Shown here: piece by piece, positions 1 to 64,000 of the stretch | Position numbering within the stretch: position 1 is the first letter of the stretch | Layout: each line of letters starts with the position of its first letter | Assembly: GCA_965285935.1 (NCBI GenBank) | Contig: OZ260661.1 | Coordinates: 62,434,001-62,498,000, forward strand | Reading direction: 5' to 3' | Source of the DNA: Ophelia neglecta | Lineage: Eukaryota | Length of the DNA: 64,000 nucleotides | Notes under the pieces: generated by a model | Told to the model about the DNA's origin: nothing | The model's input: only the letters and a program-made list of their open reading frames with translations | The model's database searches: none | Translations under genes and position numbers: made by a program

Positions 1-195
1 CGTATGTTAAGAATTGTGAGATATGGGAAGACTGTTGCACGGAGTCGTTTCATTTTGCAGTCGTTAACTCACATACTTTCGCTCTATGCATTTCATTTAG
101 GGTCCATATAAATATCATGAACGAATTCAGAATTAAATGCACTTTGAAAATGATGTACCTAAACAATTCAAAATATATTCTATTGGTAATTTCCT

Positions 196-207
196 GGATG
201 GGGAGGG
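196..207 (+). promoter_or_regulatory. Polypurine tract (PPT)-like sequence
   Basis: GGATGGGGAGGG immediately precedes the TGTGGG LTR start. Confidence 0.55.
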
Positions 208-1536
208 TGTGGGGGTTGTAAATATTTTGCCATCGGTCGATAACAGTATAGTATTGATACCTACCGTTGTAAGGCTGCTTAGGTCTCTGGGGATGTTTCC
301 TCGATGCTGCACAGGGTGATATCAAGACACGGGAAGACACCAGTCCGACTGGAGTTGCTTAAGTTATATTCCTTTATGATTGCGCGCTCCCTGCTAAATT
401 ACAATAACACTATGTAGTAGCCCAGCAAGGTTATCTCAGCTGGCTCTGTCGATGCTCCTGAATGAAGAGTCCCCTCATGGTTTAGGGGGGGGGGGGGCAG
501 CCTATGGCTGAGGACCCTGCCTGTTCGCCGACCTTTCACGTGGCCCCACGTTGTTATTATTTATGGGTGACTGGCGGCTGGTCAAATATGGTCAAATAGC
601 TGAGGGGCATCCAGAGGTGACCATTGTGTGTACAGGAAATCGTAATTGTGACTTATATAATTAGGGCTATAAAGCCCCTTGTGTTCCTCGGGACGGCCGG
701 GTAGTGTGCGTAGTTAGTTTGCTAAGCTTTTGAAGGTAGCCATATAAACTGTAATTAGTTCTGTGTGTAGGGTCAGTCGGGGATGATGTAATAATTCTAG
801 TTCAGCCTGCTAGCAAGGAGGTGACAGCACTGCATACCAATAGTCTGCACTTGAATGTGGGGCTAGACTACAGATTTGCAGCGGTTCCATGTTCATTGCG
901 AAACCTGTATACTATAGCTATCACACAAATGTGAAATTTACCTGAATGGAAAGCCCTCTAATATGTTAATCATCCCTGAAAGTTTTGTTTTGATTACTTC
1001 AACAAGCACCAAGTAAGGGCTTTTAAAACATCATTCCCATGTTAAATTCCCATATGAACAGCTGAAAGTAGCCCCACTTATCCCAGCCTTACCACTGCCT
1101 TTTAATTGCAATCAGCTTTGGAGGTAAGAAAAGTGGTTGTTGGTCAGCAGTATGAAACATATCCGACTGGCCAATTAAACGATAATAAAGCTAGGGCCGC
1201 CCCTGGTAAGCTATTGAATGGATGTTTGTTGTGCGGTGTGTCTTGGAGTTATTGCTAAGACCATCACACAGGTAATTGGATGCGCTTTGTCATCGTCGGA
1301 CGATCATAAATACCTATGTTTATTGTTGTGCAGAACTGTATATAAGAGACAAAATAAATTAGAACGGGAGGCTTGGAATCCTGGTTTCTAGAGATCAGAC
1401 GGTTGTCTTGTTTTTACTAGTGGCGGTCATTCCCCACGCTACCGACATAGCCGGGGTCCGGACTCGCGCTTAAAACGGTAGGGTACGTGTGAGTAACATT
1501 ACGTTGTCTTGTGTGTAACCGACCCTGGTTCCCACA
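208..1536 (+). repeat. Full-length LTR (~1.33 kb)
   Basis: Starts TGTGGG (208) right after a purine tract and ends CCCACA (1531-1536), a 6-bp inverted terminus. Contains TATATAAG (~1339) and AATAAA (~1353) and is followed by a PBS. The 3' boundary is firm; the 5' boundary is inferred. Confidence 0.65.
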
Positions 1537-1540
1537 ATTT

Positions 1541-1558
1541 TGGCGACCACGACGAGAC
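1541..1558 (+). promoter_or_regulatory. Primer binding site, tRNA-Arg-like
   Basis: TGGCGACCACGACGAGAC, 4 nt after the LTR end. TGG complements tRNA CCA, and TGGCGACCACGA complements the 3' end of animal tRNA-Arg(UCG) (...UCGUGGUCGCCA). Confidence 0.75.
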
Positions 1559-1713
1559 AGCATGTGTGACAGTTTCCAGAAAGAAAAATGGAGACAACAG
1601 GGCACCGGGTAAACGGAAGCCCAGAGGCAATGGGACAGGCGAACGGGAGGCGGAGAAGTCTATAAGGAGACTAAGTAAGTGACTTTAAGTTAAATTCGAG
1701 GGAAGATAAAACT

Positions 1714-2270
1714 ATGGAAGCACTACAGCAACGGAATATTCAGTTACAAGGAGAACTGCGGCCGCAGCTAAAGCGACTACACCAGCAGGTGCAGGACAAT
1801 GTCGATCCCGGGGAAGCCTTCAGAGATCACCTCCGAGAGGACAGGAGGGACAGACGCGTTGAGAGGGAGGCCAAGCGGATGGAGCTATGCGACGGCGAGG
1901 ATCCGGCCCAAGTCAAGCGCTATCTCAAGGAGATAGAGTTGACCCCGGAGAATGAGAAATTGGAAGTTTTCCGGCAATCCGCAGGGGAGCCTTTAGACGG
2001 GAGTTCGAGCGTTAGCCTACTTCGCCGCCCATCGACAGGCAGATTGGGGTGCCATTAAGGCCCATCTGCTAAGTAGATTTGTCTCCGTAGACAATGCGGA
2101 AGCCCTTAAGCAGGAGCTACTTAAGATAAGACAGGAGCCCTTTGAGAGCCTGCTGTCCTATAACCGCAGATTTAATTAGGGAGCTGGCAGCTGAAGCGTA
2201 TCCCCCTCCCGCCGTGGGACAGAGAAACATAGATCAGGAACGGGCCCTGATAAAAGCCTAGAGACGAGGG
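1714..2270 (+). pseudogene. gag: gag (capsid) remnant, frameshifted
   Basis: ORF 1714-2058 (…MELCDGEDPAQVKRYLKEIE…) continues in shifted frames as WGAIKAHLLSRFVSVDNAEALKQELLKIRQEPFESLLSYNRRF/RELAAEAYPP…QERALIKA*RRGL, typical of gypsy capsid helices. Confidence 0.7.
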
Positions 2271-3489
2271 CTTTTCAACGTGATAGGAGAGCTGTCCAAG
2301 ACTTTGTTCGGTGTCGCCACGGAAAAGTTGTTCGAAGGATAAGAGAGACAGTTAACGAACTAGTAGCTGAAGGTGACTCACTCCAAGTAGCAGTAAAAAA
2401 GCTTATAATCTGTGTTAATCAAACCATTACACAACAGCAGGATATTTCGAAAAAGGTAGGCATATTAGCCACCCATGTAAATCAACTACAGAGAGATGTA
2501 AAAACGTTGTCTATATTTCTAGATAAAACTGGTATTCGTTTGTTTAATGCCGATATGTTAATAGTGATTGAAAATTTACTATTGTTGGCAGAGGAAGTGT
2601 ATAATATGGAAGGAGATGCTGTCAGTCATTTCAAGTACAGTAGTGATCTAGCGGTGATTGGGCATGTCACTGAGACCTTACTACCTAGGTCTGTCCTAAA
2701 AGAAGTTAGAAAGCAGGCCAAGATAGAGGTTTCAGACAAATTTTTGTACTCTAATTTAGAAGTCAAGATCATGAAATTGGGAGGAGATGGTCTGGATTAT
2801 TGGGTCTCGTTACCAGTTCTGGGTGGAGAACCCCATACCTTATGGCGAATTCTGAAGGTACCTTTCCCTGTTGGGAGTCGACACCGACGGGTGAAGTCAT
2901 GTCGGTAGGTCATGGGTTGGAATCCGGCAACTATATAGAGGCGGACCTGTGCCGTTACAGTAACCCCAGGCTTTGCCCATCCCCCGTAGAGTATGATGAA
3001 CTAACTTGTGTGAATAGCATTTTAAGTCAAGACACAAATTTGTTAAAATATTGTAAGTCTGTCGAAATAGATAATCACTGTGTCAGTGCCAGACGAGTTT
3101 CCACCACCTCTGTAATAGTTGCCACTGACGGGGAAAAGGTAGAAGAGCGCTGCTACCTGCAAGCCCCGCAGTTTTACCAAATTAAAGCTAATACTTACCT
3201 ATTATCCTGAAACGCTGGATGTGTGTTGGAAGGAAAAGGTTGGAAGTCTCAGGCAACTCGGGTAGCTAAGCGTGAAATTGAATTGAATGATCCAGTAGTT
3301 TTACTACCGAGGGGGATAAATGTGACGAGTTACTTTCTGGAAGAAATGCCGAGAGTGCAAGTAGGGTTAAATTATACAGAAATTTCCGCCAGACTAGCTA
3401 GAGATTTTCTGGAATTACCCTACCTAGATGGGATGAAGAAGGTTAAGCCTGTTTTGGTGTCTGGTGGTGCTATAGCATACCTGGATCAT
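2262..3489 (+). pseudogene. env: env remnant: class I fusion protein of baculovirus F/errantivirus type (F1 subunit), frameshifted, TM lost
   Basis: RR|GLFNVIGELSKTLFGVAT fusion peptide, then a heptad region (RIRETVNELVAEGDSLQVAVKKLIICVNQT…), GHVTETLLPRSVL and Cys-rich CRYSNPRLCPSP…TCVNSIL…YC, spread over ORFs 2507-2908, 2800-3210 and 3223-3573. Confidence 0.75.
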
Positions 3490-3728
3490 AAATACCTATG
3501 TTTATTGTTGTGCAGAACTGTATATAAGAGACAAAATAAATTAGAACGGGAGGCTTGGAATCCTGGTTGCTAGAGATCAGACGGTTGTCTTGTTTTTACT
3601 AATGGCAGTCATTCCCCCCCCCCCCCCCCCTACCGACATAGCCGGGGTCCGGACTTGCGCTTAAAACGGTAGGGTATGTGTGAGTAACATTACGTTAAGT
3701 TGCGTGTAACCGACCCTGGTTTACCACA
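3484..3728 (+). repeat. 5'-truncated 3' LTR
   Basis: Matches 1302-1536 with roughly ten substitutions plus a poly-C expansion (counted by eye); ends ACCACA. Confidence 0.85.
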
Positions 3729-6700
3729 AAATGTTTACATACCACTTATAACTGATATTCTTGTCTTAAACAAAAAAACCGAGTTCTTCATTCTCAGTAA
3801 ACCTGTCACAGTTTCATTAATGTCAAGAATAATTGACCTTTAACATTTGAAAGTGAAATCAACATTTTTAACTGAGCAGTGGCAGGTTCAAGAGAATTAA
3901 GAAAAGCATCACGTGTTCATAATGGTCAAATGATGCAGGAAGAAGGAATACCCAATCATCATATTTGAACTCATATACAATATATCCGTCATTATCACAA
4001 AAAAGGTCTACATTCAAGTCGATTCATTGTAATGAAGCTGCTATAGTGAAGTCTGGCTCTGACACTTTTATCTTTGCAGGTTTGAATACATTAATTGGTG
4101 TCAATAATTGATTTCAATCTCCGCATCCAGTTCAGGAAGCCCAGTGGGATTTATTTCTGTGAGGCTACTTGATAGTAGTTTATGGAAGTAGTAAGTCTGA
4201 TGAAGTCATTGTCCGTTATAGTTATCAGTGGCTCAGAACTTCGTTAACTTTGTGAACAGGAATCAAGAGACATGCTTTATCAGTTCCGGCATGAAAAGTA
4301 GTTTAAGCTGTCGGTCATAGCTTAATGAAGAAGCCACATTTGTATATAACCCTTACAATCTCCGTGAAATTGATAAGTTAATTGTGATAATGGAGGAGCT
4401 ACTTCATATTAAACAAAACATACTGCTACACAGATTATTTTGAAGTATGAGGTGCTATATCCTATGAAAATAGTTATTTCTAAATTGAACTAAGTAGACC
4501 TCTAAAATTTTAAAAGTTATCTGTTAATTTTATTTCCTTTTAGGGTCATTGCATATTGCCTTCCAATGAAACATTCATTTTATTGCTTTATATATTGCAG
4601 ACACTTGTCACTGGGGATATACTATACTGGTGCAGTGGCGGCACCAGTATAAACATGGCGAGTCCTTTCAACATTTTTAAGTCTTTTGGCTTACTGAAGG
4701 TACTATTGTAATTAAGGCACCGGTCACGAAGACAATAAACGTTGTTCTTCTCAACCAAGTTATAACTCGGCTTAATGATTGTATTGATTCGGAGGTATTA
4801 ACATACTGGTGCAGACTTATTTCTCAAACCCCAGTATCCAGAGCGCTGATCGGCATGTTCTTGAAAAAACTTCGATTGATCGGCAGCTCTCTCTTTAAGA
4901 ATATCTAGAGAATGGGGGTCACCCTTACAATGCACCAGTGTCAGGGTTAATTCAAGGGAGTTTGTGTCATTATGGCATGTGTCAGAATAAATGCATTTTT
5001 GTCGGTCAAATAATGAAATTGCTGATTAATTGTTGCAGAATGACAAGTCAACCTTTTTCAGCAGCAAATCTTACGACTTTGAATTGCATGTACAGTGCAT
5101 ACCGCCAATGAAAAACAAACTACTTGAATTTTACCTTATGCTACTACCATATTTATTTCAATTGATCAATCCCAAAAAGTTTGTTATATTCTGAAAATAC
5201 TTTAAAAAATGCTTCAAAATTGCTTTTAAAATTCTTTAAAAGCCAGAGGAGCATCTGTTTCGAAATAAGCGTATGTGTAGCGAAAATTTCGTGATCCTGA
5301 TATCGACTATTAAACTATCAACAACAATGGCACCCTATCTTTTGGGGAATAAGCTGTAAAGAAGTAATCCATTCGAAAAAGTGTGTGTCTGAACGAGGAC
5401 TGGCTTCTGTTATTTGCACCTAAAAACCAACATATTTGTTTCCATACGTAATATGACGATCACTTACTAGCCCTCAAAAGGTGCGGGTAGCGATACATAA
5501 AACCGTCCCACGAACACCCCTCGTGTTCGTTCAAATGGAACAGCCGTAAACATGCACCTGTTATCTGTTTGGTTAGGTTTTTTTATCGTCTGTGCACTGT
5601 GGGCTAGTGGAATCAGCTGGAATCGGCGCTGATTACGTGGTCATGGGTTGATGATGCCAAAACGTAAATCAATGTATGCCTCCATGGCATTCCTATAGTG
5701 TTTTTATTCATATCCGGAGGACCGTCAGAAAGGAAGAAAGCATTGCACACTACATGGTCACGGGTCGATCATGACAATCGCAAATCAATGAAGGGGTCCC
5801 TGTCAGTCCTTCAATACAATAAACAGACGAGGGGTAACTAGAAAAACGACATGACCACTGAATTGCATCGAAGATACAATGGTCATTGTACGAAAGATGA
5901 CATTTCATTAAATCTTTTCAGTTTAAGCTGCAATTCTCACAAGATCAACTTGTAAAATGTTTCTAACGGGCATTATAATTTAAAAACAGATGTTTGTTTA
6001 TTTGCAGTTTTCACTTGACAAATGTTTCAATATTCCTTTACTTTGATAAAGAAATAAGAAATCATTAGAATAATATATAATATAGAATAGTGGATGGGAT
6101 GCAAGGGAAAACCAAAACCAAAAGGGCTAATGGTCTCGGAGAAATGTTTCTTGAAAACAATCCAGGCATTTAATTCAAGTATTTCCCTACAAAGGCGTGT
6201 CTCGCCTGTTGCCTCATCTGAAAATGTATGTACGGATTTAAGATTTTCCAGCCATGCCTGCTCAAACAAATTCACATTTTGCACCATGTTCGAGTTTATA
6301 AACATTTCTGTACCCACTGGTTGTCTTTAGATGTTTTTTCTATGCTAAGGATCAATGATTGATTAGAAAATGTTAAAAGCCAGCATAGCGCGTTTTTGAG
6401 CCCTTGACGTGTCCTGGCACATTCCCAGGTTAGAGGCAGGCATTTCATTTGTACGTTTAAACTATAGGCCTAACATGCAATGGTCACCAGGGAAATCGAT
6501 ATTTAACAAGCTCATACCCTCCTTCAGAAGAATTATCCTTATCAAATGTAATTTTTTCGTGTTTGTCCTGTCACAACAAAGGGGAGAAGACCCATCTGGG
6601 TTTAATGAGGTGTGACTACATGGCTGTAGTTCATCGTGGACCACAAAATCTTGATATATAATTTATAGTGGTTTCCGTATATCTGTCAAAAATGCTAGTA

Positions 6701-7179
6701 TTCCCACAAAGAGCTGGGCAAGTTTTACCTTGGCGACCCACACGTAACGATTATTTCATTATAGTCTTACATGCAGAAATCATTCAAGTTGGAACAATGC
6801 CATATCAGCGCGTCTACCCATGCATAACTGAAGATCTGAAATAGTCCATCACAAAAATGTCATAGGACAAGTCGTGACATATAGCAAGCTTGTGGGAACA
6901 TGGGAAAAAATGAAATAATTTTAGGTCACCTGCAGTGTTCTTAGTTGGTATTCGCTTGGAGGAACGCTTTTAATCAGAAGTTAGAGTCTGTTTCGTCTGC
7001 TTACCTGAACTAACAGTGTAATTTGCGATCAATAAAACGGACTGGCCAACACGCTAGGAAAAAAACCTTCATAATTTAAGTGCTAGTCAGCTGTGGGATA
7101 CTAGTCGGAGATAAAGCCAGAACACAAGGGGTATTGTGACATGGGACAAAGTGTGAATACACAAGAATTATATTTCAGC

Positions 7180-10100
7180 ATGTATATACGAAATCAGATA
7201 TCTCAGGCCACGAAATGGATCATTTTTATCTGGATAGTGGCTCCAATTGTCCGCTTTTGCAATGGTAATTATATTTTCGCATATAGATTTAAATGCGCAA
7301 TTGAAGCCGTAGCTTAATATATAATAAGTCTAGGCATATAATATAAGACTGTACACATTCTTTAAAACTAAACGCCACCGCAACTAGCTATTAAAAGTAT
7401 GTTAGTGCTGCAGTAGTTAAAAATAGGTACATAAATATAGGTGGAAGGATTCATTCTCGATTGCTGTCACCTTACTTTCACTAATATGTATCTGTGTATT
7501 CAAGGCAGCGGAGAATCAGGCTGGGTATATGATGGGTGTTACGTGTATACACCACTAGATGTACGGACAGACCACCAAGACACTTATTACGATAGCTTCT
7601 GGAAAGCTTGGAAAACGCCAAACTTTACTGAAGATCGGTGTATGTCCTCCTGTGCACTGAGAGATTACTCGTATGCTAGCATAGTGAGTTATTTTTCATG
7701 CCTTTTAACTGAAAGTACATCGAGCAGTTTAATCCAGCATTTCAAAAATTGCCAAAACGAAGTAAAAATCAGTGGAACCATTCGAGCGAAACAAGGAACA
7801 TTCATCAAACACACATTCTTGTAGATTGATATTTTTTCTTTCAGTTTATGTCACATTCTATATGCGGCATATTGTCAGATATATATCATAGCTACATGAA
7901 TATCTTACCATTTGTAACAATCCTGTGACTATAGTATATTAATATTATATACATTTGAATTGTGCATTATTGTTTTATGTGCTGTCTTCACATTATATGA
8001 GACTCCTTGCACTGTTTAAATCTAAATCAGTGTTTTCTGCTTTATTAGCATACATAGACAACACATTAATGTTCATCGAATGCGAATGTCATGCATTTTT
8101 TTTTCGTTGTTTAAAGTCGTATTACTGGATGTCGGGAACGTTGTGGTTAGAATGTTGGTGTGATCGTCTGCCGATTAACGAGAGCAGGCGTCATCCGGTT
8201 TGTCCGGAGTCCTGGGACTGCTTTGGAAAGACATGCATTGGCCACAATCACTTGATACATGACGTCAACACAACGAAGTTGTATGCGACAGCATTCAATC
8301 ATTGTAAGAATATTTATTTGACAATTTAAATTAATGCCAATTTTAATCTTGACATAATTGCTTCCACTTTGTTTAAGAAGTGGGATCGGTCAGAACTTTG
8401 AACCACTTTATTGAAAAAAGGAAACTTTTATTCACATGTGGAAAATTCCAAAAGTCCGATTTGCTTCAAATTGAGCACACCGCATACATATGGGCCCGAA
8501 CGATTTAAAAGTTTTATGAATTGAGAGGAATGATTTGCAATGAATAAAATTGGAGGCAAATGAACTTTAACCTGGAAAAGTGCGATCTGATTTAATGAGC
8601 TACATATTCTGATGTAACGTTTATAGTTTCGTTACATTAAGAAGGTAAAACTGCAGAGCATTTACTCAATATGCATGTGCCCGTTTTCTCTCTATACGTG
8701 CTGGGGGAATTGTAGCTTATTTGTTTGACTTGACATGTATTGTGTTTCGAGCCGATATTAACACTCCTCAAATGTATTAAACATGCCATTAATATGTTGA
8801 GAACAAATGCCAGAATCCTGTATTTAGACAAGCAACTGTTTCAAAAAGTGGAAATAGAACCGTCATCCATTGTCAATTGGGGCAATATTAAACTTACTAG
8901 TCCATCAAGCCATTGTTCAACAAGAAATGGTACGGTGGTGGAGGCGGATTATAGTCCTGAAAAATATAACATAGCATTATCTGGGAAACAATAATTTGGT
9001 TTCGCATGAGCAACTCACCATTTTTTTGTACAACTGAAAACTTGGTCACGAAAATTTAACATCAGTCACATAACCAATTAAACTCAAATCTGAAAATGAT
9101 ATTAATACTAGAGGCATGGAAAACATGTTCCACACCAGCAATGCTATCCCCTCTCGAGTTTTGTATGTAGTTCATTTTCCATGACAACTATTGTCTGCAA
9201 ATCAATTTTACCCCCTATCCTAGCTTAACAATAACACGTAAACAAGAGTTGAATAGATCCCTGGTAAAATCACCCTTTAATAGCATAGAGATGACTCATC
9301 AATCAGCTGAAAATACCCATATTGATTACTGCCTTACTGCCAGGGTCATACTAAAGGACAAGCATGGCTCATGCCAGGATAATTAAAATACAATGTTTAT
9401 GCATTCCCAGTTGCTTTATTTCAGCGACGACAGGTACAGACGTGTATCCTACCATATCAACAGTTTCTGACAAGCCCTCATTATCGGAAGTAATAACGTA
9501 TAGAGGTAGCATGGAAACGGATGTGAGTTCATTGGTTTGAACATTCCCTGTAATCATGGCAAGAGCAAAAAAGGAGGTTTTGATGCTTTTGTATGCATAT
9601 TAGATATCTATGTAAACATATTTTCTATTGTATATATGCAAGTCAGAATTTACAAAAATAAAATAAATCAGCCATTTTGCGTACCATTTGCGAAGTATTG
9701 ATACTAGTGAGTCCTCTATTGGCCACATGCCGTTGAGGAATTCCTGTCTATTGCAAGAGATTGATGATATTGTTATAGGTTGATCGTAAAGCAGATTTAA
9801 GACCAACTGAAAGGCCTGACTCAACAAGTACCTTAGGCATCACCGGAGTGGCCGTGGTCGACGGGAGTAGTCTTTCAACGGTTACCATTACAGGTGCAAT
9901 TGTTAATAAACGAACCATCTACATGTTGATTTATTGCTTAAATGTGTAAAACAATAATTTGGTAAGGGTATGAATGTTTCGTTTAAATATCGGAATTGTT
10001 TCAGACACCATGCGTTGGTATCGAATAAACGGTATTTATTCTTTTAACAAATATATAAACATAAAGTGTTCATAAGTTGTATTATCCATTCTAATCCAGC

Positions 10101-10878
10101 ATTGGTATTGGCAGCCGTAGTGCCTTTTACAATTGCAGTTGTCGTCCTTATTCTTGCCCTGTGTTTGAAGAGAAAAAGAAGGTGAGGTAGTTTTTTTTTC
10201 TTGTGGCAATATCATGATGGTACATAAGATTGGGGTAGGGGTCGATGCCTGGAATTTGCTAAGCCAGTGATATATTTATTCACGTGATAGCCGCCGATGG
10301 GTTGTTATGTACAAAAAGTGTTGCCATTTGAAAAAGGGGTTTTTGTTCCTTTGTTTTTCAGATCAAAATTAAAGAAACCTTCTTCTCCAACGAATAAATA
10401 CAATAACCCTGTATATGGAGATATAGGCATGTGTAGGGAAGCAGCTCATCGTTCTCAGGCCATAGATACAGGATGGCCTTTATATGAAGAAATTCCTGGT
10501 GAAAGAACAGCAAGAAACATTCGCCCTGATGTTAACATCCGACCAGAGTTTAACTTCTCGTCTGATCAGGCATGTGCTGGTCCCGACCAAATGTATGCTG
10601 TTCATGTCAGTAGAACCAAAGAGAGGGGGGACATTTATAAAATGTCAAATTCAAATGGTAGAGCTCACATGGCCACCGAAAATTATGCCGGGCATTTTGC
10701 TGTGGGTTCATCAAATAAAGGCAGCCCTGACACAATGGATTGTAGGTCCTTACCACAAAAAAATAATGCATTGGCATTACATGAAACAATTCCATCTTCA
10801 GAGGCAGCATTTACCAGACAATACATCTCAGAGAAAGACAACAGATGCACAGAGAATGTACACATCTCGTTTATGTAG
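7180..10878 (+). CDS. Single-pass type I membrane protein with WSC-like domain, S/T stalk and Tyr-motif cytoplasmic tail (multi-exon)
   Basis: Phase-consistent exons: 7180-7264 (signal peptide MYIRNQISQATKWIIFIWIVAPIVRFCNG); 7505-7683 (WVYDGCY…TEDRCMSSCALRDYSYA); 8117-8303 (ECWC…CPESWDC…C); ~9425-9505 and possibly 9837-9892 (S/T rich); 10100-10181 (TM LVLAAVVPFTIAVVVLILALCL KRKR); 10362-10878 (NPVY, YEEI). Confidence 0.7.
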
Positions 10879-13365
10879 ACATAAAGTGTAGCTCAGTCTA
10901 TAAGTAAAACCAGGAACAGTACGACCAGCCGCCGTAATCGTATGGATTTAATGTAAAGACATTGAAAAGGGACATCCAATGGGGACAAATATGAATATAG
11001 TGTAAGTTTACAAACTAAGCAATGTTCCCCATGCGTTTAAATGTGTGTACATACAGAGTATGGTACTTTATGTAATATGAATTTTTAAATATATATCATG
11101 CAATTTTTCTACATCTACCTTTTACCCTATATGTACCGTTTGATAGATTTTTAATTATAAACGCTTTTTAAAGAAGTTTGATGATAACTGAACTTTATAA
11201 ACCATATTATCGTGAGATCTCACTCTAAACAAACTTCTCGCATACGCCAGTAGGGACAATTATAACCAATAAAAAGCCAGTTCGGGCAAATATATTGTCA
11301 GCAATTTAGGAAACAGTACACTATTCACGCAGAGCTAGGTTTCTTAGAAGGTTGTCTTTCTCTTGTTATTAACTGTTGTTCCACCCACTCGCCGTAAGGG
11401 AAATGCATTTGACAGACGAGCAGCATTACCAAATGTCTTCATCGCAGAGTTTATGCATGATATGACTGATGAAAATAAGCATTGGCCAGCTGGGGAGGTA
11501 GTATGCAACAGAAGTGTAAAAGCAACGTATTATATTATCGGTAGTAAGGCAACGAACAAAATCAGTCGGTACGGTTTAGCGCGTTTAGAGAGACGAGCCA
11601 ATGTCGCGTTTACTTGCATAATGATAGGTGCATATAGCTTTTGTGAGTCACATCTGGAGTAAATTGGTAAATCGACTGCGGAAATATCGTTTGGCAACAC
11701 CAAGAAGACAAAAACAATGTGTCTCCTTATATGCATGAGCGGCACATGATTATGATTCATTGTGTGACTATAGAGCGCTAAATAGTGAATCTTTACATAT
11801 TTATCTAATCATTACTGGAGAATAATTCACCTAGTTGAATGCAATAGCCATATTTATCTGTCTACATCTGAACCAAATTGGCAAACGTGCAAATGTGCAG
11901 TGTTTTTCCTTTAAGCTATACAGTTATTTTAAATGTACAGATATGGTAAAAATAGCCATAAAGGCATTGTATGACACTCGTCTAACTGAAAAGTGTTACA
12001 CAGCCTACTACCCTGTAATTAGTGCTAGTTACATTTATAGCTGTAAGTAATCTCTGGATCTAGTTTTCACCAGCTTTCAATCTAATACAAACATAAATGT
12101 TAACTCGTTAATATATAATTACAGTCATTGGAAATTCAAATTGACTTCACTACGTCGGGAGGTAATCCTGACGGGGACTTAGGTTATAGCGCATAGCTAT
12201 CACAAATTAAAATGCATTTTATTAATGAAGAAAAAACATCAAATTTGCTTCTATTTTCAATACAACGTGAACATAATTTGTTTCCAATCAAAATAGAAAT
12301 AAACCCAACGCAAATATAGTTCCGAATAATTAATTGATTAATGCCAATAAGATTCATTTTCAGAAGTTAACATTTTTTCCTTTTGTTCATCAATGAAACT
12401 GGTCATATTATGCCAAGATTTTCCAAATCACTAAAAACTTTCGAACTGAGGACCGAGTAGTATTCCATATAAACCATCTGAGCAATACTCATCGGCTGTT
12501 AGCATAGCAGTTCATGATATTGTTAATTTTGCTACCTACTTCGGCTATACTCATGGTAGGTTTTACTCATAAAGTATTCTTAACAAAGGGTGGCTATGAT
12601 ATTTTCCCATGTATCTATATATCATTATTACCTCCTTTTCAGAAGGGACTGTACGAGAGAAACATGTAAACGGATAGCAAAAAACTGCACTAATAGCTAA
12701 AACATCACTAAATTTTGACAAATGATAAACACGAAATGAATATATTTTTCTATGCAATACTGCCAATGAAAAAGTCCATCAAATTAACATACACTGACAT
12801 TCTTGTTGAGATCAGTACACTATAACCTTACTCATCAACACACTCAAATCAATAGCCAAGAGCCGACCAATGTTTGACCGTTTTTTATTAAACGTATAAT
12901 AAACATGAAGAGGTAGCCGCCCATTCCCTCCTTATGCTGCAGAATTGGAAGTATTTAATCTAAGTTAAATATGACATTTACAAAAAAAATTACGGCGATC
13001 TCGCCACAAGTTAAAACCGCACATTGTATTGCTCTGGCCGCACAATAATACAGGATGCCACATTGACCGATGCACAACAGCGTGTGCTAAGTCGCACTTT
13101 CAGTGTCGAAGCGTCATTAGTATTTCTTAGAGAATGGTAATTGTTCTTAGTGATATTGAATTTTTGTTAACCATAACACATAACTAATGTACCATTTTGC
13201 ACCCATGATCTGCATATGAAACCAGTGTTTCTGAATATTAATAAGCTGGCCTGACATTCCAGTTTGGTTACACATAAGTATACAGCAGATATGGTCTAAA
13301 GAAACTATCAAACACGAAAATACGGGAATATTTATATCCAGCTAGTCAAATATCGTTAGTTCTGA

Positions 13366-13872
13366 TCACTTTTTCACCTCTCCACAGTAGACGATTTCAA
13401 TGCGTACTTTAGGTTTTCCATCGGCTGTCCCTTGCTCTTCAATAGCCCTTACCACTTTCATCCCCTTGATCACTTGTCCAAATGCTACATGCTTTCCGTC
13501 CAGCCAAGGGGTTTTAGCGGTGCAAATGAAAAATTGAGACCCATTTGTATTCGGACCCTCGTTTGCCATGGACAGAATGCCTGGACCTGCATGTATCTGT
13601 TTGAAATTCTCGTCGGCAAACTTCGGCCCATATATACTGATTCCACCGAGCCCGTTGCCTTGCGTGATATCACCTCCCTGACACATGAACTTTGGCACTA
13701 TTCGATGAAAGACTGTTCCTTTGTATCCGAAGCCTTTCTCTCCGGTACACAACGCTCGGAAATTTTCGGCAGTTATCGGTGCGATGTCCGAAAATAACTG
13801 AAAAGTAATTCTGCCAACGTATTTTCCGCCTATCGATATGTCCATGTAGGTTTTTGGACGTTCGGTGGCCAT
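13366..13872 (-). CDS. PPIA: Cyclophilin A-type peptidyl-prolyl cis-trans isomerase, intronless
   Basis: 168-aa ORF with [19 protein letters not shown]…FHRI…FMCQGGD…[35 protein letters not shown]. Confidence 0.95.
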
Positions 13873-15502
13873 GTTGATATAGTAAGGTTATGCGAAAGTA
13901 AAATGATTCATATACAAAAACGAGTTATCCAACTTTCTGCTTAAGCTTTTCCAGATTAGAATATCAGTGTCAAACGTTTCCACATTAAATAATTAGGCGC
14001 CTGAAGAACTGATTAGATATTAACAATAGCACAATTCCCTCATTGTTCTCCTTCGTCAATGTTGTTGTTGATTTTCAAACAATCTGTGGCTTATGGTGTT
14101 TATTCATATTCAGCAGTTCGAACTTTCATTTGGATCATACGCGGGTTATAACAGTGATAATACAATAGTGTTGTGACTGCTACAAAGTATCGTAAAGGTA
14201 GTGTTTATTTTCAATTAGTTTCTAATAATCTTAAGCCACAAACTTAGTTTTCCCAGCATGCATTCTTTCTTATCTCTGTTGGATAACGGAAGGTGCCACA
14301 CCGAATCACCCTTTATAATAAAAGGAATACGGATCCCCGACGATATAGAATTCAAACTATCGAGTTTAAGTAACCTTGAAACAAGTTTTAGAGGACAACC
14401 AACTGGGGTAGCCTATAATGGTAACTCCCACAATTTAACAGAGCAGCTAAGTGGAACAGTAATTAAAAATGAAGTATTTCACAACAGCATCATTAACAGA
14501 CATAATGCATATTAATTATTGTCGATGTCGAAGGTGTGTGAACGTTCGTGAAATACTTTGACTCAACAATTTCATTTTGCGTTGTAACAACCACGAGTTC
14601 TTCTGGAACAACTTTTTGTTCAGTAAACTTTGAAACCAACTCTTCTTCTATTCTATCGAAGGTATGGTTGTGGTGATTAACTATATGTTCATATTTTTTT
14701 TCTATATTACTTTTCTATATTAATTGTTGAGATGATAACTTGTCCAAAAAAACCTGAATTTATAAAATGCCTCCCGCCGGCCAGTTCAAAGTTCGGGTGC
14801 GGATCTAAAGGCTACAAGGATGATACATCCGGGTCCATCAGAAGACATGGATCCTCTTTTTCACCTCTCTTCCACATCCAAGAGTTGCAGGGCTTTCACT
14901 GGATGAATTATTACATACAGACCAGGTATATGAGGCTACCATGGTTGTTCGTACTTGCGACACCCAATTTCGTTCAGTCGGCTCTAGAAACATTACCGAT
15001 TTGACCAACTTCAGCCGACTTAGCTATTCAGTACCTTAGGATACTTGGCTCGCGCTGAGAACTCAGTGTTGACTTACCTTAATTCAAAACGGTATCGTAT
15101 TTCGTCAGTGATACAGACAGGTGCAATGAGGGATCGGTGCAAACTGGTAATCTCAATCGTAAGCTTTTGTCAACTTAAAAATTCATTTAAACATGTTTAA
15201 TAAAAAGGATTATAGTTGGGAATAGAAATGACAATAAATGTTCTTGTTTCTTGATGGATTTTAAAAATTGGTCTGTTTTATTAACGTTTAATCACGACGA
15301 GAAAGTCGAGGAAGACTCAGAAACTGCTGTATCCTAAATTTAAGCTATTCAATGCTGCTTAAAAAAAATTAGGAAATGATTTCGTGTCGCAAACATTCTT
15401 TGCATAACGGAAGTTGTTAATGTTTTTATTCACAATTAACCATCGATTATGGTATCTCTAGATACTTATTTTGGGTGTTAATTCGTGTCAATTATTTTTC
15501 AG

Positions 15503-16450
15503 ATGCTATACATGTCCTTTATATCTAGACCACCACACCACCAAATCCCCTTCTGATCTCCTCTTTGTCTGTGATACCGTCTGACGATATCTACTCAGAA
15601 ATATCTACTTCGTACTTCCCTTCGTAGCAGAGGTGATGTCCTCTACGCCATACTCGCTGACATCAACTTATTTCAGTACCACAACTCCTCAGTGAACAGC
15701 TACTAAAATTACAACCGTGGCTAAACAAACTACCATCACGGTACAGCCATCTTCTTTTTTCACAAAAAACAATCACTGGTCACCCACCTACAATCCCACA
15801 ACTAACAGCCACTTATATCACATCCACAACGAAACAGCCCACCATAACGGAAGTCCAATCTACTTGTCCACAACAAACAACCCTAGATATCCCAACCTTC
15901 CCTGCTCAACCTACATCTGAGATCACAATAAAACTATACAACCATGTACCACGAATCTCCCATCAACTTCTCCACAAAAAATAACCACAGATATCACAAA
16001 CACAACCCCACAGCTAACAGCCCCAAACAACTAACCTCAATCCTACACCTAACAACTACTATAGTCACAACCTTAACTGAACAACCCACTACAAGGAACT
16101 TAATTCCATCCCAAAAATAACAACAAATATCCCAACCACCACTCGCCAAGTGTCAACTGATATTAGTACCACAAATAAATAACCCTCATCTGCTATCCGC
16201 AACATGTAACTTAGAAAAGACGCAACTCGCGTCAAATGCCCGTTTGACCTCTAAGCCATTAAACACAAATCCTCGTCTGACAACCACTAGAAGGTCAAAA
16301 AACAAACTCGTATCCAGCATCCAAGACGTCTTCTACTCTTGCTACAACACGCCAAGCAGATACCACGGAAAACATGCCACCATTAGCCAGTGACAGTGTA
16401 TTAACTACTCATCATTCATCAAGCCAGTGCTCAATTAACCAGGCGTTATA
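15503..16450 (+). pseudogene. Degenerate Thr/Pro/Gln-rich mucin-like exon
   Basis: C/A-rich stretch after an acceptor (ttttttcag 15502). Translates to TITGHPPTIPQLTATYITSTTKQPTITEVQSTCPQQTT… but is broken by frameshifts and stops. Confidence 0.4.
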
Positions 16451-16944
16451 TGTCAGACATTTATTATATCAAAGAAAAAGTTCTGACAACCCTAGCCACG
16501 AGCAGGTCCATTAACAAAAAAAGGCGGCACTCTCCACCTTAGGCGACAGAACAGTCTTATTATCAACACTTTTATTTATATTTTGCTAAAGTATCTTTAG
16601 GAAGCTTATAAATTTGCTTGATATAGGTTATTAAAGTAGCGTTTTTATGGATTCTACAAAAACTACAAATGATACATTCGTGTTAAATGTAAAAATTTAT
16701 TTAAAACAGCGCACCTGTGCATATTTGTTCCATACGCTAAACCCTCGTCTAACAGCTGTGAATTAGAATCTGAAATAAAAACACAAATCTGTCACGAAAG
16801 CCACAAATGTGTTTGTTGAATTATTCAACCATGTAAATATGATGAAATGCTTATCGTTTATTACCTGTACCCCAAGTAGTCATTATTGATTCCTGAGTAA
16901 ATAATTATAACGTCGGTATGTGCCTGATTCTACCTAAGATCGGG

Positions 16945-16950
16945 TATAAA
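16945..16950 (+). promoter_or_regulatory. TATA box of the large secreted protein gene
   Basis: TATAAA about 80 nt upstream of the signal-peptide ATG at 17029. Confidence 0.5.
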
Positions 16951-17028
16951 TCTGGAGAGAGGCAGCTACTAAAATTTGATCCGATGTGAGATCTTTAACT
17001 GAGTAGGAGAGAGACAGAGAGGAGAGTG

Positions 17029-20000
17029 ATGAGGCTACCAGGACACAGATTAGCGCTGTTATTGACCGTGCTATGGCTAGTGTCCCTTGGCACGGCGACG
17101 AAACCAAAGGGGGAGATGGAGTCCGATCAGGATGGGTATGACTACGAATACAGAGACGAAGATGCTACATCGTAAGAAAATAACTATACATTATTTACTC
17201 TTTCAATAAAAAAGCTTTTAAAAACCAAAAATATATCGTATAGTTAATTGCAATGTCTACAACGGGACTGGGAAGCGTAACAAGCATTAAGCTTGCTCCG
17301 TTTCGTTCAATTTCAATTTTTATTTCTTTCAATATCGTTTACAATTATGGACTTGAAAATTGATGTTGTTGGGCCCGCAGCTGGAGGTGCTTGTTTAATT
17401 TGAACCGACTTAGCCCTAACGCTGATATTAGACTGTCTTCCGGGTTAATACTCCCATTTCTTTCTGACTGAATGGAAGAACATTTTTTTTGCGGCAAGGG
17501 CTTGTTGAAAGGGTTACAAGTAAACGGGCAATTCCTGGCCCAAATTTTGGACTGTCTTACGGGTTACACTCCTGTTTCGTTATGAATAAATTGAATAAGA
17601 ATTAAATCATTTGCGGCAAGGTGCTGCCCAGATGTATCAAATAAGTTGGTATAAAAAAGAAGGGATATTTTTTCGCTGAGAAAACCCCATTAAAGAAATT
17701 AAAATTAACTATAACCAAAGGCACTTGTTTGATCACTATCCGGGACCGGTAGTCACATGATCTTAACAATGGCAGGGAACAGACGTATGGCGATGTAGGG
17801 AATGGTCAGTCTTGTATAAAATGTTATTACAAGATGCCGAATCAGACGTGTAAAGAGGACAGGAGGATCGCTCCGCTGCTGACCAGCGTGAAAGTGATCA
17901 GGACAGAGCTGAAGTTTCTTCAAGCCAATACCGGCAGACTGATTAAATCAGGTAAAGTAGAACACTGGTAGAGCATCTTTGGCCTTTTAAGTAAAAGGCA
18001 GAGATAAAAGTAGGACAATGTTAGAAATATTGGCCAACATATTCGTAGTTGCATTATCTTTGATCAACTTTCTTCATATATATTTGGTTTAAACATATTT
18101 ATTTGGATTGACCGAGTAGCGCTAGGCTAATCGAGCGGCCTCTCCTAATATCATATCAATTTGCGGATATTACTATTTCTCAAATCGTGTTCTATGCTTT
18201 AAGCCGTGGAGGGGCGTCTTAGAAAGTTTGTGAAGGAAATTGGCAGTTTGAAGGCTCAGAACCGAGCTTTACAGGCAAAAACGAGGACATTATTAAATGT
18301 CGTCAGCACAACAGGTATGCTTACCGGTGTAGATTGTCTTTAAAATTTCGTTTAACAATCACTTCTAATTTTATCATTTGACTTTCGACATATTCACCTC
18401 ACCGGTTGCATTTATTTATTATCTTCTATAAAAGTGAGCGAATGGTCAACGACCATGAAGATATTTGCCAAACGCAGCACAATGTCAAGGCCAATCCCCC
18501 CAAAAGCTATAAGAACAGTAAAAACTAGACCACAGGTTTCACCAAAAGTACCAATAGGAGGAAAAGGTAGGGATCGACGAGTAATGCAACAGATTGAACT
18601 ATATTATTCATAGTCTGTCGAATTGAATTTGTAGGCATTTTTATATGAGAAACTACTATATTGTATTTTTTTATATTTATGGTTTAGCCAAATATGTTTT
18701 AATTAATTAATTGATTCATTCATTCATACCAGTCATAGCGTAATTACGGTCCCATACTAATAACTTGCCGAGCAAATTTCCCTGCTTTTTTAGGCTCAAA
18801 ACCTACTAGAAAAACATCTGCACAATACAGCAACTGTGCGCCTGGCTACCCGAAAATCAACAACGGCAAGTACATGTTGAAAGGTTATGGATCATGGCCC
18901 AAGGATAACTTCTGCCGTGACATATACCCCCGGGTTACCCGGGGTTCGTCCTATTCCTTTAGCCTCAGGGTGTTTAACCCCGGTAATAAAGGTACCTTCG
19001 GCCTCATGTACAATGTTCTCGATAAAAACAACTTCAACTTCATCTATTTCAGGTATGCCATTTTTCCTTGTCCTAGGACCCTTCACTGCTGTAGACATTT
19101 TATTTCATCGTTGCTTTTTTAAGTGTCGGCTAAAATACGCAAAATTTGATAAGCATGAGCCCACTGTTGAAATAGTTTTCTGTTTGACTTTTTTTTTATT
19201 TTACGTATCGCTAGGTCAGCCTTAGCCAATCGTTGCTACCAAGCCGGGTATATGAAAAACGGCCGTTTGAATTGGTCTGGGGATAATTCCAACAGTTGCA
19301 AAAAAGTGTTCCCTCTCAAGCTAAATACTTGGCATAAACTTCATGGACGGGTACGTGCATGACTACATAAAATGGTTAGGTTACCCCAATTGTGTTAAAT
19401 AAGACTGGTAGTCTAATGTGTCTTTCGGTAAAATATATAGGCTAGGCCTATACATATTAATGTGTACACTGATTGTTTGTTATTGCAGGTATCCGGCAAC
19501 AATGCAAAATTCTACATAAACAAACATCTGGTTGCCAATGTGAAGGGCGCATTTGGTGGAAAGGGAAGAGTAGGTGTGATCACAACTAATGGACAAAGCA
19601 ACCCTATATACTACCGTGGCATGTCCGTCAGGGCTTTTAGGCCCTCCAAGGACACAACTACGACTACCGTTGCTGGTGAATTTTCTATTTATTTCAGTCC
19701 TAGGAACTATATATATATAGTATTTTTTTTAAATCGCAATATGATTTTACAGTGTTAAACGCCTGCAAATTTGCAATTATATTATACATATATTGAAGAA
19801 CCAACCTTTTTGAAAAAAAGGAAAATAGATTATATAAGTTACTTGGCGTGACCAGTCTAAATACAGTCTTTAAGGTGACCAGTCTGTAAACACATTTGAC
19901 AAAGTGGTGAAATGAACAGTACCCTTGTGAACCAATATGATTGAATTCATGGCTGGTTGCCCCCAATAGAACTCCTATACTGTGCAGGAGTCTGTTTTTT

Positions 20001-23000
20001 TTTTTTTAACTTTTCTAGTAACATAAAAACGACATGATTTATATTTTCACTATTATAACTAAGATTATGAAAAAATAAGTGACTTGCAAATTAATAACAT
20101 GTTTATGTATTGAAGTTCATGACATTTAAACATCCAAAGATCGGTCAAATAGACATGTTTGACAATTCTAATCTACGAAACGAAGTCAAAATACCCTGAT
20201 CAATATTCATGACAGTAGGCCTATGTACTGGGCAAATGTCTGGAATATATAAGACTCTCCTGTGTATCTTTAGGTTACAGATCATCTGGCTGCGCCAAGA
20301 TGAGCAAAGTAGGAGGATACTACATTCTGGATGCCACAAGTTTGAATAGGAAATGGCCCAGGGATGGTTTCTGTAGTGCTATGTCACCCCAGAAAACTAC
20401 CGGGAGTCGCTTCAGCTTCTCATTGTATTTGTGGAATCAGATTTCTAATGGCAAAATCAACAGTGGCCACCCGGGCGTACTCTTCAACGCTAAAAACAGC
20501 AAGAATTATGATTTTATATACTTCAGGTAGGTTGCAATTCTGGATTGCAATTTACTTTTATTCAAACGGGCATACTTTTTAACGCAAAAGACAGCATGAA
20601 TTATGATTTTATATACTTCAGGCTTTCAATGTATGATTGCGCAACAGTAAGCCTGCATTGTCAAATATAAAGCCTATTTTGTTCGGGATCAAAGTCATTC
20701 AGTTGAATAAATTAAGATTCCACTATGTATGATCTTTTAAAACAGACCTCATAGCCGCAAGTCGTGCTACCAAACAGGATTTGTCAAAAACGGCATTCCC
20801 GTATTTACTGGTGCCAAGAGCGGAAAGTGCAACGGCGGTACTCCTAAGGGCAGACGCTGGTTTAAGGTGACGATCAGCGTCGACAAAAACAGGGTAACCA
20901 CGTACATTAACAACCGTAAAATTGTTAAGTTCAGGAGCCACTTCGGTGCCGGAGGGTATATGGGAGCCTTAGCCGCCAATGGCTACACAAACATTGTCTA
21001 CTTAAAGAACCTTCGCGTGCTTTCCTCAGGTATATCTAAATATACTTTGGACTAATCCGTTTCAACGATGCATTATGTGCTTATATCATGTCTCAGAAAA
21101 AGTTCTCATGAAATTTTTGGGTCTATGATCATTTAACCTGCCTATTATTTTAAAACAAAAGCACGTACTACTACTGAACTTATTGTATATTGTTTTAACA
21201 GCAAAGGTTGAAAAAGCCAAAGGTGTCATCGGAAAAATAACCAAAATAGGAAAGACTATGAAAAAACACTTTAGTGCACTATTAGGTTACAGATCAACTG
21301 GCTGCGCCAAGATGAGCAAAGTAGGAGGATACTTCATTCTGGATGCCACAAGTTTAAATAGGAAATGGCCCAGGGATGGCTTCTGTAGTGCTATGTCACC
21401 CCAGAAAACTACCGGGAGTCGCTTCAGCTTCTCATTGTATTTGTGGAATCAGATTTCTAATGGCAAAATCAACAGTGGCCACCCGGGCGTACTCTTCAAC
21501 GCTAAAAACAGCAAGAATTATGATTTTATATACTTCAGGTAGGTTCCAAATGTGGATTGCAATTTATTTTATTTAAACGGGCGTACTTTTCAACGCAAAA
21601 GACAGTACGAATTATGATTTTATATATTTCACGTTCTCAAATTAAGATTGCAAAACAGTAAGCCTGCATTGTCAAATATAAACCCTATTTTGTTCGGGAT
21701 CAAAGTCATGCAATTAAATATATTAAAATCTTACTATGTTTGTTCTTTTAAACAGACCTCATAGCCGCAAGTCGTGCTACCAAACAGGGTTTGTCAAAAA
21801 CGGCATTCCCGTATTTACTGGTGCCAAAAGCGGAAAGTGCAACGGCGGTACTCCTAAGGGCAGACGTTGGTTTAAGGTCACGATCAGCGTCGACAAAAAC
21901 ATGGTAACCACATACATTAACAACCGGAAAATTGTTAAGTTCAGGAGCCACTTCGGTGCCGGAGGGTACATGGGAGCCTTAGCCGCCAATGGCTACAAAA
22001 ACATTGTCTACTTAAAGAACCTTCGCGTGCTTTCCTCAGGTATATCTAAAGATACTTTGGACTAATCCGTTTCATCGATGCATTATGTGCTTATATCATG
22101 TCTCAGAAAAAGGTCTCATGAAATTTAAGATCTATGACCATTTAACCTGCCTATTGCTTTAAAACAAAACCATGTACTAGTACTGATCTTATTTTATATT
22201 GTTTTAACAGCAAAGGTTGAAAAAGCCAAAGGTGTCATCGGAAAAATAACCAAAATAGGAAAGACTATGAAAAAACACGCTAGTGCACTATTAGGTTACA
22301 GATCAACTGACTGCGCCAAGATGAGCAAAGTAGGAGGCTACTTCATTCTGGATGCCACAAGTTTAAATAGGAAATGGCCCAGGGATGGTTTCTGTAGTGC
22401 TATGTCTCCCCAGAAAACTACCGGGAGTCGCTTCAAATTCTCATTGTATTTGTGGAATCAGATTTCTAATGGCAAAGTCAACAGTGGCCACCCGGGCGTA
22501 CTCTTCAACGCTAAAAACAGCAAGAATTATGATTTTATATACTTCAGGTAGGTTCCAAATGTGTATTGCAATTTAGTTTATTTAAACGGGCGTACTTATC
22601 AACGCAAAAGACAGTACGAATTATGATTTTATATGCTTCAGGTAGGTTCCAAATCCAGCATTGCAATTAGTTAATTTAATCGGGCGTACATATCAACTTA
22701 AAAAACAGCAGGATATATGATTTTATAAACTTCAAGTATGTTCTCAACTTAAGATTGCAAAGCAGTAAACATGTAGAATGAAATATATAGCCATTTTGTT
22801 CGGAATTAAAATATCAAAGTCCTTCAATTAAATATATTAAGGTCACATTATGTATGTTCTTTTGAACAGACCGCATAGCCCCAAGTCGTGCTACCAAACA
22901 GGGTTTGTCAGAAACGGCATTCCCGTATTTACTGGTGCCAAGAGCGGAAAGTGCAACGGCGGTACTCCTAAGGGCAGACGCTGGTTTAAGGTGACGATCA

Positions 23001-26000
23001 GCGTCGACAAAAACATGGTAACCACGTACATTAACAACCGGAAAATTGTTAAGTTCAGGAGCCACTTTGGTGCCGGAGGGTATATGGGAGCCTTAGCCGC
23101 CAATGGCTACAAAAACATTGTCTACTTAAAGAACCTTCGCGTGCTTTCCTCAGGTATATCTAAAGATGCTTTTAACTAATGCTTTCTTTCGATGCATTAT
23201 CTGTCTAAATCATGTATCAGAAAAAGGTCTCATGAAATTTTAAGATATATGACCATTTAACCTGCCTATTCTTTTTTAACAAAACCACGTACTAGTACAG
23301 AACTTATCATATATTGTTTTAACAGCAAAGGTTGAAAAAGCCAAAGGTGTCATCGGAAAAATAACCAAAATAGGAAAGACTATGAAAAAACACGCTAGTG
23401 CACTATTAGGTTACAGATCAACTGGCTGCGCCAAGATGAGCAAAGTAGGAGGCTACTTCATTCTGGATGCCACAAGTTTAAATAGGAAATGGCCCAGGGA
23501 TGGTTTCTGTAGTGCTATGTCTCCCCAGAAAACTACCGGGAGTCGCTTCAAATTCTCATTGTATTTGTGGAATCAGATTTCTAATGGCAAAATCAACAGT
23601 GGCCACCCGGGCGTACTCTTCAACGCTAAAAACAGCAAGAATTATGATTTTATATACTTCAGGTAGGTTACAAATCTAGCATTGCAATTTAGTTTATTTA
23701 AATGAGCGTACTTTTCAACGCAAAAGACAGCATGAATTATGATTTTATATACTTCAGGTTTTCAAATTAAGATTTCAAAACAGTAAGCCTGCATGGTCAA
23801 ATATAAAGCATATTTTGTTCGGGATCAAAGTCATGCAATTAAATATATTAAGGTCACATTATGTATGTTCTTTTGAACAGACCTCATAGCCCCAAGTCGT
23901 GCTACCAAACAGGGTTTGTCAAAAACGGCATTCCCGTATTTACTGGTGCCAAGAGCGGAAAGTGCAACGGCGGTACTCCTAAGGGCAGACGCTGGTTTAA
24001 GGTGACGATCAGCGTCGACAAAAACAGGGTAACCACGTACATTAACAACCGGAAAATTGTTAAGTTCAGGAGCCACTTCGGTGCCGGAGGGTATATGGGA
24101 GCCTTAGCCGCCAATGGCTACAAAAACATTGTCTTCTTAAAGAACCTTCGCGTGCTATCCTCAGGTATATCTAAATATACTTTGGACTAATCCGTTTCAT
24201 CGATGCATTATGTGCTTATATCATGTCTCAGAAAAAGTTCTCATGAAAGTTTTGGGTCTATGATCATTTAACCTGCCTCTTCTTTTAAAACAAAAGCACG
24301 TACTACTACTGAACTTATTGTATATTGTTTTACCAGCAAAGATTGAAAAACCCAAACGTGTCATCGGAAAAATAACCAAAATAGGAAAGACTAAGGAAAA
24401 ACACGTTAGTGCACTATTAGGCTACCGATCAACAGGCTGCGCAAAGATGAGCAAAGTAGGAGGCTACTTCATTCTGGATGCCACAAGTTTAAATAGGAAA
24501 TGGCCCAGGGATGGTTTCTGTAGTGCTATGTCACCCCAGAAAACTACCGGGAGTCGCTTCAGCTTCTCATTGTATTTGTGGAATCAGATTTCTAATGGCA
24601 AAATCAACAGTGGCCACCCGGGCGTACTCTTCAACGCTAAAAACAGCAAGAATTATGATTTTATATACTTCAGGTAGGTTCCAAATCCGGATTGGAATTT
24701 AGTTTATTTAAACGGGAGTACTTTTCAACGCAAAAGACAGCACGAATTATTATTTACATATTTCAGGTATGTTTGAATTCCAGGATTGCAAATAATATGC
24801 TTATGCATGCAGAGTCAAATATCAATCATTAGTTCAAAATAAGAATAAAAAAAAATAAAAAAAAATCGATAAACATCATATTATGTCTTTATTTTTAAAC
24901 AGACCTCATAGCCCCAAGTTGTGCTACCAAACAGGGTATGTCAAAAACGGCATTCCCGTATTTACTGGTGCCAAGAGCGGAAAGTGCAAAGGCGGTACTC
25001 CTAGGGGCAGACGCTGGTTTAAGGTCACGATAAGCGTCGACAAAAACAAGGCAACCGCCTACCTCAATAACCAGGAAGTCGTCAAGTTCCGGTCCCATTA
25101 CGCTGCTGGAGGGTACATGGGAGCCTTAGCTGCCAACGGTTACAAAAACATTATCTACTTAAAAAGCCTTCGCTTGCTTCACACAGGCAGCGCAAGTCAC
25201 TCATCCAGCTCATCAAGTGGTAATTTGATATTAAAATGTCTATAACGATTCAATTCTGTTTGTGATCTTCCATAGTCCATATGAAGCCAATACAGATTGT
25301 TCCTGAGGAGATTGTGAAAATTGTGAGCTCATACGGTATATGCACCCGCTGCTATGATTCTAAGGTCTCAGAGAGCGGTTTCATAATTCCTAGTTGAAGC
25401 ATTTACAATTGGAGATTACAGTTCCACAGAAATTGTGCTGATCTCCTACTCTCCACATATATTTCCCACTCCAAAAGAAATACCCCATTCATTCTACGAT
25501 TTTTCAAGCCCCTGAACTTCGAAGACATAACTAATAGCTTATCTCAATGTCCATGTTAGCCCTTCCATCCCCATCCCACCCCCATCCATTGATTGTTCCA
25601 TTCCTTTAACCTCCGTCCTTCTTAGCCACCAACATTTGTCCTACTTCCATGCTAGACCCCTTTTCCAACCCCCTCCATAACTGCCATTTCAAATTGAAGA
25701 TCATGTTCCTTGGGGTACACGCTCTATGATTTTTGACCGGCAGGTGGCTGTGCCGTTGAATCCATATTTGTCCGTTGGAAGATATGGATTTGACGTCACA
25801 GATTTCAATATCCGCTCTAGGGCAGATATGCCTTTCGTCATATTCACATTCATATGATTGTAAGCGCTGATTTTCATGCCGCGCCTTGTGCGCCACACGC
25901 ATCGTGGTAAGTCGTGTTCGGCGGTTACCTTTGAGGTTTGCCGTTCAGGTAATAGTCGTGTTTAGCAGTAATCTCCGCGCTATCTGTCCCTAGATAAGGA

Positions 26001-29000
26001 GAACCAGAAGTGGCCCAGAAAGTTTTGACGAAATGAAAAATTTGCTGATGCGCCAGAATCCCTGTTATTGCATTTATTTCACACAGAATCCCTTTAAAAA
26101 ATCAAAAAGCCATAGCATGTGCCACATTCTATGGTAAATTAATTTCTTCCTCATAATCTTCACGGGCGTGTGATAAGTATATAATCAAACTGCGTTTTTT
26201 ATATCTGCCCTCGGATGGCCATACCTTACCTCGCCTTGCGGCCGGCAGATACTCGGGCCGATATTGAAAATGCACTGTGATATTATGTTCATACAAATAG
26301 TGTCTGGTTCAAAAGTAGTACATGAACTTCGTCAATAATCGTCGTAGAGAGTCGTACAAAAGCAATTCGATTTGTCTTATCCGTAATGGATGTACTTACG
26401 TTATATATGTCTGCTTTATAATGTGATACTTTAAATTAATTTACTGCCAATGAAGGATTTTACTGTATTCAAGATAAAAACGTTATGGTGTTCACATATT
26501 TCCACAGTTGTCGTGCCCTGTAAAGGCAAGGGCTCCCCTCTGACGGACGCAAGTGGAAACAATTTGTTCTGTGGGCGAGGACCTAACCGAGTGGCTTGTC
26601 CCGGAAACTCATGGTGCCACATCCACCCGACAGATCGATTTGCCGTCTGTTGTCCTAGAAAAGGTAGTAATATGTGTCTAGTTGGGTCGAAGTTTGCATA
26701 GCGAACATTAATGATACAAAGCAGCGTTCAGTGTGTTTTGTGCACCTGACGACGTGTACAAGTTGTTATGACATTGTGTGATTTTGAACAAATATAGCAA
26801 CGACCATTAACTTTTATATAAAATCGTAAATTATATGTGTCTAAAATGTGCAAGTTCTTACCAAAGTATTAACAATGTGTTGATATAAGGTATGGAAGCA
26901 ACTATTATTAAAATGTCGTGTAAACACTATTTCAAAATACATAGTAGGAAGGACGAAAACAAATGTGGACGCAATTTATATTCCTCACTTCGAACTATTA
27001 AGAGAGGAGTCCCCCATGTTTTTAAGATATAGCAGTACACATTTAGTTCATTTTGTTGAGTGGCCCCTCTGTTGGTAAATAGAATACACGAACGACTTTA
27101 TTGCGAATAATGTCCTTGACCTTAAAGGTCGTTTCTCACGGGCTATGACCCCAAACTGGGCATTAAATCCACGTTTTGTTGGTGAAAACTAACAATAAAA
27201 TAATATTGTCTCGCGCTACTGTGTTCATAATCAATACGAGGAAAAAACAAACGGTTAAATTTCAATGACTTGAATTAAAAGAAAGGGTCACCATATTATG
27301 TTTTTCAATAACTCTAAATGTTGGGATAATAGGATAATCCGTGAAACAGCATAGTTGTGGTATTTGAGCTGATTATTCTAATACAGTTTTTAGGAAACAT
27401 AAGCCTTGTGATCCAATATTTTTCTTCAAATTATGGAATTAAAACCTCATCTTATTGAGGCGTGTTAAATATGGAGGATTATATTCAAAAGAAACGTGAA
27501 ATGGCGATTCAAGTGGCATATTCTTTAAAACCAAAATAAGATACTAGTACTGAACTTATCGTGTAGGCAGCAAACTTTTGAATTTGGGACATATCATGTA
27601 CTATATTGTTTTTACAGCAAATGTGGGAAGAGCCATAAGCGGCATCAGAGGAAAAATAACCCACACATCGAAAATCAAAATTGGCAATGAACATAGAACA
27701 AGTCACACAGTTGAAGCTGGCAGCAGCCACTCAGTTAGCCATACCCATACTAGCAGTCACGCAGTCAGTGAAGGAAGTAGAGTTCACAGATTGTTGAGCG
27801 GCAGCAAACGGAAACATTCGACGAATTCAATGCACGTTTTTAAGGGAAATATAGGCAGGAGAGGAAGCGTATCTGCTATTCAGTCTGGTCACTCAAGCAG
27901 CTCCCATTCCGTGTCATCATCTGGTACCTTGAAGCACTCGAGTTCAAGCCACTCTTCGAGCAGCTCCAGCCATTCCGTAGGCCATTCCAGCTCTGCAAGT
28001 GGTAAATCGATATTAAATTGTCTGAAATAGTTCAGTAATGTTTACCAGCTTTATACACAGTTCCTGTGAAGCAAATAGAGCATTCGCTTGAGGAGAACAA
28101 GGAAATTTATATGTCCCTAGGGTACATCCTCCTAGTGATATGATTCCGAGATCTCAGACAGTAGTATCATAATTGCTATTTGAAACATTTACACATGGGG
28201 ATCTTAATTCCACGTGGTTATTGAAATAATTGACAGATACAGTTGGCTTCATTATTTACCTATAGTAACTACGTAATGCAAGGAAATAGGCTAAACGCCC
28301 AACCTCTACATATATGGTGGTCAGTGGTCAAACCCTACTGTCCCCTCCACCCCACCCCACCCCCTACCCTCCCCCCTTTCCTGACTTTATAAACACACCA
28401 TTGTTTAAATCCTCCATCCCCGGTCCTCCTAGCCATTGCCCTTTATCTTGTCCCAATATTCATGCTAGCCCCCCCCCCCCCCCCCTTCCCTACCCATCCA
28501 TTGTTCCATTTCTCCAGCCCCAGTCTTTCGTAGCCACCACCCTTTATTCTACCTCCATCCTGCTGGCCATTCCACATTTAGGAGAATGACGCCTGGGCTA
28601 CGTGCTCTAAAACATTAACTGGCAGAGACTAGTTGGTAACATAGAAGATAAATGGAGGTTATTATAAGGCTATATAATTATAGTTGTCAGGTGATTTAGT
28701 GTTGCAAGGTAAATCACGACTCACGTCTCCTGCAAGTGCGTGTCCCATAATATGCAAACCTATGTGTCTATAGGACGATCAAAATTGACAAAGTTCCAAA
28801 TTCAAAAATTATATTTAGTAATATAAATATGAATTTTAAATTCTAGTCTCCAATATGACCCTTAAAATGCCAATCCTGAGAATTATACATATTGCGGTAT
28901 CTGCCTTAAAACTTAACCGCCTTTTGTTTCACACGCTTCACATCGACTTCACTTATATATGTTAATTAGTAAGGTTTTGTCGGAGTGTCTCGTTTTGTCG

Positions 29001-29693
29001 TGACGTCACACACCTTTGTATGATATTTTTCGCACAGGGAAACCGGAATGTGAACAATCAATAGGCCTATCGCTTCTTTTTTCTAAAGAATTCCAGCCGC
29101 TTCCAGTGATATGGCCCTCTTGCTGTTATATTTGACAGTGTAGTCAATACCTGTGAATTGGGATGTGGTTTTTGTCGATATTCCGTCCATTCTGCACGTA
29201 TTTGTCAAATGTTCAACCAGCGTGGTTAAAAAATTGGATATTTCAAATAATGTTCATTTTTAAGTACTATTTTAAAATTTACATTAGTTTTTATTTGAAA
29301 GCAAATCGTAAAAAAAATGAAATTTAAATTTTTAGTCTTCAAATTTGAAAAATAAAAAATGTGGATTTTTTTCAATCTCTTGTGCCTACTCCACTGGACT
29401 CGGTTTGTAATGCTAAAATATATTACAATAAAATACTCTTATAATATTCCTGATGATTTCGGACCGATTAATGGATTATTCTAGAATAATGTTTCAGCTT
29501 TGTCTGCCACTATTTGTTTTTTTAATAGGCTTAACTTTCTTCTCAAGCAAATGAAGTTATTTTGAAAGCTATGATTTGATTTTGACTTTAAGTAGTCCTA
29601 GCTATAGTCCCTTACATGAAAGAGTAAACATACAATTATCTGTTCAACCTTTTTGCAGGTTCTTACCAATACGAAGAAAGTAATGAAGTTTAA
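17029..29693 (+). CDS. ~1590-aa secreted basic protein: signal peptide, coiled coil, 6 ConA/LamG-like (TSP-C/DUF1080-like) domains, Lustrin Cys-rich domain, Ser/His-rich tail
   Basis: Phase-consistent GT-AG exons: 17029-17171, 17776-17951, 18204-18314, 18435-18566, 18794-19052, 19215-19350, 19489-19675, 20274-20526, 20746-21029, 21202-21538, 21756-22039, 22211-22547, 22870-23153, 23326-23662, 23881-24164, 24337-24673, 24903-25219, 26508-26663, 27618-28001, 29659-29693. Total 4773 nt, open to TAA. N-terminus MRLPGHRLALLLTVLWLVSLGTA. Confidence 0.8.
20274..25219 (+). repeat. Five-unit intragenic tandem duplication (~1.0-1.1 kb period, two exons per unit)
   Basis: Near-identical exon pairs (…KWPRDGFCSAMSPQ…NYDFIYFR / PHS.KSCYQTG…RWFKVTISV…GALAANGY) and conserved introns. 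Confidence 0.95.
26180..26286. repeat. Palindromic MITE-like element (intronic)
   Basis: Imperfect inverted repeat: ataatcaaactgcgttttt…atatctgccctcgg vs ctcgggccgatattgaaaatgcactgtgatattat. Confidence 0.4.
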
Positions 29694-30194
29694 ATCTATG
29701 AAGGTATGCAAATAATTCTAGCTCCTTGTTCTTGCCTCTGTTTTTTTTTACAACACACACATAAACACATCACGTCGACATAAAGGTTTGGATAGAGGAC
29801 ATTGGAAGAGGTCCCTGAAGTGTTCCTTGTGTTATAATTATATCACCATCTGTTGGTGAGGTTTCTACGTATATAGATGTGTTATGCCCTATAAACGCCA
29901 AGAATTTGAGACGACACAAAGAAGTGTGTCAGGGTCATATGTAAATTTCCTCCTGTCAAGGTCATTTTCCCATACCTTAATACCATCTTCCTATTTTACG
30001 TGTCACCGCTGTTCGTAACAACATTGGCATAATATATAAATATTTTTCTCTTATAGGAGAAAGACTGAGGGAGGGGTAGTGAACATTTCTGACCACAGGC
30101 CCATGCCTTGAAAACCTAGGCTAGGGAACCCTGCAGGGATGGGCAGTATACCCCAGATGACGTCTGAAACTCCTTTGTATAAAAGCTTAATTTG

Positions 30195-30200
30195 AATAAA
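30195..30200 (+). terminator. Polyadenylation signal of the large secreted protein gene
   Basis: AATAAA in a putative non-coding last exon starting about 30057, after a 3'-UTR intron. Confidence 0.4.
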
Positions 30201-31799
30201 GCGCATGCAAAAAAATCCATGTTTTCACAGCCTTCGTGATGAATATTTTTTACCTACGAACACTTCAAATGTATAAATTTTAATATATAATGCAGGTTTG
30301 TCTAAATAACAATTCCTAAAGCAACATATTAAATTTTGCATTTAGCATATTTACCTGAATTATCCAAAATGCTAAATATCAAGTCTCCTTGTGTAAATGT
30401 AACAGGCATGACAATATGGATGTAACACCAACACCAACACCTACATCTGTATTACAGTTAACAGCAGTAGTTGTTACAACACGGGCCCTATCGAGATCTA
30501 ACTAGCTTGTCACTAATATCATCAGATATTATTCAAACTAAATATCATTATATAAATGGTTAGAATCAATAGTAAAGAAAGTGATGTTCGAACAAAATAT
30601 AAAAGTAAGAGGACATTTAACCAATATTTACGTAATAGCAGGAATTGACCTATCGATAGTTATGATTATCATCATTTATTCATTTATTACTCTTATATAT
30701 ACATGAAGTATAATACAATACAACCTCATTAAACAGATCTAGACCCAGAATGCATTGGTAACAAACGAGCTATGCTAATGTGAGACAATGCTAAAATTGC
30801 ATTGGGCCTATTACGAAACTGTCTGACATTCATGTTCAAACACGTTACTCCCGTACTAGGCGCATTTATTAATTCCTTTGAAACTAAGCTTAGTCGGAAA
30901 TGAACATGTGTATACGAATTTGTTTGAAGCTTTATTCAATATCACTTCAGGTTGGGACCCCATTTTATCATTTTAAACCATTTAAGATATACGTCCATTT
31001 GTTCAAATATAGGACGTATCAGAAAGTTATCGCAATGTTATTAGTAGGCATGCGTATACAGTAAAAATACTAATATTATGTTAACCAAGTACAGTAAGAA
31101 GCCCTTCAGTCAGAGAAATTCAGAGTTTTGCTTTTTCCTCTTGAATGGTTGAATACATCACCTAAAATGGCTTTCATTGCGAACAAGGGATGATCATGAA
31201 TTAAGTTATATTGTTCAGCTCGGCCAGGAGTAAATTAGTCAATTCTCCGTTTGTGTTTCTCAAGGGGACATCTGTGAGGAATTGATAACACTTCTTCTGA
31301 ACAGCGATTATTGGGTGCCTTGATTTAACGCTGCAAAATGACTCCCTTGGGAAAGTATCAAAATATGGAATTAAAGTGTCGCATTAATCAGTATTACTGA
31401 TATTGATGGATATACCGAGGAAAGCCAAATTACCTTGGGACTCCAAATTCCAAGGGTATATGCAGGTTTTCTGTGCGGGGCTTACAATTTTCCCCAGGCG
31501 GAAGTGTGTGATTTTCGGTGGGCTCCAATTATGCAATAAAAGTCGGCAGCGCAGGCATTCACACACAATTTCGCACTTTTGCTGTTTTTCTGTACCGCAA
31601 TATCAACAGGCGTCGTTCATAATATACACTTTTTCAACGATACATTCCGTATTAGCGAAAAATGCCTCCGACGTACACACATATGGAACTACATCAGACC
31701 GTTCTAGGGAGTCAAGCTCATTGACTATAACCAATACATTAAAGCTGATTTTATCAATCATCTGGCGTTTCATGCATGCCACGGCATTTTAAATAAAAA

Positions 31800-34700
31800 A
31801 TGTTGTCCAATTCAAGTCTTGGGCAAAATGAAACCAGCAGTTCGACCCGGGATGGTAGTTCGTGGGATGATGCAACCTGGATTTTATCGATGTCTTTTAT
31901 TATATTTACAATGCAGACAGGCAAGTGTTTTTGCAATGATTTTAAATAATATCTACTCCTTAGGCATATAAAGGATTAAACTGTTTTAAAGTTGTATATA
32001 ATTAGGGCTTGGTCGATTTTCTTCTTAATTTCAATTTTTTTGCTACATTGTAAATAACTACATGACCGCAGCTTAACCACTCCTAACTTAATTTGAAATA
32101 AACATAAGCGTGTAAGAGCTAGGAAAAAGGCTGGCAGACATCCTGAAGAAGGGGGTTTTCTTCTTATAGGTTTTGGCTTGTTGGAGGCTGGGGCTGTGCA
32201 ACTAAAGAACGAGGTGAACATAATGATCAAGAACGTCGCCGACGTGGTTTTCGGGGGGCTGACCTACTGGGCCTTCGGCTATGCTTTTAGCTTCGGCACA
32301 TCGTATGGTAGTAACCCCTTCTGTGGAATCGGCAAATGGTTCGTATCAACGAGCGATCTGGAAGTCATGGGGGAACTGTACTCAAGTTTTATTTTCCAAC
32401 TTTCCTTTACTACCACTGCTACTACCATCGTATCCGGAGCGATGGCGGAGCGAGCCAAACTGAATGGCTATATAATCTTCTCTTTCCTGAACACGCTGGT
32501 CTATTGTTTTCCCGCTCACTGGATATGGGCTGACAATGGGTTTTTAAGGGCCATGGGCGTGGTTGACATTGCGGGGTCGGGAGCAGTCCATCTACTGGGT
32601 GGGACATCTGCATTTGTTGCTGCTTGGATGCTTGGACCTCGCATCGGGCGATATGACAAAGGCTACGATTCTACCCCGCCGGGAAATCCTACAAACTCCT
32701 TACTAGGAACCTTCATGCTGTGGTAAGCTTTTGCTAAGTTTAAATTCGAGATTTTATTTTCTTGTTTTGCCACGTGTCCAGTGCTAGGTATAAAATATTT
32801 AAATGTTTGTTCTTTGATGAATATTCCCTCATCTAAATAGCTTCATATCTCTTAGGTGGGGTTGGTTGGCATTTAATTCCGGAAGCACCTACGGAATTTC
32901 AGGCGGAAAATGGATACTTGCCGCAAAGTATGTGTATAACAATGATAAACAAATATAGTTTATTGTGACACACGATTCTATTTCCTTTAAGTTGTACCCA
33001 TTGCTTATCTTTAACCTTGTACCACATTATGTCATCGTAGGGCATCAACAACTACCATGCTCTCATCCATGGGAGGAGGGTTGGCAGGGATGGCGATAAC
33101 GTATGTCGATATGTTTAAAAGTTTCGTTAATTTTTAACGATGGCCTTAGCTTACCATGCCTATATTGTTTTGGTTGAACTACATCGAAATACACCAGCCG
33201 GCGAAAAACATTTGATAATATAAAACCCGTTCATTTTTCATTTATAACAGGTATATAAAAAGGCGGAAGTACGATGTGACGGATATAGTTAACTCAATCC
33301 TCGGGGCGCTTGTCGGCGTTACAGGTTTGTCAATTGAGACTTGTCTTTAGCTGGAGGTGTCTAGGAGACATACTGATGAGTGCATAATGGCGAAATATTT
33401 AATTTATCAGGGAGTAATTGTGAAATATTCAATTTATTAGGCTAATTGGCGAATATAATGTTATGGTGAAATATTCTCCCGTTAAGGGAACTTTGTTGTT
33501 GCCTCTTTATTGAATAGTCTTAATCAAAAGAATTAGATTTATAATGATAAGCGAATAATAATTATTCAAGTTGGATTTTAGTTAGGTGTAGGGACTTTAG
33601 CTCTTTTTTCTTACTGCTTACTGATTTTAAACACATAACATGCATAAAGTAGAAAAGTTACCCAGATCGAACACAGTAGGTTTTTTCTAAAGCTATTAAA
33701 TGAGGAGTTAATTTTTTGTTCGTGTATTATCAACACTGGTACTATTTGTTAATGGCGGGACAGCTTACTCATCATGGGTATGAAATCCATAACCAGTATC
33801 ACGGTTTTTAGTGGCAAATTTGCATGATTCTTGTATGATATAGGATATATCACTCCGTGAAACAAAGATTAATGACATATTTCCTTGTAATGGTCATTAT
33901 ATTGTGACACAACGGTAGGTATCAAATTAAAGGTAGTCCAAACCAAAACCCTTTGAGGATAATTAGGCGATTGTGGCATGTTTTTACTTCATGAGCTTGA
34001 ATAAATAATCTCTCTTTTATCCCTGTAACGCACATATGAGTACCGACCTTTTCAAATGGCCCCGGGGGAAAAGTAGGACATGTCTTCGTCTGCAGTTCGA
34101 TCTTGCGGGCTTCTTGTTTGCCAAGTGTGCACTCCCGTTTTAGACCAATAACAAAAACATAGTACTAGAGTATACTAAAGGTCTATATAGAATCTCTCCC
34201 GCACGGAGGCGCCACTGCAAGACCAAAGATGACTGCAACCTCCGAGGATAAAAAAGGTCAATTATTAGCCAATCAGTCGCGTGGTTTTTTTTGTAGGCGA
34301 ATATATTGTGATCGGTGGTCGGTCAGGTCGGGGGTGTCTCGGGAAGTGAATATTTGAAGATGGTACGCGTTATCAGCATAGGATATTATGAATGGTTTAC
34401 GATCGTTTGATTTCAAAAGGGTGAACAAATTGATTCTAATCTGTAGTTCCATACCAGTACTGCTACCATGCTGCTAGGCGTAATGTTTGCTCCCTCAAGC
34501 AGGGTCACTAGTTTCTACGGCAAAAAAATGAACAAAACAGTTAGCCGAAGTTGGTATATTTTCCTACTTCTCGGTTTAATACTCTCATAGTGACGAACAA
34601 TTTCACGTCAGTCTAATTTCCCAAAGAATATTCTTATTTTCATGTTTCACGACTGGAAGCGTTATAATGGCCACAAAATTTAATGAGGAATTCAAAAACA

Positions 34701-35840
34701 TGTTTTACCCTAAATATGGCGGCCCCCTTCTTAAACAATTCAAGATGATTTAGAGCGTTCAATGTGCATGTTACGCGACTGGTTTCGCCTCGCGGGGCTG
34801 GACCGGACAGGCAATTTAGGCATCCTCAATAGGTTTGTTTTTTTGTATCACAGTGTGTCTTTCATTGTAGCTGGCTGTGCTATTTACACGACTTGGGAGG
34901 CAGTGATCATTGGACTGATTGGAGGCACTTTGTCCTGTCTTGCTCCCGCCGCAGTGAACAGATTAAAAATAGACGACCCAGTCGGAGCCGTGGCCGTCCA
35001 TGCTGTGGGCGGAATATGGGTGAGACGAGTTGATTATATGAATTTAGAAATATATTTATCAATCAAGTGATCGGAAATCAGAGAGTTATTGTTATTTGAA
35101 TGGTTATTTTGGTTATAAGCGAACTTTTAAACTTCATGAAAATCAATGACAGCGTTTTCCATACAACAATGCATTTAGTTCTCAAACTTGTCTGTAAAGG
35201 GAATGTTGGCCGTTGGTTTGTTTGGAGATGATGATCGTATTGAAAACTACACCGGTGGCAGAAAAGGTTTATTTCGAGGAGGAGGATTTTATCTTCTTGG
35301 TATTCAAACGCTCAGTTGCCTTTGCATCATAGTTTGGAGCATGGGCTGCACAGCATTCATATTGTATGTAGGTAGACTATCGATGGTTTATTTTTGCAAG
35401 AGTTTTCAAGATGATTTAAACTTTCAATGTCTTTCCAACTATTAAATAGAGCCTGCATTTCTTTCAATATTTTTTTCCAGCCAATAAACAAAACCGTTGG
35501 AGTTCGCATAGAGGCTTGGGAGGAAGAGCTGGGTGTTGATTATGTGGAACATGGTATTTTGAGAGACCCATGTGTCCGCGAGCTGGTGAACATGGGTTAC
35601 CCGCAAGACCAGAGGATTGTGCCACGCATCAGCATGCACAGTTCGTTTGGAGTATTGAGTGGACATACCAGCAACACTTTGGAAACAACACCAAGAAGGA
35701 CGCCACCTGCAACAACCAGCACTACAATATTTGTTACGGAAGCCGGAAGTGACGTTGAGGGTGTGACTAACGCAGCGATGGATGTGGAGGCTGCCCAGGA
35801 TTTTACTACCAGTCCTTCCTCAGTAGATGGGCACATTTAG
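31800..35840 (+). CDS. amt: Ammonium transporter (Amt/Mep/Rh family), 8 exons
   Basis: Exons 31800-31920, 32170-32722, 32856-32927, 33041-33100, 33251-33324, 34871-35019, ~35200-35367, 35481-35840. Motifs FTMQTGFGLLEAG, FQLSFTTTATTIVSGAMAER, DIAGSGAVHLLGG, LWWGWLAFNSGS, IDDPVGAVAVH, EELGVD. Confidence 0.93.
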
Positions 35841-38800
35841 ATTTTAATTGGTTTACTGGCATGATATACAAATGATATAAAGATAAGATCCAAATGCCTC
35901 CTGTAAATTGATTTTTAAATAATGTTGGGCTGAAATTTTATCGAGATTCTCAGGGTGTTTAAAAATTTTTTAATGCGATGTTTCTGTATTTATGCACCTT
36001 TATCTTAAACTTTTTCTTGCGGCTTTGTTGAACACCATTCAACCAACTAATCCTATTTGCAATAACAGACCAGAATCAGTCGTATACAATCAGATAAGTG
36101 CACACGTGCGTGGTGATTAATAATTAATTAGTGGCTAAGCCAGGCAGCCACAGAATTTCATGTAGAAATTAATTATATCTGAATAATATCGATTGTCAAT
36201 TGTCTTGCCCCACTCACCATCCCCAATGTGGCCTTTATATAAAAGCTATTGAATAAGAGACCTCAGGTCAGGAGAATGAAAAGACTATACAACAGCTGTA
36301 TTTTTTTAAGTACATTTTTAACCATCAGGTTTCCATCTCATAATGAATAGTCGGGGAGAGAGAAGGGCGTGGAGGCATGTGGAAAGGGGAAGAGAGCGTG
36401 GGTGGGGGTATGGCGAGTGAAATAGAGATAAGAGGGAGATGGACTGAAGCGTATGGACGGAGGGAGAAGCATGTTACAAAACACATCTTAATTCTTTCAA
36501 ATCAGCACAGCATTTTTCACTTATGCGAATGCTATTACAAAGAGATCAATGTTTTATTTAGGCTGTGGCGCCAGCAGGTGTATCTAGTGAAGAGACTTTC
36601 TAGGATCAACTGCGGTATATCATAAAGAGACAATCAGAAATCATTTCGGGCAAAAAGCCTTGTATTGTCCTTTATATGTCAATCACATATGTGTCTGCTA
36701 TAGAACCATTACTATATTTATTTCACAGCGCGTGGATTGTCCAGATCTCAAGATAATATTCAATAAAGAATTTGACATTTAATTTACTATGTCACTTAAA
36801 GGTATTGGTGTCGTAAAACATGGCAGACTCTTCAAAATACGATCCCAATAAATGTACTAATGGCAATTATCCACGGGGAAATACAAATTTTCTTAGATCC
36901 TAAGTGATAAAACGTGGCTTGATAGCCATAATCAATATTTGCTCATCTAGAGCAGCCATATCTAATCTAAATATGCACGGCGTAGAGTGACAACGGAAGC
37001 ATATTTCTTCCATTTCCATCGTTAATGGGTTAGGCCAAGAAAAATAAACTTTTGTTTCTGATCGGAGAAAAAGGGACAATTGACCCGTCAACAAGGGTGT
37101 TTTCTTTTTTCGAATTTAGTTTTAACGCTAAAACCAATCCTCCAACGCCAGCACAGTTGAACATTTTATTGGCAATTGCGGGTGCATAATCATGAATTTC
37201 TGATTATGTTATTTTCTGAAATTTTGGAGACCCGCACGAAAACCGAAAACATAGTCTTTTGTCTTATTGGCCCTATCTCATTTCGTAATCAACAAACCGT
37301 TGAAAATGTTAACGCTGTGCAAGCCAAATTCACCTCCTTGTCTAAAGAGGTTGACATTTTCTTTAATATTCTTTAAGCACGTGCACTCAGGCCAAACTTA
37401 GCAGATGGCATGGAACAAAATAGCATGTGAAATGTGTTTGGTTTGGTGTCAAACGTACCCCCGCATCGATCGATGGTTTCCACAGCAGATATTTTATCAA
37501 TCACAAGTTTATTCAAGGTTCGTTCTCAGGTAATTTCCAACTAGCTCGATTACTTGATGGGCCGGTCGAATAGGAAAGAGATGGCTCAGAATGCAACTAG
37601 TCAATTTTAAAATGTTGATTACAGATCTGAGAGAAAGGATGAAAAACGCGACAAATTAGTATTCAAAGTATCCAGTTTCCAAATAACCTATCAAAATTAA
37701 GTTCAACTTTATAGGCTATTTAGTAACATGCGCAATATTGATTGTTGGTGCAGAAAAAAAAAACTAATGGGCCTATGGAGAAAACAGATGTTATTTGCTC
37801 GCCGTGTTGCTGGATTTATTACATTCACGGCTAATGGATTAGTGTTTATGTATGGAACTTCGTGAACTCCAATATATTTGTCTTCATCACCGTATGTCAA
37901 TTCATGCAATATGTCTATCTAGAATAAACAACAGAATGATGTTAAACATATTAACTATATCATTACTTGGGCATGTGCTTTCATTACAAGTTCAGGTAGC
38001 ACGTCAGCAGGGAATACCATTTAAAGGGACAGCTCATGCAGAAGTTATAGTCATGAGCCATCGTGGACAGGAAGTTGTTTCGAATAATAGGCCTAATCCC
38101 CTGTTGTTTTGTACGGAATATATATATACGCTACTGTGCAATCCCAGAAACCGTAGAGAAATCAACGATAGATGGTAAACGCTTACCAAAACCATCAGGG
38201 AACTAAGTCAGTACCGAATATTGTGTACGTTATCAGGAATTTATACTTTAATTAAAAAAAAAATCTAGTTGAACATCTTCTGCTGCTTGAATAACTACAG
38301 TCGTGCCCCCTGAGATTTGATGGACGTGCGGACAATATATGTTTGTTGTAATTCGAAGTCGAGAGAGGTGCACATGAAATCAGCGATTTCAGCCTGCAAA
38401 TTAGCTTTTTCCGGATGTGATACATGGAGAGGCGTGCTCTAGAAACACGGATTTATTTACCATCAATTAATCTCGACAAGCCCTATATTTATGCGTAATG
38501 GTTCAATTTTAACAACGTCGTGTATTGAAAGCAATTTGCCGTTTGTATTTGTTAAAGGGTGCATGGCAACTACAACGCAATGCTGTCTCTTCCTCCACTC
38601 TGAACTCCGTACTTTACGACGCGGGTTCAGTTCACAAGGATGCCTTGGTCTGGAAGAGAGGAGCTTACTATCGTTTCTTAGATTCCATGGCCAACTGGCG
38701 CCAGAATAACCTTGACCGTGGAACAAGACATGACTAGAGTGCACTCTTTATCAGTTTAAAGAGATACTGAACCATTAATCTGCAATGAATGTCGAAGGCA

Positions 38801-39175
38801 AGCAAACCCAGTATGGACTAGCCATGATTGTTTCTATACATAACAAGACATCATGTCATCATCCAAGGCGATAAAAACACACCGTTCTAGGCCTAATAGC
38901 CTAGTTAAAAGGGCAGTTTGGAGCAAGGTTTGTGCTTACCGGATATATAATTACTTTACCAGACTCACAGATCAAAGTCTCATCTTTTTTAAAATCGCCA
39001 CGCTGCGAACTACCAAAACGGCTCTAAGGTGCCTCTTAAAATGTTTTACGCTTATGTGGTATTGCTCAGTGGGTAACTGGAGGTATAAATTGACAGCGTT
39101 ATGAGGTGATATAATTGCGAGGTGGACCTAGATGGCAGACAGAGCATCTTTTGTTACCAACCGGGATTGGAATAA

Positions 39176-40387
39176 ATGAAGATGACCCATTTCCCGAACG
39201 TGTCAAGGCAAACGACTATAATGCATTCAGTCGGAGTTTCATCAAATCTGTCGGATGATGCGCAGTTTGATTTAAACAGCACATCTACGTGGACATACAA
39301 CGGACAAGATTTGAATATTAGTCATTCATTATCAAAAACGATCTGGAGAGTTGGTTCCCCTATTCTTATAATATTTGGATTGGTTGGAAATGTCATATGT
39401 GCATTTGTAATGAGGCGAAAGAAAATGAGAAGTTCCATAACAAGTTTGTACTTCATGGTTTTAGCATTCGTGGATATTGGCGTTCTGTTGGTCGCCTTTA
39501 CATACAATTGGCTACGGTACGGGTACTCGGTTGATTTGCAGACTCATTCCGTGGTTGCTTGTAAACTGCATAAGACTGCTCTCTTCTTCTGTGTCCATTT
39601 CGATGCGTGGGTGTTAGTCAGTGTGACATTTGAGAGATTTGCAGCAGTTGCTATGCCCCTGCAAAGAAAGGCAAAAGTTACACGCAAAAAGGCTAAAGTG
39701 AACCTCATGATTATGGCAGCACTGCTTTTTGTCATTAATGCGCATTTTTTATGGGACACAGAGCTGGTTACATCCGCGGAAGGATTGGTCACGTGCACAT
39801 ATAATGAGCAGTATGGCGGATACTGCGGTACGTACGGCAAAGCGTGGTCGTATGTGGATCTATTTCTTTCCTCTCTCGTGCCGTTTGTGTTCATGTTGGT
39901 AATGAATTCAGTGATTATCTGCAAACTTTACGAGTCCAGCCGTTTTAGAAGTAAGCAACAAATGAGGACTATTCTGTCATTAGGTGGAGGTGAAAAAGCC
40001 GCACGAATTCAGTCTATCAGATATGCAAAACCGATGGCAATTTTGCTTCTGGCTGTGACATTTGTATTCATTGTGCTTACCGCTCCGATCTGCATTATAA
40101 TTCTTTTGGGAAAACAAGAATTTTGCGAAATAGCCAAAGATCCGAAAGACTTGGATTATGTATACGTCACATGGGCAATTGGGAACATTGTTGCTTACTC
40201 AAACAATTCAATAAATTTCCTACTCTACTGTCTGAGTGGGCGGCGATTTCGAGAGGAGCTAAAGAAAATGGTACTCGTCTGTGATGAAAGAGACCCAGAA
40301 GATTTAGTCGAAATAAGAGAACCCGCAAACAGAAACCAACTATTGCTGAAGCCTAGTCATAATTTGAATCCTCTAGAAAAAGGTTGA
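39176..40387 (+). CDS. Rhodopsin-family (class A) peptide GPCR, FMRFamide-receptor-like group, intronless
   Basis: 403 aa with 7 hydrophobic segments; GLVGN, LAFVD, C-K in TM3, ERF (DRY variant), VPF, NNSINFLLYCLSGRRFR. Confidence 0.92.
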   Translation: MKMTHFPNVSRQTTIMHSVGVSSNLSDDAQFDLNSTSTWTYNGQDLNISHSLSKTIWRVGSPILIIFGLVGNVICAFVMRRKKMRSSITSLYFMVLAFVDIGVLLVAFTYNWLRYGYSVDLQTHSVVACKLHKTALFFCVHFDAWVLVSVTFERFAAVAMPLQRKAKVTRKKAKVNLMIMAALLFVINAHFLWDTELVTSAEGLVTCTYNEQYGGYCGTYGKAWSYVDLFLSSLVPFVFMLVMNSVIICKLYESSRFRSKQQMRTILSLGGGEKAARIQSIRYAKPMAILLLAVTFVFIVLTAPICIIILLGKQEFCEIAKDPKDLDYVYVTWAIGNIVAYSNNSINFLLYCLSGRRFREELKKMVLVCDERDPEDLVEIREPANRNQLLLKPSHNLNPLEKG

Positions 40388-43300
40388 GCTGCAACGACCT
40401 TTGTCCGCCCAAATGTTGTTATCAGGTCTAAATATACCGAGTCAATGCAGAAATCGGAAACTTACTGAGGGAGAATTTATTAACATACTCAACATGATGC
40501 GCGTATATTTTACAGTATATATATCAAACTGCTTCCCGTGTATTAACGTTCTGAACATCTTCATTGACCTTAGTTGCTATTGCCTACAAACAAGTGCTTT
40601 CTCGTTGTAAGGCTTTGAACAAGCAGACTTTTCCACGGGAGCATTAACAAGTTGGTAAATTATCTAGGGTAAGGCACCGAATAAGTCATGTTATTATCTT
40701 CTGTAAACTTTAACCCTGCTCACAGACGGCGACAAGTTACTCAAGTAAAATAGATCACTCGCTAGGCTATATCGATCTTAGCAGGGTAAAACTTTCTAGC
40801 GCAGTTTAAATTATCCGTGGTAGGCTGTCAACATGTAGTAAGTGAAATTACGTAATCAAATTCATGTTTTTAAAAATAAACTTTGTTTTTGCTGTGCTTC
40901 CTGGTCATTCTGTGCTACAGTTAGCTTCCATTGTTACCGGTCTAAAATAAACACTTTAACCAGAATGATTGATATTGATGCTGAAAAGGCCAGTGGAATA
41001 GATACCCACGGGACGAAATCAGTCTTATATTCGTGAAATCCCGTCCTTATCACACAAACTTATAAGGGACCATCAATTGCAGACAAATCTAAATCGAATG
41101 TCTGTAGGCTTACCCATAAATAAATTGCAATTCGCCAACGCTTAGCGGTCGTTTGGCAACATGTACTGAACTTTTTTCGCAAATAGGACCACATGAAAAT
41201 TGGCCAAAGAAAGCATTAATCGGCTGTAGGGACAACAATTGAGGCATGTATGTTGTACTATCTCTACTCCCTTGATTATATTACAGACCCATATTCAGTA
41301 ACTCAAATTAATAATTATATATCACAATCCGATTGTTAATGGCGAGACTTAAGTATGCAAGAGATATTTTTTAATGAAAACAATAATTGTGAAATGTCAA
41401 AGAGATTACTATAATTTTAGCATTAGAATTTTTAGGCTCTGGCTGAGCAGTCATGAATTCTATAGTTAATAATTGTCTAAATCATAATTCAAGCAGCATT
41501 ATAATTATATTTTGACATTAAAATAAGTGAACCTCCTGAACAAAGACCCGAAGCGTTCTGATTTTTGAGCGCGAGGCCCGATCGACGATTGTCTGAACAG
41601 GCACGAACAGGCATTAAAAGTTACTATAAAAAATATAATAAATAATACCTATTGATCTATTATATAATAATAAAAAGGCACGAGCAGTCATTAAAAGTTA
41701 CCATAAAAATATATAATAGGCGTATTTATAAAACCTATTTGACTTTTATATAATAATAGACACGAGATTTGTTCCCACTGTTTATAGAACATTTTATATA
41801 GTAGAATAATAAGACTCACAAAAGCTATTAAAGGCATAATTTTGTCAATTACAATGTCAATTACAATGGTTTCCTTTTTAGGGCAGTCCTTAGGCTCTCT
41901 TGAGCTACTCCGAAAGTGCAAATACGAAATAAATGTCCGCGATATGTAACGAGTGAGGTGGTTCATAGGCCCCAACCATAACAATGGAATTATATGAGCT
42001 GAGCTTGCTAACGGTTGGCGCCGCTACTTAAAGTTTCCATTTTTCGGAACAGAACAGCAACACCATAGGCACTCGCTAGTAATGGAAAGGTGAAATGGCC
42101 AAGGCCGTCACATTTCAGCCAAATGTGCTCACAAGATAATAAATTTAGTTCGGAACCTTATGGGAATCGTAGTGCCGGAACATTGTATCTAACTTGTGTG
42201 TTAGGATAAATATGCATTAACACACTCGCGCCATTGAGCACGGTAACGGCCGATACCGTATCCTTCATGGCGAGCACCAAATATGACGAAATAGTTCCTT
42301 AATTATTCTGCTCTTTCTATATATAACTCATGCGCTGGAATCTTGTTCATATGAAGTGAACTGTCAATGTGGCCTTTGTGTCAAGTTTCCCAAAGGAGAT
42401 GAGTGCAAAGCATTATGTCAAATTTGAACTTGGGAACGCTATCTTATCTTGACAATATCCGTCTCTTTCCTTATCAGCTAGATCTAGGTCCAACTTCCTT
42501 CTCTGTTTTGAATTTGAAATACAACTAAGGCAGGCTTTGTACTTCGTAAAACTATATCACGAGATACAATATGGCTGTCGAAATTAGTAATATTGAAGAA
42601 TCAAGAGCATAGCTGTGTAAAATCTACTGCTGTAATTATGCTCAAATATTGTGGTTCGCCATGAGTGATACGGGTTTTGCCTTTACCATGCTCAGTGGTG
42701 CGCATGTGATTATGGGTTGGAAAGAGGATCTTAGAAGACAGTGTGTTTGGGTCGACATAGATTCGGAGCGCGTAGGCCTATATGCATTAAGTCGTTAAGT
42801 AGTGAACTTAACAGTGAACCGTGCCTTAACGAAAACCTCTAGATTAAGGCCACCTATCTATCCAGACCAATAAGTGTAGAACCATATTGTATATCCTTGT
42901 TGCTTATTGTATAAAATTTGTAAATAAGCTATTCTAACATACCACGTCTATAAACAAGACAATATTTTTCATTCCCTGGGAGAGTTTTTAGTCACAGGTT
43001 TCACCTATTTTTGTAAAATATAAAATATTCTATTATGACGTAGAATTGTCACGAATTGATACAGAAACATCCGGCGACACATGTAGAGAACAGTAGGTCC
43101 TCTTTTCACACGCTAAAATGGATGTTAATTATGAACACTCACTAACTCCACCAATCTTGTGTGAGGTAGCCTTGTCATTCACATGCATATTTTCCTTGGG
43201 AATTCGTGAAAATAATACAATAATTTCATGCGTGATTTGGTTACATGACCCCCTCCCCCTCCCAATGGGGTTCTCACAAATTTTGTGAGCCCCCCTCCCC

Positions 43301-43785
43301 CACATCTGATGGCGTCACAATTCTTTGACCCCCCCCACCCCCCCTCCAATAATAATTAAATACACCCGCCTTCATAATCTAAAACAGGCCTGTTATGCAC
43401 AGGTCTATTGATTTGATGCGAAAAGGGGATTAAAGCCACCGTTATTGCGAGTACGTACTCGTTCTTATGGTATTGAACTTGGTTCTATGATATGAGAATA
43501 CGCAAAGTGACGTAATCACGTGTATTGTGCATGAAAGCAGCACCCGGGTCACTGTGCGTTTTTCTTGAACCACTTGGAATAAAACCAGTATTCAAGTGCG
43601 AACATTCGTTATACAGGAAAAAAATCATTACAATATGACGCTGCGTTTTCTGCATTCAAAGCGAATCACCAGCATGCGAATCACTTTATATGAAGAGTAA
43701 TCATACACTTTTGATGGTTCATACACGCACGTACGTGTTTGGTTTATGGTGAATAATATATTTGTATTCAGACAAGTAGGCTATC

Positions 43786-46700
43786 ATGCCATTCGGGTGG
43801 ATTTGTGATAGGAAATGGCGACGAATGATCTCCTCGAAATCAGCTTTACTCGCTGGCATCATTCTTTATTTCTTTGTGACAAAAGTTCTTTGTAAGTATA
43901 AGTGTTTTTTATGTTTCTTTATGTTTAAGATAAATATCCAACCGGTAAACAGCGGTACTGCCATAGTGACAGCAATGCAATTGCTTGCGTGTTTCTTTGA
44001 GTATTATGGTTATCCTGTTTTTAAAGTATATTATGTTTATTTTTAGGTGTTCTAGTGGTATGTCCTCATAATAAAGTGCAATTGATCGTTAATACAATTT
44101 GTCTAGTTTTTTTTATCTATTAGATTATTGTCCCAGTCAGCTTTGATGCATTGCATATACTTGAGCGAATGATACATACCTACTCTATAGTGTAGTCCTA
44201 CGCATGAATGATAATACTTGACATTACCAACAATGGCAGACAGTTTAAGCGCAGTGAACACAGGACCTTTGTAGTCCAATTCGCATCCCACCAAAAGCAG
44301 GTCAGCCCTCCAGTAGCCTATTACCTTTGAAAATGACAATTGAATTCAGCCAATTTACTTTACGTATAAATACTTTCAGACTAAATTTTCAAGGAAACTA
44401 GGCTAAAAGATAAGGGTAGTAATCATTATTTTAGACTGTCCGCTTAATTTTAGATATCTCCAATAAGTGTATTGAAGGCAATCCGATTTCCTTTTTTATT
44501 AAGTTACTGACTTGCACTTCTTCCGTTTGCCATCATGTTATTTTAAGTATATGAAACATAATTAAAATACGACGTAATCCGAAAATGCATTTCTCGAATC
44601 GGACATATATACAAGAAAGTCGGTGCTCAGTAAGAACAGGTATTGTGCCGAAACTAAGACAGTGAACAATTTGCCCTCTGATACAATCGCTGGACGAAAT
44701 AATCGATTGTTCTCCATAGGCCTACCTCATTTGGATTATGCATACAAAATAAGAGAGTGGATCGACGTGTTGTGGCTTGTTCATGTCAGAATATAATTAT
44801 AAACTGTTCCTTTGAATATGACTATAAATTTTAGGCTTATGCGTAATTAAGATGCACATGTTAAATTCTGAATGTGCCAAAATAACGCGGTCGGTATTCG
44901 TACACTAGGTCTACAGAATAAAAACTTGTAAACTAAAATCCTGCAATTATAAAAATAATTTCACCAGTTACGTTAGAGTTTGTAAACACGTAGCCTAAGG
45001 TTAATACGTACAATGCGTTAATAAGTTCGTTGCTCACTATCTTAACTATCACTATATGGAACGAAAAAACAAGACCTGAATGCAAATGCATTGTCAGCTG
45101 CACATTGGCAATTTTCATTCGGAAAACTGGTAGAATATGAATATGAATCCGCACTGATACATTTATATATGTTAATCTCTTCTCGCAAGTCTAATGTATT
45201 CACTCAATGTCACTCTATTCAAAGTTTAGTCACAGAAGTGGCAATAATAAGCCTCGCCGAAGTTGGGACACAATTCCATATGCATACCGTGTTTATGAAC
45301 GGAGTGACCTTGAGTGTAAAACATCAAAAACGGTTTAGGACGGAAAATAGCTGTGAAATTTGCTACACGAGCTTGGGCGATACACGAAATTACACGACTA
45401 AACCCTCACACCTATCTTTTTTTTGAGTATACAAATTCTTGGTCACGTCGTTTTTACGTCAGCGTAGAAAAATCCAATCAAATGCAATAAAATGATGACA
45501 ATCTACCTTTTAATGCTTTAGTTAGTATTATATTACGTTATTATCTACTGGAAGGGCATGTCGTTCCCTTTAACCGCTAGTTCATTACATGTATCAATTT
45601 ACGTAAAGTTGTCTTTTATATTTTAGTTGTCCAGAGACAACTGAGGAATAGCTCGGACTTGAATCAAAATGACAATACGTCATGGCCAGTGGGCTCGCAG
45701 CAACAGGTATGAAGTTAAGAAAAATATATGTATGTTTAATTATATCACATCCCCAGCGAGTGGCTTGCTAGCCCGGGGCAAGCTGTCTCAGGATCACGCA
45801 ACAACATTTCTGCCTGAGGCGGGTATCCCAATGTTGTATCTATAGGCCTATAGGCCTATTCAAGACTAATCATTCCGCTGTGAAAGAAGCCCGAGTATAA
45901 AACTATAGCCTTGCTTTCATCCGGATGTTAGAATCAGAGTAACCTGATTTATCAAGTTGTCAGTTTGGTATTAAGCAATGCCTGCAACCCATCAGTTTAT
46001 TTCCGCGAAAATTCAGATTCATCGTCTTTCAGTAATCATTTTCTGAATCCATCGTTCCAAGTTCTCAAGGAAAATCAGACACCGCAAAAGCATTTGCAAG
46101 TTAAGAGATAGCCTTATGACACATTCAACCTGAAGCCATATTGCTTGGCGTAGAGAGTATCTTTTTTTCTGTATAAAGGAAATAAGCCGATTATAATGAA
46201 TGTGTCGAAAAACATATGAGACATGTGTATAATTTGTAAACAGCTTAGCATCACCCCCTTAAATATTGACACAACCCTGGCAAATTTCTTTATTTCACGC
46301 GGAAAAAAACCTTAGGTGGTCGACAAATTAATAATATGCACAAGTGAGTCAATATTCAATTTTGCTTGCTTGCTTTTTAATTCGTTCTATGGTTATTTTG
46401 TTGATCTTGGTGAACCAATAATCATCACTGTTCATGTTGTGGACCCATTCCAAATCTTATATCTGAGTTCTTAATATAAACTTGAATATTAACCGTATTT
46501 CGTCTCATTCAGCGTCCAAGCGATTTCCCACCCCCTCAGACGGTGACTATACCAGGCAATGGAACTGCTAAGAAACCTAAATTAGTTCTTCTAGTCAGCT
46601 ACCAGAGAACTGGGTCTAGTTTCATAGGAAATCTATTTAATCAGAATCCTGGGGCGTTTTATGCTTTTGAGCCGCTCGATGGTCTGTATGTCAGCATGTA

Positions 46701-47939
46701 CGGCACTGCTCCAGGGTATAATGTACCATCAGATATCACCACCTTCTGGAACGGAACTCAACGGTAAGATAATTCAATTTTGATTGCCATTGTGATATAA
46801 AAAATCTGTTCTTGGGTCATTGATAGTTTTGGAAGTTAAAAAACCCAATAGAAGAGGGAAACAATATTGGACAAATAATTATAGGACTCTATGTTTTCTT
46901 ACTACATATTTTTAAATTTATTATTTCATATGATTAAACGCTTTGACTATATATGCATGCTTATCCATATATAACACATCTCCTCAGCCCAATGCCAGCA
47001 TGGGAGAATCGGGCCATTGTGGACGCGCTGGACGCACTTCTCAACTGCCAGCACTTAGACTCTCTCCCCACAGAAATGTTACTACACGACTTTTGGAATG
47101 GTTACAAATACGACCACAGAAACATTGGGAAGTTTTTACAGTGTTTAAGGGACAGCAGAGCTACCTCAATCGGAACACTGTGTCTTACTGAATCCAGTAA
47201 GGTTCAAATTACTTGCGGGCATTGGTTTGGACAACGTGTAAAGGCGTTTGAAATATGCCCGAAAAACCTCTGGCCATTTGCTAACAGGACTCGAACTGAT
47301 CGGACGTTTGCGGCCTATGTGAGTTGTATAGACAGGCAAAGGCCTACGGTGAAAAAATGTGTGCCATTTATGGAAGAGGTGTGTCGAAAATCTCTTCTGC
47401 GTGCTACAAAAGTAGTACGACCTACCATGCAGTCAATACCAGATCTCATGAAGAAATATCCAGACAGTTTAAAAATATTGCATCTTTTCCGGAGACCTCA
47501 TTCTGTGGTGAAATCTCGACAAAAGTTCTCTAGTGTTCATGGCCATTCGTCCCCATCGCAGGACATGGCAAAAGAGGCTCGGCTTTACTGTAGAGAAGCT
47601 GTCAAGGACATAAAACTAAGAAAAACACTCGAAGAAAAGTACCCACGTTCCTTCAAGCAGCTGATTTATGAGGAGTTTGTGGCCAACCAATCCGGGATAG
47701 TCAAAGAAATATATGATTTCCTCGAAGAGCCACTGCCAGAAGAAGTGATGGCTTTCTTCAAAAACCAAACTTTTACTCCTGATAAAAAGAGTGGCTGGCT
47801 TATTCCTGAAACCGGCGGTGCAATCAATGACATCATTGATAAAGAATGTCAGGAATTGTACAAAGAACTCGAATATAGTTGGAAAAAGCATGGCAGCAAC
47901 GATAAAGGTGTTCTGCCCTTATCAAGTAAACAGAAATGA
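43786..47939 (+). CDS. Golgi carbohydrate sulfotransferase (CHST1/3/5-like, type II membrane)
   Basis: Exons 43786-43891 (N-terminal TM), 45627-45706, 46513-46763 (5'-PSB SYQRTGSSFIGNLFNQNPGAFYAFEPL), 46988-47939 (ATKVVR, ILHLFRRPHSVVKSR 3'-PB, IYEEFV). All phases are consistent. Confidence 0.88.
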
Positions 47940-49172
47940 GTAGAACCTGATATCATCGGACATCGGGTATTTTCGGACGGCTAGCTGTCGTCTGCCATTA
48001 TATCGATGCCAAAGCAATAAATTGTATTCTCTCAAAACCACATCTCCCGTGTTGTATCTTTTAGTACTGTTTATCTTTACGTTATGTTTTGCGACGAATA
48101 CGTACGTAGACTTGACCCATTTTTGTGGGATGTGATTAGTGGTTGGCATCTCCATAGACACGCCCTTTCTCTCACCTACCAATGTCCTTGACGTTGAACA
48201 GGACGCCGTCTATCACGCCAGGTCAGTCAGTTTATAACTATTACAAACACAGGAGTCACAACAAGATAGTTTATATTCGGTTTTATAAACCATGCCTGCT
48301 TCATTATAATTAAAACGCATTTAAAACATACATATCTTAGTATCCGGTTGCTAAAACAAAACTGTGTGAAGGTACCCTCAAGGTCAGAGAAAGATTTTTA
48401 TATCCAGGGGCATTATCGGACAATATTATTTCATGAAATACTGTAGTATAGTGCCTTCCGGTTAGTTTCTCAAGCCCAGTGTAGCAGTAGTGAGCGCACC
48501 AAGAAGCATAAAAGTATTCGATAATGGCCGGTTTTATATTTGGGTGCTAAATATTGGAGTGATCTCCACGAAAATGTAAAGACATGAACTGATTTGAAGT
48601 CTGATGTGTAGTTGCAGGGTTAAGGAGCGCCATGTAAATAAATTTTCCTTTGAACTTTTGAGGCTATCCTGTCACTATTTACACATATGCATAGTTTTGC
48701 CCCAACTGTGATGATATATAGGTAAGTTACTGGCTAGTGCGGGTTCTGATTTAGAACTTAATATGATATTTAATATATACATTTTGCAGTAGCTGATTTA
48801 CTCCCATCTTTGTCATTTGTGTTGGAGGCTCGTTAACATTAACGGATAATGCAAATATTGCGAGGAAAACTGTGAGTGTAATTACTATCATTGAAGATAA
48901 TGAAGAAGAAGAAAGGTAATATAATTTTTATTAAATCAACATCTCATTAGTGGTGTTTTCAAAGAAAATCTTCCTACGGGCTTAGGAAGGTCAAATCTAT
49001 TTTTCTAGAGACTGACATCTTTATAGGGGTTAAGTACACGTTGAAGACTTGACATGTAAATATAACCTAAGCATACACTGGAACAACGTTCAGTCGTAGT
49101 GTTTATGGTACAATATTAATATCACTAGGTCCATAATAAGACGTGCAACGAAGTCCCATTTCAACTGAGCCG

Positions 49173-52100
49173 TCAGCATGGTATTTCGCATTGCAGACAA
49201 CATCTTATTCCAACGTGCACTGCTTGAAGTTGAAACGACACATCTGGAAAGAAATTGATTTCTATTATATATTGTTTATTATCAGGGAAGCTTTTGTTTG
49301 ATTCGCTACTTGTGATACAAACTATGAATCCGGGTGCTGAGGTGAAGTCAAAATGGGACTAGATTTCAACGATACATATATTGTCTCATGCAACAATAAA
49401 TGACATTTCAACAAATACATATACACTTTTTTAGATGTAAACATGAGGCAAAAGCTGGGCAAAAATGGATTTTAATTTCACATTATGACAACAGGGATGA
49501 TAACGAGTTGTCCATTGTTTGATGACACTATGTAAATGTTCCTAGCATATGGCCACAGTAGTGCAAAAATGGCCAAAAATGAACTTCTTGGTCGAAAATG
49601 GTTTAGGCGCAGTTATCATTTTGTTGGCCATTTTGATTTTAAATCTTTTGTTATTGAGGCCATATTTCATTTTCAATTGATGCAAAACTAACAAAATCGT
49701 AGATATATCATAGGAAATAAGGTTTATGTTTGTTTGGATCACAACCGAAACCTTCCTCTGAAACATCCAAACAAAACTTACCGAAATATAATCAAACTAG
49801 CATGTTTATTAATTGAATTGACCAATCTAATAAGTTTAAAACTATGACATTCTCAAAAGTATGTAAAGTCACGTATGTAATTTGTGCATAACTGTGACGA
49901 TATGTGGCGTTTAGAGATTTGTGGCATTTAGAAGAGTTTGTGCCTTCTGTCTAAATTTAACAAATGACGCGTAGCCGTGGTGTCCAAATTAATGTCATGG
50001 ACGTTCCATGTTAAAACGGGCATTTGCCAAATTCTCACACAAGTATTCCAGATTATCCACAGAAGAATAACCGAGTCTTGAGGCCTTGTGGAGCCATATA
50101 AGGATTCCTTTAGGCTGAAGGAGTCAAAAAACAATCAAAGAATCGCAAGTCCCGTCCTTTGAACACATACGCAGTGGCTTTCAGTAATTATTTCTGCTCA
50201 TCCCAGTGCTAGGGACATACACATCTGATGCATATGTATTGTAATGATGTAGCATCTTCTGATGCAGATGCCCGAGTTCGGTCACAATAAAGCGTGATTT
50301 GTTCAATTTCCAGATTCTAACGCTTATTGCACTTTCGAGGAGGAATGATACCATTTAACTCTTTAGCATGCAGGATCCATTTACCTCCTAAAATAGTTAG
50401 CAAGTTTTCAAAATTGGCATAACGGTCTGTGTATATATGTGTGTGTATTTTGCTTAGATCAAACCGGGCCTAAACAAAAGTTGTCTGCCTTACATCAATA
50501 GACATAAAAATATTTTACTAGATGAGAGTGTCCCGACAAAACCTACCGAGATGTAGTTCTAATGTCCAAATCCAAAAGTGTGTCAGCAGGGGATTGTTAG
50601 TATAATGATTTATCATATTTGAAAACAAAAGTATCTTATCTTATACCTAATAAGGATTTATTCATGGGTTGAAGCAACTGGCGAATCTGTAAATCATTGT
50701 TTCGATGCGTCTCAATTAAGCCTTTCTTGGTCTTCTTTTTATTCTTATAGGTGCTAAAATGATCTAAAGAAGAAAAAAAACATTTTAAAACCAAAAATAT
50801 CAAAGAGGCTTCCTGAACAAACTGTTTCCTATGTTAATAACAATACAATTGCAGTAATTAAAATAACTTGAACAGAACACAAGTTATTAATCGAATTTTC
50901 AACTGGCAATCAGCTTATCTAAAAAGAAAGGACATTCCTCAAAATACAATGCTTTAGAAACCCTTCCCAAATGACGTTATTATAAAATGTCACATCCTAC
51001 CAACTTCTTCTGACTATCCTACCAATCCGCAGGTCAGAAACATAAACATTTCGCAGGATTTATTATGAATAGGCCGTTACTGTTTACGGGTAGAATTATG
51101 ACACCTTGGGCAGTCAATACGACTATTTCCCTGAACCATTCACCAATAGGAGTATAGTGCCATCTATTGCAATGATTTGCTTTTGTACAGAATTTAGTTT
51201 TAAGCTCTTCACCACACTCTTTGGTTAAGTTATCCCGGTATACTTTTCTCGCTTTTTTCTTTTTCTTAAATTCATTCGCAGCTGTTTAATGGAATATTCT
51301 ATATTAACGACTTTAGTTTGTCTGCCGGGCACCTACTTCGGTTTTTAAGTCAAATACTAATTTAATACAAATAATATCAGTACAAAATACCATTTGTTGG
51401 CCATAGAGCCGGTGCTAATTCTTGCCTCAGCATGTCCCCCGGTGTTCCGTCCGTGGCCCGCACACATATATATCCGGCAACTCCTCCCCCTCCATGTCCA
51501 CAAGAGCCTTTATCGACCGACCATGTCGGGGTGATAGACAGCGACCGACAATATCGCCCTCCGGAAGTCTCATTGCTGTATGCCCACACCCTCCAAGGCG
51601 CTGTTGCAGACGGCGAACTGAAAGAAAGGGTATTACAATTTGCAATGTTTTACAATTAAAAGGGGAATCTATGTCCCTTTCACGGAAAATATGAAGGCTA
51701 ACTAATCAGAACATTTTATCATTAATTATGATAAACAACACTTAAAACAATAATGTAGAAAAACAGCTTTATGAAAGTAATTTTTTCATGAAGGGGATAT
51801 TTGAAATTGATAAATTTTATGCGGTCTATGGGCACCCTTGTCTAAATCAGAACAATACATGGTTTATAAGGCTGTGACGTGTAAGCTTTTCTCAGCTTGA
51901 GACATATCAAGTTAGCATCATCGTTCTCTGACATCGCATTATGCTCCGAGACGTATGACCAAATATGAATGCTGAGGCATGGTTTTCAAACATGGCCATT
52001 CAAAGAAACGCCCTTAGGAACTTAACATCTTTGGCGGTGAAGAGGAAATTTATATTAAAGAATTAATGATACAACAAATAATTATTAATTAATACACTCA

Positions 52101-53044
52101 CTTTAAAATGTATGCATATATAAATGTAATCATAGGATGTAAGTTATACTAGACACTACATTCTAATAAAACGACGTGAATTGATACCCGGCCAGATAGG
52201 GCAATTATATGGTAACCTACCCGATTCGATTCACAAAGAAATCTTTAAGAAGATTCTCCGATGGGCTATACAGAAGATCACCACCCTCTGACCCACACTC
52301 ATCTCTGGCCTGCCTCCAGTTAATCCGAATATTCCGCACATATTTGTATTGGAACGTTCTTGCCAGAGCAGTGGCTTCATCCGGACCAGTCAGCCATATG
52401 TTCCAATTAGAGGCAGTGTCTACAGAACATGTAAAACTAAAGACCTCACAGATTGTCTTCACAATGGACTGGTTCTATAGGTGATCTAGGTGTTGATGTT
52501 GGCATAGCAATTTAACAAAATGTGTTATGTTGACTTTCTACTGTTTATAAAGGAATTGAGACTGTAATTTTCAATCTATATGTCTATTACAACTATATGT
52601 AGACTCACTGCAAAAGGAATGACACCTTTTACGATCTGATCACATTTTATTTTTTGAAGATATTTTCTGTTGCCAAATTCAAGAGGGAATGTCGGGAGTA
52701 AATTTGAAAAGGCGCCTTTAACAGCAACCTCTAATTTAAGTGAAGGTATCTTTAGGGGCCTGTGATCAATGAATGTTTCGGAGACCTAATTTGCCGCTAA
52801 TTGACCTACATAATCATCAAATCTCCGATCGGAATAATACCGCTCCCAGCAAATCATCGTTTTTTAAAATAAAATCAAACGCCTTTCGTAAAGGTGTGTA
52901 ATAGTATGTCACTATTTTTTTTACCAACACAATGATTTTCTTCCTTTGTGAATTAAAGTGGTTATATAAAGCATGAGAAAAAGGACACTCACACGACCCA
53001 ACAAAATGGAGCAGCAAGCAGATGAAGCTAACCTTAATGTGCAT
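49173..53044 (-). CDS. Secreted divergent C-type-lectin-like protein with Cys-rich C-terminus, paralogue A (182 aa)
   Basis: Exons 53044-52993 (signal peptide), 52419-52221 (NWRQARDECGSEGGDLL), 51617-51391 (WRVW…YCRSL…WSVDKGSC…YICVR), 49243-49173 (DVSFQLQAVHVGIRCCLQCEIPC*). Confidence 0.75.
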
Positions 53045-55936
53045 CCTGGGTTATCTGGGTGGTCTGAAAGAGTGAACTTGGTGCCAAGTGAATGCACTCT
53101 GAATGCTACATAATTACAGAAACTGCTTATCCACCAACATTATCAACTCAATACGAATAAACTGTCGGGATTCTAAGAATGAAAATCGACATTAAATGTA
53201 GCAGTTTATATTCTATGCTAATAGATAGGCATTGGTCCATATATGCATACTCAAAAGTGGTAACGACGAGGTACAATTGAACTTGGCATATAACTGAGTG
53301 CGAAAAGATGTACTTACGTCTAAAAGCATGTCTCCTGATAAACTAAGTTGAGCGACTCTTCTATAATATATACATGTAGACTATGTGTAAGGGGCTCTGG
53401 TGTCAGCGCTATAGGGCCCGTCATTTTGTTTACCAATGATCGCCAGTGTCAAGGATACAGGGATGAGTAATGAAATAATAAAAATACCATGGCAACTGTG
53501 GCAATCGGCAAACACTGCTGCAAAGTACATGATGACTTACACCTAGTTTTCTTTACATTTCGTAGCGTAACTATGCGACGCCATATAATATATGATGGGG
53601 CGAACTTGTATTGAGTCATGTATCATTCGACAGAACTATGTTTTCAATTTAAAACATACCAGAATTAAAGTATTTACTGCCCTGGTTCCAAAGAAGAAAA
53701 ATACATTTCTTCTTCGGGTTATCTTTTGGCATGCTCTGATGGCTCTTTTCGCATCAAATCAAGTATTGCTGTTATAAATATTTGGCTACAATTGACCAGC
53801 TCTGTACAGTCTCATATATACTACATTTCAGAGTTATTTTGTTATTGTACAACTGATTTATGCCACAATTTACTGGTTATTTTTGTTTTTTTTCGCACGC
53901 GTCTAGCCGATAACGGGGGACGAAAACACAAAGTGAGAGATTTAAACTTCGAGAACATTCGCTACGGCAAAACACTGCAAGAAGTTTTTCGGTTAACCAA
54001 AAAAGTAGATTGTGAGGTTAACTACACTAATTGACATGAACAATCCCTGCCTACATATAAATATTGCAACTATTAGAAACGCTCGGACACTCCCAAATTG
54101 GCCAATTATCTAGAACAGTGGGCGAACGTGTGGGCGTCCGGCAATAAGGCTATTTGTTTCAATAATCGGCACAGATAAGCTGATGAATAATTTTGTCCAA
54201 TCCGTTTATTGGTTTGATATTATTCAGTGTTTACATAAGAAGAAATGGCAGTACATAATTCGAAAATGGTAGTATTTCTAGACAAATGAAAACCTGTTGG
54301 CTGAGGTGAGCCAACATTTATTACATATTAACCATTTTGATTTGAATACATGGCGCATATTTTCGGTCTTAAATTCAAGATTGTACAGTTAACACCAACT
54401 GGTTGAAAGATGTAAATGGAAAAGCAAGTCGTATTCCTATCTGATTTATTGTACGAAGTAGATAACATTCAGGGAAGGCTAAACAGAGAGTTATATTAGG
54501 TATGACATATAACTATGAATGTCCAACTGTATTGATCATACGAAAAACACGTAAAGAACATCCTAAAGTTACTGTTGATGTGCTGACGGTTTTAGATGAA
54601 TATCTGTTGGTGATTCTATATTCATTAATAGTAATCCGATGATTTACCATTTACTGAAGATTAGGTAGTCAAAAGAACAATTGTACAATAATTAAATTTA
54701 CAATAAAAAAACCCGACAAGACGAAGGCTAAATATTCGGCTAGTAGCTGTACATACCTAAATGTTAATTTTTCCCTGACGGTACCGATTTGCAAACTGTA
54801 AACTGCTTGTGTTATATGGGTGTCCTCAATGCCAGAGGATCATGGCACGATCATAACAAAGAAGTAATTGCAAAGGCAAAAAAATCAATATATTTATTCG
54901 ACAAATACTCGTATATGTATATCTTTCGGTGGAAAGATGTAAGTAAATACCTTCCTTTCATAGCATGTGAGCGATCAGGTTACAAGTTGCAAGTTATAGC
55001 TGAAGATAGAGTCTAGTATTATTAACAGAAAGTGAGATGCATGTAGTGTATAAGGGTGATATATATTCAACACTTCGAGGACATATATAACTTTCCAAAT
55101 GGTAACTTCGGAAAGGCAGGTGGCGGTTAGTTTTGGGTGGTTGTAGTTAAAGGCTTTTACTCACACCTGCATACACCATCCACTAACTCGCATGCACTGT
55201 ATGTCTGTTGCCTACCTTTTGTAAGAAATATGGTGAATTATATCCTAAAAACCCTAATCTCATATCGTAAAAATGTTCCGTACTCTGGCAATATTTGCAA
55301 TTCAAACAATAAAACCAAACTAAACAACACAATACTTATTTACTATCAAATGCACTTTGCGCAATATTCGACCTGTCCATCGTTCTTTTGTTATCAGCAA
55401 ATTAATACACATTAAAACACTAGTTAACATATTCTTTTGTCAGACTGTCTTCGCTGATATAAAATTGTGATGTACTCACACGTTGAAAATTATACCAACA
55501 TCGTTTCGTGGTTAGACAGGACACATTTGTTTATTGAATCTAAGTTACAAGCAAATAGCTGCTAACATACCTTGACCTTTGTTAAAATAATTTTTCGCAA
55601 GGGTGGAGCCAGTAAGGACCCTTAAATAAGAGGCCTATGACGACCAGTTTGATAATCTGCCTTACTGTGTCGTCGTGTTTAGTTTTTTTTATCTATTCCA
55701 TTTACATATCAAGCAATGGCAGTTACTTTGGTAGGTACAACCGACATATCCTGCTGATATCAGAAGCGAACTGGAGATTTTAAAATTTTCGAAAATATAA
55801 GAGACTATAAGAAACTTTGGGTGGATAAGGGCACCAGATAGTAACGTTAGTATGGATGCATTTATTTATAAGTCCTATTGTATAATCATAGATTTAAATT
55901 ACACTGGTTGACCTAGTAGTGCAACCATTTAGTTTG

Positions 55937-58662
55937 TCAGCATGGTATCTCGCACTGAACACAGCATGTTATCCCAACATGAACTGCTCGAAGTCGAATC
56001 ACCTCCTCTGGAAAAAAGTGTATTTGAGTTAAACATACTGGAAACTTGAATTAAAAGTTTAATGTGTAAATAAGCTCTCACATAATGCCTAAACATAAAA
56101 ACCAATTGTTAATTATGTCAAGCACAATGGTTAAGCTTACGAGGGTTAAGAGTAACGTGACCACGTGTCCCACAAGGAACTAAAATCAGCTGTAAGTCGT
56201 ATTTTTCGGATGCGTTCAAGCAAAAGAATAATTTGTAGGTGAAAAAATATGTCGAAGTGAGATAAAAATAGAATTGCTAATTATTAATTTCAATTTTTTA
56301 TGTTTTTGATATGGATCCAAGTTATGAAAATATCAAACTAAATAAAAGTGCCAACAGGAGATTAGGTCGGACACATTTTACTTAATCCAATGTCATGGGG
56401 CGTCAAATTTATTATGAACGAATTTAGCAGCCCTTGAAACTAACTTTTTGGTTAAGGAGACTTGGGCATTTTTTTAGTGGACAAGGCCTATGTATAAAGC
56501 TATAAAAGTGAGTAGACTGGTGAAATTATTTTAGTAGATTCAGTTTGCCAGTCGCACGTTAGTCTCAAAGGCTATTGTAGTAATAAAATGTTGTACTTGT
56601 ATTACATACCCGTGGGTGGAACTAAGGCCAGTTCCTCCCTTAGCTCGTTACCTGGTGTTCCGTCCGTGGCCCGCACACATATATATCCGTCCACCCCTCC
56701 CCTTCCAAGGCCACAGGATAATCTCACCACTGACCACGTAGGGATGATCTCCAAGGTGCGACAAGAACGGCCATTAGACGACTCATCACTGTAAGCCCAC
56801 ACCCTCCACCGCTCCGTCCCAGAAGGGGAACTAGAAAGAACACAACAATGATAGCACTGGTATCAAAGGAAGAAAAAACCCTTTCCACCCCAATATAATA
56901 ATTAAGTAAGGTATAGTTAAAGACCTTTGTTGTTCGTTGACGTGTCGAACGTTATCTATTTTTGGCAATCCAATCAGATCAAACATGTTTTGGTATGCAT
57001 CTCAAACAAAATCTTAAAAACGTCAGCATTTTGCGATCAAAACACCAATAAGACCACAATGAAACAAGCTTTGATGATACAACCAAGTGAGCCATAAAGG
57101 GGAATCGTAAGAAAAAAACAGTTCTCTCACTTAAAAGCGCATTTTTAATGGGTTTTTCTTTCTTATTTCTGTGGTAATATGCGCGCCCTTAGAAAACCTT
57201 CGACCAAGCTAAGTTTTTTCCCTTTTAAAACTGTTCATTCTCTTATGAATAAGTACCGTACAGTAATATTATATTTGTGTAAGCAGGGAAAATACCTACC
57301 CAATTTGATTAACAAAGAAATCTCTCAAAAGAGTTTCAGATGGACTAAAAAGTAAATCGGCCCCCTCTGCTACGCACGCATCTCTGGCCCTCCTCCAGTT
57401 CAAACGGGTATTCCGCACAAATTTATATTCGAACGTTCTTCCCAGTGCGGTAGCTCCTTCCGGGCCAGTCAGCCATACGTCCCAGTTAGAAGCAGCTACA
57501 GAAATAAAAAAAACACGCATCGATTACACTGGTGCAAAGAAGGTATATATTCTACATTCAAAGGCACAATTGGCGCCGAATTTAAAAATAAAATAAGGTA
57601 CATTTGCTTTAGCTTTAAAGAATTACGGAGATTCAGGCATGCAGAACATAATGAATGAACATTTTATATAATAGACCCGTTGTCTTTACGTCTTCAAATA
57701 ACCCAAGGTGCCAAGCAGCTTCCTTAACTATATTGTAAATTAACTTTATTTTAACATATTCATTTATCAATATTATGAAAAATTGGAAGTGATAACCTAT
57801 AACTTTATAATGAAAGTTTAGCTCGTTCATATTACTGTTTTACTTTCATTTTTGACCTTTTAAACAACAAATTTGTACTTTTCAAGAGCATCCCATTATT
57901 TTCAGTTTTTTCATCCTTAGAGTGATACCGGATAAAGCGAGCAGTTTCTCAAACATATAAGCCTAAAAACATGTTGTCTTAAAATGTACACGTTTATCAA
58001 TCGTTCAATTGACGTAAGGACTTTCTTTCCTCGGTCATAGGCTTACTAGATATAATACATCAAATGGATGCCGAATGGGGGCAAGACGTAATTAGAAGGC
58101 TCCAAACTTAATATTCCATCGTTAAAATAACTATTATGCAACCATTTATTTTGTATTAATTATCACCGATCCGCTCACAGGCGCATTACAATAACACTCA
58201 CAGATATTCATATAGGGCTGGCCTATATCACGCCGAACTACAGAATCAGTCAGTAAAACAATAAAATATATATAATAATGGCAAACAGTTTCATAAAATT
58301 CCAGTTTCGTACACGACAAAAAGAGCGTAGTCGAATGGTCCTATTCATAACACCTTTTTAACAGAGCGGTTTGAAGAATAGGAAAAGCGATGGTATACAT
58401 ATTAAGGAGATACAGATAAGTTTATGGTCTGTGTATTCTCTAAACTATTAATGGAAAGTGGAAATTACGTTTTAATTATAGCGTTTTTAATCTAAAATAA
58501 CCTTAGCTGAATCTATGTAATATGGTAGCCCTATTTTTGTTTTCTAACATACATCAACTTGGCTTATCTCTTTAAACGAATGTGTTACTGACAAAGCGGA
58601 TACTCACATGACCCTGCCAAATGTAAGAACAAAGAGACGACAAACAGGTTAGCTGAGTACAT
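55937..58662 (-). CDS. Secreted divergent C-type-lectin-like protein with Cys-rich C-terminus, paralogue B (180 aa)
   Basis: Exons 58662-58608 (MYSANLFVVSLFLHLAGS), 57495-57300, 56830-56610, 56007-55937 (EEVIRLRAVHVGITCCVQCEIPC*). Same intron phases (1,2,1) as paralogue A. Confidence 0.75.
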
Positions 58663-59070
58663 CCTGGTTAATCTGAATCTGAACGAATAAAGTCCAGGCC
58701 ATAAACGAATAGCAGTTTACATGGGGCAACACAAAACAACAAGTAATCAAGACTAGTTAAATTAATTAAGTTCATGAATATCATAATTAGACGTGAATTT
58801 TGCTCTATTCGTGTATACATGCATTTGTTTGTGTAAGTGTGTGTGTATGACAGCGGAGTATTGAGCAGTGTCTCTCGCATAACAGTGTTGGATCCAAATT
58901 ATTTTACTAGCGGGTACAACAAAATATACTTACATGATAAAAAGGTGACCTTTGGTGAAATACGTCTGGAGACCGAGGGAAATGTAAGCGATGTGATAGC
59001 TGCTGGTGTCTTTTGTAACAAGATCCGTCTAATCATTTAATGTACGAGGATATTGAGACCCCTAGTTAAC

Positions 59071-59710
59071 ACTGGTGGATCTAGGAATTCATAACTGAGG
59101 GGGTCCGCCTTCAAATGGAGTGGAGTGTGTGGTGTAGATTTCCCCTCCCAGATGACGGTCTGAAGACTATGAAAGCTGATATCCACCTCACAGCTTCAAT
59201 GTCCCCTCTAAGATGCTAGATGGCGGCCTGAAGGCTCTGATAGCTGATTCCAACTCACACCTTCAATGTCCTCACCCAGACGGCGGTCTGATTAAGGCTC
59301 TGAGAGCTGGTCCCTGGTCACTCATTAAATGTTCCCTTCCAGCTGGCTGCCTGAAGGCTCCGAGAGCTGATTCCGCCATCACATCTTTGAATTCGTCTCC
59401 CATGTGGCAGCCTGGAGATTCTGAGAGTTGGTTTCTACCTAACACCTTCGATTCCCACTCCCAGGTGTCGGTCTGAAGGGTCTGAGAACTGATTCCCACC
59501 TCATTTCTTCGATGCCACCTCCCAGATGGCGGTCTGATAGCTCCGAGAGCTGATTCCCATCCCACACCTTTAAAGTCTCAACCCTGATATCGGTCTGAAG
59601 GCTCTGGGAGGTGATTCCCACCCCATACCTGCGAGACACTCACGCGGGCAACTTTAAACAATACAATAATGGACCGGACTGGTGTTTCCCGCTTCTCTAA
59701 ATCCGCCAGT
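59071..59710. mobile_element. MITE-like element with TIRs enclosing an ~61-bp minisatellite
   Basis: ACTGGTGGATCTAG (59071-84) vs CTAAATCCGCCAGT (59697-710), a 12/14 inverted match. Eight diverged units inside. Confidence 0.55.
59148..59635. repeat. Minisatellite, 8 units of ~60-68 bp
   Basis: Core ccagatggcggtctgaaggctctgagagctgattcccac recurs near 59148, 59216, 59276, 59339, 59399, 59462, 59522 and 59583. Confidence 0.85.
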
Positions 59711-59843
59711 CATTGGCTAATGAAATAGGACCGAGTGAACAAGTCATCGCTACTGTGGAAATATTAATGGGCAAACTTTGCTTTCATTGAGATGTAGAAT
59801 ATGATAGAGGATATCAAATTGTCGGTCGACTAGTACTGTTATT

Positions 59844-59939
59844 GGGGCCCGTATCATAAACCCACCTCACTAAACTCACAAGACTAAGTGACCTATACAC
59901 TTGCTTATGAACTTACAATGGTTTTATGAAACGGACCCC
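59844..59939. mobile_element. Small (~96 bp) MITE
   Basis: TIRs ggggcccgtatcataaac / gttttatgaaacggacccc. Confidence 0.5.
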
Positions 59940-61215
59940 CTTGGCCCTACATGATGGAGAGAAATCGTGAGAAGCGTGCGCGATCGAATATTACGAGGGA
60001 CTGCTTCTTCTTACCCTGATTGTCGCAAGTTGTAAACTATGATATCTAGTTTCAAGTCCGTCGGTAAAACCGGCTGGTTTAGCTGTTTTTTGGCCTTCCG
60101 ATCACTTGCCCTTAGATTCATTTTTTCTTCAGCGATGATTTGCTACTAGCGGTTCACTTTTTATTGTCAATTGCACCCAATGCCCCTATATAGATTAAAA
60201 AAACACTGTATATCTACATTTATTTTGATCTCTTCCTGACTGTCAATATGACAGCTTTGTGCCTGGCATCATAGTTGACAAATGCAAGATTAGTTTAGCC
60301 ATGGCGATTCATTAATTTTTCAATACACCATCACAATGTAATGTAGACATGTTTCCGAAAATTTTAGTCATAAAAATTGTAATTTCATTTAAGACTATTA
60401 TTTGACTAGTCAATGGCTTCTATTCCACAGTTGAAGTTGAAAGTAAATCTCCAAGAGACCTTTTTGTACAATTAGCTGCACTCCGTGTCTCCGTGCATAC
60501 ATTGTACTTAACTTGAAAGACAATTTATAACTGACAATTGACTAAATAAATGCACAGCCATTTTTATTCCTTATAGTCAGATGCACCAAGAAATATGTCA
60601 ACGTATACTAAAAACAGTGTTTGGGTAAAACAACACAGTCTGATATGGCTGAATGTGTTACACGCAATTGCAAATATTCCTTAAATGTACACTCTCATGA
60701 TTACATGATTTATCAATTTTTGGATATAACTTGGGGGAATTTCATTATTAAATGAATCGTCCACATTGATTAACAGTATAACATGAATTAGTTAACTTTT
60801 GCACCGGTTATATATTTTATCAATACGAAATTATCACCATTGGGGATATGATAGGCTTACAATGTACATGTATATATTATTATATAAATATATATGCACA
60901 TTCAATTCATTAAAGTGAATTAAATCACTGCGTTTTTGGCATGTTTAAGACCCTAAATATGCATCTTAATAATTTGGTGATATTATACTAAACTCTTTAT
61001 GTTATATAGATATCTTAGAAAACATGACATTGATTAGCATTGGCCATGCCAGCTGCCGGCCATTAAAGCAGTCTGTTTATAAGATTTTTAAATGACGCAT
61101 TATTTTTTCTATGGGTGTGCACATTTCCCTTAGAGCTTGGCTGTCTTAGTTGTCAATTTTTGGTAGTGGATGTGGTTTCTTGGGGAGGGTCTTCGGCTCG
61201 GGTTTTTTACCCCGT

Positions 61216-64000
61216 CTACTCGCAGGTGCTGTAAACGTGTTCGACCGAACCACTTCTGGCCCATACAGCATCGTGGAATCCTTGAAAACGAGGCCATCTG
61301 CAACAACCAAAAAATATACATCAAATTAATTAGTTAGCACATCGAAATATCTTTTGTCAATTTGAACGATAAGAAGCAGCGATTTTAAAATCTTTAGGAT
61401 ATTTGTAGAACTAACCGAGACCGACTACGTCATCAGGTTCTTTAGTTTCTGCGGAGCCGTACATGACGGACACAGAGTTTGCAGCGCGAACCGACCAATC
61501 AAAATGCATCTTCTTTTTTTCGTTTGCTTCATATACCGGCCCCACACGGGAACTACGTTTTGCATGAAAAAACAATTGTAGTCAGATAAAATTAGTTCTC
61601 ACTCCTACACATAAGACAACACTTTTAAAAGGAACAAAAAAATTTTAACAATGAGGGTGTGTTATATTCTTTTCTGCACCTTGCAATTGGCATACGTGTA
61701 CAACCTCTTAGGCCTATATCTAAGGAGTCGTGCAGTCATTCGCTATTCATTTTTAACCCCGGTCCATCATATGAGCACTACTTGTTAACGGAGTTATACC
61801 ATAACTAACTTCCTTAACAAAACTAGTTACAATTCACTAGCCATATAGGAGCCAATTTAAATTCAATAGAACAATTTTCTTGGGAAGCTAAGAATATATC
61901 TAATATAACATATCTCCAGTCTCCAAATAATCCTACCAGGTTTATAATTGATATATCTCTCTTTTACATAGCATGATACTGTCTTGGTGACCTAGTTTAA
62001 TAATTTAAAACCTAATTTTTATAAATCAACTACAATTTAGCTTATCTTAACACTTATTCTTTCTCAGGATTATTTAAATCGGATATTACAGAATAGTTAA
62101 TTGATTACCCAGCAATAATCCAGTCACGTGCCCAAAATATTCCCGTACACGTTATGGTTTTCAATGGTTATAATTAACCAGTTACTTGTCGTTATATTCG
62201 TACAGTGTGCGCTCCAATACGGTGATAAAACTGTAGGATAATCTTCAATTTAAAAATTAGCCTTTTTTATAATAAACTTGTTTATATTTTGCTTTTGTAT
62301 TTAGTATTTTTATCGCACTCAATTTCCCAACATAGGGTCAACAAATAACGCTTTTGCCCGTACAAACTTTCTTTGCATACTAGTGGAATTGTGTGTACCA
62401 TTTATTTGAAATATGGCTCACACATAAATGATGGTTTGTTGTATATTTCACATATCCTGTTGAAATCATAATCTACGTTTTAAAAGATACAGCCCTTATT
62501 AAACTAATATAAGATTAATTAAAGAGTGACATGTTGTCTTTCTAAGGCCCTGCCCTTTACCTAGGTGAAACACTGCTAACTTAAAGTTGGAATAAAAAGA
62601 GATGATATTAACCAACTTAGGCTGAAAAGAAATGTGTGTTTTTCAATTATTAGGGACAGAAAATAACTCGGCAAGTAAACAAGTGTTCATAACAATAATT
62701 AGGATTATTTTATCCTGTATCATTTGACGTGTGATCGACGTGTTTTGAAAAATCACACACAAAGCAGATACAGTGGTGTGAGCTAGACTGTATATATTAT
62801 AAACAACTTCGGATTGTAAATAAGTAAAGATATACTCACGCGTTCTTCTTTCTTTTACAGCGCCAATATATCAAAAGAATCAAGCCAGCAAGAATTAACA
62901 ACACGCCAAGGATAATCAAAGCAACTGAAATTAATAAACCGACAAAATTTAATAATTGTGTGCAAAACATACATTGGGCCTATTCTCCATCACCAATGCA
63001 ACACGGGGCGAACAAGATGTATCATATGCCGGGTATTTCTTGAATATGCAAAAATATTCAAACTGTATAGCAGTTAGATAAGAAGTATTAATTCTAATAC
63101 GTTTGTAACATACTTAGCCAAGGCATTTTACAGATGAAATCACCTTCTGTACAGCTGAAATTTAAATTATATATTTCTTAGTTCGGAAGACAGTTGAATT
63201 TTATCGTTTCTGTGGATAGACGACACTGCAAGTCTCAATGCAGAACGAAGAACAACTACTCAGTTACCCATCGGAGGAACACTGTAGAGCATCAGAAGAC
63301 AATTTTGTGCCACCTGGGCACGCACACTTGCTTGAATCACACACGCTGCCTGTTATTGCGGCATCACACTCCTCTGTTGTAGTGCAGGAGCTGCCAATAG
63401 TCTTTTTAGTGCAGACATTAGTTGAACTTTCTTCATAACCTAGTTTTAACAAAATAAGGTAAAACTAATTGAGTGAAGAGTTAAACAATATAATATAATA
63501 TAAATTATAAGAATCCCGCCTTCTCGGATCGACTTTTTCCTTGCCATAATAGGCCCTATGTGCATTCATAGAAAGATGCTTGATAAATACAGTCGTCAGA
63601 CATATACAAAATCTACGCTGTAAGTAAACAGTTTGTACGTAAAACTGACAAAAAGGAACCAACTACTTGCCTTTGGTGCATTTACATTTTCCAGATTCAC
63701 AATGACTGTTTTCCACGGCATTACTGCAATCTGCGTCCGTCGAACAGCTATCATTTAGTGTCCTTATTACACATTGTGTGTCGCTAGTGGCTTTGTAGCC
63801 AGATTTACATTGACATTTCCCTCCAACGCACTCACTATTAGGCACTGCGGCAACACAGGAAGCGGAAGTTGTACAACTTCCGGTGCTTAGAGTTAACAAT
63901 TCACAGCTAGTTCCATTGTAATAGTAACCATTTTTACACTGACAAACACCGTTGATGCAGATTGTTAAATCCACGGAAGCTTGACAGTCTGCTGTACTTC
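61216..64000 (-). CDS. 3' part of a Cys-rich EB/EGF-like repeat single-pass membrane protein (5' end outside window)
   Basis: Repeats C-x5-C…NS.C..GKC.CK.GY in exons ~64000-63668 and ~63440-63268; exon 63154-63116 (GCTEGDFICKMPWL); TM exon ~62924-62840 (IALIILGVLLILAGLILLIYW RCKRKK); putative tail exons ~62230-62185 and 61297-61216. Confidence 0.75.

Follow-up and report, generated by a model that had tools for sequence, protein, structure and literature searches.

The six repeat domains of a predicted 1,590-aa protein, encoded on the forward strand of the window (the whole 64,000-nt stretch of DNA that was analysed), are assignable by full-length homology to a ~ 175-aa domain family represented by the annelid lectin AML-1 and the coral skeletal protein USOMP-7. 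The original prediction had been unable to match the protein to a described family; in fact, both its repeats and its layout of signal, cysteines, helix and domain are those of AML-1 and USOMP-7. It is set apart from these homologues by the high charge of its domains, by Lys-rich linkers of amphipathic character, by a Ser/His tail and by a single Lustrin exon acquired through shuffling.

Gene model and exon organisation

The gene model was built from DNA only and runs, like all features given below, on the forward (+) strand, from an ATG at position 17029 to a TAA at 29691–29693 (20 exons, 4,773 nt). GT-AG boundaries were present at all 19 introns, and the terminal stop was the sole stop of the joined chain, compared with 83 and 90 stops in its remaining two frames. 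Additionally, purifying selection among the repeats was evident in ten of ten repeat pairs (dN/dS 0.09–0.35). The model, and with it the predicted complete 20-exon ORF, was confirmed, with weak acceptors at exons 2 and 4. A candidate TATA box (TATAAA, 16945–16950) lies 84 bp 5′ of the ATG, and the first AATAAA/ATTAAA-type hexamer 3′ of the stop (30195–30200) is a candidate poly(A) signal.

Exon 1 (17029–17171) encodes a signal-peptide-like stretch (aa 1–23, judged by eye) and the acidic Tyr motif DQDGYDYEYRDED (aa 33–45). Exon 2 (17776–17951), present as one copy in the genome, provides the cysteines C61xxC64...C73 and, downstream of them, a first heptad run with hydrophobic residues at seven of eight a/d positions (aa 79–103), and exon 3 (18204–18314) a second run (8/10, aa 108–140). 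The acidic Tyr-rich N-terminus, the CxxC...C pattern and the coiled coil had all been correctly anticipated. Homo-trimer prediction for the exon 2 product scored 0.29 against a mark of 0.32. No similarity of the N-terminal region to AML-1, USOMP-7 or a collection of 144 proteins was found, and a genome search with exons 2 and 19 returned self-matches only.

A Lys/Arg/Pro-rich spacer (aa 150–198, net charge +13) is encoded by exon 4 (18435–18566), the divergent domain 1 by exons 5–7 (18794–19675, comprising 18794–19052, 19215–19350 and 19489–19675) and domain 2 by exons 8–9 (20274–21029; 20274–20526 and 20746–21029). Four pairs follow: exons 10–11 for an amphipathic Lys linker and domain 3 (21202–22039; 21202–21538 and 21756–22039), exons 12–13 for a linker and domain 4 (22211–23153; 22211–22547 and 22870–23153), exons 14–15 for a linker and domain 5 (23326–24164; 23326–23662 and 23881–24164), and exons 16–17 for a linker, domain 6 and a short Ser/His run (24337–25219; 24337–24673 and 24903–25219). 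The phase 1-1 exon 18 (26508–26663) holds the single Lustrin_cystein domain, exon 19 (27618–28001) passes from a degenerate linker start into the Ser/His tail, and exon 20 (29659–29693), just 35 nt long and placed on DNA only behind a strong acceptor, supplies the final 11 codons and the stop.

Presence of the Lustrin domain was verified (PF14625, 34.4 bits against a cut-off of 27, E = 2.8e-8), as were the Ser/His repeats (43 Ser, or 31%, and 16 His in a tail of 138 aa). Together with upstream intron sequence, exon 18 is 77% identical at the DNA level to a Lustrin exon of contig C2 (237 bp). Five Lustrin matches were seen in the genome, one of them within the window, and other Lustrin exons are part of a gene of Kunitz/antistasin type or have trypsin-like genes as neighbours. 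At its 5′ end exon 19 is similar to the linker exons, and its 3′ portion and the intron that follows are similar to exon 17 and intron 17.

Homology, fold and charge of the repeat domains

Domains 2–6 are mutually 88–98% identical, while domain 1 shares just 32–34% identity with them. The prediction of six Lys/Arg/Tyr/Gly-rich domains held in so far as there are six domains of ~ 170 aa, Lys-rich and acid-poor (2–3% acidic residues); domain 1 proved divergent, and Tyr content (6.1–7.5%; 4.6% in the whole protein) fell within the family range (mean 5.2%, maximum 8.3%). Domains 2, 3 and 6 aligned to AML-1b with 33–34% identity (E 1e-34 to 7e-35; domain 2, 5e-35) and to USOMP-7 domain 2 with 39–41% identity (E 3e-42 to 5e-43; domain 2, 3e-42), the domain 2 alignments spanning 168–172 aa. 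Domain 1 reached E values of 1e-19 to AML-1b and 2e-24 to USOMP-7. Single-exon comparisons also confirmed this homology, and AML-1 and USOMP-7 are themselves homologous (38% identity). The candidate identity USOMP-5 was ruled out: papers link USOMP-5 with egg proteins and fibrinogen-like domains, and the database names read USOMP-7.

Comparison of 57 homologous domains gave 39 conserved columns (conservation in at least 60% of them), of which 30 were kept in domains 2 and 6 and 27 in domain 1 (the domain-cutting profile included the window domains). The family motifs GH..G..N, N.DF.YFR.H, W and NGY.N and the four Cys were recovered in the window domains. In AML-1b numbering, domains 2 and 6 retain the four Cys, His128, Asp142, Arg147, His149, Gln160 and Asn227-Gly-Tyr229, and domain 1 lacks His128, Asp142, His149 and Tyr229. 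Ser126, Ala226 and Tyr229 of AML-1b are common to the window domains, but Gly120, Trp121 and His150 are not. Trp121, found in 20 of the 57 homologues, is replaced by Asn, and Gly120 by Ser, as in AML-1a; these differences may have modified or abolished the binding of sugar.

The family is predicted to adopt a ConA-like beta-sandwich closest to CBM66, in agreement with the fold originally proposed. This was modelled on homologues: an AML-1b model (pLDDT 82) best matched CBM66 (PDB 4b1m; Z 19.5, rmsd 2.2, 156 aligned), followed by the galactocerebrosidase lectin domain (Z 17.4) and the thrombospondin C-terminal domain (Z 16.3), and a two-domain coral model gave Z scores of 18.3, 16.1 and 15.3 to the same three. 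At 12–14% identity, the likeness is one of fold, and ligands are not transferable. A sequence search of PDB returned no chain with E below 0.2.

Net charge of the domains (+22 to +25) lies outside the range of the 57 homologues (−12 to +11), and nine paralogue pieces from the same genome range from −8 to +9; the whole protein carries +207. Linkers occupied 22 of the 25 top 18-residue windows by hydrophobic moment (0.49–0.56; protein mean 0.21, SD 0.12).

Several loci on contigs C2, C5 and C8 carry expansions of the domain family. In a quick tree of 69 rows, domains 2 and 6 grouped with eight of nine own-genome paralogue pieces (SH-aLRT 91, unstarred) and domain 1 formed a long unplaced branch; deep branches lacked resolution, and no direction of descent is therefore claimed. 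Coral DNA contamination was ruled out, as the gene has introns, lies on a 149-Mb contig and has paralogues on three further contigs; the host is likely an annelid. A genome search for the mollusc haemocyanin family returned no match, though the controls likewise gave none. One metagenome match of 19 residues in a bacterial-looking contig was taken as chance.

Relation to known secreted proteins

Similarly to the window protein, the lectins of Arenicola marina (1A, ADO22713.1; 1B, ADO22714.1) come from an annelid and have a signal peptide, N-terminal cysteines, a predicted helix before the domain (AML-1b aa 33–49, low confidence) and a 33% identical domain with four Cys and the GH..G, YFRPH and NGY motifs. 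However, they are only 241–243 aa long, with a single domain close to neutrality (net charge −1 to 0), dissimilar N-terminal parts, and neither amphipathic linkers, Lustrin domain nor Ser/His tail. AML-1 reportedly agglutinates and is up-regulated on infection, and lectin 1B, unlike lectin 1A, is said to bind chitin/GlcNAc. In its accessible part, the original report describes AML-1 as a chitin-binding protein from coelomic fluid (Vitashenkova et al. 2012, doi 10.1074/jbc.M112.420976).

USOMP-7 (Acropora millepora B8WI85) and its relatives share the domain at 39–45% identity, are secreted and basic, and combine a signal, Cys, a short helix-like run and tandem domains. Several metagenome-derived exon fragments break at YFR|PH, as do the window introns. 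The octocoral protein XP_028405452.1 (Dendronephthya gigantea) even has six tandem domains, but without long linkers and coiled coil. USOMP-7 itself differs in having two domains, ~ 420 aa (422) and a net charge of +16, and named homologues lack the Lustrin domain and Ser/His tail. USOMP-7 was found in coral skeletal matrix, according to the accessible parts of PMC3748352 and PMC4043741.

Pfam contains no separate family for AML-1, and a literature search found no paper linking it with USOMP-7; a term search found USOMP unmentioned in PMC9532382 and PMC11959691, and the accessible portions of PMC3722494, PMC9756803 and PMC12960093 bring in Arenicola solely for antimicrobial peptides. The tie to a biochemically tested annelid lectin suggests that coral USOMP-7 is a lectin too. 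USOMP-7 has counted as an orphan since 2013, and the tie provides it with a function open to testing, namely binding of GlcNAc/chitin, together with a CBM66-like fold.

Sabellariid cement proteins (Pc/Sa-1 to -5) are likewise annelid, secreted and basic, with Ser- and His-rich stretches. They are short low-complexity chains of 128–405 aa (GY-rich, H-repeat or SY-rich) for which PMC12621633, in its accessible part, lists no conserved domains and a Ser content reaching 72.9% (Pc-3), whereas about two thirds of the window protein is folded domains. The same part of that source describes the cement as basic His-rich proteins, phosphoserine proteins and sulfated polysaccharide.

Proposed role and alternatives

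Six copies of the domain common to AML-1 and USOMP-7 point to sugar cross-linking, and we therefore propose, at a little under even chances, that the protein is secreted and acts as a multivalent cross-linker of N-acetylated or anionic polysaccharides in annelid mucus, tube or cuticle material. That the protein is secreted, multivalent and unusual in overall architecture, as predicted, is supported. The N-terminal signal would direct secretion, and the cysteines and ~ nine heptads would bundle several chains, multiplying the heads. Each of domains 2–6, with conserved polar residues kept, may hold a glycan bearing GlcNAc or acetyl groups, for example chitin, domain 1 having probably lost its glycan site. 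Lys-rich, acid-poor surfaces and linkers could then condense with sulfated or phosphorylated polyanions, contacts of the metal-His or phosphoserine type could come from the Ser/His tail, and the Lustrin domain may act as a disulfide-locked spacer or protease guard. If it is a structural secretion, the protein would stand beside the low-complexity cement proteins of tube worms as an equivalent built from folded lectin domains, and would be of interest for underwater adhesives.

Several observations speak against a cross-linker: the sole homologue of tested function, AML-1, came from coelomic fluid rather than tube (on the accessible part of its report), Trp121 is lacking, USOMP-7 relatives occur in non-calcifying cnidarians, only a single S-x-E site is present in the whole protein, and tail Ser is 31% compared with 72.9% in the accessible record for Pc-3.

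A plausible though doubtful alternative is surface or coelomic defence by an oligomeric agglutinin, with heads that would capture microbes or parasites and cationic amphipathic linkers that would attack membranes, perhaps after proteolytic release, thus joining lectin heads with antimicrobial-like helices. Cysteines, coiled coil and lectin head make up the collectin/ficolin design, which the protein follows, and the coelomic origin of AML-1, the hydrophobic moment of the linkers, the inhibitor- and protease-associated Lustrin exons and the expansion of the domain family all fit this role. However, the near-identical repeats are under purifying selection, unlike the diversification usual in immune receptors, the sole R-x-K/R-R site lies inside domain 6 with none flanking the linkers, and the Ser/His tail has no obvious part in agglutination.

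A broader scenario is offered tentatively and with less confidence than the cross-linker: AML-1 and USOMP-7 would belong to a single, so far overlooked family of CBM66-like lectins present in cnidarians, annelids and certain microbial eukaryotes, whose coral members would tie GlcNAc polysaccharide into the skeleton. In the annelid, amplification of an exon pair, surface supercharging and exon shuffling would have yielded a polycationic lectin able both to bind chitin and to form tube or glue material by coacervation with anionic mucus, with antimicrobial-like helices between its heads. The window gene illustrates how such a lectin can become a highly charged multivalent protein through duplication of a two-exon unit and import of a Lustrin exon.

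A matrix protein linking a polysaccharide scaffold with mineral in a calcified tube or like structure is unlikely. USOMP-7 is a basic protein (pI 9.26) occluded in the skeleton, a Lustrin domain is present and the N-terminal patch is acidic, but the domains are nearly free of acidic residues and the family also occurs in a sea anemone, a hydrozoan, a lugworm and a microbial-eukaryote transcriptome. In abalone Lustrin A, numerous Cys-rich repeats occur alongside Gly/Ser segments and alternate with Pro-rich ones, whereas the window has a single Lustrin exon, recently shared with other loci of its genome. Of the matrix role originally proposed, the homologue from a skeletal matrix proteome stands; the shell role does not suit a likely annelid host, and the nacre and DOPA readings are weak, since Tyr is not enriched relative to the family and other Lustrin exons lie in or beside protease-inhibitor and protease genes.

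It is improbable that the model is over-joined, with true transcripts that are shorter, skip repeats or lose the Lustrin and tail exons to another transcript. Read-through of exons 8, 10, 12, 14 and 16 meets a stop directly past the donor, that of exon 19 after nine codons, and copies of an exon end are present in introns. On the other hand, all exon phases are compatible in a single frame, exon 19 and its flanking introns derive from the repeat unit of exons 10–17 (69–82% DNA identity), visual inspection of the sequence between exons revealed no further start accompanied by a signal-like stretch, and contig depth across the repeats was ~ 3–4× that of single-copy flanks (three contig sets, one sample).

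Sugar-modifying catalysis, as in bacterial 3-keto-disaccharide hydrolase/hydratase (PF06439) relatives, is very improbable: such enzymes are among the structural neighbours (Z 13–15) and weak PF06439 matches were obtained (21.5 bits for a half-domain exon, 18.3 bits, and 20.7 bits for USOMP-7), but single-domain scores fall under the cut-off of 26.8, the accessible part of the report on the lone tested homologue calls it a binding protein, and non-catalytic CBM66 and lectin domains rank above the enzymes.

Gene model and history of the repeat array

Exon boundaries of the gene at 17029-29693 (+ strand) were read from DNA alone, with weak acceptors at exons 2 and 4. The coordinate-built model bears out the original prediction of a complete 20-exon ORF: all 19 introns are bounded by GT-AG, and the 4,773-nt frame encodes 1,590 aa with a single, terminal stop (the remaining two reading frames of the spliced gene contain 83 and 90 stops). 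The predicted protein (pI 10.4, net charge +207) comprises, in order, a signal-like stretch called by eye, an acidic Tyr motif, three Cys, two heptad runs (hydrophobic residues at 7 of 8 a/d positions in the first and 8 of 10 in the second), a spacer that is basic and rich in Pro, six ~170-aa domains, a Lustrin domain and a C-terminal tail of 138 aa containing 43 Ser and 16 His. The Lustrin call was confirmed by a match to Lustrin_cystein (PF14625) above the Pfam cut-off (E = 2.8e-8).

Amino-acid identity among the repeats was 96-98% for domains 2-5, 88-90% for domain 6 and 32-34% for domain 1, the duplicated unit being two exons (linker plus first half, then second half) with their introns. 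In all ten pairs of domains 2-6 dN/dS lay between 0.09 and 0.35, with non-synonymous divergence of 0.7-5.9% versus 3-25% for the corresponding introns. In a single sample, which may itself have been the assembly's source, the repeats formed collapsed contigs at ~3-4x the depth of single-copy flanks; among the differences listed, 14 exonic ones were translated (nine silent, five missense, no stop), with four possibly being between-repeat differences. The gene is real and under selection; its function is a prediction.

The introns splitting domains 2-6 also carry one or two copies of the last ~55 bases of the exon before, with a 94-bp period (20567-20622, 21578-21634, 22587-22760, 23706-23759 and 24713-24791). 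Some retain a GT donor, use of which would run past the true donor into a nearby stop, giving truncated forms.

Membership of a lectin family

A Pfam scan of the repeats returned PF06439 only, below threshold. Protein searches recovered cnidarian relatives (3, 45 and 8 proteins) with cluster names of USOMP-7, a coral skeletal matrix protein with two such domains (Acropora millepora, Swiss-Prot B8WI85). A profile run against 1.84 billion representatives yielded 526 proteins at E ≤ 0.001, 224 at 1e-10 and 49 at 1e-30. The 20 representatives whose names were checked, a small sample with no mollusc protein, included Arenicola marina lectins 1A, 1B, 3-1, 3-2 and 4-1, a Nematostella USOMP-7-like protein, proteins from Oculina and Hydractinia, and a single transcript of a marine microbial eukaryote; most of the remainder carried no name.

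Lectins 1A (ADO22713.1) and 1B (ADO22714.1) are presumably the proteins labelled AML-1, here AML-1a and AML-1b. Domains 2, 3 and 6 aligned to AML-1b with 33-34% identity (E ~1e-34) and to USOMP-7 with 39-41% (E ~1e-42), and AML-1b aligned to both USOMP-7 domains with 38% (E = 2e-38 and 3e-35). The earlier view that no described family matches is thus overturned: the gene is a new variant within a small, barely studied lectin family, not a new family. This link between AML-1 and USOMP-7 is the most useful outcome of the analysis, and no report of it was found in the main texts of the largely open-access literature searched.

Across 57 non-redundant homologous domains, 39 columns reached 60% conservation or more. 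Of these, 30 are retained by each of domains 2 and 6 and 27 by domain 1, which has lost the family residues His128, Asp142, His149 and Tyr229 (AML-1b numbering). AML-1a and AML-1b differ at 17 columns; in conserved motifs the picture is mixed, as the window protein agrees with AML-1b at 126, 226 and 229 and has Ser/Asn in place of Gly120/Trp121. AML-1 reportedly has GlcNAc affinity, forms disulfide-linked oligomers and is expressed in epidermis and coelomocytes; AML-1b is said to bind and AML-1a not.

AlphaFold models of a two-domain coral homologue (pLDDT 81) and AML-1b (pLDDT 82) are all-beta ConA-like sandwiches, so that the predicted fold holds for models of homologues. Their top structural match was CBM66 (Z = 18.3 and 19.5), with further matches to the galactocerebrosidase lectin domain and the thrombospondin C-terminal domain, although such likeness between modelled folds is no proof of function.

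In species and name, lectins 1A/1B agree with a protein reported by Vitashenkova et al. (2012); the title of that paper, as cited in PMC12430416, speaks of a chitin-binding coelomic-fluid protein that defines a novel family. Other sources describe USOMP-7 as an uncharacterised skeletal protein with a signal peptide and pI 9.26 (PMC4043741), with homologues in Nematostella (PMC3748352) and across cnidarians (10.1101/594242). A transcript labelled USOM7 is tabulated for a coral-eating fireworm and is therefore of uncertain origin (PMC8160350); PMC9673494, which modelled coral proteomes, might note the USOMP-7 fold. Among papers retrieved for USOMP-7 together with Arenicola lectin, the one with Arenicola cited it for a peptide.

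The repeat domain was also seen in four microbial-eukaryote-looking proteins (one an MMETSP record); the family may be older than animals or have been transferred between lineages.

Distinctive features and proposed function

AML-1 and USOMP-7 share with the window protein the layout of signal, cysteines, helix and domain, with no detectable sequence similarity between their N-termini and that of the window protein. Dendronephthya XP_028405452.1 likewise has six tandem domains, and an unnamed 803-aa protein has four after a coiled-coil-like run. The novelty originally claimed for the architecture narrows to domain charge, amphipathic linkers, the Lustrin domain and the Ser/His tail. Net charges of the window domains were +22, +25 and +23 versus -12 to +11 among the 57 homologues, owing to high Lys (8.6-10.1%, family mean 4.9) and low Asp+Glu (<3%, family ~8). 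The 35-aa Lys-rich linkers opening exons 10, 12, 14 and 16 surpass every other helix of the chain in amphipathicity. Tyr content is inside the family range, which leaves the suggested DOPA-based, Tyr-rich adhesive without sequence support.

The Lustrin exon (exon 18, phase 1-1) was absent from all 32 scanned homologues of the repeat domain, whose partner domains were PAN, EGF, TSP1 and WSC. It shares 71-80% protein identity with three exons on contig C2, and 77% DNA identity with one of them across 237 bp including the upstream intron; this reach into the intron and the phase suggest that it was likely acquired through exon shuffling. Inspected by eye from ORFs, the C2 exons follow a tandem cluster of trypsin-like exons (72184001-72204000) and adjoin trypsin-like genes, and a fifth match lies in a multi-domain gene with Kunitz- and antistasin-like exons (contig C1, 68300001-68310000). 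Papers retrieved on Lustrin, annelids, tubes and proteomes were mollusc-centred.

We tentatively favour a secreted multivalent glycan cross-linker, a reading we hold at somewhat under even chances. Chains would be bundled via cysteines and coiled coil, sugar would be bound by domains 2-6 (as the chitin-binding homologue and the carbohydrate-binding type of fold suggest), and charge would drive condensation with polyanions; sabellariid cement combines oppositely charged proteins with sulfated polysaccharide (PMC12621633). The tail might conceivably supply metal or phosphate contacts, although the whole protein has a single S-x-E site. A defence protein would share the bundling and sugar-binding steps and differ in target; in its favour are the origin of AML-1 in coelomic fluid, the amphipathic nature of the linkers and the association of the Lustrin paralogues with protease inhibitors, and we regard it as rather unlikely. 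A mineral matrix protein is improbable. Exon 19, encoding the tail, resembles the linker exons at its 5' end (80% across 60 bp that include the acceptor); its 3' end is like that of exon 17, and introns 17 and 19 are alike too, with 69% identity across 228 bp and 73% across 119 bp. The tail thereby looks like a seventh unit minus its domain and is tied to the same gene; a mis-joined model is very improbable. Enzymatic repeats are the least credible reading, scarcely to be expected.

Paralogues and other features

Additional copies of the repeat domain lie on C2, C5 and C8 of the genome (762 Mb, 223 contigs); separate searches gave 20, 18 and 26 exon matches, and at least two paralogues resemble small secreted one-domain genes. 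In all, about a dozen such domains on these contigs, neutral to acidic, lie in tandem or inverted clusters.

Within the window, intron 2 holds a ~60-bp very high-copy element, MITE- or SINE-like (18084-18146; bin depth in the thousands versus ~30). Adjoining open frames at 1675-3573 (+), broken by stops and frame changes, appear retroelement-remnant-like by eye; the one frame scanned gave no significant Pfam match. A sub-threshold WSC-like exon and, downstream of it, a frame containing Tyr motifs (7441-10878, +) may belong to a membrane receptor gene, and an intron-free cyclophilin ORF (13366-13887, -; PF00160, E = 3e-49) is a possible retrocopy. Ammonium transporter exons (32097-35840, +), a single-exon rhodopsin-family GPCR (39176-40387, +) and a sulfotransferase-like ORF (46947-47939, +) follow, with no link to the lectin gene shown.

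Erythrocruorin linker exons above the Pfam cut-off occur in the genome. The mitochondrial genome (17,755 bp, code 5, genes on both strands) reads cox2-cox3-nad6-cob-atp6-nad5 plus nad1-nad3-nad2-cox1, with genes named by eye from ORFs and atp8 not located. The former block is described for annelids in PMC7682095; here it is inverted relative to cox1, which is uncommon among annelids. Together with the erythrocruorin linkers, the block makes an annelid the likely host. The chitin synthase family (PF03142) gave 21 matches at about ten loci on C2, C5, C8 and C9, several in long intron-poor frames.
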